From: an uncultured Methanosarcinales archaeon
GTDB lineage: Archaea > Nanobdellota > Nanobdellia > Woesearchaeales > GW2011-AR9
Direction of reading: 5' to 3'
Length of the DNA stretch: 64,000 bases
Assembly: GCA_964498285.1 (NCBI GenBank)
Contig: CAZCGN010000001.1
Coordinates: 175,916-239,915 of the forward strand
In this document: piece after piece, positions 1-64,000 of the stretch
Position numbering within the stretch: position 1 is the stretch's first letter
Layout of the letters: every line of letters starts with the position of its first letter
Translations under genes and position numbers: made by a program
Notes under the pieces: generated by a model
What the model saw: only the letters and a program-made list of their open reading frames with translations
Told to the model about the DNA's origin: nothing
Database searches by the model: none

Positions 1-2316
1 TCAGGCAAATCTTCTATCTTACTTGCGCTCGAGTTCGGTCTTTTTGGCGCTCTTAGGTCTGATTTAAGCGCAGATGCTCTTTTACGCAAAGGCACTATGA
101 CTGGCTCAGTTGAGCTTTCCTGCGAAATTGAGGGCAAAGAAATTATTCTATTTCGGCCACTCAAAAAAAACACGAATGGCATCAAACAAATGCCTGGACA
201 CATTGTTGTAAATGGCGCAAAAAAAGAGTTAACAGCGCTTGAAATGAAAGCAGAGATTATTGGCCATCTCAAATACCCTAAAGAGTTTATCACAAAATCA
301 AAAAATTATGTATTTAGATACACTGTATATTGCCCGCAAGAAGAGATGAAACGAATCTTGCAGGAGTCACCACAAGAAAGGTTAAACATTTTACGCAAAA
401 TCTTCAACATTGATAAATACAAAACGATCCGCGATAACTTACAGAATTATCTTAAGCAATATAGAAAAGATCTTCTAGTCCTTGAAACTAAAATTGAACC
501 ACTTGAAGGGTTGAAAAAGAACGTTCTTGAAATTGAGCAAAGAATAGATGCAACAGAAAAAGAACTTACCATAAAATTTGTAGAAAAACAAGCAATTGAA
601 AAGAAAGTTAACCTCTCTTACAAGATCTTTGAAAATGAACAGCGAGAACAAGCGTACTCTAAAGAGGTTCACCAAAAATCTGAGCAACTTATACAACTGA
701 ATAAAGAAATAAGAATATTACTCTCAAAAAAGCAAGAAAGAGCAAACCTTGCAAAATCAAAACTACAAGAGATACTTGTTGACAGCTCCCTTACAAAAGA
801 AAAAATTGAAGAAGAGTTAGCATCTCTTAGAGAAAAAAAGGTTGAATGGCTCAAAAAGCAATCTGAAGCGAAAACAAAGCTTGCTGCTCTGCAAGAAAGA
901 ATTTCTATACTTCATAAAGAAATTTCTCAAAAAGAGGATGTTGAAAATGAACATAATACTCTTGTAGAAAAACAGAAAGAACTCCAGAAGAATATTGCTC
1001 ACAAAAGTATTCTTCTGCAGGAAAAAGAGAATCTTACAAAAGAGATCTCAAAGTTAGACAGGGACTTATCTGAGAAAAATGCTTTATCCAAGAATGCTCA
1101 AACTATTTTAAAGGGCATTTCATCGCTTGAGAACTGCCCAACCTGCTTACAAATTGTAGGAAATGAACATAAAGAAGGTGTGTGTAGAAAAGAAGAGGAG
1201 AAGATCGAGAATCTTACTTGCGAAATTGAAATCATACAAGTTTCTAAGAATAATACAAATCACGAGCTTAAACATATTCTTGAAAGAATTGAGAAAATTG
1301 AGTTAGAAGAAAGGAAACAACATGAAGTTATTGCAAGACTTTCTACTCTTCAAGAAAAACTTTCATCGTTTGATCTCAAATCTCAAGAGATGAGAGAAAA
1401 CGTACAAAAAAACAACGAAATTATGGCTCAAATTAAGATTCTGAATCAAGATGGAGAAACAACAATTCCACGAATTGAGCAAAGAATTGAAACTCTTCAA
1501 GATTTCATGATCAAACTTGCACAGAAAAAAGAGTTAGAACTTTCGTATGAGAGATCTGTTACAGAGATTGAGGAGTTGAAATTGCGAGAAGAAAGGTATT
1601 GTGAGCGATTAGAAACAGTTCAAAAAATACTCTCTCTTTTTGAGAATAATACCTCCTATATCCTCAAGGCAAAAGAGATGCTTTCAGCCTCTCAAGAAAA
1701 AGAAAAAAGCCTCCTCTCAGAACACTCTGCACTCCTCTCAACACATAAGCATATTAAAGCTAGATTTGAAGAACTATCTCAAGAAGTGAAACGATTAGAG
1801 CTTCTTGCATCCACACTTCTTCAAAAACGCGAATTATATCGCTGGCTCAATTCTTTTTTCATGAAGCTTACCTACACTATTGAAAAAGAAGTTCTCTTAC
1901 GTATCTACCATAGGTTCAATGATCTTTTTACAGAATGGTTCGCATTATTGATGGATGAGAGTGGCATCTCATCAAGACTAGATGATGCATTCACTCCAGT
2001 AATTGAACAAAATGGTCATGAGATTGATTTTGCGCATTTGAGTGGAGGTGAGAGAACCGCAGTCTCTTTAGCGTATCGTTTGGCACTCAACAAAGTTATT
2101 AATGATGTGGTTCACACGATTACAACAAAGAATGTGTTGATATTAGATGAGCCAACAGACGGATTTTCATCTGAACAACTAGATAAAGTTCGAGATGTGT
2201 TGGATCGGTTGAATTTAGGACAGATTCTGATTGTCTCGCATGAAACTAAAATTGAAAGTTTTGTTGAAAATATTATTCGAGTAGAAAAAGTTGATCATGT
2301 GAGCAGAGTGTTTTAA
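1..2316 (+). CDS. rad50: Rad50/SbcC-family DNA double-strand break repair ATPase (5' end truncated by window edge)
   Basis: Frame 1 is open from nt 1 and encodes SGKSSILLALEFGLFGAL (Walker A GKSS) ahead of the first Met at 97. Long coiled-coil with a central CPTC zinc-hook (nt ~1133-1144). C-terminal signature LSGGERTAVSLAYRLAL followed by Walker B/D-loop LILDEPTDGFS. Confidence 0.8.
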   Translation, partial: SGKSSILLALEFGLFGALRSDLSADALLRKGTMTGSVELSCEIEGKEIILFRPLKKNTNGIKQMPGHIVVNGAKKELTALEMKAEIIGHLKYPKEFITKSKNYVFRYTVYCPQEEMKRILQESPQERLNILRKIFNIDKYKTIRDNLQNYLKQYRKDLLVLETKIEPLEGLKKNVLEIEQRIDATEKELTIKFVEKQAIEKKVNLSYKIFENEQREQAYSKEVHQKSEQLIQLNKEIRILLSKKQERANLAKSKLQEILVDSSLTKEKIEEELASLREKKVEWLKKQSEAKTKLAALQERISILHKEISQKEDVENEHNTLVEKQKELQKNIAHKSILLQEKENLTKEISKLDRDLSEKNALSKNAQTILKGISSLENCPTCLQIVGNEHKEGVCRKEEEKIENLTCEIEIIQVSKNNTNHELKHILERIEKIELEERKQHEVIARLSTLQEKLSSFDLKSQEMRENVQKNNEIMAQIKILNQDGETTIPRIEQRIETLQDFMIKLAQKKELELSYERSVTEIEELKLREERYCERLETVQKILSLFENNTSYILKAKEMLSASQEKEKSLLSEHSALLSTHKHIKARFEELSQEVKRLELLASTLLQKRELYRWLNSFFMKLTYTIEKEVLLRIYHRFNDLFTEWFALLMDESGISSRLDDAFTPVIEQNGHEIDFAHLSGGERTAVSLAYRLALNKVINDVVHTITTKNVLILDEPTDGFSSEQLDKVRDVLDRLNLGQILIVSHETKIESFVENIIRVEKVDHVSRVF

Positions 2317-2318
2317 GA

Positions 2319-3143
2319 TTACTTCACAACAGCCTTCAATGAAGCGATCCCTACTTCTAACTGTTTATCTGTTGGCTCTTTTGTTGTGATTTTTTGAAGC
2401 CACAAACCAGGAGCAATAAGTGCCTTTACAACAGTATTATTTTGAAACTTCCCACTCAATTTGATTAGTTCATACCCTATCCCTGCAATAACAGGAAGTA
2501 AGAGTAATCTTCCAATTAACTTTGCCCACAATCCTCCAGGGATTAGAGAGAAAATAAAAATCGAGAGAAGAAGTACTAAAAAGAGAAATGAAGTCCCGCA
2601 TCGTGGATGGAACCGTGAGAACTTTCGTACATTCTTAACTGTAAGTTTTTGTTTTGCTTCATAACAATAGATCGTTTTATGTTCTGCTCCGTGATACGCA
2701 AATAATGTTTTGACATCTTGCATAAACGAGATTGCAAACAAATACCCTAAGAAAAGTATTACTCTAAATACGCCGTCCAATGCATCAAACCAGAACCCTT
2801 CTGAATGAATCGCTCGTGCTGAGAAAAAAGGAATTATCACAAAAAGAAGGATTGCAAAAAGAAATGATCCACCTATTGTTAGAACAATTTCTTTTTTTGA
2901 AAGTTTTTCTTCTTCACCTAATTGCTGATTAGAACTCCAGGTGAGTGCTCTCACTCCATCGTAGAGGGTATATGCAAGCCCCACAACTCCCCGAACAAAA
3001 GGGAAATCGAAAAACTTTGGAAACTTAGTACTTTGATCTTTTTTTATTTTGATTTTACCGTTTGGAAGCCGTACGGCTACTGCGAACTTCTTTTTGTTAC
3101 GCATCATAACGCCTTCAATAACTGCTTGTCCCCCAACGTCCAT
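2319..3143 (-). CDS. DUF1385 family membrane-associated protein
   Basis: GGQAVIEGVMMR N-terminus, HGAEHK and HPRCGTSF motifs and two hydrophobic segments are typical of DUF1385 (YqhQ-like). Confidence 0.55.
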   Translation of the reverse strand: MDVGGQAVIEGVMMRNKKKFAVAVRLPNGKIKIKKDQSTKFPKFFDFPFVRGVVGLAYTLYDGVRALTWSSNQQLGEEEKLSKKEIVLTIGGSFLFAILLFVIIPFFSARAIHSEGFWFDALDGVFRVILFLGYLFAISFMQDVKTLFAYHGAEHKTIYCYEAKQKLTVKNVRKFSRFHPRCGTSFLFLVLLLSIFIFSLIPGGLWAKLIGRLLLLPVIAGIGYELIKLSGKFQNNTVVKALIAPGLWLQKITTKEPTDKQLEVGIASLKAVVK

Positions 3144-3185
3144 AAAAATGAGGGGAGCTTAAGAATTTATAAAGGTTTGTTAGAA

Positions 3186-4595
3186 TTACTCTGCCAGCAT
3201 GGTTTGAAAAGTTGCAATATCACAAAGGGCACCAGTTGTATTATATGCTGCTCGTGCCACTTTCAGCCTACCATGCTGTTGAATTGCCCTCCCAACTACT
3301 TGTCGCCCGATTTCATAACCAGCTCCATACATTGGACCAACTAAGGGATGTGCAGCCCAACCCCACACCTTTGTAGGCAAAGCGCCAGTTAAAGCATACA
3401 TTTCTTCACAATCTCTCTTTATTGCTTCCTCTCCAATCCCTTTAACTTGATGAAGAACAGGCCCATCATGTTTTCCTGCATCTAGTAGATCCTCCATCGC
3501 ATATTGAATTTTAATATCAATTGGTTCAACATCAAAAAGTGTAGCTATTACTGTGTATGCTTCTTCCCGAGTATCAAAAAGGAGATCTAATGCATTCTGT
3601 GCAACACCCTCCCATAGGGTCACTTGCGGACTACACATTGTTGGCATACTTGCTTCAACGCCCAGGCCCGATGCAAGATCTGTTGCAACAGCATGAAAGT
3701 AATGTCCTGGCATGATCTCATGTAAGCAGAGTGAAACCAAAGAGAGAAGTGTCATTTCATATTCGGTGTTATATTCAAAAAGAGCTCGTAAAGCCGGTCT
3801 TCCATTCTCTTTAGCTCCACCAAAATATGCCTGAGAGCCAGTAACATGCGGTTTCCCTTCAAATGTATGCATCTCAAAATTAAACCCGTCAAAAGGAACT
3901 TCCTCAAGCTTTCCCCAAGGGTGAATTGAAGCAAGCTGCACGTTCATTGGAACAATTAATCTTTCAAGAGCAAGTGGTGTGACTTTATTCAAAATTCTTC
4001 GAATTTCAGTAGGGATTTGAGCGGATTCAAGTTTTCCATGCTCGCTATTCCATGCTGTTGCTCTATCAACAAGATAACCTTTTTCAAAACCTCTCATTTT
4101 AAGGAGAGCCGCAAGTCTTTCTCTTCGTAAATGTAACTGAGTGTTACCTAATATTGGACGCATAGTTCCCGCAGCGTATCTTTCCATGAATTCAGGCATT
4201 TCAACATCTGAAACACCTGCTAATGATAAGCCAGTATTTAATGCAACCTCTAAACTAATTGCTAGATTTTGTATAAAGAGAGACCTGTGCCAAGGAAGGC
4301 CTCTTGTTTGACCAATTATTCTTGAAGGAAGCTCTCGCAAAGAATACTTTTGAACAAAAGCAGCAACATCTTGATCTCTTCCTTCTCCTTTCAAACGAGT
4401 AACTCCTCCTACTTCCATTAATTCTGCAGCAAAGTTATCTTCATAAACAGGCGGTGTTTCAAGATCCTCATCAGACCAAGGTTCTGCGATAAAATGTGCC
4501 CCGCCACTTGGATGACGAAAGTCTCCCCCGTGAAGAAGATCTGTACCTACAATAAGAGCTCCCAAATCTTCTTCCCAAGTCTGTTCAAATGGCAT
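3186..4595 (-). CDS. DUF885-family putative metallopeptidase
   Basis: 469 aa containing HEIMPGHYFH, resembling the DUF885 HExxPGHH zinc-binding motif. No canonical M32 HEGGH motif is present. Confidence 0.45.
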   Translation of the reverse strand: MPFEQTWEEDLGALIVGTDLLHGGDFRHPSGGAHFIAEPWSDEDLETPPVYEDNFAAELMEVGGVTRLKGEGRDQDVAAFVQKYSLRELPSRIIGQTRGLPWHRSLFIQNLAISLEVALNTGLSLAGVSDVEMPEFMERYAAGTMRPILGNTQLHLRRERLAALLKMRGFEKGYLVDRATAWNSEHGKLESAQIPTEIRRILNKVTPLALERLIVPMNVQLASIHPWGKLEEVPFDGFNFEMHTFEGKPHVTGSQAYFGGAKENGRPALRALFEYNTEYEMTLLSLVSLCLHEIMPGHYFHAVATDLASGLGVEASMPTMCSPQVTLWEGVAQNALDLLFDTREEAYTVIATLFDVEPIDIKIQYAMEDLLDAGKHDGPVLHQVKGIGEEAIKRDCEEMYALTGALPTKVWGWAAHPLVGPMYGAGYEIGRQVVGRAIQQHGRLKVARAAYNTTGALCDIATFQTMLAE

Positions 4596-4641
4596 TAGGA
4601 GTTCTTGAAACTTACTGTTTTAAAAGAATTACTATGATTAA

Positions 4642-7134
4642 TCACATAAACCCCACCAAACCCTTCTGCGCGCCTTTGCCCAATAACTCATCTTCATCCA
4701 CTCCAAACACATCAAAAATTGCTTGAATGGCTGGAAGAACTTGGTGTGTAAGATAGTACTGTGCATCATACTCGCCTTCCTGTATGTCAATTGGAATTTG
4801 AGCACGTTCACGAATGATACCTTTGCCCTTTCCCACAACATACGAGATTATCGTTCCTGCCCCAACTCTGTATCCTGCTTCCTGCATTTTCTGTGCAACT
4901 TTAACATGAGGACCAATTGCTTTGTATTTAGAAAGGTCACGCGTTAATTTAGTTTTAATAATCAACTTTTCTTTTGCAATCCTACCAGACAGTAACTTTT
5001 TAATCATTTTCTGAACATACACTATTGCTTCATCCTTCTTATCAGATAACACAAGGTCAAGAACTTTTGTTTGGATTTCTTTTCCAATTTCTGACCAGTT
5101 ACGTCTCACCGCTGCAAACCCAGTTACTTTTAGATTTCCCTTTGCATCCATTAAGGCATACTTCTTTTTAGCGCCCTTAGTCGTTCCTTTAATTGCAACA
5201 AACAGCGCGCGAGGAAAATAGCCTTCATATTCAAGCTCCATAAGGCCAGGAAGTGTCTTATTGATTTTCTTCATGAAATTCAGAGCATCTTTCTCTTTTT
5301 TTTCTCCTAATACAAAGAACACACTATCAGTATCGCCATATAACACTTCAAATTTTTCTTTTTTTGCTTTTGCAATAGTTTGCTTGATGTAATTACGTGC
5401 ATACGCCGTTGTGGACGCTGCACTTTCAAACGAGTACCATCGTGCACCATAGAACGCCAAATATCCATAAAATGAATTTGCTAAGATCTTAAACGCGTAA
5501 CTTCGCGCTTCTAAATAGTCAGTCTTCTTCCCCTTCTTTTTATGTTCTTTAATTTCTTGCTTAATCTTTGATCGTTTGGTAATAATATCGGCTAAGATTT
5601 CTGGTAAGAAGGCTGGCGTATCCGAAAACCAATATTGCTTTCGTTCTGGAACAGATATCTTCTTCCCGCCAGTAGCTTTAAATGATTCGGGACTCAAATT
5701 ATGAGAACTTATAATTGTTGGGTACAATGATCTAAAATCAAACACAACTACATCTTTGTACAATCCTGGTTTTGGTGAGTAGACAAACGCTCCTTGAATA
5801 CTTTCATTCATTCGTTCTCGAATTTCATCATCATCAGGCTTGTTTGGAGCAAGAACAGTACGCTCTATTGCACGTCTCAGAATATAACTCTCAACTAATC
5901 GTGAAAAACGCATACGTGACACATCGAATGCTGGAAGGCCAACGGTTTTTGTAAACTCAATTATATCAAATAACAGTAATGTACATAGATCAAATGTAAG
6001 ATGAGCATCCTCCAAGTTATACTTACAAAAATCTTCCAATTTCGCAGCATTATTTGAATCCCAAGATGGTGCAAGTTCTTCAAGATTCACAACATGCTTT
6101 TTGGAGCCCAATAATTCATGTGCTACATTATCAAGTTTGAAGCTATCTGTCTTTAGGTTTTGCCCAAAAATGTAACGAACAAATTTGAACACATCTAAAT
6201 GCAATGTGCCAACTATTTTTGTTTCAGCAGGACGCCCACCTTGACGTTTACGTGCAAAAAGGTTTTCGCCTCGCACGCCAAGGTCTAATTTGACATCAAG
6301 CAAACGTGCACGCGTACTAATATAGGGGAAATCAAACCCATCTGTGAAATAGCCAGTAATGATATCTGGAGAGAGTTTTTTCACAAATGTAACAAATGCC
6401 TCAAGCATTTCCTTTTCTGTTGTAAACTGTTCAATATATGTTTGTGCATGTTTAAATTTTTTCCAAGTAAACACCTTACGATAGGTTTTTGATCTTTTTT
6501 TCCCATACAACCCAATCATCAAAATTGGATTTTTCTCAGGATTAATCTCTCGTTTTTTTGCATACGTTTCAATATCAACTGCAAGAATGTTGTATCTTCC
6601 TGAATCATTAACATCTTTTTGAGTCAGTTTACTTGCTTGAAACACAGGGATTCTAAGATGGGCATCTTCTGTGAACTCGCCTTGAGCTTCAATAAGAGTC
6701 ATTGGCGTTATTTGCAGATCACGCAAGTATCTGTGAACAAAAAGAATATCTCTTTCATAACACGTAACACCCCAACTTTCAATTTCTTTAGCAAGGGCAG
6801 GAACCGCCTTAGGATAATTTGCAGAAATCTTGTAGAATTCTTGTGATTTTCCAAGCAATTCCTTTGTAACCTTTCCAAACGAAAGAACTTTAGCTTTATA
6901 GCTTTTTGTTGAAACTTCAAGGCCTTTAAGTTTTTCTTCAAACTTTGATTTTGCAACACCCTTAGTTGTTGCATAAAAAATGGGGACATGTTCATGAACT
7001 ACACAAATCTTTTTTCCGTTCGTATCACGACCATATGAATATACATACGTGTGAAGGTTGCCATTTGAATCTTCTTCTACTTTATATTCAAAATCATAGG
7101 GGTAAAATAAGAGCCGCGTCATACGAGGTTTCAA
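4642..7134 (-). CDS. polB: Family B DNA polymerase
   Basis: 830 aa. Exo I motif in ILAVDIETYA, pol motif A DFRSLYPTIISSHNLSPE and motif C VLYGDTDSVFF. Motifs are contiguous and length is normal, so no intein. Confidence 0.9.
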   Translation of the reverse strand: MKPRMTRLLFYPYDFEYKVEEDSNGNLHTYVYSYGRDTNGKKICVVHEHVPIFYATTKGVAKSKFEEKLKGLEVSTKSYKAKVLSFGKVTKELLGKSQEFYKISANYPKAVPALAKEIESWGVTCYERDILFVHRYLRDLQITPMTLIEAQGEFTEDAHLRIPVFQASKLTQKDVNDSGRYNILAVDIETYAKKREINPEKNPILMIGLYGKKRSKTYRKVFTWKKFKHAQTYIEQFTTEKEMLEAFVTFVKKLSPDIITGYFTDGFDFPYISTRARLLDVKLDLGVRGENLFARKRQGGRPAETKIVGTLHLDVFKFVRYIFGQNLKTDSFKLDNVAHELLGSKKHVVNLEELAPSWDSNNAAKLEDFCKYNLEDAHLTFDLCTLLLFDIIEFTKTVGLPAFDVSRMRFSRLVESYILRRAIERTVLAPNKPDDDEIRERMNESIQGAFVYSPKPGLYKDVVVFDFRSLYPTIISSHNLSPESFKATGGKKISVPERKQYWFSDTPAFLPEILADIITKRSKIKQEIKEHKKKGKKTDYLEARSYAFKILANSFYGYLAFYGARWYSFESAASTTAYARNYIKQTIAKAKKEKFEVLYGDTDSVFFVLGEKKEKDALNFMKKINKTLPGLMELEYEGYFPRALFVAIKGTTKGAKKKYALMDAKGNLKVTGFAAVRRNWSEIGKEIQTKVLDLVLSDKKDEAIVYVQKMIKKLLSGRIAKEKLIIKTKLTRDLSKYKAIGPHVKVAQKMQEAGYRVGAGTIISYVVGKGKGIIRERAQIPIDIQEGEYDAQYYLTHQVLPAIQAIFDVFGVDEDELLGKGAQKGLVGFM

Positions 7135-7180
7135 GAATTGTGGATATATAAAGGTTGTGTGGAGTTGTCAAGTGGGTATA

Positions 7181-7714
7181 TTACGGCCTTCGCCTCAATG
7201 ACTTAATCAAATAATTATCATCTTCATCTTTTTCCATGACAACTTCGCTTTCTTCACCATCAACTTCTACGACTTCTTTTTCTTCTTCCTCAACATTTAA
7301 CCCTTCAGTATTTGCAGTTATCTGGATAAATGCATCTTCCATTGTCGGTTCATCAAGTTCTTGTGGTGCCCACTCTAATGTAAGTCCATCATTTTCCTTT
7401 CGAGGGACTACATGCATAGAAAAGTGAGGAATACTTTGCCCTGCAGCTAACCCATTTTGTACAAATACATTTGTTCCAGTAGCTCCAAGGCCATCAAACA
7501 CAGACATTCCAATTTTGTTTACGATATCTGTCATTTTAACAAGCAATGTATGTGGAATCATCTCTAAGATAGTATGATGTTCTTTTGGGATGATGGTAAT
7601 CTGCCCATCGTTGAACGCCATATACGAGACAAATGCAACCACTTCTTTGTCTTGATAGATAATTTGGGCAGGCTCTCTTCCTGCTACAATATCACAATAG
7701 TCGCATGTTGCCAT
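7181..7714 (-). CDS. HIT-family (histidine triad) protein with acidic C-terminal tail
   Basis: CDYCDIVAG N-terminal motif and histidine triad PHFSMHVVPR. C-terminus EEEEKEVVEVDGEESEVVMEKDEDD. Confidence 0.7.
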   Translation of the reverse strand: MATCDYCDIVAGREPAQIIYQDKEVVAFVSYMAFNDGQITIIPKEHHTILEMIPHTLLVKMTDIVNKIGMSVFDGLGATGTNVFVQNGLAAGQSIPHFSMHVVPRKENDGLTLEWAPQELDEPTMEDAFIQITANTEGLNVEEEEKEVVEVDGEESEVVMEKDEDDNYLIKSLRRRP

Positions 7715-8481
7715 TATTTGAATAAATTTGCAATGTCATCTAAACTTGCATCAACCTCATCTTCGTTTTCATCTTGCTCAGGTTCTTCATCATCTGTTTC
7801 GTCGTCTGATTCGTCAGTATCATCTTCTACTTCATCATCCCCTTCAATATCAGCATCTTCTCCTAACTCGCTAGATTCATCTTCAGGTTCTTCTATTTCT
7901 TCTTCAGGCTCATCTTCCTCTACTTCTGGTTCTTCTTCTACAGCGCGAGGAAGCGTTTGTTGTGTTTCAATTCCCATAAGCCCCTTGAAATGATTCTGAA
8001 CTTTTGTAAGAACTTGTTTTTGAACTTCTAAATTAACACCTTTCTCTTCAAGTTGGAACAAGCCATCAGCATCTTTTCGAGGGATGAGATGTATCATAAA
8101 ATGTGGCGCCCTCTGTCCTGCTGCAAGACCATTTGCTATGAAAATATTCGTACCACCTGCTCGAAGACTTTTGAGCAGAATTTTAGAAAGAACTTTTGTT
8201 GTAACAAATAATTTCTCAAGTGTAGGGTCCGGTATTTGTGGCATAATACTAAAGTGCTCTTTAGGAATGATTAAACAATGCCCCTTAGTTGCGGGTCTAA
8301 TATCTAAGACAACAAGGCACGTTTCATCTTCATAGACTTTTTTAGAAGGAACTTTGCCATCAATTATTTGGCAGAAAATACATTGTTGCCGTTGAAGTTG
8401 CGCAATCTCCTCTGGAGACATATTTTTGAGCTTTTCTTCAAGCTCTTTACGCTGCTCTGGCGTTAGTTGTGAAGGATCCAT
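7714..8481 (-). CDS. HIT-family protein paralogue with long polyacidic tail
   Basis: CIFCQIIDGKVP and APHFMIHLIPRK histidine triad. About 75-aa Glu/Asp-rich C-terminal tail. Start overlaps the stop of the downstream HIT gene by 1 nt. Confidence 0.7.
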   Translation of the reverse strand: MDPSQLTPEQRKELEEKLKNMSPEEIAQLQRQQCIFCQIIDGKVPSKKVYEDETCLVVLDIRPATKGHCLIIPKEHFSIMPQIPDPTLEKLFVTTKVLSKILLKSLRAGGTNIFIANGLAAGQRAPHFMIHLIPRKDADGLFQLEEKGVNLEVQKQVLTKVQNHFKGLMGIETQQTLPRAVEEEPEVEEDEPEEEIEEPEDESSELGEDADIEGDDEVEDDTDESDDETDDEEPEQDENEDEVDASLDDIANLFK

Positions 8482-8534
8482 CTATAGAAAAAAAGAGATG
8501 AAAAGAGAATATAAATGTTTGTGAGAATGCATTC

Positions 8535-9140
8535 CTATATTCTGTATTCTATACCATCGGGCTGAACACTGGTTAACCTAGGAGATCTTTCAGACACATA
8601 TCCTGATTCTGGAGAGGCTGTTTCTAATCTAGGAAGTCCCCTAACGAAAGAAACTGGAAGTTCGGGTTTTCCTCCTGCTTTATAGACTACACCATTAGAA
8701 ACTAAACTATCTAACTCCGGACCATATTCTTCATCTCTTCCAGTATTTAGAAAGATAGTAGAGTCGGGACAGATTTCATTAATTCTTCTTGCTAGAGTTA
8801 GTCCTGAACCGGGATCATAATTATCTAAATCTACGTCACAAAGAACATATTCTGGTCGAAAGCCATCTTTTATTGCTTTGAGAGCATCGGCTGAATTTTC
8901 TCTAAATACGACTCCGTAACCCTTAGCCTTTGCAAGACCAATAACTACTTTGACAGCATCAGGCATATCATCAATTACCAAAACCGTTCCTTTTAAGATT
9001 CCATATTGTTCGTCTGCCTTCGGAGCAATCATAGCTGGGTCATCATCGAGAGTTTGCACTATAGGATCGTCGCCAAAGGCATACCCTGCTGGTCTTAAAT
9101 CTCCAAATGTTTGATTTCCGTCTGAATCCATTGTAATCAC
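8535..9140 (-). CDS. Response-regulator receiver (CheY-like) domain protein
   Basis: VLVIDDMPDAVKV...EYVLCDVDLDN pattern gives an acidic pocket plus a phospho-acceptor Asp. No output domain is recognised and no histidine kinase lies nearby. Confidence 0.45.
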   Translation of the reverse strand: MITMDSDGNQTFGDLRPAGYAFGDDPIVQTLDDDPAMIAPKADEQYGILKGTVLVIDDMPDAVKVVIGLAKAKGYGVVFRENSADALKAIKDGFRPEYVLCDVDLDNYDPGSGLTLARRINEICPDSTIFLNTGRDEEYGPELDSLVSNGVVYKAGGKPELPVSFVRGLPRLETASPESGYVSERSPRLTSVQPDGIEYRI

Positions 9141-9227
9141 TAATTGGTGGTAAGCATATGCTTAATATATTACTAGAATTTGGTCTATTTAAAAAGCTTT
9201 CGGTTATTTCAGCCCATGAGCCTAAAT

Positions 9228-10055
9228 TCACTCTTCTAAGAATTTTTGCACGTTCTTAAAGTGCATTTTTACAAATTGTTTATACGGCAGCTTCCGCCCC
9301 TTAAGCTCATCAAGTGCCCATTTCACATGAGTAGAGCCCTTAGGTACTGCAAATGTTGCTTGCCTTGAAAGAAAGTTAATTTGTTCAAGAGCAGCGGCTC
9401 GAGCCAAGATTGATGCTGCTGCCACCTCAACAAACTTCTGCTCAGCCTTCGTTTCGCGAATATCACCCACACTACAACCAGGGTACTTATCTACTGCATG
9501 AACGCCTGGTTTAAGGTACTTTGCAGCTTTTTTGTGTAATTTGTTAAGAAGCTGCGTTACACCTTTCTCTTTATTATACTTAATTGGAGGTAGACTTATA
9601 ATTTGACACTCCGCTACTTTTTTTACTTCTTGTGCCATCCGCAGTATCTCTTTATCAGCAAGTGCCTTGCTATCTGCAACGCCAATATCAAGAAGTTTTG
9701 TTCGAATCTCATCATTTGCTTTAACAGCAGCAACTACAAGCCCACCAAACGTATCGCCCTTGAGGGATTCGTCTGAACCAATTACCCATCCACGCTCTTT
9801 TCTAAACGTGATTGGTGTAACTTTTGTTCCTATACCAAAACTATGCAACTGAGCTGAGGTTTTATCAATAGCTCCCGAATCTCCTTGTAGAAGTAGTTTC
9901 CCGGAGTTATAGAGAATCATGAGTACTCGTTTTTTAATTCCCTTAAAGAAACGAGCCTTTTCGTGTACCGTTCGAATTTCAAGTGTTTTGAATTTATGCT
10001 TAGAGCAAAACCGCGCAAGATCTTCTACATCAACCTCTGTAAAGACTACCATCAA
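9228..10055 (-). CDS. RNase HIII-like ribonuclease H (RNase H2 superfamily) with N-terminal extension
   Basis: IGSDESLKGDTFGGLVVAAV matches the RNase HIII catalytic motif GSDEVGKGDYFGPLVVAA rather than the RNase HII DEAGRGP motif. A downstream ADSK motif is present, and the ~80-aa N-terminal domain is consistent with the HIII TBP-like domain. Confidence 0.5.
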   Translation of the reverse strand: MMVVFTEVDVEDLARFCSKHKFKTLEIRTVHEKARFFKGIKKRVLMILYNSGKLLLQGDSGAIDKTSAQLHSFGIGTKVTPITFRKERGWVIGSDESLKGDTFGGLVVAAVKANDEIRTKLLDIGVADSKALADKEILRMAQEVKKVAECQIISLPPIKYNKEKGVTQLLNKLHKKAAKYLKPGVHAVDKYPGCSVGDIRETKAEQKFVEVAAASILARAAALEQINFLSRQATFAVPKGSTHVKWALDELKGRKLPYKQFVKMHFKNVQKFLEE

Positions 10056-10099
10056 GAAGAAACTAGAATTCTAAGGAATTTAAATGTTTTGGGTAAAGA

Positions 10100-10492
10100 C
10101 TAAAGCAATTCTCCTATCGCTGCAACAAATTTTCGAGTGGCATTCATTTGCAAAGGATGACCATATACTGTTGAATCTATATGTGCATCATAACAGGTCC
10201 CTGACATTGGAAGACCATAGCCCACAATTCTTGCTCCAGCATATTTTGCTCGTAACACCCCCCACACATTAAACGTTGTTGGGTTGAGAACTAAAGAAAA
10301 AGGACCCGGAACATCTCGAAGCTGAGCTTCAAGTAGAGGAGTGATTTCATCTATCCTACCACTCTGCGCAGCAAGAACTTGTACCCCAAAACGAGCATCG
10401 CTTGTTGAAAGAACTTGCTCAATTCCTGCAGTAAGAAGCGCTGCTGCAGTATCTCCTTTCTGACGAACAATAAGAACGTTAGGTAATGGCAT
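10100..10492 (-). CDS. Hypothetical protein (GC-richer than neighbours)
   Basis: 130-aa ORF between the two RNase H genes on the same strand. No motif recognised. Confidence 0.3.
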   Translation of the reverse strand: MPLPNVLIVRQKGDTAAALLTAGIEQVLSTSDARFGVQVLAAQSGRIDEITPLLEAQLRDVPGPFSLVLNPTTFNVWGVLRAKYAGARIVGYGLPMSGTCYDAHIDSTVYGHPLQMNATRKFVAAIGELL

Positions 10493-10504
10493 TTCAAAGA
10501 GAAA

Positions 10505-11185
10505 TTATTGATCCTGTTTTAAAAAGTCTCCCATCGTTTTTTGCTTACCTTTCTCAACAGCGTTCTTGTAGCTTTGCCACTCGCACCGAAAGATATGTTT
10601 GAACGTTGCATAATGTTCATTCAAAAAGTTCTGTGTTCGAACATCACTCATATATCCTGAACCAAAATCATGCCCAACTTCTTTTTTGATATGGTCAATT
10701 GCGCGATCACGTATCACTTTTGCAATGATTGATGCTGCAGCAACCACAAAATGGCGCGCATCTGCCTTATGTTCCATAACAACTCTTGTTGAAGAACGAA
10801 CACCATCAGAAAGTCTACTTACAAAATAGTGTTTATAATTTTCAAGATTAATACTTGGACAATCAACAATAACTGTATCAGGATTAAGTTCACTTATCAT
10901 GCGTGCTGAAGTTTCAGCTTCAAGCCAGTTAAGATTCAAATTATTATCGCGCAAAGCATGGTCAATTGCATCTGCCTCAATTACTTCTACTCGAAAATCC
11001 TCAACTATTTCGTGGATCCTATCAAACATCTCTTCACGCGCTTCTCGAGAAAGTAGCTTACTATCTTTCACGCCAAGCCATTCTAACTGTTTATCTTGCT
11101 CTGGTGTTGCAACTAGTGCTACCATTACGAGTGGACCAATGACGCAACCCCGACCAGCTTCATCAATTCCTGCTTTAAGACCCAT
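10505..11185 (-). CDS. rnhB: Ribonuclease HII
   Basis: GIDEAGRGCVIGPLVMVAL catalytic motif and GVKDSKLLS. 226 aa, typical for archaeal RNase HII. Confidence 0.85.
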   Translation of the reverse strand: MGLKAGIDEAGRGCVIGPLVMVALVATPEQDKQLEWLGVKDSKLLSREAREEMFDRIHEIVEDFRVEVIEADAIDHALRDNNLNLNWLEAETSARMISELNPDTVIVDCPSINLENYKHYFVSRLSDGVRSSTRVVMEHKADARHFVVAAASIIAKVIRDRAIDHIKKEVGHDFGSGYMSDVRTQNFLNEHYATFKHIFRCEWQSYKNAVEKGKQKTMGDFLKQDQ

Positions 11186-11231
11186 TTTAATCTATGAGAT
11201 AACTAAATATAAATAATTTGTTAAAGAAAAA

Positions 11232-11516
11232 CTACAACCCAAACGCATTTGTGAACTCACGCATTCGCCTAAATTCAGCTAAAAATCCAAGACCTTTATC
11301 AGTTATATGTACTATCTTTGAAGAACTCTTTTTTGTTTTAACTTCTTCAATATGTATCATCTCTTTTGCGAGCAACTCCTCGACATACGAGTTCAACAAC
11401 TTATGTGAAAGGTTTGATTTGTACATGAGGTGCGTGGGCTTAATTTTTCCTCCCTTATTTTGAATTGCAACAAGGATGTCAAAAATAAGTTCCAATCGTG
11501 ATCTACGTCCTGCCAT
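11232..11516 (-). CDS. Small winged-helix DNA-binding protein (putative transcription regulator)
   Basis: 94 aa. ELIFDILVAIQNKGGKIKPTHLMYKSNLS pattern matches archaeal winged-HTH regulators. Confidence 0.4.
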   Translation of the reverse strand: MAGRRSRLELIFDILVAIQNKGGKIKPTHLMYKSNLSHKLLNSYVEELLAKEMIHIEEVKTKKSSSKIVHITDKGLGFLAEFRRMREFTNAFGL

Positions 11517-11519
11517 AAT

Positions 11520-12230
11520 TTACCTTTTTGTTGTTACCAATCTATACACGTACAATATAAGTAGGAATCCTAACAGTAAGAAGGCTTCTCCAAAAAAGTA
11601 GAAGACATCACTTACAAAAAGGAATGTGAAAAAGAGTTGTGCTAAAAGCAAGAACATGAATGCAATCATAACAAGGTATGAATTACTATTTCTATCACTG
11701 TTAAGATAGTTCTTATAATAGTTAAGCACAATAAGTGAAATTAACACAGTCATTGTTAAGGGAAAGACAAAATACTTGAACGTTGCAAGTACTGCAATTA
11801 ATCCCACAAGATACACAAATAAACCAATTTGTGCAAGCTCATGAAATCTATGAAGACGCGCACGCGACTTTTGTGACACCAAAAAAAGCAGTAGAAAGGC
11901 ACCTAGAAAGCTTGCCATCTCTAAGAAGAACCCTCCCCTATAAAAGAGGTCCATGATCGATACTCGAGATTGTGTTACTGGAAGTAAAACTTGATGTGCC
12001 GTTTCACGAAGTGGATGAAAATATAATACTCCAAACGTGATAAGTTTGAAAACAAACGCGCAACTTATCAAGACAAATGCAAAAGAGAAATACTTAAATT
12101 TGTTTTCGGAACTTATCTTGTATACTCGCCAACTGTATCCGGCAATGAGCAATGCTATTACAAGCGCTACAGCATCAAAAATCAAATCAAGTCCGTTGAA
12201 CCAGCTAGGGGTTGTAAACAATGCAAACAT
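11520..12230 (-). CDS. Polytopic membrane protein
   Basis: 236 aa with about 7 hydrophobic helices. No motif recognised. Confidence 0.4.
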   Translation of the reverse strand: MFALFTTPSWFNGLDLIFDAVALVIALLIAGYSWRVYKISSENKFKYFSFAFVLISCAFVFKLITFGVLYFHPLRETAHQVLLPVTQSRVSIMDLFYRGGFFLEMASFLGAFLLLFLVSQKSRARLHRFHELAQIGLFVYLVGLIAVLATFKYFVFPLTMTVLISLIVLNYYKNYLNSDRNSNSYLVMIAFMFLLLAQLFFTFLFVSDVFYFFGEAFLLLGFLLILYVYRLVTTKR

Positions 12231-12496
12231 ATAATTCCACCAATATTTCTTATTTAGTACTACTTAATAGTCGTTTCTAATAAAGCTTTCGATTTCTGCT
12301 TTAAAAAACTTATGTTTTAGACGCCCAGACACTTATACTAGAGAATACATTCAAAGTCATTAATAAAAAAAATGAATTTTAGATGTTTTGAGGTGAATAA
12401 AAATGAAATCAAAAGAATTAGTTCGTTTTGTAGAAAGTTTAAGCACCCAAGATATTGTGTATCTATTGTATGCAAGAGGAATAAAGACATAAAAGT

Positions 12497-14701
12497 TTAT
12501 TCGAGTGGCACTCCGCTCCATAACGTCCAATCTTCAGAAGGAGTGTATGGTTGGAATGAAAAGTACGGTGGTGCTGTTTGTCCAAAATGATTATACTGTA
12601 CTTGCCCCCAGCGTGTGCTCTCGCCACGTGCGCTTCCAAACGAGCCGGTTGTGCCATACACTGGTGAATCGAATAATCTCCAGGTTTTCATAACCGAATG
12701 AAACCCTCCAAGGTCTGTTGTAAAATCTGCCCCAGGTTCAACAATTAAATCCCCATCATATCCTTCTTCTTTTAAGATTCGAATCATTGCTTTAATTGGT
12801 GCATTTCCTTCACCAGGTGCAAGATGCTCATCTTGATATCCATAATTATCATCTAAATGAACGTGCCCGATCATATCTTCCTTAGCAAGCTTTTTGAGCA
12901 TATCATCACTCCACTGATCAAACGCTTTATGGTTCTCTTCAATGGTTGCTTTAGGATCCCCTTTCCAATATTTTCGCCACATGTTAAAATGGCCCGTATC
13001 AAACGTTATTTTGATCGTATCTTTTGCAAGTTTTCGCGCCTTTTCAACATGCATTCCTCTTTCTTTTTTAAGAACCTCAACCATTTTCTCTCGAGAACCT
13101 TTAATGATTTTAATAATTTCATCTGGATGCGCACCGTACGCTTCAGGAAACAAGTTTTCAAGACCCAAAAACAAGTCTCGCTTAAGTTCACCTTTTTTAC
13201 GTAACTCCTCGTTCTTATCGTGCGCGTACACAGCAGCTCGCGCGTACGAATCATAACTTTCTCGAAGAGCGTATGTCTCAGCGCTTTCAACATGTTTCAT
13301 TGTCTCAACACTTTCCTGAGCCTGTGCCCACTGTGAGGCTGAAGCTTCTTGTGATTGCCGTAATCCTCGTTTAAGAATATCTAACTGGTTTTTGAGAATT
13401 TCATGAGGAAATTTTGCATCGGGAGGTACTAGCCCTGCAAAATCACGATCAACAACTTTTTTGAGTTTCCACTTCTCTTCCTCATCTGTTTCAGCATAAA
13501 TTTGTGTATAGAGTTTGAGTGCTTTTTCTAGCTTTTCTTTCTGCTTAAGTTCATTTTTGAAATCCCGAGTGTACTGTAGAGCCCATCCACGTGCATTCCC
13601 TGCATTCGTTTCTAACGTGTTTAAGATATATGCTTCTTCTGCTCTAACACGTACCTGTTCTTGATCTACTGCCCGACCTTTATCCCTATCATAAAACCGG
13701 TACCATTTACTCTCTTTCCACACTTTCTCACTTGCATTCTTGTTTTTTCGCCAAAATGCCTTTGCTTGATCAGTTAGTTCATCAGCTTCTGTCACTAAAT
13801 CTTTCCACTCCATTTGATGAATCTCAAACTCTCCACCTTCATCGCCAATTTTAGCATTAAACTTTGGAACACGAACTGAAGGATCGATCTTATTTCCCCA
13901 ATAATCTACATAGTCACCCTGATGAACAGTTACTCCATTCTCATCAACATACCAACTTTTTCCCCTACTCTTTTCCATTCCAAGTTCCCACATATCTTCA
14001 TTCTTTTTCTCGAACCGGTTCCACACAGGCCGTGCAACTGATCTTCCTTTTCGCGCTTCAGCAACAAGCCCACCAGTTCTGGTATCAACCACCCTATAAC
14101 TTGCCCTCTCTTCTTCTCCTCTGAACGATTCAAATTTATCTTTCCATTTACCGTCGGTGTTCCATGTTGAATCACTAATTGGCCTATGAAACTCACCAGT
14201 ATGTACTACTACAGGACCACCCCTTCCAACATCAGCTGCAAATTCAATTGCACGCTGGATTTCTTGCATGGAATTCGCTTTTGATTCACGAGAAAAGTTT
14301 CCTTGTCTATCTTGACCTGCAAGACCAAAGACCCCAACAGAAGTGTGCGTTGTAAAATCCATCCTATTTGCAAGGGCTGCTTCACGAAGTGCCTGACGTT
14401 GCTTTTTACCATACATCCCTGCAGTATGACCCTGGCCACCACCCTTACCCATCCCCATAAAGCCAAGTTCTAATTTTTTTGCTCCTGACCGCATTTTAGC
14501 TAAGATTGCAGGAACGTTAGGTACTGGCCCAAGACCAAAACTCATCCCAAAATCGCCAGTAGAAAGTCCTACGCTTCCGGTGTTATGAGAATGGTTATGA
14601 GAAGAATGATCGTGCGTGTCTGATGGCGCTTCAATTGTAGAGTTTGGAGCATACTCTCTATCCATTGCATGAAAATAATTGCCACCACCTGTTTCTACCA
14701 T
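12497..14701 (-). CDS. Xylose-isomerase-like TIM-barrel (AP endonuclease 2 / sugar-phosphate isomerase) protein with very large internal insertion
   Basis: The N-terminal region (KKLELGFMGMG...AADVGRGGPVVVHTGE) and C-terminal region (GHVHLDDNYGYQDEHLAPGEGNAPIKAMIRILKEEGYDGDLIVEP) look like the two halves of a xylose-isomerase-like barrel. They are separated by a ~430-aa K/E/W-rich insertion. His-rich N-terminus HDHSSHNHSHN. Confidence 0.5.
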   Translation of the reverse strand: MVETGGGNYFHAMDREYAPNSTIEAPSDTHDHSSHNHSHNTGSVGLSTGDFGMSFGLGPVPNVPAILAKMRSGAKKLELGFMGMGKGGGQGHTAGMYGKKQRQALREAALANRMDFTTHTSVGVFGLAGQDRQGNFSRESKANSMQEIQRAIEFAADVGRGGPVVVHTGEFHRPISDSTWNTDGKWKDKFESFRGEEERASYRVVDTRTGGLVAEARKGRSVARPVWNRFEKKNEDMWELGMEKSRGKSWYVDENGVTVHQGDYVDYWGNKIDPSVRVPKFNAKIGDEGGEFEIHQMEWKDLVTEADELTDQAKAFWRKNKNASEKVWKESKWYRFYDRDKGRAVDQEQVRVRAEEAYILNTLETNAGNARGWALQYTRDFKNELKQKEKLEKALKLYTQIYAETDEEEKWKLKKVVDRDFAGLVPPDAKFPHEILKNQLDILKRGLRQSQEASASQWAQAQESVETMKHVESAETYALRESYDSYARAAVYAHDKNEELRKKGELKRDLFLGLENLFPEAYGAHPDEIIKIIKGSREKMVEVLKKERGMHVEKARKLAKDTIKITFDTGHFNMWRKYWKGDPKATIEENHKAFDQWSDDMLKKLAKEDMIGHVHLDDNYGYQDEHLAPGEGNAPIKAMIRILKEEGYDGDLIVEPGADFTTDLGGFHSVMKTWRLFDSPVYGTTGSFGSARGESTRWGQVQYNHFGQTAPPYFSFQPYTPSEDWTLWSGVPLE

Positions 14702-14784
14702 TCTAACTTTACGCTTCTTTACTATTTTAGAAGTAATTTAGGTTATATAATTGTTTTGTGTGGTAGCAAACATTCCATGCAGTT

Positions 14785-15678
14785 TTACGCTTCTGTAAAA
14801 AATTCATTTTCTAAAAAGTTTATTGCTTCTGATACTCTTGTTTCTAAACCTGCAACATAATCGTGCCAAGGAACATGAACCGGATCTTCTTCCGTTTGGA
14901 GGTGAGTTGCCAAAAAATCGACATGCCCGCCCCCTACAATCACAGCCTTCTTCCCTTCAAGTTCAGAACTATATGATTTAAGACTTGGTAAGATATACTC
15001 AACATCACGCGCTCTTCGAAGAAATGACCCAAAAGCCCTTCCAACTAAAAGGACTCTTTCTACAAAATCATCTGGAAAAACTCGATCTAACTCACCTATT
15101 GCTAGAGTTACTGTTTCTACCAAGTGGTCGACATCTAACCCAAAATATCCCGAACAGAGATCACTCTTATTCTTCCAATGTCTCCTAATATTCCTCTCAA
15201 AATCAGCAAAGCTTCCTGTATGAAGCGTGTGGAAAGATCTAAAAATATCATATGAGAAAAAAGCATCTGATTCTACTCCCAACCTAGTTGCAAGCACAGG
15301 CAAATTTGTCCTTTCTTCAAGATAATAAACTGTCCCAGTATAAAGCCTTCGAGCTTCCGCCTCAAAATTTCTTCGATGTTCGTCATTTATTGCAACGACT
15401 GTAGCTGAACCTTCCATAAGAAGGTGATCAGAAGACCTAATTTCTCTTCTAAACCGATAATATCTTTGAGAACTTCGTTTGAATTTCGCTTGATGATCCA
15501 CTCCTATTAAAAGAACATCATCTACTCCAACATATCTTGGAAGAGTATTGCCTCGCAGTTTTCTTCTAGTTTGTCCCACACAAGTGCGAAACCAACTGTT
15601 TTTTATAAGAATGTTCCCAACAAACAAAAATTTATAAATTTGCAAAAACCTTGCCCTCTTATGAGTAAAGAACGCCAT
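14785..15678 (-). CDS. Hypothetical protein (start uncertain; overlaps divergent NUDIX gene)
   Basis: 297-aa ORF with no confident motif. Confidence 0.3.
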   Translation of the reverse strand: MAFFTHKRARFLQIYKFLFVGNILIKNSWFRTCVGQTRRKLRGNTLPRYVGVDDVLLIGVDHQAKFKRSSQRYYRFRREIRSSDHLLMEGSATVVAINDEHRRNFEAEARRLYTGTVYYLEERTNLPVLATRLGVESDAFFSYDIFRSFHTLHTGSFADFERNIRRHWKNKSDLCSGYFGLDVDHLVETVTLAIGELDRVFPDDFVERVLLVGRAFGSFLRRARDVEYILPSLKSYSSELEGKKAVIVGGGHVDFLATHLQTEEDPVHVPWHDYVAGLETRVSEAINFLENEFFTEA

Positions 15679-16104
15679 AAAAATGTTCCTGCATGTAACC
15701 TCTTGTTAATTCAGGACAATAAAGTTCTTCTTTTACGACGCGCAAATACTAACCATGAACTTGGAAATTATAGTATGGCAGGAGGGCATGTTGAAAAACA
15801 AGAAACCTTTGTTCAAGCAATGATTCGTGAGGCTAAAGAAGAAGTTGGGATTGATATTCTACCACAAGACCTGCGTATTGTCCACCTTATGCATCGTGGT
15901 TTGAAGCAGAACGACTTCGAGTATGTTAACATCTTTTTTACTGCTACTAAATGGACCGGTAAGATTGTGAATGCCGAACCACATAAATGTGACGATCTTT
16001 CGTGGTTTGACTTAGATAAACTCCCGAACAATACTGTTTCATACATTAGGCAAGCAATAAAGAATGTAAAAGAAAACAGATTATACAGTGAACACGGTTG
16101 GTGA
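15661..16104 (+). CDS. NUDIX hydrolase
   Basis: Nudix box GGHVEKQETFVQAMIREAKEEVGI. The ORF-track start at 15571 would overlap the divergent gene by 108 nt. The internal Met at 15661 (MSKERH) is the more plausible start. Confidence 0.7.
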   Translation: MSKERHKNVPACNLLLIQDNKVLLLRRANTNHELGNYSMAGGHVEKQETFVQAMIREAKEEVGIDILPQDLRIVHLMHRGLKQNDFEYVNIFFTATKWTGKIVNAEPHKCDDLSWFDLDKLPNNTVSYIRQAIKNVKENRLYSEHGW

Positions 16105-16105
16105 A

Positions 16106-16801
16106 CTAATTCTTATCATACCAGTTACTCATATCTTTTTTACCAGGGCTATTTCCATGATACATAATATCTAAACTTTTAGCAATTGCTTGTGATGCAG
16201 ATGCTGCGGATGCAGCTTCTTTTGTCATAGAATAATCGCCTACATCAGCATCTTCAACCTTCTTTTCAATTGCTGAACTAAGCTGCATGAGGCGCTGTTG
16301 TTGTGTTTGAGAGATGTACCCACTCTCTTTTGCAGTATCATACACTTGAACTATTTCTTGATACAAATTTTGCATTGGAACTTGCGAGAGTTCCATGATA
16401 TACGCCGTTTTAAGTGGATCGAATCCAGGATCTATTGCGCCAGGCGGAATCTCAACATCACGAAGACTTTCTTCTAAATCTTCCTCTTTCTTTGTAGATC
16501 CACGGCGCTCTTCTTGCTCACCCAGCTTCTTATCAATCGCTTTTTTCCAGGTACTTGCATCTTCCCCGCGCTGCGCTTTAACAATGATCTTTCCTTCCTC
16601 ACTTAATGTAGAAGTATCGCGCGTTGCAACCTGAGGGATTGGCACTTTATCTTCCCAAGCTTGTTTATCTTTTATCTCATCTTCAGCTTCATGCATAAGG
16701 GCTTCTGCCTCTTGTATCTCCTTTTCACGCTCTTTTTTGAGTTTCTTCAATCGTGTAAGACGTTCTTCTGCCGTGAGATTTTCTACTTCTTCTTTGACCA
16801 T
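16106..16801 (-). CDS. Hypothetical highly charged protein
   Basis: 231 aa with a K/E-rich N-terminal coiled coil. Co-directional with the next gene. Confidence 0.3.
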   Translation of the reverse strand: MVKEEVENLTAEERLTRLKKLKKEREKEIQEAEALMHEAEDEIKDKQAWEDKVPIPQVATRDTSTLSEEGKIIVKAQRGEDASTWKKAIDKKLGEQEERRGSTKKEEDLEESLRDVEIPPGAIDPGFDPLKTAYIMELSQVPMQNLYQEIVQVYDTAKESGYISQTQQQRLMQLSSAIEKKVEDADVGDYSMTKEAASAASASQAIAKSLDIMYHGNSPGKKDMSNWYDKN

Positions 16802-16866
16802 AAATTATAATAGAACACAGAACTATAAAAACCTTGAGACTATAAAACACATACTAAATCAAATAA

Positions 16867-18384
16867 TTACCACGTAATCATTCGATGAGCCTTTTTGAAC
16901 GTATGATATACCTGGAACGCTACAAACCCATGAAATTTGAGGGCATTTCCTTGCTTTTTTGGTTGGTATGCTTTAGCTGAAGAGGCCGCCGCTGCACCTT
17001 TCTTTTCAGGAGGGAGAAAATCACCAAACATTTTTCTAAATATACTTTGGTTTGTTTTGCTTTTCGGCGTTTTCTTCTCTTCACCTTTATCTTCTGCTGC
17101 AGCTTTTTTTGCTTGATCTAAGTACTTTTTAAGATCTCCACCAAGAGCATCCATCGATTCTTGGATTGAACCAGAAATATCACCAATGAGCGCGAACACT
17201 TCTTTCTCCTTCAGTTTCTTATAACTCATCACTTGTTCATAGTTCCAATCATAAAGACGTATTTCCATGTCCATCTTTCCAACATGAACAGGCCCGCGCT
17301 GATATCCTTCTTGTACAAATTTCATGTGAGGCCTAGTCCTATAATTAAATGTTACAAGAACACATGTTTGTGAACCCGGATTGTACCCCAAAAACTCAAC
17401 ATCCATCATTGCTCCTTCAAATGATGACACAAGGTCGGCTGAGTCTTGGTGCTTTCCTTTCATACTCAAACGTTGCGCAGTTTTAAGATATGGTTTAATC
17501 CATGTAATATACATCTGGATAATTTCATAATGCTGGTTAAGATAATTGAGCATGAATTCTTTTCGTGTCTCATGTTCTTGATGTGTTCTCTGTTTCCACA
17601 TGGAAAAATGATTCAAATGTCTTTTAAGCACTCTGAGAACCGCATCGTTAAATCCTTTCAAGTTATCTACATACGTTTCAAGTTCGTTTTCTCGTAGTGG
17701 AGGAGTATCAAAAAATAGGTCTGGTAACGTTACAAACTCTAGCTCTCGGGCCATTCCATAGACTGAAGCTGGAGACTTTCCTCCACCTTGCACAAGATCA
17801 ATGAAAATCCCTTTAAGTGTGATTTCATCTTTCTTTCGTCGCTGTTCAATTGGCTTACTAACTTCAGCCTTAGATTTACGATAGTACGCTAACCTCTCAT
17901 CTAGGATTCGCAGTTCACGAATCATTTGAAAGAGTTCTTTGACCATCTTTCCAATTGTTGCAAGATACTGGCCAACTTTATCTTGCTGTATCCCCAATCG
18001 TTGTTGAGTCACGCCAAAAAACGCTGAATTTTCTGAAGCTGAAAAACTATCTTCTAGCTTATCAACTATTGGGAAAAACATACGAAGCGTGTCAAGAACC
18101 CAAAAATAAGGTTCCTCAATACTCAAGTCTGGTACTTGGTACGAAATTCTGTGTTTAAGAAGAGGTGCTGGAAAATCTACTTCAATAAAACTGTATCGTT
18201 GATGTTCTGCCCATTCTTGATGTACTTTTTTGAGCAGTTCCCTATACCTTTTTGGATCTTTAAGCTGTGCTACTCCATTCTCATCATATTTGTAATATTC
18301 ATAGAATGTATCGGTTGCTTTTCCACCTTTGTACATCCCCTTAACAAATCCATGCTCTGCAAGCAGCCTCTTATAATCTACCAT
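16867..18384 (-). CDS. Hypothetical protein
   Basis: 505 aa with no recognisable motif. Lys/Ala-rich C-terminal tail. Confidence 0.3.
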   Translation of the reverse strand: MVDYKRLLAEHGFVKGMYKGGKATDTFYEYYKYDENGVAQLKDPKRYRELLKKVHQEWAEHQRYSFIEVDFPAPLLKHRISYQVPDLSIEEPYFWVLDTLRMFFPIVDKLEDSFSASENSAFFGVTQQRLGIQQDKVGQYLATIGKMVKELFQMIRELRILDERLAYYRKSKAEVSKPIEQRRKKDEITLKGIFIDLVQGGGKSPASVYGMARELEFVTLPDLFFDTPPLRENELETYVDNLKGFNDAVLRVLKRHLNHFSMWKQRTHQEHETRKEFMLNYLNQHYEIIQMYITWIKPYLKTAQRLSMKGKHQDSADLVSSFEGAMMDVEFLGYNPGSQTCVLVTFNYRTRPHMKFVQEGYQRGPVHVGKMDMEIRLYDWNYEQVMSYKKLKEKEVFALIGDISGSIQESMDALGGDLKKYLDQAKKAAAEDKGEEKKTPKSKTNQSIFRKMFGDFLPPEKKGAAAASSAKAYQPKKQGNALKFHGFVAFQVYHTFKKAHRMITW

Positions 18385-18437
18385 TCTCTTATCTCTACTT
18401 TAGAAATAGTCTTTCTATCCTTAATTAAGTTTTCTCT

Positions 18438-19073
18438 TTATAGTTTTGGTGTGCAAGTAAAAAACCATAGATCAGACTCATCACATCGTGTTACATCAAA
18501 TCCTGAATTTTTAAATATCTTACACCACTCTTTTTGGGTATGGTTACTCTTCTCATGCCGTTTATGCCGAGAATTTACACCCTTTGCACTTAAGATTGCA
18601 ACAAATGTTCCTCTCTCTTGTAGGATTCTCTTCACTTCAGTTAGAAAAGAGGGGATTTTTTCAAGATAATTGAGAAGAAATACAGCAGTAATTGAAGTAA
18701 ATTCATTTTCTTTGAAAGGAAGATGTTTTTCAAGATCACCAACTACTTTTTCCATTGCATTCGCATTCTTATCTAGCATTTTTGCTGAACAATCAAACGC
18801 GATAGATGGGACATAACTATGCGCTCCTGCACCAAGGTCAAGGTTTGTTCCTTTTGGAAGCATTTCTCTTAGTTTTTCAGTGATACATCTTCGTTTAGCT
18901 TCATCAATTTTTGTATGCCATAAATAACTCTCGGCACTCCAAAACGCTTCTTTTTTTTCCGGCAAGCCTTCTGCCCATGGAATCTTCCTCGAAAGTTGCA
19001 TGAGTGAATCTTCTACTTTTTCTCCAAGACTTTGCTTGATTAATAATTTGAAAAATTCTGCTTCTGTATCCAT
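18438..19073 (-). CDS. Class I SAM-dependent methyltransferase
   Basis: Motif I TNLDLGAGAHSY and Rossmann-like secondary pattern. Confidence 0.6.
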   Translation of the reverse strand: MDTEAEFFKLLIKQSLGEKVEDSLMQLSRKIPWAEGLPEKKEAFWSAESYLWHTKIDEAKRRCITEKLREMLPKGTNLDLGAGAHSYVPSIAFDCSAKMLDKNANAMEKVVGDLEKHLPFKENEFTSITAVFLLNYLEKIPSFLTEVKRILQERGTFVAILSAKGVNSRHKRHEKSNHTQKEWCKIFKNSGFDVTRCDESDLWFFTCTPKL

Positions 19074-19131
19074 GTATAGTACTAAAAGGGCAAAAAGTTA
19101 TAAAAGGCTTTAGATGATTCTCTTTCTATGT

Positions 19132-19343
19132 GGGCTTGTGGTCTAGTGGCTACATATCAATAGAGATATGCCATAAATGATACCGCCTCGACATACACGA
19201 TCGTGTTCGATATGGCGGGGATCCCCGGTTCGAGCGCAATTCAATCAAAAACGCCGGGCGTTTTTGGTGTGCCAGAAAAATCTTTGTTTTTCTGAGCACT
19301 TTCGCCAACTGGCTGATTGAATCCGAAAATCCGGGCAGGCCCA
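19132..19343 (+). tRNA. Putative intron-containing tRNA gene (T-loop intron ~95 nt plus additional 5' intron(s)); anticodon not resolved
   Basis: 5' end GGGCTTG-TG-GTCT-AGTGGCTA is a canonical acceptor, D-stem and D-loop start. The 3' end CAGGCCC-A (19336-19343) pairs with GGGCTTG (one G:U). T-stem CCCGG (19224-28) pairs CCGGG (19331-35). Joining TTCGA (19229-33) to AT (19329-30) gives a canonical TTCGAAT loop, implying an intron at 19234-19328 closed by the 9-bp helix ATTCAATCA / TGATTGAAT. Anticodon stem candidate CCGCC (19183-87) / GGCGG (19214-18) leaves a 5-nt variable loop GGATC. The D-arm 3' strand and the anticodon loop need further intron(s). Confidence 0.35.
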
Positions 19344-19357
19344 TTATATTCACAAAG

Positions 19358-19828
19358 ATGGAACAACAAGAACAGCCAATTTACAAACTTGCAAAGAAAA
19401 AATCGCGCATGCTTATCCCTCACTTTTTCATGCTCGTGATTCTCTCCCTAATCTTTTATTTGGGAATACTTCTTAACCTCTCACTACTCAAATTGAAAGG
19501 AAGTACAGAAAGCACTGCAAAAACATATGTTCTTCTCATAATCTTTCTTCTTATCTTCTTAGGAATGATTCTTAAGTTTGCTAAATCAAAACAAACATAC
19601 AAGTTTTTCAGGCACAAAATCCTAATAGGGGGAAAAAAGAGTGTTTTGTTTATCAACATAAGTGAACTTGCAAAAAAGCGAGGAGTGTTGGATAAAATGT
19701 TTGGTACATATACCCTTGTTTTAACACACGATGCTAAGCTCGAGTTTATTCCACTATCGATTGACATGGAAAGTTATGTGAACCAGCTTGTCCAGTACAA
19801 TAAGGACCAAGCAACACAAGTGTATTGA
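19358..19828 (+). CDS. Small membrane protein (two TM helices followed by a PH-like soluble domain, DUF304-like)
   Basis: Two hydrophobic helices near the N-terminus, then a ~90-aa soluble domain. Confidence 0.3.
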   Translation: MEQQEQPIYKLAKKKSRMLIPHFFMLVILSLIFYLGILLNLSLLKLKGSTESTAKTYVLLIIFLLIFLGMILKFAKSKQTYKFFRHKILIGGKKSVLFINISELAKKRGVLDKMFGTYTLVLTHDAKLEFIPLSIDMESYVNQLVQYNKDQATQVY

Positions 19829-19831
19829 AAG

Positions 19832-21364
19832 TCACATCCCAATTCCGACAAACTCTGTTTCAACAGAATTAGATGGTCTTTCTTCCTTCCTTTTCTTCAC
19901 AAACTCAGAAAATAATGGAATCTTTAATGGCACTGCAAACCGAGTAAAGGTGGAGGTAAGCAAAGCTTCACCCTTATCCAAACTTGCAATGGTTCTGCTA
20001 TCAGAACTTAGATCCTGCGCAGCACTCTCGATAACTGCTGTGCGTTCTGAGGACATTTCCATCCCCAAAATGATTTTTGTGTTCATATTTGCTAGGATAT
20101 TTTTTGGAATCTCGGAAGGAAGTTGCGTGATTGCAACTAATCCTATTTGAAATTTACGTCCTTCACGTGCGATCGTATCAAACACATTTGTTCCTTGCTC
20201 TAACACTTTTTTACCCAAAACACGTGGCGCTTCTTCAAGAACAATACTGATAACCGGTTTCTGAGACAAAACTCCTTGCTTTTTATAATAACGATACTTC
20301 TTGAGTGCTTCGGTTGCAATCATAGAACCAATCATCACTTCCAAGGCTCCCGCAAAATAGCTAGTATCAACAATAACAGTTTTTCCTTGTTCTAATTCAC
20401 GACAAATGTCATTAATTGTGTTCTCTCCGGCATGCATATCAAATATTCCTTGTGTTGTAAGCTGTCCATTTTGCAACTCAAGTTGCAACAACGAAATTAA
20501 TTTCCGTTTGACAACAGCGATCGTATCTTCATGGAACCTGATCCCTTCAATTCTTCGTTCTGCAATAAGTGATTCAATCCAGTTTGTTCCAAAGATTTTG
20601 TGGTACACATGTAAACACTGGCGCTGCGGATCTGAAAGTGTAATTGCACCAGAAAAATATTCTGGTTTGAGCGTATGCAAATGAATTTTGAGTGTTCGTG
20701 CGCCTGGTGGAGGTGACGCTGGTGTGTAATACACAACATTGCTCCTTGAAGGATGGTCTTTAAGGCCTAAACCAGTTCTTCCGTAATACTCATCATGTGG
20801 GTCTAAAACAAGCATACCCACATATTCTTTGTCCAAAGAATCCCACAAAATTGTTGACATTAAATTTGATTTTCCTTTCCCAGTTGATGCTGGAATAAGA
20901 ACATGATGAGAAAATACTTCTCGTCCAGGTAGATATATGTCAAAGTCAAGTACTTGTGAGCCTGACCGAAGATTCCCTGTATACAACGGATTCTGAGGTG
21001 TTGTAATAAATGAACAGTCTTCTTTTGTAAGAGCCCTAACATGTGAAAAAAAGGTTGGCAACTTTTTACACGTTGCACTTTTTTTACCCAACGTAAGGAT
21101 TGGTTTTAAGTATGCTAAAGAATAATTACGTAATTTCTGATCAACTATTGAAAAAGAGGTATCTTCTTCTAAATTTAGGCCAGAGACCATTTCAAGATTT
21201 TGCTGACTTATTTGCGATGCGTACACCAAATCAAATACTTGTAGAAGAACTTTTTGTTCTTGCTCTTCGATCACAAGAAGTTCACCCAACTCAACGTATT
21301 CATCTGATTTCACACGCACTATAATTTTGCTAAAATCTCCACCAATAACCTGCCCCTTAATCAT
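19832..21364 (-). CDS. HerA/DUF87-family P-loop ATPase
   Basis: HAS-barrel-like N-terminus ([15 protein letters not shown]), Walker [23 protein letters not shown] (the DUF87 DPHGEY motif), [15 protein letters not shown] and NTKIILGM. No NurA-like gene adjacent. Confidence 0.7.
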
Positions 21365-21514
21365 AGGATTTGAGGTAGGTTAAGACCTTTTAAGCATTGT
21401 GGGGCCTTGGTAAACAAACGAGAAATCTAGGGATTTCTGCTCATTCTTTGCTAGTAAAGATAGCAAAGAATAAAACAACAATATTTATAAAGAGATGAGC
21501 AAAATAAGACTATT

Positions 21515-21769
21515 ATGGAAGCAATTGTAATGCACTTTAGGCAAGGACGCCACCATGTAAACCCACACCAGATGATTCTAAAAGTAGCTGATACTGCTGA
21601 GGCTGCTCAAAAGGTTGTTGGAAAAAAAGTTGTATGGAAGTCTCCTTCCGGAAAAGAGATTACAGGAGAGATTTCAGCTCTCCACGGCAGGAAAGGTAAT
21701 GTTCGAGCAATATTTGCAGAGAAAGGACTTCCGGGCCAAGCATTAGGTCAGAAAGTAAAAATTCTATAA
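21515..21769 (+). CDS. rpl35ae: Ribosomal protein L35Ae (eL33)
   Basis: 84 aa. HFRQGRHHVNPHQMILKV...GKKVVWKSPSGKEITGEISALHGRKGNVRAIFAEKGLPGQALG matches the archaeal L35Ae pattern. Confidence 0.7.
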   Translation: MEAIVMHFRQGRHHVNPHQMILKVADTAEAAQKVVGKKVVWKSPSGKEITGEISALHGRKGNVRAIFAEKGLPGQALGQKVKIL

Positions 21770-22435
21770 TTATTCAGAACTTCCAGCACCGCTTTTAATA
21801 AACTTCTCAATTTTTGTTGTAAGAGCACCGCAATTGCCAGTAATTTCAGTAATGATTGGCTTAAGTTCAGCAACACGTGCTTCCCACGCATCTGGTGCCA
21901 TATCAGCAGCAGGTAATTTTCCTTTAAGTTCGAGTGTTTTTTCTAAGATCACTTGAGTATGAGTATACAAATCTGCCATTAAATCTCTTTCAGCACCCTT
22001 CACATGTAAATGAGCAAGATGAACTCTTCTATACGCACGCTTCAAATCAGCTTCCATCTTCTCAACCTTCTTTTTTGCCTCTTCAAGCGGCTCTTCCCCC
22101 TTCTCTCGAAGCAAAATTTCGTACACTTCATCAGCACCATGGTGAACATAGAGTAACCATCCACGCACTCTGTCAATCAAATTGTGGCGTTTATGGTGTG
22201 CTGCTTGCTTTTCTGCTTTTTCTTGACCTTCTTTTACTTTGCCTGTCACAAACTCGCGAAGTTCTTTGTTTTTTTCTTCATCTTCTGGCGTTTCCTTCCC
22301 AAACACCATAAAGAATTTCACAATATACCATACAATCATAATAGCTACAAGAAACAGAGCATAGTCAATAAAATCAAGAACACTTCTTCCAACAATAGTG
22401 CTAATGACAACCATTCTAGACAACTCCCCCGCCAA
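21770..22435 (-). CDS. N-terminally membrane-anchored coiled-coil protein
   Basis: One TM helix then a K/E-rich coiled coil. Overlaps the upstream gene by 20 nt, suggesting an operon. Confidence 0.35.
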   Translation of the reverse strand: MAGELSRMVVISTIVGRSVLDFIDYALFLVAIMIVWYIVKFFMVFGKETPEDEEKNKELREFVTGKVKEGQEKAEKQAAHHKRHNLIDRVRGWLLYVHHGADEVYEILLREKGEEPLEEAKKKVEKMEADLKRAYRRVHLAHLHVKGAERDLMADLYTHTQVILEKTLELKGKLPAADMAPDAWEARVAELKPIITEITGNCGALTTKIEKFIKSGAGSSE

Positions 22436-22997
22436 GAACTGCTACATGGTATCGCATAACAGTGAGCACCCAGAAAAGTACAAGAACAATAACAAGCTTA
22501 AGAGAAACTGACATAATGTCTTCTGGTTTAGATTTTCCATCTTTATCTTTTCCAGGCAACTGGAAGAGTAAAAGGGCAACTGCAACAACTGGTCCACCAA
22601 CAAGAAGTAACCCGAATATTGTTGCCATGCCAGCACCTGTTGCGAGCAAGACTTGGTTTGGCAAATATACAGCAGAGATTGTTGCAATGATTGCTGCAAT
22701 AATCATTCCTTGACTTTTTGACAAGAATCCTAAAGGTCCAGACTTCTTTTTGCTATTAAACCCAAACGAACTTGTAACTGCAAAAAGTAATGTGAAGATC
22801 AGTGTCCAAATCAGAACTCGTGTGAATCCTACAATTACACTTCCGTGCGAAAACCCAAGAAAACTGAGGTTTCCCATTCCTACAATAGTATCAAACACAC
22901 TTGCCATGGTTGATGAAAGATCAGCAAATGCAAGAGGCATGCTTAGAAATGTAAGCAAAGCAAACAGTGTACTTTTAAGAATACCACCTCTTTTCAT
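22416..22997 (-). CDS. Membrane module protein, paralogue family A
   Basis: Signal/TM then FTRVLIWTLIFTLLF and IIAAIIATISAVYLPNQVLLATGAGMATIFGLLLV. Homologous to the N-terminal regions of 23843-25279 and 32308-34377. Confidence 0.4.
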   Translation of the reverse strand: MKRGGILKSTLFALLTFLSMPLAFADLSSTMASVFDTIVGMGNLSFLGFSHGSVIVGFTRVLIWTLIFTLLFAVTSSFGFNSKKKSGPLGFLSKSQGMIIAAIIATISAVYLPNQVLLATGAGMATIFGLLLVGGPVVAVALLLFQLPGKDKDGKSKPEDIMSVSLKLVIVLVLFWVLTVMRYHVAVLGGGVV

Positions 22998-23050
22998 ACA
23001 CCAAAGTAAGAAGTTATCGTTTATAAGGTTTCTGGGTGGAGTTAGAAATT

Positions 23051-23785
23051 CTAAAGAAGTTTTTGAATGCCTGCACAGATTGCTTGTAAATCCCCAACTA
23101 CAGTGTGCTGTTTTCCTAATAGTTCATCTGCAATACCAGAAAGCTGGTCTAAAGAATTTACATTGCTAAGAAGACCTCGAGCATGTTCCAAATTAAACTC
23201 CTTCTTATCTCCAGTATGTGACTCTTCTAACAAAAGCCCTTCGGAAAGTGCTTGATGATATTCATTAAACACAGAGTATAACCCTCTTAATTCATCTTTC
23301 GTTTCTTTGTGAAGCCGAGCTATTTCATTTTCAAGCGCCTTAATTTCAGTCATTTGGGTCTTTGTATCAGGATGTATTGAAAGCCCTTTAATGACTCCTT
23401 TAATAAACCGCTGATGCCGGAACCTTGTCCGTTCAGCTTCTTCCCATAAATTAAGGATTCTTTCTACATCATCCATCATTTCACTTACGTGGCTCTTAAC
23501 TGATAGAAAATCTCCTCGTTTTGGTGGTGGTGAACGACTAGGTTCTAAGAGTCGTTGTATTAGGCTTATTGTTGCATGAACATCATGCCTCAAGGTCTTG
23601 ATTTCCTTGAATTCAGCATTCTCAGGTATAAACTCTCTTAATGCTGATTTAAAGGCCCTTTTTGATGGAACTCGCACGTCAATAAATCTCCTTCTATGCT
23701 GCTTAGTAAACGGGATCCATCCCTTATACCATGAAAGATTAGAATTTCTTGCAGGTTTTTGTTTAAGTACTCGCTTAAGGCCCAT
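23051..23785 (-). CDS. Soluble protein homologous to the C-terminal domain of 23843-25279
   Basis: Shares IPFTK[QE]HR[RT]RF and the following helical region (KHQRF/KHQRK ... KALENEIARLHKE / LEVLEGQILSYHK). Confidence 0.4.
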   Translation of the reverse strand: MGLKRVLKQKPARNSNLSWYKGWIPFTKQHRRRFIDVRVPSKRAFKSALREFIPENAEFKEIKTLRHDVHATISLIQRLLEPSRSPPPKRGDFLSVKSHVSEMMDDVERILNLWEEAERTRFRHQRFIKGVIKGLSIHPDTKTQMTEIKALENEIARLHKETKDELRGLYSVFNEYHQALSEGLLLEESHTGDKKEFNLEHARGLLSNVNSLDQLSGIADELLGKQHTVVGDLQAICAGIQKLL

Positions 23786-23842
23786 GCACTAAAGTAATGA
23801 ATCTGCATTTATAAGTTTTATGCCAGGTCAAACTGGAGAAGA

Positions 23843-25279
23843 TTAGCGAAGAAGTGGTTTAACTCGAGAAGCGACATCCCTTAAGTCAGTTATTACCTTT
23901 TCTTGGTGGTCAATCATTGCCTCAACAAGGTCAAGGGCAGGATCAAAATCGTGCGCACCCACTGTTCCTTTTGCGTGATCGGGATCAAATGGTTCTACTT
24001 GCGCGTTATCAAGTGCATGGGCCAAAGCTATAAGTTCACTTGCAAGTGCTTGTGCAGAAACATAAGTATCCTTATGATATGATAAAATTTGGCCCTCAAG
24101 CACTTCAAGATCTCGAGCTTGTGTTTGATGGTCTGAATACTTCCGTAGGTTTTTAATCACTTTTCGAATTTTACGTTGATGTTTAAACGTGGTTCGTTTT
24201 ACCTTTCGGTACTTTTGCATAACAGTATTTAGCTGATCTTCAGCATCAGTTAATTCTATTCGCAACTTTTTGAGTTGGCTTAATACATTATGTTCAGGAG
24301 TAGTATCTGGGAGAGCTTCAAAATTATCTTTTGTATGCTCAAGAAGAGCCATCTTTGCCCCAAGCTCTTTCATTTCACGTAGCTCCGCTGTTTCAGGATC
24401 ATACTGTGCCATTGCTGAATCAAATGCATCTCTGGCAGGAAGCATAAACCGTGTTCTATGCTCTTTTGTGAACGGAATTGCTCCTTTTTCCTTAACAGAC
24501 TGAAATGCCTCACCAGCATCCAAACCAGTAACATCAGCAGCCTTACCACCTATTCCACTAATTACGCTCCAAATCAGAAAAATCCATGCAATCACAATTG
24601 CAATGTCTAAAAGACCACTGAGTGGTGCAAAAGCTGCAGCCAAGGGTGACGCTGCAAACAAGCCTCCAGGTGTCCCTGGTGTTATGGAAAAACCACCGAA
24701 AAAAGGAACCATCTTCAAAACCGCAGGTGTTCCTGGCGAAACTAATCCCACTAGATGAGCTTTCATTTGATGCATCATCCAAATAAGAAGCGCCATAAGA
24801 CCAACACGTAAAAGTGGTTGTCCTTTCATTGCCATGTACAAAAAGACACATAAACCGATCGGAAGCCCTAAGAGTACAACTCCTGTGACAAGCGCATAAC
24901 TTGTTGCTGCTGCTATTAAAACGGTAGATGGAATAAAAATCGTTGTCATAGCAGCAATTGCAAACGCAATCACCATTGCAGCGTTATTTCCTGCCTTAAT
25001 AAATTGGGCAGCTCTGTAAAGTAACGTAAAAAGAACAACGAACACAAGGAACCTAACAAGACCTTCCAAAGGATCTGCTGAAGTATTGATCCCAATATGC
25101 CTCATAAAATCAAGCGTGATTATGTGTTGAAAATGATACCAAATAAGTGTACCACTTGTTGGTTTTGGATGAGATGCCAATACTACTTGGGAGAAGAGTG
25201 TGAAAAGTGTTGTTAAAAACCCAAACTGTAAAAATCTTCTAGCTCTCAATAGTACACCTCTATACCCTACGAGAACCAA
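23843..25279 (-). CDS. Fusion of membrane module A with the conserved soluble domain
   Basis: N-terminal ~250 aa hydrophobic and paralogous to 22416-22997 (LVRFLVFVVLFTLLY; AMVIAFAIAAMTTIFIPSTVLIAAATSYALVTGVVLL). C-terminal ~230 aa paralogous to 23051-23785. Confidence 0.45.
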   Translation of the reverse strand: MVLVGYRGVLLRARRFLQFGFLTTLFTLFSQVVLASHPKPTSGTLIWYHFQHIITLDFMRHIGINTSADPLEGLVRFLVFVVLFTLLYRAAQFIKAGNNAAMVIAFAIAAMTTIFIPSTVLIAAATSYALVTGVVLLGLPIGLCVFLYMAMKGQPLLRVGLMALLIWMMHQMKAHLVGLVSPGTPAVLKMVPFFGGFSITPGTPGGLFAASPLAAAFAPLSGLLDIAIVIAWIFLIWSVISGIGGKAADVTGLDAGEAFQSVKEKGAIPFTKEHRTRFMLPARDAFDSAMAQYDPETAELREMKELGAKMALLEHTKDNFEALPDTTPEHNVLSQLKKLRIELTDAEDQLNTVMQKYRKVKRTTFKHQRKIRKVIKNLRKYSDHQTQARDLEVLEGQILSYHKDTYVSAQALASELIALAHALDNAQVEPFDPDHAKGTVGAHDFDPALDLVEAMIDHQEKVITDLRDVASRVKPLLR

Positions 25280-25345
25280 AAGTAGATATATAAACCTTTC
25301 TCATTACCAAAATCTATTCGAAAAGGTTTATATACTATCCAGAGT

Positions 25346-26473
25346 ATGCTATGCAATAGATATCTTCAACTAAACCTTACTAAAATGGAAAGCGAAAAAA
25401 GTTATTTTCACCTATACACACCGCTCATCTTTTTCTTGATCTTGGTTGTTGCGGCGTACTTTATACTCAAACCATTTTTTCTTCCACTGTTCCTAGCAGG
25501 ACTTTTAGCATACACCCTCTATCCAATTTACAAAAAATTGCTTACAAGAATTAAGAGTAAAACCATTAGCTCTCTTGCTCTTACGGTAAGTGTCTTTGTT
25601 ATCATTGTGCTTCCTGCAGGATACTTTGCCAATATTATTGTGCGCCAATCATACTTCATCTACATTATAATTAAACAACGTCTCGCGACAGGAATCTTTC
25701 AGGAATGTGCTTCGCCAATCTGTAATTCTCTCACTGAATTTTTGCAAGGCCCAGAGATCACTTCATATATCACTTCGGCCTCAAACAGCATCACACAATA
25801 CTTCATTCAAAAAGGATCGACTCTTATTTTTAGTATTCCTACACTTATCCTAAACTTGTTCATCTTTTTATTCGTCCTGTACTATCTCTTGCGTGATGGA
25901 GAAAATCTGATCCACAGAGTTGGATATTATCTAAGTGTACAGAAAAAAACGTATGCAATAATTATAAGCCGCCTTAAAGAAGTGACGCATGGAATTGTCT
26001 ATGGCTATTTGCTTGTTGCACTTATGCAGGGTGTCTTAGGCGGGCTCGGATTTTTTCTTGTTGGTCTTCCATCCCCTGTATTTTGGGGAGTAATCATGGC
26101 GTTTTTAGCTCTGTTCCCATTTGTAGGAACGGGCGTAGTATGGGGGCCTGCCGGAATCATTCTTATCGTAAACGGACTCTCACAAGATAGTACGTTCATT
26201 GTTGTGAAAGGGATTGCGCTTTTGATATATGGCGCGCTTATTGTAAGCAGTTTAGATAACCTTGTTAGACCAAAAGTTGTGAGTGGTAAAGCTAAAATTC
26301 ATCCAGTCATTATTTTATTAGGTATTTTTGGCGGACTGTTTGTATTCGGTCCTTTTGGAGTAATTATTGGACCTATGATTCTCTCACTGATTGCTATTAT
26401 TATTGAAGCATACTTGGGAAAAGAACCAACGAAAAGCCAGATCAAAAAAGTGTTACATGCAAAACCAAAATAG
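25346..26473 (+). CDS. AI-2E family transporter (PerM/UPF0118-type permease)
   Basis: 375 aa with 8 TM helices and the typical AI-2E architecture. Confidence 0.65.
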   Translation: MLCNRYLQLNLTKMESEKSYFHLYTPLIFFLILVVAAYFILKPFFLPLFLAGLLAYTLYPIYKKLLTRIKSKTISSLALTVSVFVIIVLPAGYFANIIVRQSYFIYIIIKQRLATGIFQECASPICNSLTEFLQGPEITSYITSASNSITQYFIQKGSTLIFSIPTLILNLFIFLFVLYYLLRDGENLIHRVGYYLSVQKKTYAIIISRLKEVTHGIVYGYLLVALMQGVLGGLGFFLVGLPSPVFWGVIMAFLALFPFVGTGVVWGPAGIILIVNGLSQDSTFIVVKGIALLIYGALIVSSLDNLVRPKVVSGKAKIHPVIILLGIFGGLFVFGPFGVIIGPMILSLIAIIIEAYLGKEPTKSQIKKVLHAKPK

Positions 26474-27415
26474 ATGAAACATACAACAACTGTAACGCTT
26501 ATACTTCTCATTATTTTTGTTATTGCACAGTATGCTGGACTTGCAGTAACTAATGAGTACATCGACACACAGCAAACACAAGAGCAAGGAGAAGTTGTGT
26601 TCTCAGATCTTCCAATTGGTGAAAGGCCTGATCTAAATGAGAGGACATCGTATATCTCTATTATCTTAGCAATTCTAATAGGAACTGGCATATTGCTACT
26701 GTTAATCAAATTCAAAGCATTTCGAGTATGGAAAGCGTGGTTCTTTTTGGCTGTTGTCATTACAACAATTGTTACGTTAGGTGCATTTTTGAACACTATT
26801 CTTGCAATAGTCCTTGCGTTTCTCCTTGCAGCATGGAAATTATTCAAACCGAATCCAATCATCCATAACCTAACTGAAATTTTTATCTACGCTGGTCTTG
26901 CTGCAATATTTGTACCTGTTCTTAACCTTACTTCCATCCTCATTTTACTTCTCCTTATTTCAATATATGACATGTATGCTGTGTGGAAATCTAAACATAT
27001 GATCAAGCTTGCAAAAGCGCAAGCAAAAGCAAAAGTGTTTGCTGGCCTTATGATCCCATACACACTCAAAGGCTTTAGTAAAAATCAAGAATTGGTTGGC
27101 GCAAAAAAGAAGAAGAAGAAGAAGAAGAAGAAGAAAAGTAACAAAAAAACTACAAAGAAAACAAAGAGAACAAAAAATCTTGGTCGCATGGCAATCCTCG
27201 GTGGTGGTGATATTGGGTTCCCGCTTCTGTTTGCAGGCGTAATACTCAAAACATACGGAATGATGCCTGCATTAATTATTCCGCTTTTTTCTACCGCAGG
27301 CCTTGCTGGCCTTTTCTACTTCGGAAAAAAAGATAGATTTTATCCTGCAATGCCATATCTTTCTGCTGCATGCCTCATTGGATTCGGGTTTGTATGGGTA
27401 ATTGGTCTTTTGTAA
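26474..27415 (+). CDS. Presenilin / signal-peptide-peptidase homologue (A22 intramembrane aspartyl protease)
   Basis: YD motif (ISIYDMYAVW), GxGD motif (ILGGGDIGFPLLF) and PAL motif (MPALIIPLF) in the correct order within TM helices. Poly-Lys cytoplasmic loop between them. Start codon directly abuts the AI-2E stop. Confidence 0.7.
   Translation: MKHTTTVTLILLIIFVIAQYAGLAVTNEYIDTQQTQEQGEVVFSDLPIGERPDLNERTSYISIILAILIGTGILLLLIKFKAFRVWKAWFFLAVVITTIVTLGAFLNTILAIVLAFLLAAWKLFKPNPIIHNLTEIFIYAGLAAIFVPVLNLTSILILLLLISIYDMYAVWKSKHMIKLAKAQAKAKVFAGLMIPYTLKGFSKNQELVGAKKKKKKKKKKKSNKKTTKKTKRTKNLGRMAILGGGDIGFPLLFAGVILKTYGMMPALIIPLFSTAGLAGLFYFGKKDRFYPAMPYLSAACLIGFGFVWVIGLL
27107..27133 (+). repeat. (AAG)9 microsatellite encoding poly-lysine inside the presenilin homologue
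   Basis: Nine perfect in-frame AAG units within a longer purine run (27103-27138). Confidence 0.85.
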
Positions 27416-27462
27416 GTAAGAAACAGAATAATTTTAAAATCTACCTCACTTCAACCTGAATT

Positions 27463-27861
27463 ATGGGCGTTTTTATCAGTGTTGGACCAAACAGAGTTGT
27501 TCCCACACAAGATTTTCTGAAGAATGATACGATATTATTTATTCTAACCTGCTACAGAGATAACACACTTGATAAACTTCCACCACCTCCAATTGTGCGC
27601 GAAGATCCTGTAACAAAACAGCTCGTTGCAATCGATGGACATAATTTGCTTGCAGTGAATACATCACTGGAAAAAGATACAAAAGTGTATATTGCAACAT
27701 CGCAAAATGATTTTCTTGAAGGAAATAGTAAGGCTATCAAAGAACGTAACCAAGATTTGCTTGAAAAATTTGAACAAGTTCTTCAAACTGTAAACAAGAA
27801 AAATACATTCAAATCTCTTTTCAAAAAACATTCTTTAGGTAAAAGAACAAAACAGAACTAA
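27463..27861 (+). CDS. Hypothetical protein
   Basis: 132-aa ORF with no motif. Confidence 0.3.
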   Translation: MGVFISVGPNRVVPTQDFLKNDTILFILTCYRDNTLDKLPPPPIVREDPVTKQLVAIDGHNLLAVNTSLEKDTKVYIATSQNDFLEGNSKAIKERNQDLLEKFEQVLQTVNKKNTFKSLFKKHSLGKRTKQN

Positions 27862-28664
27862 TCATATCCTCGAATTGGAGAATGAGTTATGTTATATCCT
27901 TCCGGTGCAAGGACTAATCCATCTTTTGCTGCAATGGTCTGAACGCCCGTTACACGCTGAATCATTCGTGCTTCGTTTATAGGATCGGCCCTGAGCATGT
28001 CCATTCCAAAATGTGTAAGAATTGCAACTTTTGGTCGAACTTTAGAAATAATTTGAAGCGCTGAGTCTGAATCCAAATTAAGATCCTTACCATTTTTTGC
28101 AGAATATGGAACATTAAGAATTAATATATCCGTTCCTGAGAGTTGTTCACAAAGTTCATCAGAATATGCTGTATCTCCAGTATACCCTACGACAAATTTT
28201 GGACAAAAGAGTTTAAATCCAAGTGCAGTTGGGTCGGTATGTTTCGCAGCAAGCGTATGAATTTCTACTAATTCAACCCCAACTTTCTGGTTTTTCTCCA
28301 GAACAAGCATCTTTTCAAGAAACTTTTGATGATACCGCGTGAGGAACGGGTGCTCATCTCCTTGTGAGTGTACGACCGATTTAGGTGCGATCAGAACCCC
28401 ACGGCTCTCAAGGCCAGAATAACTCATAGCTTCAATTACCATGTTTAGATCATTACAGTGATTTAGATGCTTGTGGGAAACTAACACTGCAGTATTATGC
28501 CTCAAATTCACTCCATACTTTACTGCTTGACTAAGCGCGCCAGGCCCAGGATCAAGATGGAACTGCAAATCTTCAACTTGAATAATAATTCCGCCTGATG
28601 CTCGAAGTCCACGGCTTACAACGGTTGAACTACCTGCTGTTCCTAAGAAAACGATACGTGCCAT
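27858..28664 (-). CDS. MBL-fold metallo-hydrolase
   Basis: VLVSHKHLNHCNDL (HxHxDH-like) and additional His/Asp ligands downstream. 268 aa. Confidence 0.55.
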   Translation of the reverse strand: MARIVFLGTAGSSTVVSRGLRASGGIIIQVEDLQFHLDPGPGALSQAVKYGVNLRHNTAVLVSHKHLNHCNDLNMVIEAMSYSGLESRGVLIAPKSVVHSQGDEHPFLTRYHQKFLEKMLVLEKNQKVGVELVEIHTLAAKHTDPTALGFKLFCPKFVVGYTGDTAYSDELCEQLSGTDILILNVPYSAKNGKDLNLDSDSALQIISKVRPKVAILTHFGMDMLRADPINEARMIQRVTGVQTIAAKDGLVLAPEGYNITHSPIRGYD

Positions 28665-28815
28665 CTAAGAATAAATTATTCAAAATTCGATTATAAATAT
28701 TATTGTAGTGGGATAAGAGTATTGGAGGGGCGAGATCTAGGAGAGATATCTGAGAATTTACCTAATCACTCTACCCCAGATATGTTTATATACGCAAAAT
28801 GAGCCAAATGTATGT

Positions 28816-30435
28816 ATGACAAACCCAATGCAGCCGATATTTATCTTGCCTGAAGAGACAAAACAAAGTACAGGTAAATCAGCGCAGCAAAATAATATTG
28901 CAGCAGCATATGCTACAGCACAAGCTGTGCGCACAACGCTCGGTCCAAAAGGCATGGATAAGATGATTGTAACAAGTTCTGGTGAGACCATCATCACAAA
29001 TGACGGAGTTACAATTCTTAGAGAAATGAACATTGAACATCCTGCTGCAAAAATGCTTGTTGATGTTGCAAAAAACCAAGAACAAAATGTGGGAGATGGC
29101 ACAACTTCAGCAGTGATTCTTTCAGGAGAACTCCTCAAACAAGCTGAAAGCCTTCTGGATCTAAACATTCATCCAACAATGATTGCAAAAGGGTACCATC
29201 TTGCTGCACGCGAGGCACGCCACAATTTAAACATGATGGCAAGAGACATCTCAATTACAAATACTTCTCTTCTCAAGCAAATTGCGCTCACCGCAATGAC
29301 TGGAAAAGGTGCTGAGACCCATAAAGAGTTTTTAGCAGAGCTCGTAACAAAAGCAGTCACAACAATTGCTGTGCGAAAAGAGGGCGACACATACTCTGTC
29401 GAACTAGAAAATCTTAAACTTGAAAGTTGCGAACAAGAATCCGTAACAAAAAGCAAACTGGTACGAGGAATTGTTCTTGACAAGGAAAGAGTACACCCAC
29501 AAATGCCAACAATCTTGAAAAATCCTCAGATTGCACTTCTTAACACGCCACTTGAAATCCGCAACACAGAAATTGATGCAAAAATTCAAATCACAAGCCC
29601 GGATCAACTCACCTCTTTTCTTGAACAAGAAGAGCGAATGCTTCGATCCATGGTGGAACACATCAAGCAAAGTGGTGCAACTGTTGTAATTTCACAGAAA
29701 GGGATTGATGAGATCGCGCAACATTTTTTAGCAAGTTCCGGGATTCTTGCGGTGCGCAGAGTACGGAAAAGTGATATGGAAAAACTTAGCAAAGCAACTG
29801 GCGCTACAATCCTTAATTCATATAAAGATTTGAGCGCGCAACATTTGGGCTCAGCTGGACTAGTTGAAGAACGAAAACATAAAGATGAGAGTATGCTCTA
29901 TATCGAAGAGTGTCCTAATCCCAAAGCAATTACGTTACTTGTATGTGGGCCAACCGAGCATATCACTTCAGAAATTACCCGGTCTTGTGAAGATGCAATT
30001 GGTGATGTTGCAGCAACACTTCGGTGCGGCAAGGTTGTTGCAGGAGCTGGCGCAACAGAAATCTTGCTTGCAAAAGAACTGCAAAACTATGCACAAAAAT
30101 TGCATGGAAGAGAACAACTTGCAGTTAAGGCCTTTTCACAGGCGCTTGAAGTTATTCCAAGAACACTTGCAGAAAACGCCGGGATCGATCCTATAAATGT
30201 ATTAACCTCACTTAAGGCTTCACACTTAGAGTGGCCAGGAATCGATGTCTTTACTGGATCCATTATGAATGCATGGGATAAAGGGGTTATTGAACCACTA
30301 ACTATCAAAACACAAGCACTTGAAAATGCTGCACAAGTAGCGCAACTTTTGCTTAGAATTGATGATGTGATTGTAAGTGCGCAACACACACAAACAAATC
30401 CTCAGATGCCTCCGCCAGGCTCAATGATGCAATAG
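28816..30435 (+). CDS. ths: Thermosome subunit (group II chaperonin)
   Basis: [21 protein letters not shown] and ATP-binding motifs. 539 aa with C-terminal MMQ tail. Confidence 0.9.
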
Positions 30436-30645
30436 AGAGATTTGTTTCTTTTCATCAAAAGATTTTTATAGAATTCGTGGTTTCAGATACCTATGTCACA
30501 AGCTAGTAGAGTAAACGGAGATGATTGTATTCATCATCGAAGACCGACTTCTTACTAGCTTGAGCACTTCTCAAAACCAGGTTCTTTCTGCAGTTTCAAA
30601 AATGAAATTTTTGGAAGGTCTTAGAAATTTTAGGGATTTCCAAAA

Positions 30646-30658
30646 CCTTTTTAAAACA
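30646..30658 (+). promoter_or_regulatory. Putative archaeal TATA box for tRNA-His
   Basis: TTTTTAAAA centred about 30 nt upstream of the tRNA 5' end. Confidence 0.35.
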
Positions 30659-30682
30659 CCTAGCTGTAGAAGGTGCTATCTT

Positions 30683-30758
30683 GGCGACCGTCGTACAACG
30701 GTTAGTATACGAGACTGTGGATCTCGTGACGGGGGTTCAACTCCCCCCGGTCGCCCCA
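30683..30758 (+). tRNA. tRNA-His (anticodon GTG) with genomically encoded G-1 and 3' CCA
   Basis: Acceptor GCGACCG/CGGTCGC. D-arm GTAC-AACGGTTA-GTAT. Anticodon arm CGAGA-CTGTGGA-TCTCG with GTG at 34-36. T-arm GGGGG-TTCAACT-CCCCC. Discriminator C73 pairs with an extra G at -1 (30683). CCA at 30756-58. Confidence 0.85.
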
Positions 30759-30854
30759 TTTATTTCTTACGTATTTTACTGCATAGTTAGTTCTTCAGTA
30801 AAAACATAACAACAAGATATATAAACAAAAAAAGCTTAGGAGAAACTAACAAAA

Positions 30855-32147
30855 ATGGCACAGAAATTAAAAGTACAATCAGCAAAAGGTGTACGAGATA
30901 TCACTCCACAAACTAAAATACTCAAAAACCGAGTCGTTGCGACCCTACAAGAAGTCTTCGAACTCTATGGTTTTGCTCCACTAGAAAGTGCTCTTCTGCA
31001 ACGCTACGCAACCCTTTCTGCAAAATTTGCTGCAGGGGAAGAAAGTGATGCACTCAAAGAGATATTCAAACTAAGTGACCAAGGAAAGCGCAAGCTTGCA
31101 CTGAGGTTTGATTTAACAGTACCACTTGCAGCGTTCGTTGCGCAGAATCCCACAATGAAAATGCCGTTCAAACGCTATGAAGTTGGAAGAGTGTTTCGGG
31201 ATGGACCAATCAAGCTTGGAAGATACAGAGAATTTACACAGATGGATATTGATACGGTAGGAACCTCCAGTATGCTTGCTGATGCTGAAATTCTTGCTAT
31301 GACACAATCAGTATTTGATAAACTCAAATTTAATATTATCATCAAAGTAAATAATCGAAAACTTCTCAGCGGTATTCTAGAACAATGCTCGATCGATAAA
31401 AAAGAAGAAGCAATTATCTCTATTGATAAGCTCGATAAGATTGGCAAAAAAGGTGTTACACAAGAGCTCAAAGAGAAAGGGTACACACAAAAACAGGTTG
31501 ATCAGGTATTTACGCTCGTAAAAGAAGGCATAACTCTTAAAGAGCTCACAAAGAAGGTGACTGATCCGGAAGGTATTGAAGGTCTTAAGGAACTTGAAGA
31601 ACTGTTTGGATACCTTAAGAATATGGGTATTAAAAAGGCACAGTTTGATGTATCTTTAGCACGTGGTCTTGCATATTATACTGGAACAGCGTTTGAAGTA
31701 TTTTTCAAAAGCAAAAAGCCAATTTCATCATCTCTTGCAGGGGGCGGGAGATACGATAAAATGGTTGGAGATTTTGTAGGTGGAGGAAGAACCATTCCTG
31801 CCGTAGGTATATCGTTTGGCGTAGCACCCATTATGGATGCTATAAAAATCCAAGAGAAGAAGCAAGCCAAGACTCCTGCAAAAGTGTATGTTATTCCAAT
31901 CAACACAACGGTTGAGTCATTAAAAATTGCACAAGAGTTACGTGAAGGAAAAATTCCAACTAGTTTTGCTATGGGCAAGAAAGGTGTTTCTAAGAACTTG
32001 GAGTATGCAAGTAGTTTAGGAATTGAATATGTTGCAATCATTGGCGAAAAAGAACTGAGTAAAAAGAAAGTTCTTCTGCGTAACATGCTTGATGGAAACG
32101 AAGAATTGCTAAGTTGCGCGCAAGTAATTAAGAAACTGGGAAAATGA
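30855..32147 (+). CDS. hisS: Histidyl-tRNA synthetase
   Basis: Class II motifs (ALRFDLTVPLA, FRDGPIKLGRYREFTQMD, GGGRYDKMV) and C-terminal anticodon-binding domain. 430 aa. Confidence 0.9.
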   Translation: MAQKLKVQSAKGVRDITPQTKILKNRVVATLQEVFELYGFAPLESALLQRYATLSAKFAAGEESDALKEIFKLSDQGKRKLALRFDLTVPLAAFVAQNPTMKMPFKRYEVGRVFRDGPIKLGRYREFTQMDIDTVGTSSMLADAEILAMTQSVFDKLKFNIIIKVNNRKLLSGILEQCSIDKKEEAIISIDKLDKIGKKGVTQELKEKGYTQKQVDQVFTLVKEGITLKELTKKVTDPEGIEGLKELEELFGYLKNMGIKKAQFDVSLARGLAYYTGTAFEVFFKSKKPISSSLAGGGRYDKMVGDFVGGGRTIPAVGISFGVAPIMDAIKIQEKKQAKTPAKVYVIPINTTVESLKIAQELREGKIPTSFAMGKKGVSKNLEYASSLGIEYVAIIGEKELSKKKVLLRNMLDGNEELLSCAQVIKKLGK

Positions 32148-32311
32148 ACGAGAAAGCTGTTAAGATTTTAGGAAGCCTTGTAATGATTATTGTACTTCTT
32201 AATTTGGTACTGTTTGCGTTACGAAAGATTAATCAAACTATTTTTTGGGGCGTTATTATTTTCGGTGCTGTGTTTGCATATGTTGTTCTGCCAAGGTTGA
32301 AGAAGAGTTAA
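32144..32311 (+). CDS. Possible 55-aa two-helix membrane protein overlapping hisS stop
   Basis: ATGA overlap with the hisS stop. Translation MNEKAVKILGSLVMIIVLLNLVLFALRKINQTIFWGVIIFGAVFAYVVLPRLKKS. Below the ORF-track size cut-off. Confidence 0.25.
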   Translation: MNEKAVKILGSLVMIIVLLNLVLFALRKINQTIFWGVIIFGAVFAYVVLPRLKKS

Positions 32312-34377
32312 AGAATTTTGACAGCTTGTTCTCCTCGTTTCGGCCTTCCATCTTTGTCTTGTACTTGAGCATGAACTGCAACCCAACCCTTAGGCAAGTC
32401 TTCCATTTTTAGTTTAAACCCCTTTAAGGTTATCCTTCCTGTACTTTGAGAAGTGCTTCTCTTTTGCTTTGGGTTAGCAAATACTTGTTCCCCATTCGGC
32501 TTAACATAATACGCGATTACTTTGTATGGTGGGTTTGGTGTTTCATACCGGAAAGAAACCCTAACTGTCACAACATCATTAAGATACACATCGGTTTTAT
32601 CGAATCCAACATCTACATTATAATCAATTTTTCGCCCAGGTGGATTAGGGGGGACTGGAGGGTCTGGTGGCGGAACAGGCGGATCCGGTTGAGGCCCGGG
32701 ACCACCGCCACCTTCTGCTTTGGCCTTAGCTTTTGCTTCCAATTGAGCTATATTAGCTAACATAATTTCAATCTTCTCAAGATTCTCAAAGAGATGTATT
32801 GCAGGAGGGTTAATTATGATAGTTCTTTCTTCTTCTCTTTTAAGTTCGCGAACTAAATCCATTAAGAGTTCTAATCGCATCCGTAAGTCTTGAACTGAAA
32901 TTTCTTTTGCGCACTCTAACTTGAGAACGTCCACACTCGTCTTCAGATCTTTTAGTGTCCCATGAGTCGCTGCAAAGCCTTCATTAACATACCTTCTTAT
33001 TTCATCTATTCTTCTCGCTTCCGCCTCTAGTTCTGCTAAGATTTTCCTTGTTTGAGCTTCAGCTTCAGCCCGAAGTGCTCTTGTCTGAGCTTCAATCTCG
33101 GAACTGACATGCGTTTTAACATCCAAACTAGATCTTCTTGCCTCCTCAGCAAGTCTTTGTTCAGCTTCTCGTATTTCCTTTTTGATATCCCTTTCTGCAC
33201 CCTCAAGTCTTTCAATAAGAAGATTAAAACCTTGATCAAACCTTCTTCTAATTCTTCTACGTGTTTCTTCTGCAAGCTCGACAGCTACTCTTCGAACTTC
33301 TCTGATTTCATCTCTGTTAAGAATTATTTCTCTTCTATTCTCCAGGGTTGTTTCATTATTACGGTCAACTTTTGCTTCAATGTCATTAAGCTGTCCTGCA
33401 AGTGGTCCGATCCGACTGGTAAACTCACCTTCTAAATCTTCAAAACGTAGTGCTAATGCTGCGATCGCTTCAAGAATTTCATTTAATTGCTCATCATTTG
33501 GAGGTGGAACTGGTGGATTAGGAGGTACTGGGGGGTTAGGGGGAACAGGAGGATTGGGTGGCACTGGCGGATTAGGAGGTACAGGGGGGTTTGGAGGTAC
33601 TGGTGGAACCGGTGGATTAGGGGGGACAGGTGGATCGGGACCTGGCGGTGGAGGATTGGGCCTTGGTGGTAGAGGGCCTGGAGGATTCGGGTTTTTTCTT
33701 CTATCTTGCCTGAATCTCTCTACTAAGTCTGCAATTGCAGCAGGATCTAACCCATCTGAGCTGCCACCACAAGTGAGCAAACGAATCAAATAGTAAATGA
33801 GTAACAAAGTGGCAATCAAAACCTGCCACTCAATAAAATCATCAACTGCAGAAAAGACAGCGCCAGGATTGACCAACTGCGTTAAATGAAACTGCATGGC
33901 AGCAACGACCCATAAAAAAATCAAAGCGATCAAAGATTTCAAAGCATACATGGGGCAACTTGTCCCCATAGCATTCAATAAAAAGACCAAACCAACCAAA
34001 GGAAGAGCAACAAGAGCTAAACCAACAACAGTTGCAAAACCAGCACCTGCAGCTAGCAACACAGGAACTGGCAAGAAAATTGCAGAAATGGTAGCTATTA
34101 TACCAGTTATGATCAAACGCTGGTTACGAGAAAAAATGTTACTAAGCAAGCGAGATACACCAAACAAAATAGCGAACACTAAAAGCCAAACCAAAAGGCG
34201 AGTGAATGCGTCCAAAGAACTAGTACCAACACCCAAATAACTCAAACCAGCAACATATAAAATCCTACTCCAAACATTCTGTAAAGTCTGAGTCAAAGTG
34301 GCACCATGGACTAGAGGAAAGGAAAGGAGAATACCAACTAGCCACACACCTCTTACAATACGTTTCATGCTAACCAA
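32308..34377 (-). CDS. Large membrane/surface protein: membrane module A + proline-rich repeats + coiled coil + C-terminal beta-rich domain
   Basis: N-terminus paralogous to 22416-22997 (FTRLLVWLLVFAILF; IITGIIATISAIFLPVPVLLAAGAGFATVVGLALV). (PNPPVP)n array, long charged coiled coil, second Pro-rich stretch, then ~110-aa beta-sandwich-like domain. Confidence 0.5.
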   Translation of the reverse strand: MVSMKRIVRGVWLVGILLSFPLVHGATLTQTLQNVWSRILYVAGLSYLGVGTSSLDAFTRLLVWLLVFAILFGVSRLLSNIFSRNQRLIITGIIATISAIFLPVPVLLAAGAGFATVVGLALVALPLVGLVFLLNAMGTSCPMYALKSLIALIFLWVVAAMQFHLTQLVNPGAVFSAVDDFIEWQVLIATLLLIYYLIRLLTCGGSSDGLDPAAIADLVERFRQDRRKNPNPPGPLPPRPNPPPPGPDPPVPPNPPVPPVPPNPPVPPNPPVPPNPPVPPNPPVPPNPPVPPPNDEQLNEILEAIAALALRFEDLEGEFTSRIGPLAGQLNDIEAKVDRNNETTLENRREIILNRDEIREVRRVAVELAEETRRRIRRRFDQGFNLLIERLEGAERDIKKEIREAEQRLAEEARRSSLDVKTHVSSEIEAQTRALRAEAEAQTRKILAELEAEARRIDEIRRYVNEGFAATHGTLKDLKTSVDVLKLECAKEISVQDLRMRLELLMDLVRELKREEERTIIINPPAIHLFENLEKIEIMLANIAQLEAKAKAKAEGGGGPGPQPDPPVPPPDPPVPPNPPGRKIDYNVDVGFDKTDVYLNDVVTVRVSFRYETPNPPYKVIAYYVKPNGEQVFANPKQKRSTSQSTGRITLKGFKLKMEDLPKGWVAVHAQVQDKDGRPKRGEQAVKIL
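33500..33695 (-). repeat. Imperfect 18-nt tandem repeats encoding (PNPPVP)n
   Basis: GGNGGNACNGGNGGATTAGG-type units repeated about 9 times on the + strand. Confidence 0.6.
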
Positions 34378-34454
34378 ACTAAAGAATTAGAGTATATAAA
34401 GATTTACGTATACTTAACGCCTAAAAATACATCATTTTCAAACAAGAAATAGCC

Positions 34455-35369
34455 TTACCAACTATCATCTTCGTGACGAGTATACACTTCAGTCTTATCT
34501 CCGACAACCATTGAATGCTCAAATTGGGCAATACGCTTACTTGAAACATCAACAAGAGGAGGGTAAGAAGTGATTATTTTTGAGCGTAACAACTCACGCA
34601 ATCCTAATTTTGCGGTCCCCGAACCAAACTTGCGCGTAAGCCAACGTGTCGTAAAGGGCAATCCATTCAAGCTTTTAACATATTCCAATATTTTTTTTGC
34701 GTGGGGCGTGCGAACTCCCCTATCTGCACTCTGCATAAAGATGGTTGCTGGCTGTTTTTCTTTGACAAGCCCATGACCCGATGTTATGAACGGCTCGATT
34801 GCAATTTGCCATCCTGCTTGCAGTTCAGTTTTATCTTTACTATTAAATGTAGGAATAGAAACACCACCATGTACCTTGTATTGATCTATAGTATGGCCTG
34901 AAAGATTCTTAATTGTTGTAAACCCTAACGCTTCTGCTTCGCTTAACTGCGCTTCTCCTAATTCCCAAAGCTGGCACCCCGGCTTCACAAGCTTAATTGC
35001 GGAGCGTAAAGCATTTTTGGATGCTTTGATCAAATCAGAATATTCAGTTGATTTCCCAACTTCTACTGTCTGAGCATTATCAGCAATCCATCCGTCAAGA
35101 TGAACGCCAATATCAATTTTAATAACATCACCTTCATGACTCATGCCAGTATCATCATCTTGTGGACAAAAATGTGCCGCTGCATCGTTCACTGCCATTT
35201 GCGCCCAGGCAACTTGCCCACCTAACTGTTGAATTCTCTCCTCACAAAAATCCATTACTGACAAAAACGAAGCGCCAGGAACTTTCAGTTTTGCAGCACC
35301 TTCCCTGCGAACTTGTGCTGCAACTTTTCCTGCCTTTCGTATTTTTTGAAGAGTTTCTGCATCAATCAT
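34455..35369 (-). CDS. map: Methionine aminopeptidase, type 2 (archaeal)
   Basis: M24 pita-bread fold with metal ligands (DIGVHLDGWIADNAQT, HGGVSIPTF, IAIEPF). 304 aa. Confidence 0.85.
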   Translation of the reverse strand: MIDAETLQKIRKAGKVAAQVRREGAAKLKVPGASFLSVMDFCEERIQQLGGQVAWAQMAVNDAAAHFCPQDDDTGMSHEGDVIKIDIGVHLDGWIADNAQTVEVGKSTEYSDLIKASKNALRSAIKLVKPGCQLWELGEAQLSEAEALGFTTIKNLSGHTIDQYKVHGGVSIPTFNSKDKTELQAGWQIAIEPFITSGHGLVKEKQPATIFMQSADRGVRTPHAKKILEYVKSLNGLPFTTRWLTRKFGSGTAKLGLRELLRSKIITSYPPLVDVSSKRIAQFEHSMVVGDKTEVYTRHEDDSW

Positions 35370-35441
35370 AGAATGAAAAGAGCAAAAAGAATGTTATAAA
35401 TGTTTGGATGATAGAAAGGAGGGATACCATTTTCAGAAAGT

Positions 35442-36122
35442 CTAAAGTTGTTCTATAAGTTCTAAAGTGATTTCATCAAAACCATGAACTATCTTGTCTG
35501 CAAATTCTAAATCACTAGTAGAATTTCTCCCATTCAAAATCCCTATGACCTTCATTCCTGCGCGTGTTGCTGCAAGAACACCTGAACTAGAATCTTCAAT
35601 GACAACACATTCTTCTGGTGAAACATCAAGCATCTTTGCTGTTTTAAGATATATGTCCGGATGTGGCTTTCCGTTCTTAATAGCTTCTCCGGCATGAATT
35701 ATTTGAAAATATTTTTTTAGATCTATTGTTCTGAGAATACTATCTACCCCCATAAAAGAAGAACTAGAAGCAAGGCCCAAGGTATAATTCTGAGTATACA
35801 AGAATTCAATTAATCTACAGGATCCAGATATGGCTGATACCTTCCCTTGAACGATTGAACCAACTAGATTTGCTTTGCGTCGAATCAGAGCATCCGAATC
35901 AGCCTGTACATTGAAATCCTGCAATACTAATGCTGTCGAAAGAGATCCATGTTTGCCACAAATCCGCGAGTAGTAATATTTCTCATCGATCTCTATTCCT
36001 AATTCACTATACGCTAGGATCCATGCTTTGCAATGAAATGGTTCAGAATCAACAAGAACACCATCCATATCGAATATTATTGTTTTTTTTGCGCCCATCT
36101 TTTGCCTTATTTCATCCCCCAC
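35442..36122 (-). CDS. HAD-IA family hydrolase / beta-phosphoglucomutase-like
   Basis: Motif I IIFDMDGVLVDSEP, with motif II/III spacing typical of the beta-PGM subfamily. Confidence 0.65.
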   Translation of the reverse strand: MGDEIRQKMGAKKTIIFDMDGVLVDSEPFHCKAWILAYSELGIEIDEKYYYSRICGKHGSLSTALVLQDFNVQADSDALIRRKANLVGSIVQGKVSAISGSCRLIEFLYTQNYTLGLASSSSFMGVDSILRTIDLKKYFQIIHAGEAIKNGKPHPDIYLKTAKMLDVSPEECVVIEDSSSGVLAATRAGMKVIGILNGRNSTSDLEFADKIVHGFDEITLELIEQL

Positions 36123-37261
36123 TAATTTTTTATGGGCAGATCTACCGTTTCAAGAACATGTCCTTTCGAAGAAACGTTATACGGAATTAATTTGAAGTGA
36201 GGAGTTAGTCTACTTCGTAGAGCAATAAGATCTTCTGGGTTCGCTGCATACACCATGACTGATCCGCCGCCGCCGCCCAAAGGAAAACAAACTGCGTTAT
36301 AGTTTTGACATTCTTCGTAGATTTTCCACGCAGCAGAGCTCATATAATCATTACATAATTGTGTACGAATCTTTCTATACTCTTCAATTGGTTCAGAAAG
36401 TGCTGTCCAATTCTTAGTTCGAATAGCTTCACGATACTTGTATGCTAAAATTGGTTTTTTGCTATGAAGAAGGAATCCTGCCTTACGTTGAAGTTCTTCA
36501 CGCCATTTTACGTTAACATCACTACTATGCCGCTGAATACAAAAGTATACGTCCATCCTTTTTTCGAGCTCAGCATAATCAGAAGGAGAAAGTAATTCCA
36601 TGCGAGTCGATGAACCATAAAAATTCTCTTCTCCAGGAATTCCAAAAGGATGCCAGATATAATCTCTTATGCCACCATACATGACACAACTCTGTTCTTG
36701 CGTTCCTGTAAGACTTATTCCAAAATCTTGTTCCATCATTGAGGCCATACCAATTAGTTGAGTTTTAGAAAATGGTCTCCCACTTAGCTCATTAGCAAGA
36801 AGACACACGCCAGTTGTTACCGCTGCACTTCCCCCAAGACCCGCAGATTTGAGGGCTGGATGCTTATTTTGAATAGTAAACTTCACGCCATCTAAATCAA
36901 ACACTTTCATTATTCTTAGTAACCAGTTTTCTTTAATAGGAGGAATAAGATCCTTATCAAAGGTATAACAAAAACCATAATCTACCGATTCCACACACAA
37001 CTTCCCACGCTCAATTGGTTGAGCAAAAATTTCAATCCCTACATCAATACAAATTCCAACTGTTCGAGGGAGGTTACGTGACCAGAAAGCACACTCCTCA
37101 CCCTCTTGAGTAGGCGATTTCCCAGATATACTTGAAAAGGTTTGCTGCCAAAGTCTAAGATCTAAGCTTGAACCGGGACCGTCTATGCGCAAAAAAACTG
37201 TAAGTTTTCGACGCTTTCCGGAAAGTTCCAATTCTTGTAGAATATCATGAGCATCCATCAA
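36122..37261 (-). CDS. GHMP-family sugar kinase
   Basis: GHMP motif KSAGLGGSAAVTTGVCLL and C-terminal glycine-rich PLGGGGGSVMVY. Stop overlaps the HAD start. Confidence 0.65.
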   Translation of the reverse strand: MMDAHDILQELELSGKRRKLTVFLRIDGPGSSLDLRLWQQTFSSISGKSPTQEGEECAFWSRNLPRTVGICIDVGIEIFAQPIERGKLCVESVDYGFCYTFDKDLIPPIKENWLLRIMKVFDLDGVKFTIQNKHPALKSAGLGGSAAVTTGVCLLANELSGRPFSKTQLIGMASMMEQDFGISLTGTQEQSCVMYGGIRDYIWHPFGIPGEENFYGSSTRMELLSPSDYAELEKRMDVYFCIQRHSSDVNVKWREELQRKAGFLLHSKKPILAYKYREAIRTKNWTALSEPIEEYRKIRTQLCNDYMSSAAWKIYEECQNYNAVCFPLGGGGGSVMVYAANPEDLIALRSRLTPHFKLIPYNVSSKGHVLETVDLPIKN

Positions 37262-37311
37262 GAGATCGGAGTACTGTTTGTTTTTAAACTATTATGAAAA
37301 ACTGATCGCAA

Positions 37312-37323
37312 TCTTTATAAATG
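37312..37323 (+). promoter_or_regulatory. Putative TATA box for 5S rRNA
   Basis: CTTTATAAATGG about 25 nt upstream of the 5S 5' end. Confidence 0.35.
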
Positions 37324-37341
37324 GGTGAAAAAGTTGCAATA

Positions 37342-37455
37342 CCGGACGGTCATAGGGATGTGGTTCACCTGTTCCCATTTCGAACACAGAAGTTAAACAC
37401 GTTTCCGTATTGCCTGGTACTATACTTATGTATGGGAAGAGTGGTAAGCTGTCCT
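37342..37455 (+). rRNA. rrf: 5S ribosomal RNA (stand-alone gene)
   Basis: GGACGGTCATAGGGATGTGGTTCACCTGTTCCCATTTCGAACACAGAAGTTAAACACG...TATGGGAAGAGTGGTAAGCTGTCC. Conserved CCCAUxxCGAACACxGAAGUUAA core. 5' GGACGGU pairs with 3' GCUGUCC. Followed by a T6 archaeal terminator. Confidence 0.75.
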
Positions 37456-37530
37456 TTTTTCTTACTTAACTTTCCATAAGGTTTTTAACTGTATCCTCAA
37501 GTATCTAGTAGCTTATTGAGGTGAAGTTAC

Positions 37531-38277
37531 GTGAAATGTATTATTCCTTGTGCTGGTTACGCGACAAGACTCTATCCTTTAACAAAAGATAGACCAAAAG
37601 CTCTTCTGGATGTGCAAGGAAAACCCATATTAAATCATATCATTGCAAAGATTCAACAAATTGATGAGATTGATGAGATTTTTATTGTAAGTAATGAAAG
37701 ATTCTATAAACACTTTGATAGTTGGCTTAAAACAATTGACTGTTCAATACCAATCAGACTTATTAATGACCATACGAACTCTAACGAAGATAGACTTGGT
37801 CAAATTGGAGACATTAATCTCGCGCTCAAAGAGATGAGTGAGCCCACAGACATGCTTTTTATTTCAGGGGATAACCTCTTCAACTTTTCACTCAAAAAGC
37901 TGCATACATTTTTCAAAGAAAACAACGAATTCACTAATGGATTATACGATACAAAATCCTTTGAAGTTGCCCGAAACCTAGGTGTTGCAACTATGGATAC
38001 AAGTGGCAAGATTATTTCGTTCGAAGAAAAGCCGCAAAACCCAAAATCGACCCTCGTTTCATTAGGGATTTATTTTTTGCCCAAAAAACATTTTCACCTG
38101 ATGCAAAAATATCTTGCTTTAGGAAATAAGCCAGACAAAATTGGATATTTTCTAGTATGGCTTCTAGAAAATTATTGTTTATATGGCTTTGCCTATGAAG
38201 AAAAATGGTTTGATATTGGTTGGCAAGCGTCACTTGAGGAAGCGAGACAAGAGTTTGTTTGGAAGGATGAAAAATGA
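37531..38277 (+). CDS. Sugar-1-phosphate nucleotidyltransferase
   Basis: N-terminal MKCIIPCAGYATRLYPLTKDRPKALL (G-x-G-T-R-L motif), GT-A-like NTP_transferase fold. 248 aa. Confidence 0.75.
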   Translation: MKCIIPCAGYATRLYPLTKDRPKALLDVQGKPILNHIIAKIQQIDEIDEIFIVSNERFYKHFDSWLKTIDCSIPIRLINDHTNSNEDRLGQIGDINLALKEMSEPTDMLFISGDNLFNFSLKKLHTFFKENNEFTNGLYDTKSFEVARNLGVATMDTSGKIISFEEKPQNPKSTLVSLGIYFLPKKHFHLMQKYLALGNKPDKIGYFLVWLLENYCLYGFAYEEKWFDIGWQASLEEARQEFVWKDEK

Positions 38278-39479
38278 AACTCAAAGAATTTGAAGCAAAG
38301 AAACTTATCCAAGAAGTTGGGATTCCGACAAGTAAAGGGATTCTCATTACTGCAGAAGATGAAGTGCCAACAATCGCTGGGCCAACAATTGCCAAAGTTC
38401 AAACCATTGCAAATGGGCGGGGAAAGGCTGGCGGCATAAAAGTTATTGAAACATCGAAAGATGCTCAAGAATTTGCACGCAATTTTCTAGGAACAAAATT
38501 TTTAGGTGAGAAAATCGCTGAAATTCTCTTTGATCAGAAAGTTGATATAGCACAAGAATTCTATTTAGGTCTTCTTTTTGATACAACAAAACGCATGCCA
38601 GTGTTGGTTTTCTCTACACAAGGTGGAGTTGACATTGAAACACTAAGTAAAGAGTCTCCTGAAAAGATTCTTACACTTGAGATTGATTATCTTCAGGAAA
38701 TTACTCCTGCCCAAGCAGGTCTTGTAACACAGAGTTTGGAAATTGAAGAAAATGCAAAAAAGCAGCTACAAGATATTTTTACAAAACTCTTTACAGCATT
38801 CAAACGATTTGATTGTAAGATGATTGAGGTTAATCCACTTGTTCTCACGCCAAGCAATGATCTCATTGCTGTTGATTGTGTCGCTGTGCTTGACGATGAT
38901 GCAAAATATCGAAGGGAGATTGAATTTCCTGAGCGAACCGATACCCGTAAGGCAACAGACAGGGAAATAAGAGCACATCAAATTGATAAGGATGATCACA
39001 GAGGCGTTGCAGGAAAAACATACCTTGACCTTGATGGAGATATTGCGATCTTAACAAGTGGGGGTGGCGCTTCTATGACTCTTATGGACGCACTAGTAGA
39101 ATGTGGGGGTAAACCAGCAAACTTTACAGAGTATAGTGGAAACCCACCAATGGAAAAGGTTGAAAAGCTCACACAAATTGTGCTAGAAAAAGAAAATCTT
39201 TCTGGCCTTTTAATTGGAGGTGTTATTGCTAATTTTACTGATATTGCTGCAACTTTGCAAGGCGTTGTAAACATTTTGAAAGTAGTTAAGCCAACATATC
39301 CTATTGTTATTCGGCGTGCTGGACCGAATGATGATGAAGCAAAAAAAATGCTCGAAGAAGCCAGACAAGATTTTGGATTAAACATCCATTATTTTGATGA
39401 AAAAGTCCCACTTACAAAAGCTGCAAAGATCATGGTAGAACTATCAAACAAGTATAAAACAGAAAAAGGTGTGATGTGA
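38274..39479 (+). CDS. ATP-grasp subunit of citryl-CoA/succinyl-CoA synthetase type (SucC/CcsA/AclB-like)
   Basis: MKLKEFEAKKLIQEVGIPTSKG N-terminus like SucC, ATP-grasp region and C-terminal CoA-ligase domain. Overlaps the next gene by 4 nt. Confidence 0.6.
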   Translation: MKLKEFEAKKLIQEVGIPTSKGILITAEDEVPTIAGPTIAKVQTIANGRGKAGGIKVIETSKDAQEFARNFLGTKFLGEKIAEILFDQKVDIAQEFYLGLLFDTTKRMPVLVFSTQGGVDIETLSKESPEKILTLEIDYLQEITPAQAGLVTQSLEIEENAKKQLQDIFTKLFTAFKRFDCKMIEVNPLVLTPSNDLIAVDCVAVLDDDAKYRREIEFPERTDTRKATDREIRAHQIDKDDHRGVAGKTYLDLDGDIAILTSGGGASMTLMDALVECGGKPANFTEYSGNPPMEKVEKLTQIVLEKENLSGLLIGGVIANFTDIAATLQGVVNILKVVKPTYPIVIRRAGPNDDEAKKMLEEARQDFGLNIHYFDEKVPLTKAAKIMVELSNKYKTEKGVM

Positions 39480-40402
39480 TGAGCATACTCATAGATGAAC
39501 GGACTACTTTCCTAATTCAAGGGATTACTGGAAAACAAGGTGCTAGGGCGTGCTCAGAGATGCTCAAAGCTGGATCAAAAGTTGTGTGCGGCGTCACACC
39601 AAAAAAAGGTGGGCAAGAAGTTGAAGGAGTACCTGTCTTTAACTCTATTCAAGAAGCACTTGATTCTGGTCACACACCAACATGTAGTGTCATACTTGTG
39701 CCACCAAGATTTGCAAAAGGTGCAATTAAAGAAGCAATTACCGCATCAATTCCACTCATTAATGTCGTAACCGAAAATATCCCCATTCATGATATGGCAG
39801 AATGTTTTGCACTTGCAAAAAAGCAAGGGATTAGAATAGTTGGCCCCACCTCGGCAGGCATTTATTCTGTAGGAAAGTCAAAGTGCGGCCCAATTGCTTC
39901 AGGCAAATCAAAAATCGCATTTAGCAAAGGAACAATTGGCGTTATTTCTCGTAGTGGAGGAATGTCTTCTGAAACATCGTTAGTACTTAGTCAAGCGAGA
40001 CTCGGTCAATCAACTGTTGTAAGTTGCGGGAGTGACGTCCTTATGGGAGAAGCGTTTAGGGAACTTGTTCCACTCTTCGAAGAAGATTCCAAAACGCAAG
40101 GCATTGCTATTTTTGGGGAGATTGGAGGAACATCTGAAGAAGATCTTGCGGCATACTTAATACAACGTAAAAAGGAAGGCAAACCATTTACAAAACCAAT
40201 TGTAGCATTCATTTCAGGAACATTTGCTGAAAACCTAGGGATTCAAAATGTCTCGTTGGGACACGCTGGCGCCATTATCGAAGGAAATAAGGGAACACGA
40301 GAAAACAAAGTAAAAACTTTAAAAGAGGCAGGCGTTATTATTGCTCAAGTGCATCATGAAGTAGGTAACCTTATGAGAAAAGCGCTTGAAGAAGAGAGAT
40401 AG
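39476..40402 (+). CDS. CoA-binding/phosphohistidine subunit (SucD/CcsB-like)
   Basis: FLIQGITGKQGARACSEMLKAGSKVVCGVTPKKGG matches the SucD N-terminus. Active-site loop SLGHAGAIIEGNKGT. Confidence 0.65.
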   Translation: MMSILIDERTTFLIQGITGKQGARACSEMLKAGSKVVCGVTPKKGGQEVEGVPVFNSIQEALDSGHTPTCSVILVPPRFAKGAIKEAITASIPLINVVTENIPIHDMAECFALAKKQGIRIVGPTSAGIYSVGKSKCGPIASGKSKIAFSKGTIGVISRSGGMSSETSLVLSQARLGQSTVVSCGSDVLMGEAFRELVPLFEEDSKTQGIAIFGEIGGTSEEDLAAYLIQRKKEGKPFTKPIVAFISGTFAENLGIQNVSLGHAGAIIEGNKGTRENKVKTLKEAGVIIAQVHHEVGNLMRKALEEER

Positions 40403-40411
40403 CAATTAAAA

Positions 40412-41137
40412 ATGGAATATAAAACAAGAATCTCAAAATTACAAGAAGAACATACAATTAGAGGAGAAAAACTTTCCACGCTTGTGCAAAAAAATTCCTT
40501 TTCATACAATATTTTCTTTTTAGTTCTAGGAAGAAAGCCATCTGAAGCTGAAGCAACATTATTTGATAAGATGCTCAGTTGCGTGATTGACCATGGCATG
40601 GGTACAACTTCTTCTCAAACCGCAAGGTTCATAGCATCAGGTGGGAACGAGGTTAATGTTGCTGTTGGTGGCGCTCTTTTAAGTATTGGTGATTACCATG
40701 GTGGAGCTATTAAAAATGCAATGTCACAGTTCTATGCGTGGGAAAAATCGCAAAATGTCCAAGAACTTGTTGAGGAGATGATCACGCACAAGAAAACACT
40801 TTTTGGATTTGGTCATAAACACTATAAGAAAGGAGATCCGAGAGTTGCTGCACTTAAGGAAGAAATGAAACGTTTAGGATTTGAATCACGTTTTAGTAAA
40901 TATCTTGACATAGTTGAGGCAGCATTTGTAAAAGTAAAAGGAAGAGCAATTCTTGCAAATATCGATGGAATGATTGCTGCGCTCCTATGTGATTTTGGAG
41001 CTGATCCCAAACTTGGCAAAGGTTTTTTCCTTATTGGAAGAACTCCTGGACTTGTCGCACAGACAATTGAAGAACTCACGCATGAAAAGCCCGTTCGAAG
41101 AGTCCCTGAAGGCCAAATAGAGTACACTGAAGAGTAA
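40412..41137 (+). CDS. Short citrate-synthase-like protein (citryl-CoA lyase-type)
   Basis: 241 aa with citrate synthase C-terminal catalytic region (GGALLSIGDYHGGA, FGFGHKHYKKGDPRV) but lacking the N-terminal half of full-length citrate synthase. Confidence 0.5.
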   Translation: MEYKTRISKLQEEHTIRGEKLSTLVQKNSFSYNIFFLVLGRKPSEAEATLFDKMLSCVIDHGMGTTSSQTARFIASGGNEVNVAVGGALLSIGDYHGGAIKNAMSQFYAWEKSQNVQELVEEMITHKKTLFGFGHKHYKKGDPRVAALKEEMKRLGFESRFSKYLDIVEAAFVKVKGRAILANIDGMIAALLCDFGADPKLGKGFFLIGRTPGLVAQTIEELTHEKPVRRVPEGQIEYTEE

Positions 41138-41143
41138 TTGAGC

Positions 41144-41704
41144 TCATTTTGGTTTAATCCCTCGTTCTCTTAAACGATCTCGTAATCTTTGTCTTGCACG
41201 AAAAAGTCGATTCATAGCAGTCCCTTTTGGAATTGCTAAATGCTCTTGGATTTCTGAGTATGTTAAACCATCATAATGCCTAAGCCTAATTATCTGAGCG
41301 TGCGCAGGCGAAATTGTATCGAGCGCTTCTTCAATTCCTTCTCTAATTTGTCTAGCCCAAACTGGATCTGAATCATAACTAGGAGTTACCCAATTCTCGT
41401 CGAAACTAACTCTTCTTCCAACCAGATCTCTTCTTTTCTTTCTAGACCAATAATCTCTCACAACATTAACAGTAACCACCGTTGCCCAAGCCTTAAACGG
41501 CTTATCAGGATGATACGTATGTATGCCTCTAGTTATTCGCAGTAATGCTTCTTGTAAAAGATCCTCAGCAGTTGCTTCATCCCCCCTCAATAATTTCAAG
41601 ACCAACATATATGCCGATGGTTGGTACGAACGAAGAAGAGAATCTAAAGCTGAACTATCTCCTGCTACTGCTAACCTACCAAGATCTACTTCATCACAAC
41701 CCAT
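41144..41704 (-). CDS. ECF-type sigma-70 family RNA polymerase sigma factor (bacterial-type)
   Basis: Region 2 (EDLLQEALLRITRGIHTYHPDKPFKAWATVVTVNVVRDYWSRKKRR) and region 4 (LDTISPAHAQIIRLRHYDGLTYSEIQEHLAIPKGTAMNRLFRARQRLR). Confidence 0.7.
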   Translation of the reverse strand: MGCDEVDLGRLAVAGDSSALDSLLRSYQPSAYMLVLKLLRGDEATAEDLLQEALLRITRGIHTYHPDKPFKAWATVVTVNVVRDYWSRKKRRDLVGRRVSFDENWVTPSYDSDPVWARQIREGIEEALDTISPAHAQIIRLRHYDGLTYSEIQEHLAIPKGTAMNRLFRARQRLRDRLRERGIKPK

Positions 41705-41816
41705 CCCTTTCTCAATTTAAGACATTTATAAAAGTGTTTTGACATCTTTAAGCTAAAATTGCATCTTGTTTCTCACTTCCACAATCTTTTTAAGCCAAAC
41801 TTTACGATAAAATCTC

Positions 41817-43118
41817 ATGAAAATTAGTCTTTTTGGAACAGGTTATGTTGGCCTTGTGACTGGAGCATGTTTAGCAAACCTTGGTCACCAAGTTCTTTGT
41901 TGTGATGTTGACGAGCAGAAAGTTACTCTACTTAAAGAGAACAAAATTCCATTCTATGAACCAGGCCTTAAAGATCTTGTCGAAAGAGGACAAAAAACAG
42001 GCCGCCTTATGTTCACAACAGAAAATAAAAAGGCAGTGGAATTCGCACAAGTCATCTTTAATTGTGTAGGAACCCCAGCTAACGAAGATGGTTCGGCTGA
42101 TTTACAGTATATTTTCTCAGTAGTTGAGACAGTTGCACAAAATGCCACACTTCCAACTATTCTTATCAACAAAAGTACTGTTCCACCTGGAACTGCAAGA
42201 CGTTGTCAAGAAAAAATATTGTTGACCAATAATCAAAGTTTAGTGAGAGTTGTCTCAAACCCAGAATTTCTTAAAGAAGGAAGTGCCGTACATGATTTTA
42301 CACATCCTGACAAGATTGTTGTTGGTGCAAAGGATGCAATCGCATATGAAATTCTTCACAAGGTCTATTTTGGATTAGAAAGACCCTACATGAAAATTCT
42401 TGAAACGAGCTGGGAGACTTCAGAGATGATAAAATATGCAAATAATGCGTTTCTCTCAACTAAGATCAGTTTCATCAATGAAATTGCAAACATAAGTGAT
42501 GTTGTTGGAGCAGACATAAAAGTGATTTCACAAGCCCTTGGAAAGGACTACCGAATCAGCCCTAAATTCCTTAATGCAGGTATTGGCTACGCTGGAAGTT
42601 GCTTTCCTAAAGATGTCCAAGCATTAGCATCTGTTGCACAAACTAAAGGATACACTGCAAAATTGCTTAAAGAAGTGCACGAACTTAACGAAAGGCAAAA
42701 ACGGCTACTTCTGGGAAAAATTTCTTTGCGTTTTCCAGATCTTACTGGAAAAACGATCTCTCTTTTAGGTCTTTCATTCAAACCAAAAACAAGTGACATC
42801 AGATCCTCAGCCTCTCTTATTCTTATCAAAGAATTGCTCGAAAAAGGAGCAAATATTAGAGTGCACGATCCTGTTGCTAATAATGAAGTTGAAAAAATCT
42901 TTGGAAAACAAGTGACATACTGTTCATCTCCAATAGAGTGCGCAAAGGAAAGCTCAGCTCTTGTACTTGTGACAGAGTGGGACGAATTCCGTAACGTTGA
43001 TTTTAACCAGATTGGAAGTGTAATGAGAAAGAGAGTACTGTTTGATGGAAGAAATATTTACGATCCAGCAACACTTAAGTCATTAGGTTTTGAGTATGTA
43101 GGTATTGGAAGACAATGA
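41817..43118 (+). CDS. ugd: UDP-glucose/nucleotide-sugar 6-dehydrogenase
   Basis: MKISLFGTGYVGLVTGACLA Rossmann N-terminus and catalytic Cys region GYAGSCFPKD. 433 aa. Confidence 0.8.
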   Translation: MKISLFGTGYVGLVTGACLANLGHQVLCCDVDEQKVTLLKENKIPFYEPGLKDLVERGQKTGRLMFTTENKKAVEFAQVIFNCVGTPANEDGSADLQYIFSVVETVAQNATLPTILINKSTVPPGTARRCQEKILLTNNQSLVRVVSNPEFLKEGSAVHDFTHPDKIVVGAKDAIAYEILHKVYFGLERPYMKILETSWETSEMIKYANNAFLSTKISFINEIANISDVVGADIKVISQALGKDYRISPKFLNAGIGYAGSCFPKDVQALASVAQTKGYTAKLLKEVHELNERQKRLLLGKISLRFPDLTGKTISLLGLSFKPKTSDIRSSASLILIKELLEKGANIRVHDPVANNEVEKIFGKQVTYCSSPIECAKESSALVLVTEWDEFRNVDFNQIGSVMRKRVLFDGRNIYDPATLKSLGFEYVGIGRQ

Positions 43119-43984
43119 AAAAACCAAAAGTCTCTATTGTAATTATTTTTGATAAAATTAGGAAAGAAAAACTATTGCGCCTTCTTAACTCCTTTGCAAA
43201 ACAGATAGACCAGTATGAGACAGAAATTCTCTTTATGCACGAATCAGATACACACAAAAACTTCCCTCCCCTCCCAGTAGATGTCAGATACATTATAATT
43301 CCAAAAAATAAAGGCATCCCATTTAATAGGAATAAAGGTATTGAACATGCACAAGGAGACATTATTGTTTTCATTGATGATGATTGTTGGGTCCAACACA
43401 CCTGGCTCTCATCTCTAATTGAGCCATTACAAAAAGATGAAACAATTCTTGCAGTTACAAGCGGAACAAAAATACCTAAATCAAACCTTGTGGGGGACTG
43501 CATTTCTGCTCTGGGCTTTCCAGGAGGTGGCTCTTTAGGTTTTACAAAGGTGTGGAAAGTTTCTGGAAAAGGTTTTACAAACCATCTTGCTGTTGGAAAT
43601 TGTGCCTTACGAAGAGAATTATTTAAGAAAGTTGGCAAGTTTGATGAAACTATGAAATCCGGCGCTGAGGATGCTGAACTTTCTTTTAGAATGGAGCAAG
43701 CTAACATTCCAATCAAGTTTGCAAGTGGCGCATATGCATTTCATGAAGCCCGAACAACCCTCTCTTCCTTTATTAAGTGGCAACTACGCAGGGGGAAGGC
43801 AAACTATCAGTTTAAACAAAAAATAGGAAAAGTAGGTGGGTTCATTAAGCTACGATTGTGGTCTGCCAAAAACATTTTTTTGCAGAATATGTTTAATTGG
43901 AGATTGCCACTCATTTTTTCCTTCTTGATCCTTAGCTTTGTACTTCAACAAGTTGGATATTTCCTAGAGAAGCGAAGACACTAA
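43115..43984 (+). CDS. Family 2 glycosyltransferase
   Basis: VSIVIIFDK N-terminus, DDDC (DxD) motif and C-terminal TM helix. Overlaps ugd by 4 nt. Confidence 0.7.
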   Translation: MKKPKVSIVIIFDKIRKEKLLRLLNSFAKQIDQYETEILFMHESDTHKNFPPLPVDVRYIIIPKNKGIPFNRNKGIEHAQGDIIVFIDDDCWVQHTWLSSLIEPLQKDETILAVTSGTKIPKSNLVGDCISALGFPGGGSLGFTKVWKVSGKGFTNHLAVGNCALRRELFKKVGKFDETMKSGAEDAELSFRMEQANIPIKFASGAYAFHEARTTLSSFIKWQLRRGKANYQFKQKIGKVGGFIKLRLWSAKNIFLQNMFNWRLPLIFSFLILSFVLQQVGYFLEKRRH

Positions 43985-44280
43985 CAATGAGGAAGTTATG
44001 CTTAAGAGATAAGATTGTAGACTTTGTTTATACTGGAGCATAAAGGTTTGCAACAGAAACACTTTCTCCTGCGATATACGAGAGAAGAAATAACAGGAGT
44101 AATATCACTAATGGAGTTATCCACCATGCTTTTCGTACCTTAAGAAAATTCCAGGCCTTTTTTAGAAAAGAGGGATTTGAGTTTTCTGCTGCTGACATGG
44201 GAGAAAAGGAAAGTGAAAATTATTTAAATCTTTCTTTTAAACAGATAGCTTTTTAAAGAAGATCTCCCGTTGTCTAATTC

Positions 44281-44517
44281 ATGGATAAGGTAGATTTCAT
44301 AGAGTTTTGTGCGGAATTTTGGCAAATAGATAGGTCTGAGATCAGAGATGAAATGCAGCTTGATGATACAAATTTACCAAATAACAGCTCAATTAGATTC
44401 TACCAGTTCATAGCCATGCTCGAAGCCAAATTTGGTCTTCATGTACAAAACATCAACTCAATATCGACTTTTGGGGATTTGTACTTAGATCTTACAAAAT
44501 CCAGAGAACATTTATAA
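44281..44517 (+). CDS. Small carrier-protein-like protein (possible acyl/peptidyl carrier)
   Basis: 78 aa, four-helix-bundle-like pattern with a candidate Ser in NNSSIRFYQFIAMLE. Immediately upstream of acpS. Confidence 0.35.
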   Translation: MDKVDFIEFCAEFWQIDRSEIRDEMQLDDTNLPNNSSIRFYQFIAMLEAKFGLHVQNINSISTFGDLYLDLTKSREHL

Positions 44518-44541
44518 TTCTTTGTAAGTTTTGGGAACTCA

Positions 44542-44874
44542 ATGGTCCAAGGCATAGGAGTGGATATAGAAGAGATTGCACGTTTTAAAGAATCATATAA
44601 AGATGAACATTTTATCAACTTAGTTTTTACCCCTCGTGAAATTGCGTACTGTCAGAAGAAGAAAGAACCGTATATTAGTTTTGCAGGAAAATTTTGTGCC
44701 AAAGAAGCCGTAATTAAAGCAAGCAGCAAACCCCTTAGTGTTAAACAAATAGAGATTATAAATGAAAAAGATGGACAACCCACTGTCTTTATTAACGGGA
44801 TTAAAGAACCCTTCATTTCCTGTAGTATTTCGCACACAAAAGATAACGCCATAGCCTTTGTCATTATGAAATAA
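44542..44874 (+). CDS. acpS: Holo-ACP synthase (4'-phosphopantetheinyl transferase, AcpS type)
   Basis: GIGVDIEEIARF, FTPREIAYC, AGKFCAKEAVIKA and ISHTKDNAIAFV match AcpS signature blocks. 110 aa. Confidence 0.75.
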   Translation: MVQGIGVDIEEIARFKESYKDEHFINLVFTPREIAYCQKKKEPYISFAGKFCAKEAVIKASSKPLSVKQIEIINEKDGQPTVFINGIKEPFISCSISHTKDNAIAFVIMK

Positions 44875-44876
44875 AA

Positions 44877-45506
44877 ATGGAAGAGACGATTAGCAAGAAA
44901 CATAATTATTCCCAAGGTACCACCAGTTCTATTACAGTTCAGATTAAAAGTAGTAATATCCAAAAGGTAATTGAAAAGTTTAGAGAAGAAGAAAAACTGA
45001 ACATTAGTCCTGGAGATATAATTACCCATGCTGCTGGTCAGGCTTTACTAGATTTTCCTGAGTTTAATTCATCCTTTGCTAAGAAAGGAGAGCCATATCC
45101 TGATGTAAACATAGGCTATGCCATTAACCTTGGGCACGGACCAAAAACAGTTGTCATAAAAAGTGTTGCAAACAAATCTATTATTGAAGTTGCAAGTGAA
45201 GTTAAAAAATTGGCAGTAAAATATATTCGAAAAGAACTCTCAGAGGAAGATATGAATGGAGGGACTTTTTCTATATCGAACCTGTCTTCATTTGGAGTCC
45301 ACACAATGAACACCCCTACATTTGAGGATCAGTCCGCGTTACTTTCAATAAATTCAGAATATGACTCTATTGAATTCATTAAAGAAAGACCAATTCCAAT
45401 AAAACTATTTAACCTCTCACTCTCTTTTGATTTCCGTGTAGCAAACTGCCAACAAGCAGCTCAATTTTTAAAAAAAATTAAACATTTGCTTGAGAAATGT
45501 GACTAA
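44877..45506 (+). CDS. CAT / 2-oxoacid-dehydrogenase-E2-like acyltransferase fold protein
   Basis: C-terminal LSLSFDFRVANCQQAAQFL resembles the E2 DHRxxDG catalytic block, with Phe in place of the catalytic His. Confidence 0.35.
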   Translation: MEETISKKHNYSQGTTSSITVQIKSSNIQKVIEKFREEEKLNISPGDIITHAAGQALLDFPEFNSSFAKKGEPYPDVNIGYAINLGHGPKTVVIKSVANKSIIEVASEVKKLAVKYIRKELSEEDMNGGTFSISNLSSFGVHTMNTPTFEDQSALLSINSEYDSIEFIKERPIPIKLFNLSLSFDFRVANCQQAAQFLKKIKHLLEKCD

Positions 45507-45946
45507 CTTTTCAATTCCATAGTTTTATCTTCGAGAACGGTTACTTTGGCATTTCCATCAACAACAACTTCACCATTACAAATGATTTCTGTTTCCATAA
45601 TAATAACTCTTACACTATCAATCTTATCTTTAACTTTTCCCCGTATTAAAAGGGTAGAATTCGGATAGACTGGTTTTTTGAAATTTAGCTGTTGTGTTAA
45701 ACAAAGACATTTCTCACCTGGGCAAAGCATTCCAAAAAGAGTTGAAAAGTAGCTTGAAAGATGCAATCCGTGTGCAATAATTCCGTTAAACTGGGTCTTT
45801 TTGGCAAATGCTTCATCACAATGAAGGGGTTGCTTATTTCCCGTCAAAGAAATAAAATCATCAATACTCTCTTTTGTAAGAAGCTGAGTAAACTCAAACA
45901 CAGAACCAATTTTAATTTCCTCATAACTAAAACAGTTTGCATCCAT
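45503..45946 (-). CDS. MaoC-like hot-dog fold dehydratase
   Basis: 147 aa. Hot-dog core with GKVKDKIDSVRVIIMETEIICNGEVVVDG pattern. Confidence 0.55.
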   Translation of the reverse strand: MDANCFSYEEIKIGSVFEFTQLLTKESIDDFISLTGNKQPLHCDEAFAKKTQFNGIIAHGLHLSSYFSTLFGMLCPGEKCLCLTQQLNFKKPVYPNSTLLIRGKVKDKIDSVRVIIMETEIICNGEVVVDGNAKVTVLEDKTMELKS

Positions 45947-45949
45947 CTT

Positions 45950-46438
45950 TTATGTATTTTCACCTAAAGCCCCATGTTTTTTGAGAGCTTCTTTGATTTG
46001 GCCATATGTTCTAAGTTGCATAACTTCCTGTGTTGTAAACCTAACATTGAATGCTTTTTCTAAATCAGAAAAGAGCATCATACCTGCAAATGAATCATTT
46101 GATGTGAGCAAATCGCTGTTCAGACCTGCTTTAAGATCCTTTGTATCGATATTAAGATTTTTTTGAAGTATCTCCTGAAGTTTCTCTTCAGGAGTTTCCT
46201 TTTTCAACACTATCTGCTTACTTTGAAGAATTGTAATAATTTGTTCAACGTTGTTGAGTCGTAATATCTCTTCTTCTCTAAACGTAATGAGAAAAGATTT
46301 TTCAAGTTCAGCAATGATCTTAAAGTGGGCAAGAGAATCCCATCCTTCAACATTAAGCATTGAAGAATCAAGAGTGATTTTTGCTTGATCCAGACCTAAT
46401 GCTTGAGCCACAACTTCTTTAACTTTCTCATCAATCAT
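45950..46438 (-). CDS. Tandem (didomain) acyl carrier protein
   Basis: First domain has canonical LNVEGWDSLAHFKIIAELEKSF (DSL phosphopantetheine site). Second domain has TSNDSFAGMMLFSDLEKAF. Confidence 0.55.
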   Translation of the reverse strand: MIDEKVKEVVAQALGLDQAKITLDSSMLNVEGWDSLAHFKIIAELEKSFLITFREEEILRLNNVEQIITILQSKQIVLKKETPEEKLQEILQKNLNIDTKDLKAGLNSDLLTSNDSFAGMMLFSDLEKAFNVRFTTQEVMQLRTYGQIKEALKKHGALGENT

Positions 46439-46468
46439 TTTTTGCTCCCTCTAGCCAAATGGAGTTAT

Positions 46469-49276
46469 TTACTTTATATATTTGTCTGTATAATATGCTC
46501 GCAATTTTCGATAGAGTATCTTTTTTGTCGGCCCTTTGGGGATATTATCTAAATCTTCAAGTGTATTAATTATGATTATTTCTTTTGGTTGCTTGTATCC
46601 TGCAAGCTTTCCTGACAAAAAATCTATTAACTCTTCTTTTGTTGTAGAGCCATTTTCATGCAGCTTCACAAAAGCGCAAACTTCTTCTCCAAGTAGAGGG
46701 TGAGGAATCCCAATCACTGCGCATTCAGAAACACTATTATGTTTGAACAAAACATTCTCAACCTCACTTGGATAAATGTTCTCTCCCCCCTTAATGATCA
46801 AGAAATCTTTACGTGTCTTAAAGTAGATATAACCATCTTCATCTTTGTATCCAAAATCTCCACTACGAAACCAGCCATCTCTAAAATTCTGTTTGTTCTT
46901 CTCTTCAAGGTCAAAATATTCGTTCACAACATTCAAGCCGCGAATACAAATCTCTCCTTCTTGATGAGGTTGGAGTTCACAATCATTTTCATCACGTATA
47001 GTAATTCTATTAATAGGAAATTCTCTTCCAACTGATCCTTCTTTCCGCTTTTCTTTTGGATAATTGTTAAAACAAGCAAACGATGTTGTTTCTGTAAGAC
47101 CATAGCCTTCAAAAATTGGAACACTGAATCTTTCTTCAAATTTTCGTTGCACTTCTCTTGTAAGTACTTGCCCCCCACAGATTATCCCCCGCATTGATGT
47201 GTCTTTCCGCTCAATTGGCATACTAAGTAATATTGATAAAATTGAGGGCATAACACTTGTCCAGTTAACATTGTACTTATCAACAACAGACCAAAATGCA
47301 AGTAAGCTTGCCTTTCCTTGGATAATTACTGTTGACCCACCTGAATAAAGAGGTGTGAGAAGAGTTATCACCTGCCCATTGTTGTGAAATAACGGAAGAA
47401 TACAAAGTGTTCTTGTGGTTTTAGTAAAATGAAACCACTCAGAGATCACTTTGGCATCAGAAAGAAGGTTAAGATGAGTTAGCACTGCTCCTTTAGGATT
47501 TCCAGTGGTACCCGAAGTATAAATAATAACTGCTTCATCAGTAAGGTTTACCTTTGGAAAAGTGGATCTCACCTCCAAGATAGAATCATCCAAATCCCTC
47601 TCTTTAAGATTGCGAATCTCTGTTGCAGGACAAATCTCGACTTCTGATGAGACTTGACCTTTCAGTTCCTCAATTTTGGTTTTCAGTGATGAATCATAGA
47701 AAACTGTCTTGGATCTTGATTGGGTGATAATATAAGCCATTTCAGGCGCAGAAAGAGCTGGGTTAATTGGAACAACAGTTATGCCTAAGCGCAAAGCTGC
47801 AAAGTAAAGTAAAACAAATTCAGGAGAGTTTGGAATTATCAGGTTTATTCGCTCACCTTTGGAAACCTTTTTCTCTAAAAGATAATTTGCAACTTTTAGC
47901 AACATGTAATCAAACTCTTGATATGAAAATGATTCATTCATTCCTGGGAAAAAGGCAAAGGTTTTGTCTGGATCTTCTTGCACTTTTGCAGAAAATAGTT
48001 CATACACATTGTTATACTCAATTGGAAATGGCTCTCCTAACTTTTGGTGATCAAAAAGTTGCTCATCTTCCACAAGTATTGATGCTTCTTGTAGGGCAGG
48101 TTTTTCTAAGTATTGTTCTACAACATCCATTATATCTTGTAGAGTAGTCATCTTTAGAGAATCTCGAAACTTTATCTCGATACCAAACTTTTTTTCTACT
48201 GCAGAGAGGAGTTGAATATGTTTTAAAGAGTCCCACTCAAGATATTTTTCCATTGAGATATTCTCTTCATCTAATGAAAGATTGAGTACTTGCTCAAACA
48301 CTTCCTTAAGCCCTTCTCTAATTAAACTGTTAACCGAACTTTGTTTTGTGTTTGTATTAAAATGGCCTATAATATTTTGTGCCGCAAGTTGTGCCATATT
48401 ATGCCTGCATTCCTTTGTTGCAGTTCCAATGTGAGGAATTACAATACAATTCGGAAGATTACAAATAGGATGATTACCAGAAATTGGCTCAGGATCTGTA
48501 ACATCTAAACATGCCCCACGAACTTGCCCACTTTTTAAGGCAGCATAAAGATGATCAGTGTTTACGACTCCTCCACGAGCCATGTTAAGAAGGATAGGTT
48601 TTCTCGCCATTTTATTAAATGCAATTTGATCAATCAAGCCTTTTGTTTCTTCAGATAAAGGAACGTGTAAAGAAATATAATCTGAATGCGCAAGTAAGTA
48701 GTCCAGATCAACTTGTTTTACAGGAGGATCTTCTGAATCTACTTTTGAACGGTTGTGATATATTACATTAAGATCAAACCCCCGAGCTCGCTGGGCGACA
48801 GCTTTCCCTATTTTTCCAAAACCAATTATCCCAAAAGTCTTTCCACTCAACTCTTCTCCTAAGAACAGTTCTGGATCCCATGATTTCCAATTATCACTCC
48901 TGACAAATTCCTGTGCCAAAGATACTTGCCGTATTAGTTGCAAGAGAAGAGCAAAAGTCATATCCGCAGTGCTATTAGTTACAACGTTCGGCGTGTTATA
49001 AATAAAGATCCCTCTCTTTTTTGCATATTCCAAATCAATGTTGTCAAGACCTACTGCAAAATTTGAGATTACTTGAAGGTTGTTTTTAAGATCAAGAATC
49101 TCGGGAGTAAACTTTTCAGTAACTGAAGAGAGAATGCCATCATAACTGGAGACAACTTCTTTAAGTTTTTCTACAGAAAGAGGAGCATTATCATAACTTT
49201 CGTCCACGTGAAAATGTGCAGAGAGAATCTCTCTTGCAACCTTAGGCAACCTTCTTGTGATAAATATCTTTTTCAT
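46469..49276 (-). CDS. Tridomain enzyme: D-isomer 2-hydroxyacid dehydrogenase - carrier protein - AMP-binding adenylation domain
   Basis: The N-terminal ~310 aa form a D-isomer 2-hydroxyacid dehydrogenase domain (NAD-binding GKTFGIIGFGKIGKAV, catalytic His/Glu/Arg pattern). The middle ~70 aa are a carrier domain (EKYLEWDSLKHIQLLSAVEKKFG). The C-terminal ~530 aa are an adenylation domain (IIYTSGTTGNPKGAVLTH, YGLTETT, YFKTRKDFLIIKGGENIYPSEVE). 935 aa. Confidence 0.7.
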   Translation of the reverse strand: MKKIFITRRLPKVAREILSAHFHVDESYDNAPLSVEKLKEVVSSYDGILSSVTEKFTPEILDLKNNLQVISNFAVGLDNIDLEYAKKRGIFIYNTPNVVTNSTADMTFALLLQLIRQVSLAQEFVRSDNWKSWDPELFLGEELSGKTFGIIGFGKIGKAVAQRARGFDLNVIYHNRSKVDSEDPPVKQVDLDYLLAHSDYISLHVPLSEETKGLIDQIAFNKMARKPILLNMARGGVVNTDHLYAALKSGQVRGACLDVTDPEPISGNHPICNLPNCIVIPHIGTATKECRHNMAQLAAQNIIGHFNTNTKQSSVNSLIREGLKEVFEQVLNLSLDEENISMEKYLEWDSLKHIQLLSAVEKKFGIEIKFRDSLKMTTLQDIMDVVEQYLEKPALQEASILVEDEQLFDHQKLGEPFPIEYNNVYELFSAKVQEDPDKTFAFFPGMNESFSYQEFDYMLLKVANYLLEKKVSKGERINLIIPNSPEFVLLYFAALRLGITVVPINPALSAPEMAYIITQSRSKTVFYDSSLKTKIEELKGQVSSEVEICPATEIRNLKERDLDDSILEVRSTFPKVNLTDEAVIIYTSGTTGNPKGAVLTHLNLLSDAKVISEWFHFTKTTRTLCILPLFHNNGQVITLLTPLYSGGSTVIIQGKASLLAFWSVVDKYNVNWTSVMPSILSILLSMPIERKDTSMRGIICGGQVLTREVQRKFEERFSVPIFEGYGLTETTSFACFNNYPKEKRKEGSVGREFPINRITIRDENDCELQPHQEGEICIRGLNVVNEYFDLEEKNKQNFRDGWFRSGDFGYKDEDGYIYFKTRKDFLIIKGGENIYPSEVENVLFKHNSVSECAVIGIPHPLLGEEVCAFVKLHENGSTTKEELIDFLSGKLAGYKQPKEIIIINTLEDLDNIPKGPTKKILYRKLRAYYTDKYIK

Positions 49277-49303
49277 ATTTTTATATGCATTAGTCCTTCT
49301 TGT

Positions 49304-50611
49304 TTAGAGATCATTTGTGTAGTTAACTTCTGAAGATCTCTCCATTGAGGAAGTATTTGGAAGCGTTTCTTTTTTTCTTCTCAAATATTCGCCGACTTTC
49401 TTCATCCCTTGTTCTATAACTTCCAAATTATTGACTAATGGTCCAAAAGACACTCGTACTGCACCTGATAGAGTCCTACCAAAACCCCAACCTGGTACAA
49501 AAAGAACTGCAGATTCCTTAAGCACTTCTTCAACAAATTTTGCCCCATCATCACCAACTTTAATACAAGTATATAAACCACCTTTAGGTGTGAGTGCTGG
49601 AAGACCGATATATTCTTTGATTGCTTTAACTGTATGTTCGCCTGCTCGCCTATATTGTTCACTAATTTGTTTTGTATACGATCTTAAAGTGTTATTTTCT
49701 ATTGCATCGTTGAGATACTTTGTTAAAGCCATCTGATGAAGATTGTCGGGACAAAGAATGGATGACCCTTGAATTGATTCTAATGCGTGAACAATTTCAC
49801 TACTTGCCTCAATCCATCCTAACCGTCTTCCAAGACTTCTGCTCCACTTGGAGTTTGAATGAATTGTTAAGAAATGATCATCTGGTTTCCAGGAAAAGTA
49901 TTCTGGAAGATTTTCATCAAAGACCATATCCTTATACGCAAAATCAACAATGAGAAAACTTCCAACCTCCTTTACTGCTCTGAGGGCTGATGCAACAAAA
50001 TCATCTGACAAGACTTGTGAGGTTGGATTATCAGGCGAGACTAATAACACTACTTTTGGTCGTTCCTGAAGAATAAAATCATAAAACTCTTGGCATCGTC
50101 GATCCGCAACGTACTCCCATCGCTCAGTATCAATAACAGGAAAGCGTACAACTTCAACGTCTAAAGCAGTCGTTACCTGCGAAGGAAGATTACAATAACT
50201 TGGATCAAGAAGCGCCACTTTATCACCAGGGTTTAACAATACTTGCATAAGGTTAAAGGTAAGTTGAGTTGAACTCGCACCAATTGCTATATGCTGTGGC
50301 TCAAGCCCCAGGGTGCCATACAAATGGCTTTCATACCGAATAATGGCCTTTTTGCACTCAGGACTTCCAAGCGTTGCAGAATAACCACCGGACATGTGAA
50401 AACTTGCCTCATTTGAAACTATTTCTTGGTATGCTTTTTGTAATAATGATGGAGCTTTGTGATTAACCCACCCCCCGGCAAATGAGATAACTTCTGATGC
50501 TTCAACCCCTATTTTTTTAAAGTACGCTGGATCTGCATAGTCCATAATTTGCCTAATTGGAGAGATTGTTCTCCGAAAACTAAGTGATTTATCTGATAAC
50601 ATTGGTTTCAT
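49304..50611 (-). CDS. Class I/II PLP-dependent aminotransferase
   Basis: SNSKWSRSLGRRLGW (PLP-lysine region) and fold-type-I spacing. 435 aa. Confidence 0.7.
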   Translation of the reverse strand: MKPMLSDKSLSFRRTISPIRQIMDYADPAYFKKIGVEASEVISFAGGWVNHKAPSLLQKAYQEIVSNEASFHMSGGYSATLGSPECKKAIIRYESHLYGTLGLEPQHIAIGASSTQLTFNLMQVLLNPGDKVALLDPSYCNLPSQVTTALDVEVVRFPVIDTERWEYVADRRCQEFYDFILQERPKVVLLVSPDNPTSQVLSDDFVASALRAVKEVGSFLIVDFAYKDMVFDENLPEYFSWKPDDHFLTIHSNSKWSRSLGRRLGWIEASSEIVHALESIQGSSILCPDNLHQMALTKYLNDAIENNTLRSYTKQISEQYRRAGEHTVKAIKEYIGLPALTPKGGLYTCIKVGDDGAKFVEEVLKESAVLFVPGWGFGRTLSGAVRVSFGPLVNNLEVIEQGMKKVGEYLRRKKETLPNTSSMERSSEVNYTNDL

Positions 50612-50649
50612 TCTAGTATACCTCTTGTCGTGATTATTTTGTGATCATT

Positions 50650-51402
50650 TTATACGACCATCCCCCCGTCAATAACGAGAACCTGGCCTGTAACATAGCT
50701 TGACATTGCAGTTGCTAAGAACAGTGCACCTTTTGCAATCTCTTCTGGTTTTGCAATTCTTCGTAGTGAAGTTCTACTAACAAGTTTTTCCACGCGAGCC
50801 TTATCTAACGCATCTAGCATGTCTGTTTGAGTCAATCCTGGTGCTAGAGCATTTACTCGTATGCCCACCTCTCCCAACTCTTTTGCCGCAGCTTTTGTAA
50901 GCCCTATTACTCCTGCTTTACTTGAACAATACGGGGTTTGGCCCGCGTTTCCATAAATCCCAACCGAAGAAGTAACATTTATGATCCTGCCTCCATTTGG
51001 ATTGCTCATCATAAGTTTAGTTGCTTCATGCAAACAGTTATATGTTCCTTTTAAGTTAACATTCAAAATAGCATCCCAATCCTGCTCCTCTGTTTTTACA
51101 ATAAGATTATCTTTTAAGATTCCCGCATTATTAACAAGAACATCTATTTTGCCAAATTTTTCTTTGATCGTACGAAACATTTCAGCAACTTCATAAGAAT
51201 TACTTACATCTGCCTTAACCAAAAGCACTGTTGCTCCAATTTGTATGATCTCTTCTGCGGTTCTTTGTGCCTCAATATGATTCTTCAAATAATTTACTAT
51301 AACCATAGCTCCTTGCTTTGCAAACTCTAAAGCTATCGCTCGTCCAATTCCCCGACTTGCCCCAGTTACTAGGGCCACTTCCCCACGCATAAGGTCGATC
51401 AT
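50650..51402 (-). CDS. fabG: SDR-family 3-oxoacyl-(ACP) reductase (FabG-like)
   Basis: TGASRGIGRAIA, NNAG, and the YCSSKAG catalytic tetrad region. Confidence 0.8.
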   Translation of the reverse strand: MIDLMRGEVALVTGASRGIGRAIALEFAKQGAMVIVNYLKNHIEAQRTAEEIIQIGATVLLVKADVSNSYEVAEMFRTIKEKFGKIDVLVNNAGILKDNLIVKTEEQDWDAILNVNLKGTYNCLHEATKLMMSNPNGGRIINVTSSVGIYGNAGQTPYCSSKAGVIGLTKAAAKELGEVGIRVNALAPGLTQTDMLDALDKARVEKLVSRTSLRRIAKPEEIAKGALFLATAMSSYVTGQVLVIDGGMVV

Positions 51403-51491
51403 TTATAAACCTCTTCTGGTTGCATCAGGAGTATAAATAGATTATGGTCTTAGGGAACAGCAATCATCATGGGGGAAATCTACGAGGAGAA

Positions 51492-52415
51492 TTAGGGAGA
51501 CTTATGCTTGAGAATGCATGCATAATTTATTGGGGTTTTTTTATCTTCGGGTTTCTTTGCTGAAAATACATTTAAAACAAGTTCTTTTTCAATATCAAAA
51601 AATTCTTCAAGCATGTCCCGTACCTCTTGAGCTGATTTGAAAAGATAAATATGGTCTATTGCAGCAGCCCAAACTGCAGTTGTAAGGAAAAGTGTACCGC
51701 CCTTTTTAAGAAGCCCTTTGAGCTTTTTGAGAAGTGCTTTTGGATCTTCGAGATGTTCAAGTAATTCTCCACAAACTACCTTATCATATTGGCCTTCACT
51801 AGGAATATCAAAAATATTCTCTTTATGAATCATAGCCTTAATTCCATTATACTCTAAGACCTTTTTGCTAAACGTAACAGAGCTTGCACTAATATCATAT
51901 CCTTCAGCAACCCATTGTGGATTAGATCTCATAAACTCCGAAATAAACACTCCTGAGCCCACTGGAACCTCAATTATCTTGCCATTAGGAGAAAAAGGAG
52001 CTGAAAATTCCTTTAGAAAAAAAAGGAGCATCTTGTGATGGTTTATCCATAATGCCTGTGAAAGAAGAAGACCATTAAGATACCTTGTTTCCATAACTAA
52101 AGGATTATCATATACCTTTTCTTGGGCTTGTGAATAAGAGGAAAAAAGATATTTCCCCGTTTTTTCAAGTTCAATTTGCAATCGCAAAAACTCCATAGAA
52201 TATTCAATAAAATCTTTGATTGCTTTCGTGTACCTCTCCAAACTTTGGTTACAAAGAGCAAACATAGTTTGACACATCTTCTCGCCAAGCTCTCTGTCAT
52301 ATTTTGGATCAAGCAGTTTATCAGGAATACTCCTTGTTACAGGAGACTGCTTGAGTTGATCAAGAGTGTATGCAAATAGATCATCTGGTTTTGTATCGCC
52401 CATTGTTTCATTCAA
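51492..52415 (-). CDS. Class I SAM-dependent methyltransferase
   Basis: Motif I IIEVPVGSGVF and post-I acidic residue. 307 aa. Confidence 0.6.
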   Translation of the reverse strand: MNETMGDTKPDDLFAYTLDQLKQSPVTRSIPDKLLDPKYDRELGEKMCQTMFALCNQSLERYTKAIKDFIEYSMEFLRLQIELEKTGKYLFSSYSQAQEKVYDNPLVMETRYLNGLLLSQALWINHHKMLLFFLKEFSAPFSPNGKIIEVPVGSGVFISEFMRSNPQWVAEGYDISASSVTFSKKVLEYNGIKAMIHKENIFDIPSEGQYDKVVCGELLEHLEDPKALLKKLKGLLKKGGTLFLTTAVWAAAIDHIYLFKSAQEVRDMLEEFFDIEKELVLNVFSAKKPEDKKTPINYACILKHKSP

Positions 52416-53520
52416 TTAGATATTCTTCTTTTATTAATTCTCCCAACAAAGCTGCATAAACTTGATTCCCGTCAGCATTAAAATGACCATCAAAATTCCA
52501 ATGCATTTGAGTCGCTCGAGGGTGCTCTATTAAATCTTGAGTTGGATCAAAAAAATCAAGTCCTAAACGTTGTGTAATAATCGTATAGATTTCCTGAGCT
52601 ATCCTTGGGTTAAGATTTGCTTCATCCAAGTTATAACTCTCACTGATCACATCCAATCGTTCAGGATTTATTTGGTATGGTGGTGGAAGAAAAAGTACCA
52701 GAAGAGGGATATCTTGAGCTTGGGCTGATTTTTTCATCTCTGCAAGATTTTGGTATGTGCTATGGATACTATCTTGTATTGCAGGTGTGTTTCTTCCCTG
52801 CAGGAGAGCAAGATCAAAAGCATTAGAATTCCTCCCATGCCTATTAATTCCTAAGGTAGTAATTAATGTATGGCCAAGTGGCGTTGTTTTTGCTTTCCAA
52901 TAGAGGTGATTTATAAACTTGGAGTTCTCGTATACCCAAAGAGTAAAGGATTTTCTTTGTTGGGTACTACTTCTTTTATCAAATAGATTTGTTGCATACA
53001 AATTGCCGAGTCCTACTTCTACAACAATTAAATCAGGATTATATTTTGGTGCATACTCCTGGAGAATATAATTCATTTCACCAAGTCCACTACCCCCAAG
53101 GCCCAAATTTATAACTTCAACTCCTCCCATGGAAGATTCAAGAATACTAGGATATGTTTGTTCAAGATCAACCGTGTTGCCAAATACTGAAGATGACCCA
53201 ATTATTGCAATTCTATAAACTCCCTCTTCCTTTTGCAGGCTATGAAAGTCACGAAAACCTAAATGGTTTGTATTAATTGTGTATGAAAATTCTGAGGTGG
53301 ATTTTGTAAAGTTCGTCAAATTCACATAAACATTCTTCTTCAGTTCAGGAACAAATTGAGCATTTTCTTTTGGCCAAAGTCCTGGTGCCACTTCATCACT
53401 TTTAAATACGCGTACTCCTGCTTCCCCTGCTGCTAGACAAAGTAAGAGGACAACAAACAAAACAAGAAAGTTTATTCCTAAGTTGCGTAACTTTTTTTGA
53501 GTGTTCTTTGAAGGAGACAT
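52408..53520 (-). CDS. Membrane-anchored SGNH-hydrolase-like protein (AlgX/AlgJ/DltD-like O-acyltransferase candidate)
   Basis: N-terminal TM helix, then IAIIGSSSVFGN and GLGGSGLGE blocks consistent with an SGNH fold. Confidence 0.4.
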   Translation of the reverse strand: MSPSKNTQKKLRNLGINFLVLFVVLLLCLAAGEAGVRVFKSDEVAPGLWPKENAQFVPELKKNVYVNLTNFTKSTSEFSYTINTNHLGFRDFHSLQKEEGVYRIAIIGSSSVFGNTVDLEQTYPSILESSMGGVEVINLGLGGSGLGEMNYILQEYAPKYNPDLIVVEVGLGNLYATNLFDKRSSTQQRKSFTLWVYENSKFINHLYWKAKTTPLGHTLITTLGINRHGRNSNAFDLALLQGRNTPAIQDSIHSTYQNLAEMKKSAQAQDIPLLVLFLPPPYQINPERLDVISESYNLDEANLNPRIAQEIYTIITQRLGLDFFDPTQDLIEHPRATQMHWNFDGHFNADGNQVYAALLGELIKEEYLIE

Positions 53521-53649
53521 TTGCTTGAAATTTTCGAAGTATGTAGATATATAAAGATTTAGGAACGGTGAATTTGTTAACTTCCCAGGTAGCTATTTAC
53601 TACTCCCAAAAGCTAAATATTTTTAAACACTCAACTTGCTTAAAACCTC

Positions 53650-54630
53650 ATGGGGGAGAAAAAGTTCTATCTTCTAGTACCAATCATAGCATTAGTTATA
53701 AGCACCATCATATATGTCTCCTTTGCAAGTTCTTTTAATAGTCTTGGGCCAGAAAGTTCCAGGTTTCAGACCATACTACACGAATATGATACACTTCCTG
53801 CCGAAAGCCTCTTATTTTTGGGAGATAGTCAAATCCAAGATGGAATTGATTGTAATTTAATAGACCAAATAGTTGAAGAAAAATGTTTCAACTTTGGATT
53901 AGCAGGCTTGGTACCGGTCCAATTAGCTCTTCAAAAAGAGTTGATTATCTCAAGTAGTCCAAAGACAGTTGTTATTGGAACTTCCGCTGCATTCTATGAT
54001 GAATCTATGAATAAAAATGATGATCTATTTATGGTTATGAGCCAGTTCAAAAAAATCTCATATGATGCATTTCTTCTAACAAAGGTTACCGAACAAGAAA
54101 AAAAACTCTTAACAATGAACATCTTTCAAAGGTCTCTTTATAAGCGAAAATTCATTCTCCCTTTCTATACATCACTCTTTAAGCAAGTGTTCTTCTCGCA
54201 AGAAGTATACCCAAACATAATCAACAATTTTAAAAATCCACATTTCTTTATTCACCAACAACCTATTGAGACATTAATCTCGAAACTTGAAGATCCAAAC
54301 ATCACACAAATTTTTGAAATTGAAAAATCTCAGAAACGAGAACGAGAAGCGTTTCATTATCTCATTGCAGAGATGAAAAAAGAAGGAATCCACGTTGTCG
54401 TGATCCATATGCCAACGCACCCTTTAGTTTGGCAAACTGTTCCCTCTTCATCGCAGGAAACATTTCAGCAATATCTTGAAGAGCTCTCAGATGTCCTCAA
54501 CTTTACGTTAATAAACACTCAAGAAGATTTTCTCCCAGAACATTTTACAGATCTAACTCACCTTAACAGGGCTGGTTCAGAACATTTATCCAAAAAAATT
54601 GTAGAAGGTGAGTATAATATTATTCAATAG
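53650..54630 (+). CDS. DltD-like membrane-anchored SGNH-fold protein
   Basis: N-terminal TM anchor and LFLGDSQIQDGID (GDS block). Size and topology as DltD/AlgJ. Overlaps the MBOAT start by 23 nt. Confidence 0.5.
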   Translation: MGEKKFYLLVPIIALVISTIIYVSFASSFNSLGPESSRFQTILHEYDTLPAESLLFLGDSQIQDGIDCNLIDQIVEEKCFNFGLAGLVPVQLALQKELIISSSPKTVVIGTSAAFYDESMNKNDDLFMVMSQFKKISYDAFLLTKVTEQEKKLLTMNIFQRSLYKRKFILPFYTSLFKQVFFSQEVYPNIINNFKNPHFFIHQQPIETLISKLEDPNITQIFEIEKSQKREREAFHYLIAEMKKEGIHVVVIHMPTHPLVWQTVPSSSQETFQQYLEELSDVLNFTLINTQEDFLPEHFTDLTHLNRAGSEHLSKKIVEGEYNIIQ

Positions 54631-56068
54631 TCTTGCTTTTCTCTATTTTGGACTTGTTATTCTCCTCTTTTTACTCATTGTTCAACATAAAAAATGGCAG
54701 TATCTTTTCTTACTTGCTGCAAGCTATTTTTTTTATGCATATTCTAGCGGATACTTGTTTCTGTTGTTACTCTTCTCATCAGTCTTAGATTTTTACTGTG
54801 GGAGATCTATTTCTAACTCGACAAAAAAAAGAACACGTAACCTGTTTCTTACGTTAAGTTTAGTGGGGAATATTGGTGTTCTTGCATTTTTCAAGTATAC
54901 TGATTTTGCTATAACAACAGTAAATAGTGTTGCGGGATTTTTTGGATATTCAACTTCAATTCCTCTCTTGCATCTTGTTCTACCAATTGGAATTTCCTTT
55001 TTCACATTTCAAACAATGAGTTATACTCTTGATATTTATATGAACAAACTTAAACCAACTTCTTCCTTCCTCAATTTTGCCCTCTACGTTTCCTTTTTCC
55101 CTCAACTCGTTGCAGGACCAATTGTACGAGCAGCAGATTTCCTTCCACAGCTTAGTAAGAAAATTGTTGTAACAAAGGAAAATTTCATGCAGGGACTTAC
55201 CCTCGTTATGTGGGGCCTTGTTAAAAAAATCGTTATTGCAGATAATATTGCACTTTTCGTAAATTCTTTTTATGCTGATCCTACAGCGATCCCTGGAAGT
55301 CTTCCCATTATCCTTGCTGCAATCGCTTTTACAATCCAAGTATATTGTGATTTTTCAGGATACTCCGATATTGCAATCGGACTTGCACGCATAATGGGCT
55401 TTCATTTTAATTTAAACTTTGATAAACCGTTCTTCTCACAATCTATTGCTGAATTTTGGAAAAGATGGCACATCTCCCTTTCAACATGGTTTAGGGACTA
55501 TCTTTTTACTCCGATTATGGGAAAACGTTTCACACTCAAAAAACTGTATGCAAGTGTATTTTTCGTCTATTTAGTGAGTGGCCTTTGGCATGGAGCTGGA
55601 TGGAATTTTGTTGCATGGGGCGCTCTTCATGGCACATTTCTGGTTATTTCTATGGTAAGTAGTCAGTGGAGAAACAAGTTCAACAAAAAGATTGGACTCC
55701 TTAAAGTTCCCAAATTTCACAGAGTATTGCGTACTGCCTGGACTTTATATTTAGTTGTTTTCTCTCTTCTGCTCTTTAGATTGTATGATGCTCGTTTTAT
55801 TTGGTATGCTGCAAAGAAATTCCTCATTCTTGATTTTAGTGAATTTACATCGCAGGTCATACAAGTTGCATCAGCATATGAAACTTCACTATTAATTATG
55901 GGCATCTTTGTTATTATTCATACAATCACGTACTTCAAAAAAGATACAATTTCACACATTGCACAAAAGGGATATTTTGAGTGGACAATGTATCTTATAG
56001 GAATGATCTTACTTTTGTACTTCCTTGCTCCAAGCGAGTCCATACAGTTTATCTATTTCCAATTCTAA
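54608..56068 (+). CDS. MBOAT-family membrane-bound O-acyltransferase (DltB/AlgI-like)
   Basis: Polytopic, with conserved FWKRWHISLSTWFRDYLFTPI block (catalytic His) and upstream QTMSYTLDIY region typical of DltB/AlgI. Confidence 0.8.
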   Translation: MSIILFNSLAFLYFGLVILLFLLIVQHKKWQYLFLLAASYFFYAYSSGYLFLLLLFSSVLDFYCGRSISNSTKKRTRNLFLTLSLVGNIGVLAFFKYTDFAITTVNSVAGFFGYSTSIPLLHLVLPIGISFFTFQTMSYTLDIYMNKLKPTSSFLNFALYVSFFPQLVAGPIVRAADFLPQLSKKIVVTKENFMQGLTLVMWGLVKKIVIADNIALFVNSFYADPTAIPGSLPIILAAIAFTIQVYCDFSGYSDIAIGLARIMGFHFNLNFDKPFFSQSIAEFWKRWHISLSTWFRDYLFTPIMGKRFTLKKLYASVFFVYLVSGLWHGAGWNFVAWGALHGTFLVISMVSSQWRNKFNKKIGLLKVPKFHRVLRTAWTLYLVVFSLLLFRLYDARFIWYAAKKFLILDFSEFTSQVIQVASAYETSLLIMGIFVIIHTITYFKKDTISHIAQKGYFEWTMYLIGMILLLYFLAPSESIQFIYFQF

Positions 56069-56118
56069 GATTCGATCTTTAACAATCTTTTTAAGGTGTC
56101 CATCTCAAGGAATTTTCT

Positions 56119-56865
56119 ATGAGTTCAAAGACCAGAAAAGATCTCTCAAATCTTACCAACAAGCAACTTCGTGCGAAGGGACGTAAAAAATGTTGGAGTG
56201 TATCACAAAAATTCTGGCTTGAAGTGTCCCTTTTCATTGCAGCGCCTCTTGCACGCACCCGTATTACACCTAACATTATCTCAATTTCGTGGATTTTCGT
56301 GCAACTAATCGCCGCGGCATTATTTATATTCGGCAGTTATTCGCTCAACCTTATTGCTATTATTCTCTTCAACTTTGTTGCCTACATTGGAGACCACCTT
56401 GATGGCAACGTTGCACGCATGAAAGAACAGTATAGTAACCTTGGCCCATACTTAGAACAACTTGCAATCTTTTTTGGAACACCCCTTATATTCCTTGGCC
56501 TTGCATTTGGGAACTTCTCACAGAATGCAAATGCAACATTTTTAGTGCTAAGTCTTCTGGGTGTACTCTTTTGGTTGTTTGAAAAGCTTATTCGAATTAA
56601 CCCGGTTTGGTTTAATGAGGAAAAACAAAAAGAGTTAGTATCAATTTATCGAAAAAAAGTCTCGTTTCGAACACAAAAGGGTTGGAAAAAATATTTCATT
56701 GAGTTTACCAGAAGAGGACAACCATTTAATTTACTCTTCTTTTTAGTGCTCTTTAATTTTGCGCAAGCGGCAGCTCTTATTTACTCCGGACTCTTTGCTG
56801 CAGAATTCGTGCGAAAGCTGACTGCAACTGTACTTAACCTCAAGAAATCAGACGCACATGGCTAA
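56119..56865 (+). CDS. CDP-alcohol phosphatidyltransferase family protein
   Basis: YIGDHLDGNVARMK contains D-G-x2-A-R of the CDP-OH_P_transf signature. Multiple TM helices. Confidence 0.6.
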   Translation: MSSKTRKDLSNLTNKQLRAKGRKKCWSVSQKFWLEVSLFIAAPLARTRITPNIISISWIFVQLIAAALFIFGSYSLNLIAIILFNFVAYIGDHLDGNVARMKEQYSNLGPYLEQLAIFFGTPLIFLGLAFGNFSQNANATFLVLSLLGVLFWLFEKLIRINPVWFNEEKQKELVSIYRKKVSFRTQKGWKKYFIEFTRRGQPFNLLFFLVLFNFAQAAALIYSGLFAAEFVRKLTATVLNLKKSDAHG

Positions 56866-58321
56866 AAAGAAAATAACCGTAAGCAAGGAATCAGCAAGCG
56901 CAGGTGTTGTATACCTCATCTTTTCACAACTCTCGCTTATTCTCTCAAACTATGGAATTCATATTGGTCTTGCCCACTTTGTGGGTGAAGCAACCTATGG
57001 TCTCTTTGGTGTTCTGATGTCTCTTTATCTTATCAACAGAGCACTTTTGAATACTGGACTTCCACGAGCAGTCTCGAAATTTGTAGCTGAGGGGAGATAC
57101 AGGTTTGAAGAAGTATTCTACACTTCACGAAAACTCCAGTATGCTCTAAGTTTCCTTTTTGCAGGAGCATACATTCTCTTTGCAAAACAAATTGCTTCCT
57201 TACTAAAAGATCCCACACTTACACCATACATAGTATACCTTGGATTTATAGTAATACCTCTCTCATTACTCGCGCTCTATAGCAGTGGATTTCTCAATGG
57301 TCTTAGACTATTCCGTAAGCAAGCAATTGTAAAGATTATATATCCCTTACTTCGCGTTTTGTTCACGCTTATATTTGTTCTGCTGGGGTTTAATTTGTAT
57401 GGTGTGCTTACTGGATATCTTTGTGGGATAGTCGGAGGCCTTTTTCTTGCCAAATTGTTCCTTCCACTCAGAAAAGTTGAAAAACCAAAAAAAAACGTGT
57501 TTACATCCTCAAAAGTGCTCAGCTTTTCTCTCTATATATCAGCAGCCTCACTTATTCTAACACTTCTTCGAAATGTGAATGTACTTTTTATCAAATCTAT
57601 GCTTGAAGATAATATTGCAACCGCCCTTTTTACAGCAGCTTCCACTATCGCAAATGTGCCACTAGTGGTATTTGGAGCTCTTCCCTTCGTGCTTCTCCCA
57701 TCCATTTCCAAAAGTATTGCAAAAAAAAACGTTGCAGCAACCAAAAAGTATATTCAAGAATCCCTTCGTTATCTCTTACTTTTATTACTTCCAATTGTTG
57801 TGCTCATTACAGCTACAGCACCTGAAATCCTTACTCTTCTCTACCCTTCAACTTATATTGCTGCTGCTTCTACTTTGAGTATTTTAGCTATCGCATCAAT
57901 TTTTTTAGCATTTTTAACAACTCTTTCATCAATCCTTGTTGGTGCAGGTAAAGCAAAAGAGCAGCTAATGTTTGTTGGTGTTGGCTTAATCATATTGGTA
58001 GGGGCAAACTTCTTTCTTGTTCCACTCTATGGAATTATTGGTGCTGCCCTCTCCTTACTTATCTCATCTTTTATTGCTGTAAGTCTTGCATATCTGTATA
58101 TTTACAAAAAATTTGGAGCAACTATATCGCTTCTTTCTACTGTGCGGATCTTTACCGCATGTGCAGGCATATTCTTCATCGTGTGGAATTGGCATAACTC
58201 AGGCTTCCAGTTAATTTTAGAATATGCTCTTTTAGGAGGCCTATACTTTCTTCTCCTCTTTTTTCTCAAAGAGATTGGAATTACAGAGTGGAAGCTGGTT
58301 AAAAAAGTTGTCAAAAGATGA
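56858..58321 (+). CDS. MOP-superfamily polysaccharide/oligosaccharide flippase (Wzx/MATE-like)
   Basis: 487 aa with about 14 TM helices, polysaccharide-biosynthesis-protein-like topology. Overlaps the previous gene. Confidence 0.65.
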   Translation: MAKKKITVSKESASAGVVYLIFSQLSLILSNYGIHIGLAHFVGEATYGLFGVLMSLYLINRALLNTGLPRAVSKFVAEGRYRFEEVFYTSRKLQYALSFLFAGAYILFAKQIASLLKDPTLTPYIVYLGFIVIPLSLLALYSSGFLNGLRLFRKQAIVKIIYPLLRVLFTLIFVLLGFNLYGVLTGYLCGIVGGLFLAKLFLPLRKVEKPKKNVFTSSKVLSFSLYISAASLILTLLRNVNVLFIKSMLEDNIATALFTAASTIANVPLVVFGALPFVLLPSISKSIAKKNVAATKKYIQESLRYLLLLLLPIVVLITATAPEILTLLYPSTYIAAASTLSILAIASIFLAFLTTLSSILVGAGKAKEQLMFVGVGLIILVGANFFLVPLYGIIGAALSLLISSFIAVSLAYLYIYKKFGATISLLSTVRIFTACAGIFFIVWNWHNSGFQLILEYALLGGLYFLLLFFLKEIGITEWKLVKKVVKR

Positions 58322-58368
58322 AAATTTTTGCATAACTCTTTTAAACCACTTTTAAGGAACAAAAAAAC

Positions 58369-59295
58369 GTGGCACGTGCAAGCAACATTGATTTTCTTAT
58401 CCCATTTGTCGTAGATCCAGCAATTTTAGACTGGGATGAAGCTAGATCATCTGGAACAGATCTTACAAGACGAGTGATTGATCTTTTTGGGCAAATTCAA
58501 GATGATCCTTCTGCTATTGGACCAAAGACACTTCGAAAAAAAGTTAGAGATCTTGTATTCCATGATGAATCACAAATAGGACGCAAGCTTCAACGTTTAA
58601 CTCATTTCTTTCATGTTGGTTCCATTAACAGACAACTCACAACAGCTCTTAGTGCACTGCACCCGGAACTTGATCTTCCAACACCACAAGCAGCGTATAC
58701 TTCTGGAGTTGTGCATGATATCAGTACTGTTTATTGTAGACGAGGTGGGAAATTCCTGGGTTTTGAAAAAGAACTTCCTCTTCTTCACCATGCAAGACAT
58801 TTGGGAGTTCCTGATCTTGCAGATGCAGCTGTACACAATGCATATCCTGATGTTTTGAATATGATCAGAGATAGAGAAGGCTTTGCACAAGCAGAGATGT
58901 ATGCTGCATGGCAAGAAGCATTGCAGGAAGAAGGTGGTTTGCATAATTATGACAGAATCATGCTCGAATATGCTGATCTTCTAGAAGGAAAGGGGAAGGC
59001 AGGTTTGATTACGCTTACTCTTGCAGATTGTCTTGATGTTACATCGGGTGGTAAAACCATAATTGATCTTGATGATCTTCAAACACCATTTGAAATCAGA
59101 CTAGGAGACATTCAAAGAAGAAACTATGATGCAAAAATAGAAGCAGGAGATACACCCACTCCTCATGGAATTGCCCTTGCAGAAAGAGGTGGACGAGAGA
59201 GAATTGAAGGGTACCTTGCTATGGTTGATGATTTATTACATGGGCGAAACCTTGAGCTCTATAACAAAGATGTGCACCCTGGTTTGTGGAAGTAG
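58369..59295 (+). CDS. Hypothetical protein, possibly HD-domain-like; GC-richer than surroundings
   Basis: His/Asp clusters (THFFHVG, VVHDIS, LLHHARHLG) hint at an HD-type metal site. Confidence 0.25.
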   Translation: MARASNIDFLIPFVVDPAILDWDEARSSGTDLTRRVIDLFGQIQDDPSAIGPKTLRKKVRDLVFHDESQIGRKLQRLTHFFHVGSINRQLTTALSALHPELDLPTPQAAYTSGVVHDISTVYCRRGGKFLGFEKELPLLHHARHLGVPDLADAAVHNAYPDVLNMIRDREGFAQAEMYAAWQEALQEEGGLHNYDRIMLEYADLLEGKGKAGLITLTLADCLDVTSGGKTIIDLDDLQTPFEIRLGDIQRRNYDAKIEAGDTPTPHGIALAERGGRERIEGYLAMVDDLLHGRNLELYNKDVHPGLWK

Positions 59296-59384
59296 TTTTT
59301 TCTTCTCTAAATTCCATATCTGAAAATAGGTCAAGATCATAATTTCTGAAAGTTTATAAACGGGAAAACTGGCGCAAATGGTTA

Positions 59385-60749
59385 ATGGATGAACAAAAAA
59401 TGTTTGGCACAGCGCCGAATCACACAAACCAAGAGGTACCTAAGATGAAAACTGTATACGTTCCAATGGCAGCAGACTTGCTGCATGATGGTCACATGAA
59501 TATTCTTAACATTGCAGAAAAACTAGGCGAAGTTACTGTTGGCCTTTTAACTGACAGTGCAATTGCTAACTACAAACGCCTTCCAGTATTAAGCTTTGAA
59601 CAACGTAAAAAAGTAATTCGGAACATTAAAGGTGTGAGTAGAGTATATGCACAAGAAGACGATGATTATATTCAAGCAATCAAGGAATTAAAACCAGACT
59701 ATTTTGTACATGGAGATGATTGGAAAACAGGTGTGCAGGCAAACAAGCGAAAACGAGTACTTGAAACTATGCAAGAATGGGGCGGACAAGTTATAGAACC
59801 GTCATATACACGTGGCATTTCCACAACACAAATGGTCTCAAAAGTTAAAAATCGTGGGATCACACCACACATGAGGCGAAACATGCTTCGTAGACTTTTG
59901 GATGCAAAAAGAATTGTTCGAATTCTTGAAGCTCATAATGGTTTAACTGGCCTTATTGTTGAAAAAACAGCAGTCCAAGTTGAGGATTCAACGAGGACAT
60001 TTGATGGGATGTGGCTTAGTAGCTTAACCCACTCAACCTCAAAGGGAAAACCAGATATTGAATATGTCGATATTACTGCAACAGGACACACGTTAAGCGA
60101 GATTTTTAGTGTAACAACAAAACCAATGATTGTTGATGCCGACACTGGCGGCTTGGTAGAACATTTCAGGTTTACTGTACGGGCCCTTGAAAGTTTAGGA
60201 GTTTCAGCTGCAATCATTGAAGATAAAGTTGGACCTAAACGTAACTCTCTTTTTGGAACAGATGTGAAACAGACACAGGATACTATTGAGAACTTTTCTC
60301 GTAAAATCTCTGAGGGGAAAAAAGCGCAACTCTCCAATGATTTTATGATCATTGCACGCATTGAAAGTCTTATTCTCAAGCAAGGTCTTGAGGATGCTCT
60401 TAGACGAGCAAAAGCATATATTGAGGCTGGTGCAGATGCTATTATGATTCATAGTAAAGTAGAATCACCAAATGAAATCTTAGAGTTCTGTGAAGAATTT
60501 AAACAGTTTGAAACAAAAGTTCCGCTCATTGCCGTCCCAAGTTCATACTCAACTATTACTGAAAAAGAGCTTATTAAAGCTGGTGTGAACATTGTAATCT
60601 ATGCAAACCATCTTCTGCGCAGTGCGTATCCTGCCATGGTTAAAACTGCTGAATCCATCTTACAGAACGAAAGATGCCACGAGGCAAGTGGTGCCCACTG
60701 TATGCCAATTAAACAAATTCTTACTTTGATTCCTAATGGTGAAGATTAA
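59385..60749 (+). CDS. Bifunctional cytidylyltransferase / phosphoenolpyruvate phosphomutase (Fom1-like architecture)
   Basis: N-terminal MAADLLHDGHMNIL (HxGH cytidylyltransferase motif). C-terminal PEP mutase/ICL superfamily domain with AAIIEDKVGPKRNSLFG (EDK..K.NS motif) and GADAIMIHS. Confidence 0.75.
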   Translation: MDEQKMFGTAPNHTNQEVPKMKTVYVPMAADLLHDGHMNILNIAEKLGEVTVGLLTDSAIANYKRLPVLSFEQRKKVIRNIKGVSRVYAQEDDDYIQAIKELKPDYFVHGDDWKTGVQANKRKRVLETMQEWGGQVIEPSYTRGISTTQMVSKVKNRGITPHMRRNMLRRLLDAKRIVRILEAHNGLTGLIVEKTAVQVEDSTRTFDGMWLSSLTHSTSKGKPDIEYVDITATGHTLSEIFSVTTKPMIVDADTGGLVEHFRFTVRALESLGVSAAIIEDKVGPKRNSLFGTDVKQTQDTIENFSRKISEGKKAQLSNDFMIIARIESLILKQGLEDALRRAKAYIEAGADAIMIHSKVESPNEILEFCEEFKQFETKVPLIAVPSSYSTITEKELIKAGVNIVIYANHLLRSAYPAMVKTAESILQNERCHEASGAHCMPIKQILTLIPNGED

Positions 60750-60859
60750 AGCTATAACAATGGAAGCATACACAAAGTTTAAGTCATTGAAAGGAAACAT
60801 ACAAAAAAGGAGATCGGATTTGATACAGTCCAAGATTATGAAAATAGTATCGAGGTGGA

Positions 60860-61816
60860 ATGATGAAAAATAAAATTGTTGTAGTACTAATACTTCTTTT
60901 ACTTTTTGTTGCCGGATGTGCAAAAGAGACACCTAATGCAAGCGGAATAGACCAAACTCTAATTCAGGTCGGAAAAGATACAGATACTTCTGGATTTGGA
61001 GAAATTAAAAAAATTAAGATGGGGCTGATCCCTGCAGACGATGCTGCTGAAATGCTACAAAATTATGAACCAATAAAGGAATATTTATCTGAAAGTTTAG
61101 GAATTGAAGTTGAAATTCAAGTCACATCAGACTACACTGCAGCAATAGAGGCCATGAGAGCAAAACACATAGATATGGCCTGGTTTGGACCTTTTTCGTA
61201 TATTATTGCTGCAAACATTGCAGATGCTCAAGCAATAGTAAATGGAGTAAAGGCAAGCACAGATAGTGCAACATATAAATCAATTATTGTAACTAACAAA
61301 GACAGTGGAATAGAAACTATCGAAGATTTAAAAGATAAAAGTTTTGCTTTTGTAGACCCTGCCTCAACATCAGGGAATTTAATCCCAAGAAAAATGCTAA
61401 TTGAAAACAATATTGATCCAGAGGAGGACTTTAGTAACAGTTATTATGCAGGAAATCATAATGCAGTGATGTACGCTGTTGCAAATGGGAAAGTAGATGC
61501 AGGTGCAACAGGTGACAATGTATATGATAGAATGATTGAAGCAGGAGAGATAGATCCTGAAGCAAATATTGTTATCTATGAATCAGAGCCAATACCTGGT
61601 TCACCCATTGTAGTTAGAAAAGACCTCCCAGCAAACTTAAAACAAGCTATCCAAGATGCACTGGTGAACATGGATCAACAAACGATTCATAAAGTTGATG
61701 GATGGGGCGGAATAATAAGATATCAAGTTGTAAGGGATAGTGATTATGACGTTATTCGCGATACAGCCAGAATATTGGGGATGGAAGTTGACAGTGCTGA
61801 GGCAGCTTCCACATAA
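60860..61816 (+). CDS. phnD: Phosphonate/phosphite ABC transporter substrate-binding protein (PhnD-like lipoprotein)
   Basis: Lipobox LLLFVAGCAKE. PhnD-like blocks KMGLIPADDAAEM...HIDMAWFGPFSYIIA. Confidence 0.65.
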   Translation: MMKNKIVVVLILLLLFVAGCAKETPNASGIDQTLIQVGKDTDTSGFGEIKKIKMGLIPADDAAEMLQNYEPIKEYLSESLGIEVEIQVTSDYTAAIEAMRAKHIDMAWFGPFSYIIAANIADAQAIVNGVKASTDSATYKSIIVTNKDSGIETIEDLKDKSFAFVDPASTSGNLIPRKMLIENNIDPEEDFSNSYYAGNHNAVMYAVANGKVDAGATGDNVYDRMIEAGEIDPEANIVIYESEPIPGSPIVVRKDLPANLKQAIQDALVNMDQQTIHKVDGWGGIIRYQVVRDSDYDVIRDTARILGMEVDSAEAAST

Positions 61817-61874
61817 ACATTTTTAAAATTTTTATTTTTTATATGTAAAATACGTAGATAAAAGAGAAAACAAA

Positions 61875-62648
61875 ATGTTAAAAATTAAAGAATTATCACA
61901 CAGCTATGCAAATCAAAATGAAAAATCTCTTAATAACATAAATATAACTGTAGATCCTGGAGAGAGTGTTGTGATAATTGGTTCAAGTGGTTCTGGCAAA
62001 TCTACTCTTCTGAAATGTATTAATAGATTAGTAGAACCTTCTGAAGGAAATATCATTATTAATGAAGAAGATATATTAAACTCAAAACATAAAGATGTAG
62101 AACGAATAAGGGGCAAAGTTGCCATGATTTTTCAAAATTTTGGGCTTATTGAAAGATCGACAGTTCTTACAAATGTGCTAAATGGTAGGCTCAGACATAA
62201 TGGTGCAGTTAGTACGATATTTGGTAAATTTTCAAATAAAGACTATGAAATTGCACACAAAAATATTGAATTAGTAGGATTGAATAAATTCATCCACAAA
62301 CGAGTTGCAGATTTGAGTGGGGGTCAAAAACAAAGAGTTGCTATTGCCAGAGCTTTATGTCAAGAGCCCGAGATTATACTTGCTGATGAACCTGTTTCAA
62401 GCCTAGATCCTAAATTGATGAAAGAAATAATGGATCTTTTAACAGAGATTTGCAAATCAAAAAACTTAACATTAATTACTTCTTTACATTTCTTGGATTT
62501 TGCAAAAAAATATGCTACGAGAATAATTGGAATAAAAGAAGGGTCTATTATATTTGATGGGGAGCCAGAGAACTTAACTGAAAAAGATATTGTTGATATT
62601 TATGGTAAAACAAAAGATTGTTTTGATCTTGGGAAAATAGGTTTCTAA
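61875..62648 (+). CDS. phnC: Phosphonate ABC transporter ATP-binding protein (PhnC-like)
   Basis: Walker A GSSGSGKST, signature LSGGQKQRVAIARAL, Walker B ILADEP. Confidence 0.75.
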   Translation: MLKIKELSHSYANQNEKSLNNINITVDPGESVVIIGSSGSGKSTLLKCINRLVEPSEGNIIINEEDILNSKHKDVERIRGKVAMIFQNFGLIERSTVLTNVLNGRLRHNGAVSTIFGKFSNKDYEIAHKNIELVGLNKFIHKRVADLSGGQKQRVAIARALCQEPEIILADEPVSSLDPKLMKEIMDLLTEICKSKNLTLITSLHFLDFAKKYATRIIGIKEGSIIFDGEPENLTEKDIVDIYGKTKDCFDLGKIGF

Positions 62649-62650
62649 TC

Positions 62651-63451
62651 ATGAAAAGAAAACTTAGAATAGAACCCAAGAAAAACCATAAGAGGTTGAT
62701 AATTGGATTAATTATTGTATTAGTATATTTTTGGGCTATTAAGGGCACAGATACCAGTTTAGTTAATTTTTCAAAAGGTGTTCCATCCATGATTGACTTT
62801 ATTGTACGAATGTTTCCACCAGATTTTAGTAATATTCAGTTATATTTATACAAGACAGTTGAAACATTACAAATGGCAATTGTTGGTTCTACAATTGGAG
62901 CAATTATTGCTTTACCACTGTCATTCCTTGCGGCAAGAAATATTAATTCAAACAAGATAATATACCACAGTATTAGAAGCATTTTCGATACCTGTAGGGG
63001 GATAAATGAGATTGTTTGGGGATTAATATTTGTATCAATGGTTGGCCTCGGACCTTTCCCGGGCGTCCTTGCACTGGCAGCACACGTAACTGGAGCTCTT
63101 GGAAGATATTTCTCAGAAGCAATTGAAACGGTAGATACAGAGATTATTAGAGCTATTATGTCAACCGGCGCAAATAAAATACAAATGATTGTCAGAGGGA
63201 TTATACCTCAAGTAAAACCCTTATTCTTAAATTATTTATTATATTATTTAGAGAATAATTTTCGTGCTGCAACAGTTTTGGGTTTAGTTGGAGCAGGAGG
63301 CATAGGTATGGAATTGCTTACCTCCATGAGATTATTTAGGAGTAAAGAAGTGTTAACAATACTCATAATTATGGTGACAACAGTTATTGCCATAGATCGG
63401 CTAAGTGCGTATATACGGAAAAAACTCATCAAAGTTGAATCTATAGAATAA
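62651..63451 (+). CDS. phnE: Phosphonate ABC transporter permease (PhnE-like)
   Basis: 6-TM permease with an EAA-like loop. Start overlaps the phnC stop. Confidence 0.65.
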   Translation: MKRKLRIEPKKNHKRLIIGLIIVLVYFWAIKGTDTSLVNFSKGVPSMIDFIVRMFPPDFSNIQLYLYKTVETLQMAIVGSTIGAIIALPLSFLAARNINSNKIIYHSIRSIFDTCRGINEIVWGLIFVSMVGLGPFPGVLALAAHVTGALGRYFSEAIETVDTEIIRAIMSTGANKIQMIVRGIIPQVKPLFLNYLLYYLENNFRAATVLGLVGAGGIGMELLTSMRLFRSKEVLTILIIMVTTVIAIDRLSAYIRKKLIKVESIE

Positions 63452-63544
63452 GTTTTAATGAACGTTCATGTAATATAAAGATTTTTAAAAATACTAACAT
63501 AAAAACTATGTGTTTCTTGATGCAAGAGTTATACTTGTTAAGAA

Positions 63545-64000
63545 CTATCCTTCAAAAGGAAACGCTTCAGCAGTAATGCGAGGATCTGTTGTTTTTGCAA
63601 CTAATCTTTCATGAATTGAACGTGTTAGCCCAGGTAGTAGAACTCCTTGCCGTTCAGCAAGAACTGTCCATGCAGGACAGAGTGGATCTTCTCTTCTTCG
63701 ACTATAATTATGTGGATCATCATTTGCAACAATAAGACCTGTTTCAACATCAACTGCTGAATATGCTGAGCGAACAGCACAACCGCCGCGACAGAGATCT
63801 TCTGCATTAAGATCACAAACATTTGGCGCGCATACATAGGTTCCAATTCCTTCGGCAAAACGTCCCCTATATGCTGCAAGCTCAGGACTCCGCGCAAGTT
63901 TTGCGAGTGAAAAATCAGGATCATTCACGTTTCCAAAGGTGTATGCAGTGGTCTCTTCTCTTCCCGGTGACTCTGAGCATGCGGTAATATCTCCATTTGC
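63545..64000 (-). CDS. Cys-rich hypothetical protein, N-terminus probably beyond window end
   Basis: The listed ORF ends at 63928 but the frame appears to remain open to nt 64000. Cys-rich YVCAPNVCDLNAEDLCRGGCAV. Confidence 0.25.
   Translation of the reverse strand, partial: ANGDITACSESPGREETTAYTFGNVNDPDFSLAKLARSPELAAYRGRFAEGIGTYVCAPNVCDLNAEDLCRGGCAVRSAYSAVDVETGLIVANDDPHNYSRRREDPLCPAWTVLAERQGVLLPGLTRSIHERLVAKTTDPRITAEAFPFEG

Follow-up and report, generated by a model that had tools for sequence, protein, structure and literature searches.

RNase HII and an archaeal RNase HIII with a leucine in the 2'-OH-sensing loop are encoded in one co-directional block of a DPANN archaeon

The locus analyzed here raises the question of why an archaeon should encode two type 2 RNases H in one co-directional block, when reviews confine RNase HIII to “a few bacteria” and credit archaea in general with RNase HII alone. 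Archaeal RNase HIII is rare in the literature (one of 27 genomes in Kochiwa 2007; two sequences in Brindefalk 2013), the earlier cases being Methanosphaera stadtmanae (Kochiwa 2007) and Methanosphaerula palustris (Brindefalk 2013), and no link of the enzyme with DPANN, Woesearchaeota or Nanoarchaeota was found in the literature searched. An earlier note on this DNA had considered the coexistence of both enzymes in an archaeon uncommon, and had suggested that the GC-richer open reading frame (ORF) between them marks a transferred segment. In the window (the whole stretch of 64,000 nucleotides that was analyzed), the minus strand carries all three ORFs, at 10505-11185, 10100-10492 and 9228-10055, with gaps of 12 nt between RNase HII and the 130-aa ORF (ORF130) and of 44-47 nt between ORF130 and the HIII-type gene (Table 1). 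What the analysis shows is the family and fold of the proteins, which residues are conserved, how the genes are distributed and ordered, and their composition. We consider it likely that the block encodes two type 2 RNases H of a Woesearchaeota/Nanoarchaeota-type DPANN archaeon, with labor divided between them.

Table 1. Features of the RNase H block and its surroundings, in window positions
Feature	Position	Strand	Remarks
734-aa AP_endonuc_2/xylose-isomerase-like TIM-barrel protein	12497-14701	-	Pfam; conserved neighbor upstream
236-aa membrane protein (TM236)	11520-12230	-	conserved neighbor upstream
HTH_45 regulator	11232-11516	-	Pfam; conserved neighbor upstream
RNase HII, 226 aa	10505-11185	-	GIDEAGRGC (GRG loop), GSGY tyrosine, C-terminal PIP box
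PIP-box-like motif QKTMGDF	10523-10543	-	near RNase HII C terminus; near-identical to A. fulgidus QKTLDDF
ORF130, orphan, 130 aa	10100-10492	-	starts 12 nt past the HII stop
RNase HIII-type enzyme, “LKG” subfamily, 274 aa	9228-10052	-	ATG at 10052; mechanical ORF from TTG at 10055 (275 aa)
N-terminal TBP-like hybrid-binding domain	9831-10052	-	residues about 2-75; predicted fold, DUF3378 matches
Type 2 RNase H catalytic domain	9231-9794	-	residues about 88-275; Pfam RNase_HII at residues 92-269
Signature D-E-S-L-K-G-D	9753-9773	-	Leu for first Gly of GXG/GRG 2'-OH-sensing loop
Receiver-domain-like gene, 201 aa	8535-9140	-	Pfam Response_reg 31 bits, cut-off 30.2
Two tandem HIT-domain genes	7714-8481, 7181-7714	-	Pfam HIT 2.9e-20, 1.8e-16
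Family B DNA polymerase (PolB)	4642-7134	-	conserved neighbor downstream of HIII

With family-level E-values between 1e-35 and 1e-52, the RNase H assignments cannot be due to chance. The ORF at 10505-11185, which includes GIDEAGRGCVIGP, is a canonical archaeal RNase HII, in agreement with the earlier reading: it scored 176 bits against NCBIfam TIGR00729 (cut-off 123) and 154 bits (5e-45) against Pfam RNase_HII, and it has both the GRG loop and the junction-sensing tyrosine of GSGY. Its putative C-terminal PIP box has a counterpart in the QKTLDDF of A. fulgidus RNase HII, which was defined by crystallography (PMC3089482), and the pattern Q..[LIM]..[FY] stands at the C terminus of 59 out of 61 RNase HII orthologues from related loci. 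A TATA-like TTTATATTT was read by eye about 25 nt 5' of the RNase HII ATG.

The second gene belongs to the RNase HIII type; it is no simple copy of RNase HII. As its homologues all begin with MVVF, the true start is the ATG at 10052, and the resulting 274-aa product is identical to a database protein (P0001). The segment GSDESLKGDTFGGLVVAAV comprises residues 93-111 of ORF 9228-10055, with about 85-90 residues before it, and the catalytic block and ∼80-aa N-terminal extension that had been attributed to RNase HIII were borne out. The best NCBIfam match was rnhC (TIGR00716), over profile positions 26-284 of 284, and rnhC was likewise the top NCBIfam match of 30/30 family members, with the N-terminal domain spanned (best E 1.3e-45). 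The four solved RNases HIII were the top PDB matches in sequence and in fold; the profile search ranked them first (1e-26 to 1e-29), and RNases HII reached no better than 1e-16. The N-terminal region was confidently modeled as beta-alpha-beta4-alpha, a predicted fold which, like the matches to Pfam DUF3378 (the HIII N-domain), upholds the comparison to a TBP-like domain, and its substrate-contact residues (contacts from PMC4132731) are kept in the PDB profile alignment.

All four catalytic acidic residues are present in the second protein (D95-E96-D189-E205), giving DEDE rather than DEDD, together with a phosphate pocket of Y160/N161; D95, E96, D189, E205 and Y160 align with D78, E79, D180, E206 and Y147 of Thermovibrio ammonificans (Ta) RNase HIII. 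Across 60 clade representatives, D95, E96, D189, Y160 and N161 occur in every one, K99, G100 and D101 are invariant, and position 205 is Glu in 55 and Asp in 5; the fourth carboxylate is Asp in both HII outgroups. The position of the HII GSGY tyrosine is taken by Ser241, where HIII has Ala or Ser, and the invariant D101 is the HIII-type acidic residue that follows the loop (compare Ta E84). The protein thus combines the type 2 RNase H domain, DEDE tetrad, TBP-like N-domain and post-loop acidic residue of RNase HIII with the lack of the HII tyrosine, and departs from it in not having both loop glycines and in scoring below the curated TIGR00716 equivalog cut-off (123 versus 161.2 bits).

The loop departure extends to the entire clade, which has DE-x-L-K-G-D-T-F-G-G in place of G-x-G: position 98 is Leu in 59 and Ile in 1 of the 60 representatives, versus Gly in 47/48 canonical HIII. 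Both GXG glycines have been reported as strictly conserved in RNases H3 (Figiel & Nowotny 2014). L98 corresponds to G21 of Thermotoga maritima (Tm) RNase HII, G42 of the yeast enzyme and G37 of human RNASEH2A; the human G37S change causes severe Aicardi-Goutières syndrome (AGS), yeast RNase H2 with Ser at the equivalent glycine retains 2-8% activity, and metal B binding is disturbed in the Tm G21S structure. Eight clade-specific positions group around the active site, among them L98, T102 (for Y/F) and the P-G-C that follows the third catalytic Asp (P192-G193-C194), and G105 stands for P. From the alignment, the change from G98/Y102 to L98/T102 is probably compensatory: the L-K-G-D-T loop, as opposed to G-x-G-D-Y/F, would have been repacked by swapping small plus large for large plus small, an adjustment that the P-G-C may accompany. 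These proteins constitute an archaeal LKG subfamily of RNase HIII that is so far undescribed, an uncharacterized variant of a known enzyme.

To place the subfamily, 3276 homologues were collected, the best 120 of them at 55-84% identity; organism names among these 120 were, without exception, Woesearchaeota, Nanoarchaeota or unclassified archaeon. The gene occurs in at least 165 GTDB species-level genomes, of which the 80 listed are all Woesearchaeota/Nanoarchaeota-type MAGs, and LKG is found in all of the 73 clusters (50% identity) with E < 1e-30. RNase HII lies upstream of HIII in 62/80 related loci; both genes share a strand in all but one of these 62 (61), and in 16 they are immediate neighbors. 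Both HIT genes follow downstream in 56/80 and PolB in 32/80, a count limited by flank length, while the upstream neighbors keep their order, with HTH45 in 45/80, TM236 in 44/80 and the 734-aa protein in 20/80. Distant clade members have no HII neighbor, and their HIII adjoins SMC, FEN1 and RFC, which ties the gene to replication; the gene upstream of HIII in these members was considered as a cryptic HII and rejected, having signal-peptidase-like motifs (by eye) and a weak Peptidase_S24 match. The LKG clade is old and lineage-wide, and the HII plus HIII pair, which the earlier note had expected to be uncommon in an archaeon, is inherited throughout this lineage and is the rule there. Related MAGs may nevertheless keep this gene order through common descent, with no functional coupling behind it. 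The variable junction between HIII and the HIT genes is occupied in this genome by the lineage-specific receiver-domain-like gene, which had no tblastn counterpart in the 80 related loci; two of these loci (L002 and L006) have receiver-like genes at the equivalent place, with a weak match (23% identity, E 0.002).

In a neighbor-joining (NJ) tree, which is crude (Kimura distances, two outgroups), the LKG clade was recovered in 189/200 bootstraps and grouped with canonical HIII, apart from both HII outgroups (HIII-versus-HII split, 139/200); canonical HIII was monophyletic relative to the LKG clade in 1/200 bootstraps only. The nearest sequences outside the clade were 35-38% identical and included one archaeon (Thermoplasmatota) and one bacterium (Planctomycetota). 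A source name was attached to six of 20 cluster representatives checked for a donor, three of these names being organisms (Thermoplasmatota, Planctomycetota and Woesearchaeota) and the other three merely “ribonuclease HIII”. No donor lineage for HIII was identifiable from the NJ tree or from these 20 representatives; the direction of the ancient transfer is inferred.

Among the explanations that compete with an old, lineage-wide pair, the recent movement of HIII and ORF130 as one segment from bacteria into an HII-bearing archaeon is scarcely credible, even though published RNases HIII come mostly from bacteria and both ORF130 and the receiver-like gene that flanks HIII are unique to this genome. 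ORF130 is indeed GC-richer than the window (43.5% versus 38.1%; 96th percentile of same-size windows), as the earlier note observed. The extra GC is restricted to codon positions 1 and 2 (GC1 0.62, GC2 0.45), and GC3 is host-like at 0.24 (0.237), as low as in the neighbors, which gives a coding-like periodicity. Tetranucleotide distances likewise gave no island signal against same-size windows (HIII at the 66th percentile, ORF130 at the 43rd and the whole 9.2-10.5 kb segment at the 82nd). HIII keeps the same neighbors in dozens of species-level relatives, its nearest non-clade sequences are distant and archaeal as well as bacterial, and a search of 5.8 billion proteins gave no bacterial homologue for the orphans on either side of it, with ORF130 matching only itself. 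Atypical composition, patchy presence and foreign closest homologues were thus all missing, and because HIII is syntenic in relatives, composition is host-like and ORF130 is without homologues, the recent transfer, along with the role of ORF130 as its marker, is rejected. ORF130 is probably a real, lineage-specific gene. It had no Pfam or NCBIfam match, a six-frame search of the window and of 81 loci gave nothing similar (it is absent from the 80 related loci and has no paralogue in the window), its single-sequence AF2 model was uninformative (pLDDT 40), and Rfam and tRNA scans had no match inside the HII-HIII interval. A paralogous relationship with the receiver-like gene was also considered, and rejected at a BLASTP E of 4.1. 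Relatives have unrelated genes at the same HII-HIII junction, and ORF130 is probably an unrelated orphan that landed where gene turnover is frequent.

The other two alternatives concern the nature of the HIII-type protein itself. That it is a divergent archaeal RNase HII duplicate with an unrelated N-terminal extension could be argued from RNase_HII being its only Pfam domain above threshold and from the score below the curated rnhC cut-off. This is very unlikely in view of the 123 bits to rnhC versus 43 bits to the best HII model, the Glu as fourth catalytic residue, the acidic post-loop residue and absent HII tyrosine, the DUF3378 matches in 21/30 family members, the N-domain motif SGK(L/V)L(L/F)QG in common with Geobacillus stearothermophilus (Bst) RNase HIII, Foldseek alignments that are full length to RNases HIII only (276-316 columns, versus about 200 for HII), and the position of the clade away from the HII outgroups. 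Alternatively, the loss of the loop glycine could have left an impaired or repurposed HIII, acting as a hybrid- or R-loop-binding factor or with a changed substrate or metal preference. The consequences of G-to-S changes at the equivalent site in yeast, Tm and human enzymes, the reported strict conservation of the loop glycines in RNases H3 and the clade-specific positions around the active site all speak for it; indeed, because Ser at that glycine cripples yeast RNase H2, reduced or altered activity of the LKG protein is possible. However, the carboxylates, K99, G100, D101 and Y160/N161 are kept over 60 diverged representatives, which is hard to reconcile with lost catalysis, the exchange at positions 98 and 102 seems compensatory, and the loop reaches the 2'-OH via backbone amides, so that a side-chain change need not abolish the contact. 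We regard an impaired or repurposed protein as unlikely. The invariance of D95, E96, D189, K99, G100, D101, Y160 and N161, and near invariance of E205, instead argue at the level of sequence for a working enzyme.

Under the preferred reading of two working enzymes with separate tasks, RNase HII would read the ribonucleotide-DNA junction through its GRG loop and GSGY tyrosine, be tethered to PCNA by its predicted C-terminal PIP box, begin ribonucleotide excision repair and aid primer removal. RNases HIII cleave RNA/DNA hybrids as RNase HI does, and are poor on single ribonucleotides with Mg2+. They resemble RNase HI in behavior and substitute for it (PMC4132731, PMC1950709). The HIII-type enzyme would grip the hybrid with its TBP-like N-domain roughly one helical turn from the cut, read RNA 2'-OH groups through D101 instead of the HII tyrosine, and cleave within RNA runs at its DEDE two-metal site, in an RNase HI-like role at R-loops and Okazaki primers. 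Enzymatic activity, the division of labor and loop repacking are what we infer from these features. A bolder proposal, to which we give little credence, is that the LKG clade is a functionally distinct fourth flavor of type 2 RNase H, acquired or diverged anciently and serving as the main hybrid-removing nuclease in much of DPANN. Its loop, rebuilt around Leu at the glycine linked to AGS, would then confer a changed preference for substrate, metal or cleavage site, and the enzyme might also act with RNase HII, the two nucleophile-less HIT proteins and PolB in a conserved replication/ribonucleotide-repair module.

These observations leave the general view of RNase H biology as it was, and their interest is moderate. 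A large and conserved RNase HIII clade is nonetheless now placed in genome-reduced, probably symbiotic DPANN archaea, echoing the concentration of bacterial rnhC in host-associated, reduced genomes. At the loop position whose glycine is mutated in human RNASEH2A-linked disease, the clade has accepted and fixed a bulky residue, a natural experiment whose co-varying residues may reveal how such a loop can be repacked. There is in addition an annotation gap: the window protein escapes the NCBI rnhC model, and the named NCBI homologue records read “hypothetical protein”.

Among known systems, the ORF at 10505-11185 resembles archaeal RNase HII (A. fulgidus, 1I39/3P83) in its GRG, GSGY, DEDD-type domain and PIP box. 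The HIII-type gene (9228-10052) differs from that enzyme in having the N-domain and Glu as fourth carboxylate, and in lacking the HII tyrosine and a PIP box. With bacterial RNase HIII (rnhC; 2D0A from G. stearothermophilus, 4PY5 from T. ammonificans, 3VN5 from Aquifex aeolicus) it has in common the two-domain architecture, DEDE, the post-loop acidic residue (D101 = Ta E84, Bst GTGD Asp), the phosphate-pocket Tyr (Y160 = Ta Y147), the absence of the HII tyrosine and the N-domain contacts. It is nevertheless only 24-30% identical to these enzymes, about 25-35 residues shorter than their typical 300 aa, archaeal in host and below the TIGR00716 cut-off, with Leu in GXG, T102 for Y/F, G105 for P and the extra P-G-C. 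M. stadtmanae (Kochiwa group C) is likewise an archaeal host with HII and HIII together, as in the LKG lineage; however, the HIII of M. stadtmanae and M. palustris each stand alone and were interpreted as possible transfers, whereas LKG is the clade of a whole DPANN lineage with conserved synteny. The HIII of a Thermoplasmatota MAG (P0204) also has an archaeal host, but is of GxG type with a GKG loop and 37% identical. Finally, human G37S (AGS), yeast G42S and T. maritima G21S place a side chain at the same loop position as the LKG clade does; these are deleterious point mutants of RNase H2, whereas in the LKG clade Leu has been fixed naturally in an H3-type enzyme, together with co-varying positions.

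The two RNase H-type genes and the 130-aa ORF between them (ORF130) lie on the minus strand at the coordinates proposed in the earlier note, and the motifs quoted there for both nuclease ORFs were found in their sequences. The intergenic gaps are 12 nt (RNase HII to ORF130) and about 45 nt (ORF130 to the downstream nuclease gene). The TTG that opens the downstream ORF directly precedes an ATG; because all homologues begin with MVVF and an identical 274-aa NCBI protein exists (P0001), sequence comparison places the true start at ATG 10052. The upstream gene is, as judged by its sequence, the ordinary archaeal RNase HII that had been claimed: it scored 176 bits against the NCBIfam RNase HII model TIGR00729 (cut-off 123) and 154 bits against Pfam RNase_HII, and carries the GRG loop and GSGY tyrosine. 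Close to its C-terminus, QKTMGDF is a near-match to the PIP box of A. fulgidus RNase HII (QKTLDDF), which is PCNA-bound in the crystal structure (PMC3089482), and 59 of 61 HII orthologues from related loci end in Q..[LIM]..[FY]. The protein thus has the sequence determinants of a PCNA-tethered junction ribonuclease.

Features of the window with their positions, strands and lengths
Feature	Positions	Strand	Length
Rad50/SMC-like ORF (probable)	97-2316	+	739 aa
ORF without Pfam match	3186-4595	-	
Tandem HIT-domain proteins	7181-8481	-	
Receiver-like gene	8535-9140	-	201 aa
RNase HIII-type ORF	9228-10055	-	275 aa as read from TTG
ORF130	10100-10492	-	130 aa
RNase HII	10505-11185	-	226 aa
AP_endonuc_2 protein	12497-14701	-	734 aa
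ORF without Pfam match	14785-15678	-	
ORF without Pfam match	16106-16801	-	
ORF without Pfam match	16867-18384	-	
tRNA-His (GTG)	30684-30758	+	
Stand-alone 5S rRNA gene	37342-37457	+	

Sequence and structure comparisons identify the downstream gene as encoding an RNase HIII-type enzyme, bearing out the earlier note; the alternative of a plain duplicate of RNase HII that lacks the N-domain fold of HIII is contradicted by the ranking of database matches, the modelled TBP-like N-domain and the residue alignments. The top NCBIfam model was the RNase HIII model rnhC (TIGR00716; 123 bits, E = 1.4e-35, profile positions 26-284 of 284), against 43 bits for the best HII model, and rnhC was the top match for all 30 aligned family members. 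Four RNases HIII ranked first in PDB sequence searches with the single protein as well as with the family profile (profile E values of 1e-26 to 1e-29 for RNases HIII, 1e-16 or worse for RNases HII). An AlphaFold2 model with 30 homologues as input (mean pLDDT 84.6) predicted a b-a-b-b-b-b-a arrangement for residues 2-73 (pLDDT 83-93), and in Foldseek searches it aligned over its full length solely to RNases HIII (E = 3e-17 to 1e-15, 276-316 columns), with RNases HII reaching 2e-9 over about 200 columns. Of 30 family members, 21 had a match to DUF3378, the Pfam HIII N-domain (best 1.9e-7); at 17 bits, the window protein itself fell under the threshold. All four catalytic acidic residues align with the Thermovibrio ammonificans tetrad (D95, E96, D189 and E205 with D78, E79, D180 and E206), as do Y160 with the phosphate-pocket Y147 and D101 with E84, which reads two RNA 2′-OH groups (PMC4132731). 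At the site equivalent to D101, the yeast substitution P45D makes RNase H2 behave like H3. The position of the HII tyrosine is Ser241, N-domain residues H31, R35, Y49 and G58 are aligned to H28, R32, Y43 and G52, which contact the hybrid in the Thermovibrio enzyme, and the stretch YxSGKLLLQG corresponds to YRSGKVLFQG of Geobacillus stearothermophilus. By these alignments the protein carries the determinants of a hybrid-specific RNase H.

By extension from established work, RNase HII would start ribonucleotide excision repair and help in primer removal, and the HIII-type enzyme would remove longer RNA/DNA hybrids (primers, R-loops), taking the place that RNase HI has elsewhere. The latter role is proposed because RNase HIII biochemistry is RNase HI-like, HI and HIII mostly exclude each other (PMC4132731, PMC1950709), and, of HII and HIII, the latter matters more for Okazaki maturation in B. 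subtilis (PMC9719913).

The backbone amides of the GXG loop of RNase HIII, whose two glycines Figiel & Nowotny describe as strictly conserved, bind the 2′-OH adjoining the scissile phosphate (PMC4132731). In the window protein the first loop glycine is replaced by Leu98, and this position is Leu in 59 and Ile in one of 60 representatives of an HIII subfamily with Leu-Lys-Gly in this loop (the LKG clade), against Gly in 47 of 48 canonical HIII. Other clade-specific positions (at least 90% fixed in the LKG clade and at most 10% common to canonical HIII) are T102 (Y, F, L or V in canonical HIII), P192-G193-C194 immediately after the catalytic D189, T167, N171 and E32. In the alignment columns, the change from G98 with Y/F102 to L98 with T102 looks like a size-compensating swap. 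Since the carboxylates (D95, E96 and D189 invariant over the 60 representatives; E205 present as 55 E and 5 D) and the equally invariant K99, G100, D101, Y160 and N161 are conserved clade-wide, the protein appears far more likely to be a working nuclease than an inactive one.

A word-indexed protein search returned 3276 HIII homologues, of which the best 120 (55-84% identity, 265-334 aa) bear only the organism names Woesearchaeota, Nanoarchaeota, Nanoarchaeia or plain “archaeon”. When GTDB was scanned by pattern with a single genome for each species, a relative was confirmed in 165 genomes; the 80 listed are all Woesearchaeota/Nanoarchaeota-type MAGs. The label “uncultured Methanosarcinales archaeon” on loci L002, L006, L008 and about 35 others is probably a placeholder or misassignment, because these genomes share the DPANN-type HIII and gene order with Woesearchaeota and Nanoarchaeota MAGs. 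An exhaustive search of 50%-identity representatives gave 73 clusters below E = 1e-30, followed first by same-clade fragments with scores as low as about 90 bits and next by proteins of ~290-320 aa with 33-38% identity. Exactly at this break in the ranking the motif changes: all high scorers carry DE-x-[L, rarely I/F]-K-G-D-[T/S]-F-G, and nearly all full-length proteins beneath carry DE-x-G-x-G (e.g., two with the annotation RNase HIII, one from a Thermoplasmatota archaeon and one from a Planctomycetota bacterium). Some LKG representatives of 194-218 aa (P0160, P0170, P0174, P0187, P0197 and similar) open directly with the catalytic domain (motif at residues 5-23) and are either contig-end gene fragments or N-domain-less forms; a few are longer (331-371 aa). 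In a crude neighbor-joining tree (110 sequences, 263 trimmed columns, Kimura distances, two HII outgroups), the LKG clade was recovered in 189 of 200 bootstraps and all HIII were split from the outgroups in 139. Canonical HIII excluding the LKG clade was monophyletic in only 1 of 200, which suggests an origin of the clade inside the diversity of HIII; no donor lineage was identified by this tree.

Window proteins were compared by tblastn with 80 related loci (L002-L081). The conserved order is the 734-aa AP_endonuc_2 protein, a 236-aa membrane protein, HTH_45, HII, a variable junction, HIII, a second variable junction, HIT, HIT and PolB. HII lies upstream of HIII inside the 4-kb flank at 62 of 80 loci (same strand in 61 of the 62, within 90 nt in 16). 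The only recognizable part of the 734-aa protein, which is kept upstream of the block in relatives, is a C-terminal xylose-isomerase-like TIM-barrel piece (residues 555-656); most of its length has no family assignment. The HIT pair, with long acidic C-terminal tails in the window and in orthologues, sits between HIII and PolB at 56 of 80 loci. In Fhit and Hint, the middle histidine of the H-x-H-x-H triad acts as the catalytic nucleophile. Both window proteins lack it (PHFMIHLIPR, PHFSMHVVPR), and the position is M, A, Q, S or L, never H, in about 107 tblastn matches, so the pair may be non-canonical or inactive. At loci of distant LKG members (L083, L084 and L085, of proteins P0149, P0150 and P0179), the context is RFC small subunit, PRC, NMD3, a signal-peptidase-like gene 1-3 nt from HIII, HIII, SMC and FEN1 (recognized by XPG_N/XPG_I). 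No HII adjoins HIII at these three loci; HII-HIII linkage therefore characterizes the window's sub-lineage rather than the clade in its entirety. Neighbors such as FEN1 and RFC agree with a replication role for HIII.

Both junctions around HIII are hot spots of gene turnover, with variable content and gaps of between 36 nt and 3.5 kb. Genes found between HII and HIII are a wHTH-nucleotidyltransferase with a weak HepT-like partner (toxin-antitoxin-like) at about 10 loci, a methyltransferase at five, an alpha/beta-hydrolase-like gene (judged by eye) at three, and many singletons or orphans; an opposite-strand EEP-family gene occupies the HIII-HIT junction at 12. ORF130 and the receiver-like gene had no tblastn counterpart in the 80 loci and are present only in this genome, their places being taken by unrelated genes in the closest relatives. 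The receiver-like protein is Gly/Asp/Pro-rich, its receiver domain scores just above threshold (31 bits, cut-off 30.2), and at L002 and L006 its place is taken by receiver-like genes of only remote similarity. The earlier note had read ORF130 as a possible mark of a transferred segment. It is indeed GC-richer (43.5% versus 38.1% for the window; 96th percentile of equal-size windows), but the surplus sits in codon positions 1 and 2 (0.62, 0.45) because the protein is Ala/Gly/Leu/Pro-rich and Lys-poor; GC3 is as low as in surrounding genes (0.237), and tetranucleotide distance, the check suggested there, is at the 43rd percentile. ORF130 had no Pfam or NCBIfam match, no paralogue in the window, and only itself among 5.8 billion proteins; its single-sequence AlphaFold2 model was unusable (pLDDT 40). 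The three-base periodicity of ORF130 and a frame that stays open over 393 nt at a genomic GC of 38% favor a genuine coding gene, and the 12-nt gap suggests co-transcription with HII. ORF130 is an orphan at a site of frequent gene turnover and no marker of a transfer that brought HIII.

Elsewhere in the window, the 739-aa ORF deviates most of all in tetranucleotide composition and shows a strong A-over-T skew; its sole match, a weak SbcC/Rad50 Walker B, makes it probably a Rad50/SMC-like coiled-coil protein. Four ORFs of 231-505 aa had no Pfam match at E ≤ 0.001, and no structured RNA other than the tRNA-His and 5S rRNA was detected across the 64 kb.

The enzyme type is already known, and JGI annotation names these proteins “ribonuclease HIII” (named NCBI entries read “hypothetical protein”). 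In the literature library searched, no paper tied RNase HIII to DPANN, Woesearchaeota or Nanoarchaeota. What is new is how large and coherent this archaeal clade is, that its deviation from the GXG rule is fixed, and that the window protein scores below the NCBI curated rnhC cut-off of 161.2 bits. Earlier archaeal cases were few, namely Methanosphaera stadtmanae, the one of 27 archaea with HII and HIII, and two putative sequences discussed as possible transfers (including Methanosphaerula palustris), whereas here HIII forms a large coherent clade. The site of Leu98 corresponds, in an ungapped alignment, to G21 of Thermotoga maritima, G42 of yeast and G37 of human RNASEH2A. Ser at this glycine damages those enzymes, leaving 2-8% activity in yeast, perturbing metal B in the T. 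maritima structure and causing severe Aicardi-Goutières syndrome in humans; in contrast, Leu is the natural residue here across the LKG clade.

Follow-up and report, generated by a model that had tools for sequence, protein, structure and literature searches.

The window, by which we mean the whole 64,000-nucleotide stretch of archaeal DNA analysed here, encodes a 734-residue protein that forms, in the predicted structure, one polypeptide with a single xylose isomerase-like barrel, interrupted between β4 and α4 by a large nested domain. We propose that this protein is a multi-metal phosphoesterase of the MJ1311/endonuclease-IV-like branch of the superfamily, in which the insert would act as a lid or assembly domain. 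We put the chance that this composite reading is right at about even, and that estimate covers all of its parts jointly, including the assignment of the barrel to this branch.

One barrel with a nested domain

Both ends of the protein match the Pfam family PF01261 (AP_endonuc_2), in two stretches with E=2.1e-18 and 67.4 bits against a gathering cutoff of 31.1; the best stretch covers residues 555-656, and 42 of 42 diverse members match the same family. In the structure model, four strands precede the insert (residues 51-56, 76-81, 115-120, and 164-167) and four follow it (512-515, 563-568, 611-616, and 652-654), together making the single closed (β/α)8 barrel of the xylose isomerase-like superfamily. 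According to the initial annotation, the two ends of a 734-residue protein look like the halves of a barrel, possibly with a nested domain inserted between them. The minus-strand reading frame is confirmed, its ATG start being backed by an N-terminus, MVxFGxGYxxPMDREY, conserved in 36 homologues, and the model yields one barrel of four plus four strands rather than two unrelated domains (Table 1).

The insertion is smaller than the ~430 residues first suggested. It spans about 300 residues (171-473) in the model, or 340 if the α4-equivalent helix 474-503 is counted, and an insert-only structure model (pLDDT 88.3) divides it into a β-rich lobe and a helical bundle. Its charged, Trp-rich character is as originally described (K 10.9%, E 11.5%, and W 3.8%, whereas residues 1-170 contain 0% W), but the supposedly many WK, WR, and KW dipeptides come down to six WK/KW/WR/RW pairs in the insert and four in the C-terminal part. 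The insert is acidic, with a median pI of 5.6 and a net charge of −5. A basic DNA-binding insert was considered and rejected on the basis of this pI of about 5.6. Searches of Pfam, NCBIfam, PADLOC, and PHROGs with the full-length protein, its insert, and the neighbouring proteins returned PF01261 as the sole family, for the barrel. The insert has no relative in these four collections and no PDB sequence match, whether a single sequence, a family profile, or an insert-deleted construct is used, and Foldseek against viral models gave no match. The early remark that the middle lacks recognisable homology therefore holds.

How widely the insert occurs was assessed across 140 family representatives, taken at the 50%-identity level among the matches listed of about 1000 clusters. 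It is present in all 140, with lengths of 202-346 aa among the full-length members listed. Segments 171-230, 291-310, and 351-473 form a universal core, the first of them occupied in >95% of representatives, with residues 231-290 variable. Conservation within the insert is lowest in the W/K-rich stretch 311-350, which occurs in 6-42% of distant relatives.

An architecture of this kind could also be produced by a chimeric assembly, by a gene-fusion error, or by a mobile element or intein lodged in a normal barrel gene. Nothing speaks for such an origin beyond a slightly raised GC content as a hint. The gene was initially noted as GC-richer than its neighbours, and it is, at 0.422, where 31 ORFs of the window average 0.389 +/- 0.022; the difference is marginal, however, and four other ORFs lie at >=0.42. 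Third-position GC is ordinary (0.307), and a foreign origin was rejected on that ground. The excess falls at codon positions 1 and 2, is strongest in the Gly/Ala-rich N-terminal third, and reflects amino-acid composition. Against an artefact, hundreds of independent assemblies (NCBI, JGI, ENA, and Logan) carry the same uninterrupted ORF, and the architecture recurs in 143 GTDB species and in about 1000 clusters at 50% identity. Family searches found no intein, transposase, or phage family, and column identity within the insert reaches 57-59% among close relatives. With the insert also universal among the representatives, we consider the chance of an artefact negligible. Judged from its sequences, the family occurs throughout Woesearchaeota/Nanoarchaeota and is conserved at the level of a housekeeping gene, with 50-63% identity across the 143 species, similar to RNase HII.

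Table 1. Features of the barrel gene and its upstream neighbours, with positions in the window
Feature	Position	Strand	Remarks
Whole ORF	12497..14701	(-)	734 aa plus stop codon, ATG start; from ORF list
Aromatic C-terminal tail, residues 681-734 (...PPYFSFQPYTPSEDWTLWSGVPLE)	12500..12661	(-)	Conserved; predicted disordered
C-terminal barrel part, residues 474-680	12662..13282	(-)	α4-equivalent helix, then β5-β8; from model, Pfam, and MJ1311 match; contains E515, D568, H571, H615, D618, D624, H626, E655
Insert, helical bundle, residues 300-473	13283..13804	(-)	Includes clade-specific W/K-rich stretch 311-350
Insert, β-rich lobe, residues 171-299	13805..14191	(-)	From insert-only model
N-terminal barrel part, residues 44-170	14192..14572	(-)	β1-β4 and α1-α3; contains H119, H167, E170
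His-rich tract HDHSSHNHSHN, residues 30-40	14582..14614	(-)	Read from translation; length varies
N-terminal peptide, residues 1-17	14651..14701	(-)	Conserved; predicted disordered
Candidate archaeal TATA box (TTATATAA)	14743..14750	(-)	~46 nt upstream of ATG; by eye only
Small charged protein, 231 aa	16106..16801	(-)	Between partner gene and barrel gene
Upstream partner gene, 505-aa protein	16867..18384	(-)	Same strand and upstream in 61-62/86 loci

Metal ligands and the closest relatives of the barrel

The Glu-Asp-His-Glu site that members of the superfamily share is present in the barrel as E515, D568, H615, and E655 at the ends of β5-β8. Two further sets of candidate ligands accompany it: H119 and H167 at the ends of β3 and β4, with E170 adjoining H167 at the end of β4 (conserved in 138/140), and H571 with D624 and H626. 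Conservation among the 140 representatives is high throughout. E515, D568, and H571 are each found in 140/140, H626 in 134, H119 in 131, H615 in 131 (with Q in nine), and H167 in 130; position 624 has D in 105 sequences and H in 34. E655 is off by one column in some rows, and a Glu stands at position 655 or next to it in 140/140. The full ligand pattern is kept in 93 sequences. In a subclade of nine sequences, three ligands have changed together: H119 has become E, H167 a hydrophobic residue, and H615 Q. Such a joint change would be expected of residues that work as a unit in a single site. From the alignments, the five His/Asp ligands beyond the common site appear to match the three-metal pattern of endonuclease IV and MJ1311.

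The comparison with endonuclease IV (Nfo) is firmest in the C-terminal half. When an Nfo sequence checked against PDB 1QTW is used, D568/H571/H615/D624/H626/E655 fall on Nfo D179/H182/H216/D229/H231/E261 in the alignments of both hhalign and MAFFT. Local hhalign and MAFFT are in register only over that half, the N-terminal half being out of register, and H119, H167, and E515 are assigned to Nfo H69, H109, and E145 by strand order in the model alone. The set of Nfo three-zinc ligands, which we take to be H69, H109, E145, D179, H182, H216, D229, H231, and E261 in the numbering of Hosfield et al. 1999, would thus be matched at six positions directly and at three more by strand position. The proteins also differ. 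Nfo has 285 aa against 734 here, its relationship to the present sequence is not significant, and it has no equivalent of the 300-residue acidic insert that, from its place between β4 and α4, would lie on the catalytic face.

MJ1311 of Methanocaldococcus jannaschii (PDB 3WQO, titled 'D-tagatose 3-epimerase-like protein') is the best relative by sequence, with E=6e-8 over β7-β8 (residues 611-655). Its relationship is the closest in both sequence and structure, and the two proteins share the motif HVH-x-DN-GY-xDEHL-x-GEGN, which includes the β7-α7 loop motif DN-GY-xDEHL-x-GEGN. MJ1311 has reportedly kept all nine zinc ligands of endonuclease IV. Significant sequence similarity is nevertheless confined to the C-terminal quarter. 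MJ1311 is a plain 293-aa barrel without the β4-α4 insertion, the conserved N-terminal peptide, or the aromatic C-terminal tail, so the present protein, at 734 aa and with an insert that every representative of its family carries, departs from the compact ~290-aa single-domain form of MJ1311-like barrels. A search with a 55-aa fragment returned no candidates for further MJ1311 relatives.

Apart from MJ1311, the only named sequence matches, in NCBIfam and among PDB sequences, are epimerases and isomerases. One alternative is that the protein isomerises, epimerises, or dehydrates a sugar or sugar phosphate. It would then work with one or two metals bound by the Glu-Asp-His-Glu residues, and the insert would serve as a substrate lid or for oligomerisation. 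The ketose 3-epimerases acting on D-tagatose or D-allulose have the same four-residue site and match weakly over β7-β8, and E515 and E655 are presumably the counterparts of their two catalytic Glu residues. Public databases name the homologues 'sugar phosphate isomerase/epimerase', alongside 'TIM barrel protein' and 'hypothetical protein'; these labels are generic and Pfam-style. NCBIfam gave only far sub-threshold epimerase/isomerase matches (25 bits for a cutoff of 305, and 15 bits for one of 353), which places the protein outside the ketose 3-epimerases (the fructoselysine 3-epimerase model scores 25.4 bits against 305). The five additional near-invariant His/Asp ligands have no counterpart in epimerases. 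In particular, the five-residue loop with D624 and H626, present in MJ1311, is a gap in D-tagatose 3-epimerases, and no sugar-metabolism gene is a conserved neighbour in 86 loci. We regard this alternative as possible, though rather doubtful.

In the explanation that we prefer, the barrel ligands would instead hold a two- or three-metal centre that hydrolyses a phosphoester. Hydrolysis is the most likely chemistry because equivalent ligand sets hold the second and third zinc in endonuclease IV. The β4-α4 loop is replaced by the family-specific domain of a β lobe and a long helical bundle. In every TIM barrel this loop is found on the catalytic face, and the insert may therefore cap or extend the active site, build an assembly, or do both; it may also be a docking domain for a partner. 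The absence of endonuclease IV from the sequence matches weighs against the proposal: at E<=1, NCBIfam gave no endonuclease IV family, PDB sequences searched with phmmer or with profiles gave no endonuclease IV chain, and the E values of hhalign against Nfo, 0.1-0.4, are not significant.

A stronger version of the same idea makes the protein the true AP endonuclease/3'-diesterase of the lineage, that is, a functional endonuclease IV whose insert replaces or supplements the DNA-gripping loops. Nfo recognises DNA through Arg37 and through Tyr72/Leu73, which insert at the lesion. R102 is nearly invariant (136/140) and pairs with Arg37 in a low-confidence hhalign alignment. The residues aligned with Tyr72/Leu73 are V122/G123, and the positions after H119 vary across the family; the DNA-inserting pair does not appear to be conserved. 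MJ1311 itself is said to lack a DNA-binding groove, according to the 2014 structure paper of Uechi et al. The nine-ligand pattern and the housekeeping-level conservation favour such a function, as does the listing of MJ1311 as a predicted endonuclease IV homologue of M. jannaschii (PMC2770678). Set against them are the missing significant match to any endonuclease IV and the acidity of the insert, and we judge a functional endonuclease IV unlikely.

Partner genes, conserved termini, and possible roles

A gene for a ~480-aa protein (505 aa in the window) is linked to the barrel gene. Of all the neighbours, this gene alone persists in four divergent loci (L082, L085, L087, and L088). It adjoins the barrel gene in 61 loci, and also in divergent loci whose barrel protein has an identity of only about 32%. 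This partner has no match in Pfam, NCBIfam, PDB sequences, PADLOC, or PHROGs. Between the two lies the gene for a small charged protein. This gene occurs on the same strand in 63 of 86 loci, its median position being −1.6 kb. In distant loci, a K/E-rich ORF of 149-183 aa without detectable sequence similarity occupies its position. A Pol-β-type nucleotidyltransferase gene lies directly downstream in 5/5 divergent loci. Within the clade of the window, gene order is collinear over >8 kb, so the nearby RNase HII, HIT, and PolB genes say little about function; a role read from them was rejected for this reason.

A conserved partner gene with a small protein gene in between resembles the enzyme-partner-substrate gene sets MbnABC and TglHI. 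The protein could therefore be a multinuclear non-haem iron oxidative enzyme like DUF692/MbnB/TglH that acts with its partner on a peptide or protein. The likeness extends to a multi-metal site and an adjoining partner gene. The structural match is much weaker, however, with hits ranking far below MJ1311, epimerases, and endonuclease IV, and there is no sequence match, the Pfam search having returned no PF05114/DUF692. The DUF692 enzymes also lack a large insertion and have an unrelated partner, and the partner here is unlike anything solved. Moreover, enzymes of this type need O2, and many Woesearchaeota are anaerobes. An oxidative role of this kind seems very improbable.

The termini of the barrel protein may bear on its assembly. 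In an alignment of 36 close homologues, M1, V2, G5, Y9, M13, D14, and R15 are nearly invariant, and residues 1-17 have a pLDDT of about 27-31 in the structure model. The C-terminal tail is likewise poorly modelled (pLDDT 28-39) despite its conservation: residues 701-734 show about 99-100% occupancy and conservation equal to the barrel core among the 140 representatives. The tail is thus likely, from its sequence, to contact a partner or another subunit, and the N-terminal residues are possibly a docking peptide. In our proposal for a hydrolytic barrel, the binding site for both would probably be on a second subunit or on the ~480-aa product of the upstream gene. Inspection by eye revealed no canonical PCNA-binding box in the C-terminal tail.

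The leading, though weakly supported, candidate substrate for the proposed phosphoesterase is an end or lesion in a nucleic acid. The leads towards nucleic acid are the Pol-β-type nucleotidyltransferase gene of the divergent loci and the pairing of R102 with Arg37; the acidic insert, unlike a usual DNA-binding domain, points the other way. More speculatively, the barrel protein, the ~480-aa protein, and the small charged protein might together form a hitherto unrecognised, lineage-wide machine of Nanoarchaeota/Woesearchaeota that processes nucleic-acid ends or lesions with a three-metal centre. The nucleotidyltransferase would join it in divergent lineages, and the insert and termini would serve assembly and substrate handling. 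This elaboration is improbable as a whole. If true, such a machine might take the place of a canonical AP endonuclease or of an end-healing enzyme in these reduced genomes.

The genomes of Woesearchaeota and related archaea are small, and many of their conserved genes lack an assigned function. The present family is large and conserved, no member has been characterised, and we found no literature linking Woesearchaeota or DPANN to a barrel-with-insert family. It joins a well-understood catalytic scaffold to a 300-residue domain without detectable relatives and to a conserved partner that likewise belongs to no known family. If the substrate were identified, a set of core genes in a major uncultured group of archaea would gain a function, and it would become clear how the metal centre of a TIM barrel was adapted through a large loop-to-domain expansion.

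Two minor features lie around the start of the gene. The TATA-like TTATATAA may be a chance occurrence, because the genome is AT-rich. The His-rich N-terminal tract pointed out in the initial annotation is indeed read in the translation (H30-D-H-S-S-H-N-H-S-H39). It occurs in 17 of 36 close relatives against 2 of 140 distant representatives and is a feature of the clade, not of the family.

Architecture and extent of the barrel family

The Pfam family AP_endonuc_2 (PF01261, xylose isomerase-like TIM barrel) matches the barrel protein in two separate stretches (E = 2.1e-18), between which lies the insert. TIM barrels often carry inserted domains. A homology search with the protein returned 293 proteins; the best 120 of these, all ~700 aa, are 50–63% identical along the whole protein, and all derive from Woesearchaeota/Nanoarchaeota assemblies (NCBI, JGI, ENA, and Logan). 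Searching 1.84 billion representatives with a profile gave 996 clusters (50% identity) at E ≤ 1e-3, 374 of them at E ≤ 1e-30, and relatives are encoded in the genomes of 143 GTDB species. Residue and insert conservation was counted in the 140 representatives of at least 540 aa among the best 150 of the 996 clusters. All 140 carry the insert, with lengths of 202–346 aa (median 282). An assembly artefact, named in the initial annotation as an outcome that would undo the split barrel, is refuted by the size of this family and by full-length relatives across independent sources.

The charged, Trp-rich middle described at the outset is real (K 10.9%, E 11.5%, and W 3.8% vs. zero Trp in residues 1–170). 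Insert segments 171–230, 291–310, and 351–473 are universal; segments 231–290 and 311–350 are clade-specific. The W/K-rich stretch first remarked on is residues 311–350, which is present but belongs to a clade-specific segment. The His tract spans H30–H39 and occurs in 17 of 36 close relatives vs. 2 of the 140 distant representatives; it marks the window's clade rather than the whole family. The gene had also seemed GC-richer than its neighbors, a difference that proved marginal (0.422 vs. 0.389 ± 0.022 for 31 window ORFs). The excess is confined to codon positions 1 and 2, third-position GC is ordinary (0.307), and the difference reflects amino acid composition rather than foreign origin.

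The putative metal site and candidate chemistry

E515, D568, and H571 are conserved in 140/140 representatives, D618 in 139, E170 in 138, H626 in 134, H119 and H615 in 131 each, and H167 in 130. At position 624, 105 have Asp and 34 have His, and a Glu lies at or beside position 655 in every representative. E515, D568, H615, and E655 are the superfamily-wide metal site and, judged from sequence, the further conserved His and Asp residues match the endonuclease IV pattern. Both hhalign and, independently, MAFFT placed D568/H571/H615/D624/H626/E655 on D179/H182/H216/D229/H231/E261 of endonuclease IV (Nfo), in a sequence that agrees with 1QTW. H119, H167, and E515 lie at the ends of strands β3, β4, and β5; they correspond to Nfo H69, H109, and E145 by strand order only, since the N-terminal half aligns out of register. 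In one subclade of nine sequences, H119 is replaced by Glu, H167 by a hydrophobic residue, and H615 by Gln, all together, which suggests that these three work as a unit.

The D624/H626-bearing loop is shared with MJ1311. The structure study of MJ1311 by Uechi et al. in 2014 reportedly found all nine endonuclease IV ligands kept, without the DNA-binding groove. MJ1311 is the predicted endonuclease IV homolog of Methanocaldococcus jannaschii (PMC2770678). Our leading interpretation, held with about even confidence, is that the barrel protein is a multi-metal enzyme like MJ1311 and endonuclease IV. The β4–α4 loop, on the catalytic face, would have expanded to form a new domain, a lid or an assembly element, the most likely chemistry would be phosphoester hydrolysis at the multi-metal center, and the enzyme would work together with its upstream partner. 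A sugar isomerase or epimerase with a lid is possible but clearly less probable: an NCBIfam search gave solely epimerase/isomerase matches, all far below threshold, and D-tagatose 3-epimerases have a gap where this family has the D624/H626 loop.

A true AP endonuclease, a specific case of the multi-metal reading, is improbable. Near-invariant R102 pairs with Nfo Arg37, but in a low-confidence alignment; NCBIfam, a PDB-sequence profile search, and hhalign against Nfo gave no significant match to endonuclease IV; and the Nfo Tyr72/Leu73 positions are V122/G123 here, variable across the family. A nucleic acid end or lesion is a lead for the substrate of the multi-metal enzyme because of the ligand pattern, a nucleotidyltransferase neighbor, and the conserved Arg, a lead weakened by the acidic insert and the missing endonuclease IV DNA-contact residues. 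The catalytic scaffold is familiar.

A candidate upstream partner beyond inherited gene order

When ORFs up to 6 kb from the barrel gene were clustered without bias at 86 loci, the ~480-aa partner lay upstream on the same strand in 61 and a ~230-aa charged protein in 63. Downstream were a multi-pass membrane protein (51/86), an HTH_45 protein (46/86), and RNase HII genes (39/86). On a given side, flanking sequence exceeds 5 kb in only ~45–51 of the 84 loci looked at first, so these counts are close to saturation. Synteny with the barrel gene holds for the HIT genes in 18–19 loci and for PolB in 10; gene order in the window's clade is thus collinear over more than 8 kb, to the two HIT genes and PolB, and most of the neighborhood is inherited order rather than evidence of shared function.

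The partner is the exception. It also lies directly upstream in the divergent loci L082, L085, L087, and L088. In the last three, the barrel protein is only ~32% identical, the partner is 31–37% identical (E = 1e-71 to 1e-82), and other neighbors differ. The partner has no family match in Pfam, NCBIfam, PDB (single sequence and profile), PADLOC, or PHROGs; its 1797 homologs are all unnamed Woesearchaeota/Nanoarchaeota proteins, and its C terminus has a conserved ...KKAHRMxxW. A DUF692-like iron oxidase acting with such a partner is very unlikely. A Pol-beta-type nucleotidyltransferase (~270 aa; PF01909/PF18765) lies 4–50 nt 3′ of the barrel gene in 5/5 divergent loci (these four and L086); a search of the 64-kb window turned up no homolog.

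The C-terminal tail 701–734 (...PPYF.F..Y.PSEDWTLWSGVPLE) of the barrel protein matches the barrel core in conservation but is predicted disordered (pLDDT <40), as is the N-terminal peptide MVxFGxGYxxPMDREY. We infer that both would contact a partner or another subunit. The family merits attention because it combines its size and housekeeping-level conservation, in an uncultured archaeal group, with an insert without detectable relatives and a conserved partner without known family.

Local gene content

Features of the barrel-gene region (window coordinates unless a locus is named)
Feature	Coordinates	Strand	Remarks
739-aa protein	97-2316	+	faint Rad50/SbcC Walker B match; flanks region
Family B DNA polymerase, then two tandem HIT-domain genes	4642-8481	-	HIT genes 177 and 255 aa
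RNase HII family, second gene	9228-10055	-	extra N-terminal region, faint DUF3378 (RNase HIII-like) match
ORF between RNase HII-family genes	10100-10492		130 aa; seen only in this genome
RNase HII family, first gene	10505-11185	-	nearly tandem with second
HTH_45 winged-helix protein	11232-11516	-	unusually conserved; 76% mean identity, 48 loci
Multi-pass membrane protein	11520-12230	-	236 aa; always paired with HTH_45 protein; faint MASE3-like match
Barrel gene	12497-14701	-	734 aa; ATG start
ORF without family	14785-15678	-	297 aa; among 86 loci, only in this genome's own
NUDIX gene	15571-16104	+	6/86 loci, at other positions relative to barrel gene
Charged protein	16106-16801	-	231 aa; no known family; conserved upstream across Woesearchaeota
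Partner	16867-18384	-	505 aa; no known family; conserved upstream across Woesearchaeota
HerA-like DUF87 ATPase	19832-21364	-	flanks region
Pol-beta-type nucleotidyltransferase (example)	L086:9333-10136		

The two genes that separate the small charged protein from the barrel gene, the 297-aa ORF and the NUDIX gene, overlap by ~100 nt, so the longer ORF probably starts further downstream. The barrel gene, which is of Woesearchaeota type, and its neighbors also occur on many GTDB contigs titled "uncultured Methanosarcinales archaeon" (loci L008, L010-L012, L014, L017, and others); these titles appear to be placeholders or mistaken taxonomic assignments. One MAG, isolate nzgw59, carries a barrel-gene copy on each of two separate contigs (L015 and L076), which could reflect a paralog, strain heterogeneity, or contamination.

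Follow-up and report, generated by a model that had tools for sequence, protein, structure and literature searches.

A predicted three-intron tRNA gene between two divergent ORFs

The DNA analysed here, a 64-kb stretch referred to below as the window, contains between two divergent ORFs a gap of 284 nt (19074-19357), as its preliminary description had reported. This region was read against intron-less relatives in combination with the bulge-helix-bulge (BHB) rule, by which each splice site was set directly behind nucleotide 2 of a 3-nt bulge. Four exons and three candidate introns of a tRNA-Val(GAC) gene were thus delineated. These features and their neighbours are listed below, where L numbers denote related loci from other sequences.

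18438-19073, minus strand: methyltransferase ORF, the divergent neighbour
19098-19105, plus strand: TATA-box-like element TTATAAAA, 3' end 26 nt upstream of tRNA nucleotide 1; putative promoter
19132-19343, plus strand: predicted tRNA-Val(GAC) gene, 212 nt raw and 73 nt spliced
19132-19151, plus strand: exon 1 (20 nt, tRNA positions 1-20a) with the 5' acceptor strand GGGCTTG, U8 and G9, the 5' D-stem strand GTCT and the D loop AGTGGCT; same in L082 and L085
19152-19176, plus strand: predicted intron 1 (25 nt, D loop, 20/21) with a relaxed HBh' motif
19177-19193, plus strand: exon 2 (17 nt, positions 21-37) with A21, the 3' D-stem strand TGAT, A26, the 5' anticodon-stem strand CCGCC, and U32, C33, G34, A35, C36 and A37; same in L085
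19194-19212, plus strand: predicted intron 2 (19 nt, anticodon loop, canonical position 37/38) with a strict hBHBh' motif
19213-19234, plus strand: exon 3 (22 nt, positions 38-59) with U38, the 3' anticodon-stem strand GGCGG, the variable loop GGATC, the 5' T-stem strand CCCGG and the T-loop part TTCGAG; same in L085, 21 of 22 nt in L082
19235-19329, plus strand: predicted intron 3 (95 nt, T loop, 59/60), whose motif is strict at the 3' bulge and relaxed on the 5' side
19330-19343, plus strand: exon 4 (14 nt, positions 60-73) with U60, the 3' T-stem strand CCGGG, the 3' acceptor strand CAGGCCC and the discriminator A73; same in L082 and L085
19358-19828, plus strand: 156-aa membrane-protein ORF, starting 14 nt after the discriminator

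Joining of the exons yields GGGCTTGTGGTCTAGTGGCTATGATACCGCCTCGACATGGCGGGGATCCCCGGTTCGAGTCCGGGCAGGCCCA, a product of 73 nt that forms a cloverleaf with the conserved U8, A14, G18-G19 and T loop, a 7-bp acceptor stem and the discriminator. A CCA end is not encoded after A73. All four exons are colinear on one strand within 212 nt, which ruled out a split or permuted tRNA gene.

All sequence elements of the preliminary description were recovered at the positions given there. The tRNA 5' half (GGGCTTG TG GTCT AGTGGCTA) indeed begins at 19132, and the 3' acceptor strand CAGGCCC with its following A ends at 19343 and pairs with the 5' strand at seven of seven positions, one of them G-U. The anticodon-stem candidate CCGCC/GGCGG is present together with a 5-nt variable loop (GGATC), and the 9-bp helix ATTCAATCA/TGATTGAAT of the T-loop insert is a perfect inverted repeat. 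Further introns had been expected upstream; exactly two were delineated, the 25-nt D-loop intron at 20/21 and the 19-nt canonical intron at 37/38, and the palindrome ACACGATCGTGT, found in the anticodon-loop insert as described, corresponds to the outer helix h' of the latter. Two statements on the T loop were only partly upheld. The T-stem halves CCCGG/CCGGG do flank TTCGA...AT with 95 nt in between, but the predicted mature T loop is TTCGAGT rather than the proposed TTCGAAT. Similarly, the intron length of 95 nt was retained, whereas the BHB register moved its junctions 1 nt in the 3' direction, from 19233/19234 and 19328/19329 to 19234/19235 and 19329/19330.

Flanking sequences and host

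The TATA-like element may also serve the divergent methyltransferase gene, which starts at 19073 on the minus strand. In four related loci (L083, L085, L088, L090), a TTTATAAA(A/T) box was found 23-27 nt upstream of tRNA position 1. A T-run between the tRNA and the 156-aa ORF is absent from the window (19344-19360); the tRNA genes of L082, L083, L085 and L090 are directly followed by T5-T7. The 156-aa ORF may share a transcript with the tRNA; alternatively, its own promoter may be embedded in the tRNA gene. An exact look-up of this ORF gave no record; its N-terminus is conserved in homologs.

Neighbouring genes encode ribosomal protein L35Ae, a HerA/DUF87 ATPase, a thermosome subunit and a family-B DNA polymerase, and proteins from Woesearchaeota/Nanoarchaeota MAGs match the HerA protein at 60-74% identity. 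Because of these genes and the HerA matches, the host is assigned to the Woesearchaeota-type DPANN archaea (38% GC). Genes for EndA and RtcB were not found in the 64-kb window, an absence of no weight given that the whole genome measures roughly 1 Mb.

Splice motifs and RNA folding

All three junction pairs carry BHB-type motifs: a strict one in the anticodon loop, and relaxed ones, of which HBh' and hBH are recognised forms, in the D and T loops. The motif around intron 2 consists of the 5-bp anticodon stem, a central helix UCGA/UCGA, bulges CA|U and UA|U, an outer helix ACAC/GUGU and the loop GAUC. When this arm was folded in isolation, its minimum free energy (MFE) structure was exactly this hBHBh' (-15.7 kcal/mol, z = -3.0).

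In the motif of intron 1, the central helix is formed by the D-loop nucleotides G15-U16-G18-G19 and CCAU of the intron. Its bulges are CU|A (5') and AA|A (3'), an outer hairpin of 6 bp (CAUAUC/GAUAUG) is present, and on the exon side it is closed by a weak outer helix only (A14-U22 plus U13-G23, or the D stem). The position of the intron 1 junction is ambiguous by 1 nt (A/A), which leaves the spliced product unaffected. Intron 3 combines the 5-bp T stem with a central helix UUCG/CGAA and a strict 3' bulge AA|U. On its relaxed 5' side, the cut AG|C is followed by one G-C pair, a CA bulge and the 9-bp helix. Its interior forms two strong hairpins (19247-19267 and 19270-19301) and contains two T5 runs (19261-19265 and 19287-19291), which are potential archaeal terminators; the fold of this arm gave z = -4.0. 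The presence of two relaxed motifs (T-loop 5' site, D-loop 3' site) implies a broad-specificity EndA. Strict, HBh' and hBH-like motifs occurring in one substrate help to define the substrate range of DPANN splicing endonucleases, which have been little studied.

The 212-nt RNA as a whole folded at -81.6 kcal/mol, as compared to -59.6 ± 4.7 kcal/mol for 200 dinucleotide shuffles, none of which reached this value (z = -4.7, 0/200). Its MFE or centroid structure included the acceptor stem, the BHB of the anticodon arm and, in the T arm, both the stem and its central helix, and at the D-loop intron the centroid fold showed a UGGC/GCCA helix plus hairpin. When the introns of the window were shuffled, all three central helices were obtained in 2.5e-5 of the trials.

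Detection by tRNA finders

That the gene would be missed by standard finders was confirmed for ARAGORN and for the Rfam tRNA model on raw DNA. ARAGORN returned either nothing or a spurious low-threshold tRNA-Asn for the raw region with default, intron and relaxed settings. Between 19000 and 19500, tRNA or intron family matches in Rfam were absent both at the gathering threshold and at E <= 10, and only weak sub-threshold sRNA matches, driven by the intron 3 hairpin, were seen at the locus. Applied to the whole window, these tools found only a tRNA-His (30684-30758) and a 5S rRNA; a search of the other intergenic gaps of the window revealed no hidden tRNAs.

ARAGORN recognised the in-silico spliced 73-nt product as tRNA-Val(GAC), and with constructs that retained any of the three inserts it was silent or wrong. 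It also missed or miscalled all 13 orthologous genes in their unspliced form. An Ile(GAT) proposed by ARAGORN from single-intron solutions in the anticodon loop was rejected: this solution breaks the BHB register, and all orthologs have GAC at positions 34-36.

GUY codons make up 54% of the valine codons in 21 window genes, which indicates that a tRNA-Val(GAC) is needed as decoder; a second, uninterrupted copy may lie outside the window. Genomes of this lineage may seem to be without a GUY valine decoder, which could be misread as incompleteness or host dependence.

Orthologous genes and covariation

A HerA-based synteny search in GTDB genomes yielded 80 loci, and the orthologous tRNA was found only in L043 and L047. 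In these MAG loci, a tRNA-Val(GAC) gene with the canonical intron only is located downstream of HerA. L001, L003 and L067 carry homologs of the neighbouring genes, and the tRNA is absent there. A metagenome scan, whose pattern required only an insert of 5-35 nt separating the GCTA of the D loop from the D-stem/anticodon arm and left the acceptor and T stems outside, gave 13 loci, all of them tRNA-Val(GAC) genes with one to three introns at the same three sites and a spliced length of exactly 73 nt. L082 and L085, the latter from the 0.1-um fraction of Hainich H41 groundwater, have three introns, sited as in the window. D-loop and T-loop introns are combined in L083/L086 and L090-L092, D-loop and canonical introns in L084, L088, L089 and L093, and L087 has the D-loop intron alone. 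The intron sites are common to the window and 10 or more other metagenomic or MAG sequences, and the ortholog series, with one to three introns at three fixed sites, offers material for the study of intron gain, loss and replacement.

Where flanking sequence exists (L082, L083, L085, L089, L043, L047), the neighbourhood is conserved: a homolog of the 156-aa membrane-protein ORF is close to the tRNA gene, as are, in varying combinations, homologs of the methyltransferase, a 505-aa protein and HerA. This shared neighbourhood (L082, L083, L085, L089) indicates that the tRNA genes are orthologs. The exons of the window and L085 are identical at all 73 of 73 positions, as compared to 16/25, 17/36 and 33/95 for the three introns, and translated-DNA matches for the neighbouring genes show roughly 35-70% identity. 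As judged from these alignments, selection acts on the exons only and the introns are free to vary, save for the bases that build the BHB motifs.

In an alignment of 12 distinct spliced orthologs, 95% of the cells of the cloverleaf were paired, with compensatory (double) changes at 10 of the 21 pairs, those of the acceptor stem included. None of 500 shuffles performed as well, and the signal collapsed at every slid register. A U13-U22 mismatch in the D stem is common to all orthologs; their stems are otherwise fully paired.

The central helices of the BHB motifs were complete (4/4) at the predicted register in 22 of 23 distinct junctions and in none of the 23 at offsets of ±1 to 4 nt, a statistic that is favoured by the assignment of splice sites while BHB geometry was being sought; the 73-nt match to intron-less orthologs fixes these sites independently to ±1 nt. 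Exact cut positions are accordingly given as predictions at this resolution. In eleven orthologs the D loop is interrupted at this site too, with identical bulges and a covarying central helix (GTGG with CCAT, CCAC, CCGC or CTAC; GTAG with CTAC). A canonical-site intron in matching register occurs in nine orthologs. The T-loop intron is at the same site in L082, L085, L083/L086 and L090-L092, with TTCG/CGAA, TGCA/TGCA and TTCA/TGAA as central helices. Intron bases tracked changes in the exons, as seen in C33-G versus U33-A, U55-A versus G55-C, and G18-C versus A18-U.

The cut rule also regenerated loops that occur without an intron in orthologs. For the T loop, TGCAAG|T of L083 equals TGCAAGT of L043, and for the anticodon loop, TTGACT|T of L082 and L043 equals TTGACTT of L083, a loop with no intron. 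The rule was accepted despite a pyrimidine at position 37 in L043, L047 and L082, because intron-less orthologs show the same TTGACTT loop.

The mature anticodon loop of the window and L085 (UCGACAU) has C33 instead of the near-universal U33. Since it occurs in L085 as well, C33 is not a sequencing error; in both sequences it is compensated by a G on the intron side of the central helix. Most orthologs (L082, L083, L089, L090, L093, L043 and L047) have a pyrimidine at position 37 (UUGACUU, CUGACUC, CUGACCC). This pyrimidine is also found in intron-less loops and is therefore not a splice-site artefact.

Interpretation of the locus and alternative explanations

The locus is very probably a genuine and functional tRNA-Val(GAC) gene of a Woesearchaeota-type DPANN archaeon, with three introns of the BHB type. 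The proposal of a multi-intron archaeal tRNA gene was borne out by the spliced cloverleaf, the BHB motifs and the orthologs with introns at the same three sites, and splicing of the precursor is predicted from these sequence features. A decaying tRNA pseudogene or relic with three insertions that is no longer processed is an improbable alternative. It could account for the failure of standard finders to recognise the locus, for C33, for the relaxed BHB motifs at two junctions, for the internal T5 runs and for the lack of a downstream T-run. However, in such a relic the exons would not be expected to match L085 at 73 of 73 positions although introns and neighbouring proteins have strongly diverged. 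Moreover, all stems are intact and show compensatory changes across orthologs, exon-paired intron bases covary with the exons in a way not expected of junk insertions, and C33 is compensated by an intron-strand G in both the window and L085.

As another alternative to a spliced intron, the 95-nt insert of the T loop could be a MITE-like element bounded by terminal inverted repeats of 9 bp, or a cassette carrying an intrinsic terminator. The perfect 9-bp repeat near both ends of the insert, a hairpin followed by T5 that resembles a terminator, and a length twice that in relatives are consistent with such an origin. This explanation is nevertheless highly improbable, as a target-site duplication is absent (no flanking direct repeat) and neither the insert nor its arms recur in the 64-kb window or in about 900 kb in 93 related loci. 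In addition, the inverted repeat sits where the h' helix of a BHB motif is expected, and the same 59/60 site holds unrelated sequences in L082/L085, L083 and L090-L092 with the same geometry of T stem, 4-bp helix and 3-nt bulge. Self-splicing group I or II introns, or mere chance resemblance, are extremely improbable. Group I introns are known from tRNA genes of Patescibacteria and from archaea. However, the catalytic cores of group I and II introns (P3-P9 or domains I-VI) typically exceed 200 nt, the inserts of 19, 25 and 95 nt are far too short for either, and no Rfam intron family was matched at E <= 10 (19000-19500). The z-score of the fold, the outcome of the shuffle tests and the existence of orthologs rule out chance.

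For the three-intron tRNA-Val(GAC) gene, the following processing route is proposed. The transcript would begin some 25 nt past the TATA box (19098-19105) and form a precursor of about 212 nt, in which each intron would pair with the adjacent exon to form a 4-bp central helix with 3-nt bulges. EndA would then cut after the second bulge nucleotide, at 19151/52, 19176/77, 19193/94, 19212/13, 19234/35 and 19329/30, and an RtcB-type ligase would join the four exons (20 + 17 + 22 + 14 nt). RNase P, RNase Z and the CCA-adding enzyme would finish the 73-nt tRNA plus CCA, which would decode GUY valine codons.

Comparison with known archaeal tRNA introns

Introns at positions 20/21 and 59/60 of archaeal tRNA genes, as well as tRNAs with three introns, are established (PMC4090602). 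With its introns at 20/21, 37/38 and 59/60, the window gene is a new member of this class and involves no new mechanism. A prior description of this tRNA-Val(GAC) family or of its three-intron architecture was not found in the searchable literature; together with its orthologs, the gene makes up a family of a known kind that is delineated here for the first time.

In tRNA-Pro(UGG) of Pyrobaculum islandicum, introns are located at 25/26, 37/38 and 56/57 (Sugahara et al., 2007, via PMC4090602). The multi-intron tRNA genes of Thermoproteales, of which this is one example, have in common with the window gene a set of three BHB-type introns (canonical, D-arm and T-arm), a mixture of strict and relaxed motifs, and the fact that ordinary finders miss them. 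In contrast, the window host is a mesophilic, AT-rich Woesearchaeota-type DPANN archaeon and not a crenarchaeon, the intron positions differ, and the T-loop intron is, at 95 nt, unusually long.

A second parallel is provided by pre-tRNA-Glu(UUC) of Methanopyrus kandleri, which has a relaxed HBh' D-loop intron and a canonical intron and whose middle exon runs from A21 to G37 (PMC5829648). As in the window, introns precede A21 and occupy 37/38, and the D-loop motif is of the HBh' type, with a strong central helix and inner hairpin and a weak outer helix. It differs in the lack of a T-loop intron and in isoacceptor and phylum; moreover, cleavage was shown biochemically in M. kandleri, whereas it is predicted here.

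Disrupted tRNA genes are also known from DPANN archaea, the superphylum to which the window gene is assigned. They occur in ARMAN-1 and ARMAN-2, which have an epsilon2 EndA; elsewhere in DPANN, an alpha4 EndA with an L3 loop is found (PMC3239211, PMC5829648). The L3-loop alpha4 EndA has been tied to more tRNA gene disruption in several DPANN lineages in a survey that included a Woesearchaeote, and incomplete DPANN tRNA sets were taken to imply undetected disrupted tRNA genes (PMC5829648).

Variation of the T-loop intron and of the D-loop/T-loop contact

In L082 (8185-8226) and L085 (1585-1626), the 42-nt T-loop intron is identical at all 42 positions. The other two introns of this pair match at 16/22 and 15/36 positions, and otherwise only a nearby protein was detectably similar, at 38-52% identity. 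At the same 59/60 site, the window has an unrelated intron of 95 nt with two hairpins. This pattern could result from intron replacement, transfer or transposition, from gene conversion of tRNA 3' halves between lineages or from a function of the excised (circular) intron, and constraint on the intron is a possible alternative cause. Intron replacement or transposition has been proposed for Thermoproteales. That the T-loop intron is a functional or mobile RNA module, and not a neutral spacer, is a tentative and rather unlikely reading of these sequence data.

Alignment columns 17 and 55 (window 19148 and 19230) varied together. The D loop AGTGGCTA (G18) was always combined with a TTCRA.. T loop (U55), and the D loop AGTAGCTA (A18) always with TGCAA.. 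(G55). Among the distinct tRNA-Val(GAC) sequences, seven were of the G18/U55 type and five of the A18/G55 type (L043, L047, L083, L089, L093). A tRNA-Thr(UGU) in L078 (984-1056, minus strand) also has A18/G55. This distribution suggests that the near-universal G18-Psi55 contact may have undergone lineage-specific replacement by A18/G55. No report of an A18/G55 tertiary-pair variant turned up when the literature was searched.

Other genes in the window

An intron-less tRNA-His(GTG) gene (30684-30758, plus strand) is located 97 nt upstream of a histidyl-tRNA synthetase gene (30855-32147, plus strand). At 41144-41704 on the minus strand, a gene for an ECF-type sigma-70 factor (Pfam Sigma70_r2 and r4) was found in the otherwise archaeal contig, which could reflect horizontal transfer of a bacterial-type gene or an assembly chimera. 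At 38274-41137 (plus strand), ATP-grasp/citrate-binding, CoA-ligase and citrate-synthase C-terminal domains are encoded by three adjacent genes, an arrangement reminiscent of an ATP-citrate lyase in split form or of a citryl-CoA system. A cluster at 44542-56068 encodes a phosphopantetheinyl transferase, a PP-binding carrier protein, a 935-aa fusion of 2-hydroxyacid-dehydrogenase and AMP-binding domains, a ketoreductase, an aminotransferase, a MaoC dehydratase and an MBOAT protein, and is followed by genes for a PEP mutase (59385-60749) and a phosphonate-binding protein. The cluster looks like a locus for surface-polymer or phosphonate modification, an uncommon feature among reduced DPANN genomes.

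Follow-up and report, generated by a model that had tools for sequence, protein, structure and literature searches.

Does the HerA/VirB4-like ATPase gene beside a group of membrane protein genes in this archaeal genome encode part of a Ced-like machine for DNA transfer or secretion, as the original prediction suggested, or do two unrelated things lie side by side? The 64,000 nucleotide stretch of DNA analysed is referred to here as the window. The genes under consideration are as follows.

19832..21364, minus strand: HerA-type ATPase, 510 aa; a neighbour, judged to be outside the membrane-protein unit (Pfam DUF87, 2e-20).
21515..21769, plus strand: ribosomal protein L35Ae, between the cluster and HerA (Pfam Ribosomal_L35Ae, 4.4e-13).
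21770..22435, minus strand: C-terminal half of paralog A, a fifth TM helix and helical domain; the longest ORF gives 221 aa (phmmer).
22416..22997, minus strand: N-terminal half of paralog A, 193 aa; this separate gene encodes a signal peptide and the 4-TM module (BLASTP, 5e-30).
23051..23785, minus strand: free-standing paralog of the paralog B four-helix-bundle domain, 244 aa (BLASTP, 6e-24).
23843..25279, minus strand: paralog B, a complete unit, 478 aa (TTG start; 420 aa in a public gene call).
32308..34377, minus strand: paralog C, a complete unit with inserts, 689 aa (BLASTP, 5e-30 and 7e-17).

The open reading frames named in the original prediction are all present where it placed them. 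A small membrane ORF of 156 aa is also found nearby on the opposite strand (19358-19828); it matches no pilin family in Pfam or NCBIfam.

Three of the window proteins were said to have a membrane module in common, and BLASTP comparisons agree. The 193-aa and 689-aa proteins are 38% identical over ~170 aa (E=5e-30), and the module of the 478-aa protein matches those of the 689-aa (E=7e-17) and 193-aa (E=8e-8) proteins. An HMM of the module finds exactly these three copies in the 64-kb window and none besides. Residues 265-477 of the 478-aa protein are, also as proposed, paralogous to the 244-aa protein (E=6e-24), the IPFTK[EQ]HRxRF motif included. The 244-aa protein has no signal peptide, TM helix or other hydrophobic segment. 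Used as the query of a word-index search, it recovers itself, the 478-aa paralog and P0009 only. The same domain is placed by phmmer in family members P0085, P0144, P0136 and P0132, and loci L023 and L048 carry sol244-like ORFs.

The gene at 21770..22435 was described as encoding a TM-anchored coiled-coil protein and overlapping the module gene. The overlap is an artefact of taking the longest (TTG) ORF; the gene call for the same organism begins 1 nt past the module stop codon and yields 214 aa. The true product is probably this shorter protein, starting at 22414. Nor is the 221-aa protein an additional component: other organisms have it fused behind the module in one gene, of which it forms the C-terminal half. 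It aligns with the corresponding halves of P0021, P0033 and P0018, all single-gene fusions (phmmer, 7e-19 to 4e-15), and, weakly, with the C-terminal part of the paralog B profile. In most related loci the cc221-like gene starts 0-2 nt after the module gene. The window inventory is unit A, split into two tightly adjacent genes, unit B, which is fused, unit C, fused and carrying inserts, and one orphan bundle domain. The genes in 21770-25279, together with that at 32308-34377, constitute one uncharacterised family, found so far only in Woesearchaeota/Nanoarchaeota (DPANN).

The family comprises at least 406 clusters at 50% identity; exhaustive HMMER searching gave 406, 192 and 43 representatives at E<=1e-3, 1e-10 and 1e-30 respectively, and the module is always N-terminal. 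The 193-aa orthologs are 172-206 aa long, with two more cut by contig ends, and the 689-aa protein has a close homolog in P0020 (phmmer, 3.6e-99). Twenty-one species-level Woesearchaeota/Nanoarchaeota genomes (MAGs) keep the array, with B preceding A, and in them it lies between ribosomal-protein genes. A mod193-like gene is followed immediately by a cc221-like gene in 21/21 loci. At all 17 loci with upstream sequence, a second module-bearing gene is found upstream and is mod478-like; 10 of these genes are fused, and the other 7 are split or module-only. Paralogs A and B are separate, reciprocally best-matching orthogroups. Arrays reach up to five module genes, and class C paralogs can lie within them (L103, L065, L100). 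The flanks are ribosomal or housekeeping genes, and the synteny block runs S19e and L31e, the array, then L35Ae, HerA, signal-peptide peptidase (SPP), an MBL-fold protein and the thermosome. There is no GC anomaly at the array.

Searches of Pfam and NCBIfam gave no match for the membrane or soluble proteins of the window. No Pfam family turns up repeatedly among 65 members of the family, DUF2070 coming closest (4 members, E>=0.023). The family is unmatched in the PDB, yields nothing meaningful in PHROGs, has no match at E<=1e-3 in a BFVD fold search and has no relatives among 2.9 million viral contigs. Models in PADLOC do not match the membrane and soluble proteins below E=1e-3; the ATPase is matched by its HerA models and by no others. 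The profile, fold and locus searches bear out the view that the family corresponds to no curated family and is lineage-specific. We also considered the array as an anti-phage defence system or mobile element. This was rejected on the same PADLOC and PHROGs results and the lack of viral copies.

A full unit begins with a signal peptide of the Sec or lipoprotein type (lipobox-like in 35/160 family members), followed by an external segment, short and acidic, that includes an amphipathic helix, and then by the conserved 4-TM module. In the module, the Arg that opens TM1 is invariant, TM2-LP-TM3 forms a tight, small-residue-rich hairpin, and TM4 carries a W..M..H motif. Downstream are a fifth TM helix, an optional insert (Pro-rich linker, papain protease or Ig-like repeats) and an elongated four-helix bundle. 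Paralog B consists of a signal peptide, short external segment, 4-TM module, fifth TM helix and four-helix bundle, the last predicted to be cytoplasmic. In class C paralogs, Pro-rich linkers, coiled coils, papain-like proteases or Ig-like repeats sit between TM5 and the terminal bundle, and members elsewhere carry Peptidase_C1 or CarboxypepD_reg/SdrD_B domains. The fusions with proteases and Ig repeats are matched by the paralog B profile as well, at their very C-terminal ends. In the 689-aa protein, the signal peptide and 4-TM module are followed by the fifth TM helix, an Arg/Lys-rich segment and a (PNPPV)n linker; then come a long charged coiled coil or helical bundle, a second Pro-rich linker and a C-terminal beta-rich domain of ~110 aa.

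The original prediction raised the question of which side of the membrane the soluble domain faces. From hydropathy, charge bias and signal-peptide type, the N-terminus is predicted to be outside and the soluble domains to be cytoplasmic. Net charges are -2.7 for the external segment, +1.2 for loop 1, +1.1 for loop 3 and +0.9 after TM5. For the 193-aa protein the helices are as in AF2, and the loop charges are consistent with an external N-terminus. Some features of the family sit awkwardly with cytoplasmic soluble domains. Pro-rich spacers, of which (PNPPV)n is one, papain-family proteases (Peptidase_C1), CarboxypepD_reg/SdrD_B beta-sandwich repeats and a terminal beta domain usually belong to secreted or surface proteins, and class C is highly variable, as host-facing proteins are. 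These would suit a module that is an N-terminal polytopic anchor, displaying extracellular C-terminal domains as an adhesin, protease or envelope layer for DPANN-host interaction. The helix count argues otherwise. All members have Sec or lipobox signal peptides, followed by an acidic, Ser/Thr-rich segment, which places the N-terminus outside; five TM helices, an odd number, then bring the C-terminus inside. Treating the TM2-TM3 hairpin as re-entrant leaves this parity unchanged. Loops 1 and 3 are positively charged, as is the segment after TM5, which is Arg/Lys-rich or poly-Lys/Asp. Lys, Arg and Glu are very abundant in the bundles, and the free-standing bundle paralog has no export signal. 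Hence, we consider surface display unlikely.

Could the 4-TM module act as a channel, transporter or sensor? In such a role the paralogs would be alternative subunits; an example would be a channel for ions or small solutes with the cytoplasmic bundle as its gate. TM1 has a conserved Arg and TM4 a conserved His and Lys, polar residues that lie inside a TM helix or at its end, and the small-residue-rich hairpin suits close packing of helices or the pore of an oligomer. Several paralogous subunits, extended by helices into the cytoplasm, would in general layout resemble some oligomeric channels. However, the conserved polar residues appear to gather at the external membrane interface rather than to line a path through the membrane, and protease and Ig-like fusions are atypical of channels. 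Furthermore, the module matches no transporter or channel family in Pfam, NCBIfam or the PDB, by sequence or by fold. The original prediction had allowed that the module might turn out to be a known transporter family; nothing known matches it. We judge a channel, transporter or sensor to be distinctly improbable.

By sequence, the ATPase is a member of a divergent HerA clade. It scores 74 bits against Pfam DUF87 (cut-off 23.2 bits) and is similar in length to, and colinear with, Sulfolobus solfataricus HerA (PDB 4d2i; phmmer, E=1.1e-19) over residues 120-486; residues 120-216 align with 114-204 of 4d2i and residues 316-486 with 294-464. The Walker A and B motifs are conserved, the Walker motif and LEEAPRV being invariant in 9 orthologs. 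The Pfam HAS-barrel match is weak and sub-threshold (E=0.018; 15.6 bits against 25.2). The sequence is far from the equivalog models of NCBIfam, passing neither HerA_Thermprot (87 bits against 800) nor helicase_HerA (77 bits against 970). Even so, these models score higher than CedD (60.8 bits against a 600-bit cut-off, E 1e-16), and VirB4/TraC models reach only 1e-6 to 1e-2. The protein has no TM helix and no hydrophobic segment.

Interaction of Mre11 with HerA, and herA-mre11-rad50-nurA operons, are established (PMC2288612). In a sister lineage, orthologs of the window ATPase (57-61% identity) have Mre11 directly downstream, on the same strand, at 18/31 loci, and no membrane module nearby. 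In Woesearchaeales, HerA is uncoupled from Mre11/Rad50 and lies between L35Ae and the signal-peptide peptidase gene. The 64-kb window has no Mre11 homolog, and neither neighbour of HerA is a repair gene; a Rad50-like gene is found at 97-2316, 17.5 kb from HerA. Linkage of the ATPase to repair genes, which the original prediction recognised as telling against it, is thus present in the sister lineage and absent from the window. NurA was not found beside HerA at any locus, in keeping with the ATPase having been described as lacking this partner, nor was it found elsewhere in the loci examined; because of this, the repair assignment draws on orthology and on the Mre11 linkage of the orthologs. 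On these two grounds, the ATPase is assigned as the lineage ortholog of the DNA end-resection helicase HerA.

The Ced and Ted systems mediate DNA import in Crenarchaeota and comprise CedA, CedA1, CedA2, CedB and CedD (PMC11823120, PMC9905601). Their ATPase is VirB4-like CedB and/or VirD4-like CedD and is usually membrane-bound (PMC11823120). In a Ced/Ted-like or type-IV-like machine, the module would be a CedA/VirB6-like channel, the small proteins would be accessory and the ATPase would be a motor docking on the cytoplasmic bundles. Gene neighbourhoods lend this some support. HerA is within 10 kb of the array in 9/14 module-centred loci with full flanks, and module genes occur in 12/19 (~60%) of the HerA-centred Woesearchaeal loci that extend 5 kb or more upstream of HerA. 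In the lineage of the window, the SPP-MBL-thermosome block has relocated to the other side, and HerA stayed beside the array. The lack of NurA, the weak CedD match and the predicted cytoplasmic location of the soluble domains, which could face the ATPase, are also compatible with a machine.

Several observations weigh against such a machine. HerA is absent within 10 kb from 5/14 loci (L003, L008, L009, L011 and L017), and module genes are found at 0/12 HerA-centred loci of the sister group. Moreover, HerA is linked to the array no more tightly than L35Ae, SPP, MBL or the thermosome. The ATPase gene is not contiguous with the cluster, as had been supposed; L35Ae stands in between, transcribed towards the cluster and away from the ATPase gene, in a position and orientation kept in related genomes. 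Because L35Ae is on the opposite strand, it breaks co-transcription. Orthologs of the ATPase share 66-71% identity across genomes whose membrane modules share only 39-53%, unlike co-evolving partners. The likeness to Ced/Ted is superficial, amounting to polytopic and small membrane proteins near an ATPase of the HerA-FtsK superfamily. Whereas Ced/Ted ATPases are VirB4- or VirD4-like, that of the window is HerA-type and has no membrane anchor. CedA has 6-7 TM helices; the window module has a signal peptide and 4 (5). CedA1 and CedA2 are small two-TM VirB2-like pilins without a signal peptide, and no such ORFs are found in or beside the cluster. Neither the module nor the whole-protein model matches a T4SS or Ced component by sequence profile or fold. 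Ced/Ted genes are clustered or co-regulated, whereas the window genes are not co-oriented as a unit and the array belongs to chromosomal housekeeping synteny. Taken together, the position of HerA beside the array reflects a housekeeping synteny block and not a functional operon with the membrane genes. Some functional tie may exist, because HerA is retained in ~60% of Woesearchaeal loci and through rearrangement. The proposed machine is already largely refuted, and we regard it as very improbable.

We favour, at about even confidence, the explanation that an uncharacterised membrane family and a repair HerA lie side by side and are unrelated, a scaffold with cytoplasmic arms being our best guess for the former. 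Most likely, the 4-TM modules would join the paralogs to one another as a hetero-oligomeric membrane platform; hetero-oligomers are suggested for the one reason that distinct paralogs are retained in a fixed array. On its outer side the platform would offer a small, conserved surface, and arms made of helical bundles would reach into the cytoplasm, some of them bearing enzymatic or binding domains. It may serve these small symbiotic archaea as a housekeeping scaffold of the envelope or cortex, and would not be a translocation channel. HerA would act with Mre11/Rad50 in double-strand-break repair.

The family was also compared with known helical proteins. Matches to the ClyA-family tripartite alpha-pore-forming toxins (AhlABC, SmhABC, Hbl, Nhe and Mak) are not significant. 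These toxins are soluble, secreted and insert a hydrophobic head, whereas the window family has a constitutive N-terminal 5-TM anchor, and the array has no toxin context. Of the generic membrane-tethered four-helix-bundle proteins, the MCP 4HB domain, vinculin/talin/alpha-catenin and designed helical bundles share only 6-13% sequence identity with the window bundles; the fold match is functionally uninformative because four-helix bundles arise repeatedly. The MCP 4HB domain lies outside, between two TM helices, whereas the window bundle comes after TM5, and its predicted location is inside.

All of the open reading frames named in the original prediction are present in the sequence. The window is archaeal; its genes include those for a thermosome, L35Ae, a DNA polymerase of family B, HisRS, a signal-peptide peptidase (SPP) of the presenilin type and a Rad50-like protein. 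The GC content is flat over the region (0.37-0.42). The genes discussed are as follows.

19832-21364, minus strand: HerA-type ATPase
21515-21769, plus strand: L35Ae
21770-22435, minus strand: 221 aa protein, second gene of split paralog A
22416-22997, minus strand: 193 aa stand-alone module protein, first gene of split paralog A
23051-23785, minus strand: free-standing 244 aa helical bundle protein
23843-25279, minus strand: 478 aa protein, paralog B
32308-34377, minus strand: 689 aa protein, class C

Three of these proteins had been proposed to share a membrane module, and the pairwise comparisons bear this out. The modules of the 193 aa and 689 aa proteins are 38% identical (E=5e-30). The 689 aa and 478 aa proteins align with E=7e-17, and the 193 aa and 478 aa proteins with E=8e-8. 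A module HMM detects exactly three copies within the 64 kb. The free-standing 244 aa protein aligns to residues 265-477 of the 478 aa protein (6e-24), confirming that it is a duplicate of the soluble domain. The 221 aa TM/coiled-coil gene also exists. Its overlap with the module gene was reported because the longest open reading frame was used; in the public gene call it begins 1 nt past the module stop codon. The encoded protein is homologous to the C-terminal half (TM5 and helical domain) of the single-gene family members P0021, P0033 and P0018 (7e-19 to 4e-15). Hence, the 193 aa and 221 aa proteins are one unit specified by two genes, and the latter is not a separate component. The closest related genome is represented by the JGI 3300072015 contig, where the module is 56% identical. 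There, paralog B is divided into genes of 183 and 293 aa, and a DDE transposase occupies the place of the orphan 244 aa bundle gene. Thus, this spot in the array is prone to rearrangement.

Word-index searches returned a handful of relatives (6, 3 and at least 2 matches). When 1.84 billion representatives were scanned exhaustively with HMMER, 406 matched at E≤1e-3, of which 192 reached E≤1e-10 and 43 reached E≤1e-30; the family comprises at least 406 clusters at 50% identity. The module is N-terminal without exception, either as a stand-alone protein (~170-190 aa) or within fused proteins of 370-913 aa. With a single genome taken for each GTDB species, a scan identified 21 loci; it relied on two narrow peptide patterns that are biased to close relatives and under-sample the taxonomic spread. 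All informatively titled loci are from Woesearchaeota or Nanoarchaeota MAGs. The others, from third-party assemblies, are titled 'archaeon' or 'uncultured Methanosarcinales' and are probably mislabelled, because their gene context is identical. We found no recurrent Pfam family over 65 members, no match to the membrane family in PADLOC or PHROGs, and no sequence relatives in the PDB; a literature search found the family nowhere described. The view that the family is lineage-specific, and not identifiable by known motifs, is therefore upheld.

In every locus, a gene resembling that for the 193 aa protein is followed by one resembling that for the 221 aa protein, with a gap of 0-2 nt in most. 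A second module-bearing gene lies upstream in 17 of the 17 loci with upstream sequence. This gene resembles paralog B; 10 loci have it fused, and in the other 7 it is split or consists of the module only. A and B form separate orthogroups in reciprocal comparisons. Hence, the duplication is older than these species and both copies have been kept. Arrays contain up to five module genes; the order in locus L103 is 250, 182 plus 214, 179 plus 212 and 370 aa, then a 904 aa protease fusion. Class C genes are inside the array in L065, L100 and L103 and lie elsewhere in the window and for family member P0043. The divergent upstream flank of the array encodes S3Ae, a metallophosphoesterase, Cbf5, L31e and S19e (Pfam confirms L31e and S19e). 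Downstream are L35Ae, HerA, SPP, an MBL-fold protein and the thermosome, or else glycosyltransferases. These housekeeping flanks, the lack of a GC shift and the lack of any viral relative in our searches led us to reject a mobile element or virus. Taken together, these proteins are a lineage-restricted, ancient family of modular membrane proteins, encoded by an ordered array of non-redundant paralogs. In one locus (L107:9398-9799) the gene for SepF, the FtsZ membrane anchor, is directly 5' of the array on the same strand. We rejected a conserved link to cell division, since no other locus, nor the window, has a SepF homolog nearby.

The anatomy of the family was deduced from hydropathy and two AF2 models. 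The first model, built from 8 sequences, was poor (pLDDT 59.9). The second used an alignment of 91 sequences and reached a pLDDT of 83.9, with values of 88-96 for the TM core and 96-98 for the C-terminal domain. The N-terminus is a signal peptide followed by an external segment of ~30 residues with an amphipathic helix. TM1 begins with Arg, the sole invariant residue over 65 aligned members, and leads into a short, positively charged loop. TM2 and TM3 form a tight hairpin (TM2-LP-TM3) with abundant Gly, Ala, Ser and Thr, and another charged loop separates this hairpin from TM4, which carries K...L.W.L..M.YH. In the 478 aa and 689 aa proteins, TM4 is followed by a fifth TM with the soluble part beyond it. 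In longer members, the very C-terminus is likewise matched by a profile of the 478 aa type. Thus, the general layout is signal peptide, four TM segments, TM5, variable insert and terminal helical bundle. Class C inserts include (PNPPV)n spacers, a terminal beta domain, papain-family proteases and CarboxypepD_reg/SdrD_B repeats. The IPFTKxHRxRF motif sits in a low-confidence linker of the model. Outside the window paralogs it occurs only in P0009 and, in partial form, in P0085, and we rejected it as a family signature on account of this narrow range.

We next consider topology. Charge statistics were taken from 25 stand-alone modules and 30 full-length B-type proteins. The net charge is -2.7 for the external N-terminal segment, +1.2 to +2.4 for loop 1, about +1 for loop 3, 0 for the TM4-TM5 loop and +0.9 for the segment after TM5. 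Lipobox-like signal peptides, followed by Ser/Thr/Gly-rich linkers, occur in 35 of 160 members; one member has an 80-residue acidic extension behind the signal peptide. Class C proteins have Arg/Lys-rich or poly-Lys/Asp stretches after TM5. The free-standing bundle protein lacks an export signal. From the charge bias, the signal peptides, the stretches after TM5 and the orphan bundle we infer that the N-terminus is probably external and the soluble domains cytoplasmic. Treating the TM2-TM3 hairpin as re-entrant leaves the parity of this topology unchanged. The same four features make it unlikely that the family acts in surface display, with extracellular C-terminal domains. Even so, Pro-rich spacers, papain proteases and CarboxypepD_reg/SdrD_B domains are commoner outside cells, and the class C inserts, including the terminal beta domain, are of the kinds usual there.

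A repair-type HerA lies beside the array. The ATPase matches DUF87/HerA, is colinear with Sulfolobus HerA (4d2i) in the segments that align (residues 120-216 and 316-486), has conserved Walker motifs and lacks a TM segment. It scores far under the curated cut-offs of every NCBIfam model, among which HerA models outrank CedD. Across genomes whose modules share 39-53% identity, the ATPase is 66-71% identical. The L35Ae gene, on the opposite strand, lies between the ATPase and the cluster, tail-to-tail with the 221 aa gene and head-to-head with herA. Hence, co-transcription of HerA and the cluster is impossible. Of the 14 module loci whose downstream flank extends for 8 kb or more, 9 have HerA there; it is missing from L003, L008, L009, L011 and L017.

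A HerA-centred metagenome scan returned 80 loci in two groups. Group A (at least 63% identity) keeps the L35Ae-HerA-SPP-MBL-thermosome synteny; where 5 kb or more of upstream sequence is available, 12 of 19 loci have module genes. Group B, a sister lineage (57-61% identity), has the module in none of 12 such loci, with no L35Ae or SPP nearby. In 18 of 31 group B loci the next gene after HerA, on the same strand, encodes a ~404 aa protein. This is Mre11 (P. furiosus Mre11, 1.6e-24; NCBIfam Mre11_Pyroc, 3e-27; Pfam Metallophos). In Sulfolobales, Mre11 is known to interact with HerA, and herA, mre11, rad50 and nurA are known to form operons (PMC2288612). No Mre11 homolog was found within the window, and no NurA was seen among the open reading frames scanned. 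A 229 aa gene upstream of HerA in group B was rejected as NurA, having no Pfam, NCBIfam or PDB support. We conclude that the ATPase is the repair HerA of this lineage, and that it neighbours the array as one element of a larger syntenic block of housekeeping genes. From the positions of its orthologs, it is a repair HerA that has become uncoupled from Mre11 in a single lineage.

Several observations concern these neighbourhoods. In loci L069-L099 of the sister lineage (e.g. L084:7066-12743) the HerA-Mre11 pair is preceded by unannotated genes of 183 and 229 aa, the latter beginning with a PIN-like DTGPII motif. A small GTPase and the origin-associated proteins OapB and OapC are encoded nearby, which suggests that these repair genes are near a replication origin. 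In a Woesearchaeota MAG (L002:17655-20522) the HerA ortholog is broken by an insertion of ~527 aa directly after the Walker A motif (GKGKSN). In the alignment, residues 1-167 of the query correspond to 1-166, and residues 165-428 to 693-956. An intein in an ATPase that is conserved and essential would be expected to give such a pattern. The Rad50-like SMC ATPase of the window (97-2316, plus strand; NCBIfam Rad50 models, 4.8e-21) begins to align near Rad50 residue 69, so that its listed open reading frame lacks the Walker A segment of the N-terminus. Its Mre11 could be just upstream of the window start. Conserved proteins of 505 aa (16867-18384), 231 aa (16106-16801) and 156 aa (19358-19828, two TM segments), all without Pfam or NCBIfam matches, accompany HerA and a methyltransferase in the sub-lineage of the window. 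Their order is identical in the JGI 294-kb contig and L024, and partly in L046.

The original prediction likened the array and ATPase to the Ced DNA-transfer system. In that system CedA has 6-7 TM segments and is VirB6-like, CedA1 and CedA2 are two-TM pilins related to VirB2 that lack a signal peptide, CedB is VirB4/HerA-like and membrane-bound, and CedD is VirD4-like (PMC11823120). None of these defining features is found here; the likeness is confined to a HerA-FtsK superfamily ATPase near membrane proteins. As the HerA is of the repair type, and separated from the array by L35Ae, a Ced-like machine for DNA transfer or secretion is very improbable. The positions of orthologs should be checked before a DUF87/HerA gene that neighbours membrane proteins is taken to encode an ATPase for secretion or DNA transfer.

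We hold the structural and genomic statements, and the independence of HerA, with high confidence. Tentatively, and with rather less than even expectation, we propose that the paralogs would assemble as a hetero-oligomer through their four-TM modules. The family may then be a scaffold that tethers helical arms at the inner membrane face, to which class C would add proteases or binding domains. For the explanation as a whole, genomic part and scaffold part together, our confidence is evenly balanced. We give little credence to the module being a channel or sensor. It is also improbable that the array encodes the membrane core of a Woesearchaeota-specific envelope apparatus. Here, a hetero-oligomeric TM linker would touch the host cell or the symbiont's own surface layer with its conserved external face. 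Its cytoplasmic four-helix-bundle arms would tether proteases and binding domains, or else dock the adjacent HerA hexamer as a membrane-bound, FtsK-like DNA pump. This would be a previously unrecognised DPANN machine for symbiont-host interaction or DNA handling.

DPANN archaea such as Woesearchaeota are tiny, mostly uncultured symbionts. To our knowledge, their cell envelope and host-contact machinery are essentially undescribed at the molecular level. The family offers a specific object of study by cryo-ET, proteomics and complex prediction in enrichments of DPANN archaea, because it was found only in Woesearchaeota and Nanoarchaeota MAGs, forms an ordered array among ribosomal-protein genes, spans hundreds of uncurated clusters and has recruited proteases and Ig-like domains in one class. 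The novelty lies solely in a membrane family without a detectable relative, and not in an established function. What remains of value is an unannotated DPANN membrane-protein family, its unusual conserved paralog array and a lead into Woesearchaeal envelope biology.

Elsewhere in the window, positions 46469-56068 encode a Dlt-like gene set in a DPANN archaeon. A 935 aa protein fuses a 2-hydroxyacid dehydrogenase, a PP-binding carrier and an AMP-binding adenylation domain. It is accompanied by an aminotransferase, an SDR, a methyltransferase, a GDSL/SGNH hydrolase (DltD-like) and an MBOAT protein (DltB-like). Together, they suggest carrier-protein-dependent acylation or alanylation of an envelope polymer. 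Two gene pairs are duplicates: adjacent HIT-family hydrolases (177 and 255 aa) are encoded at 7181-8481, and RNase HII proteins (275 and 226 aa), with a 130 aa open reading frame between them, at 9228-11185. The presenilin-type SPP (26474-27415) has twelve consecutive lysines (KKKKKKKKKKKK) in a cytoplasmic loop.
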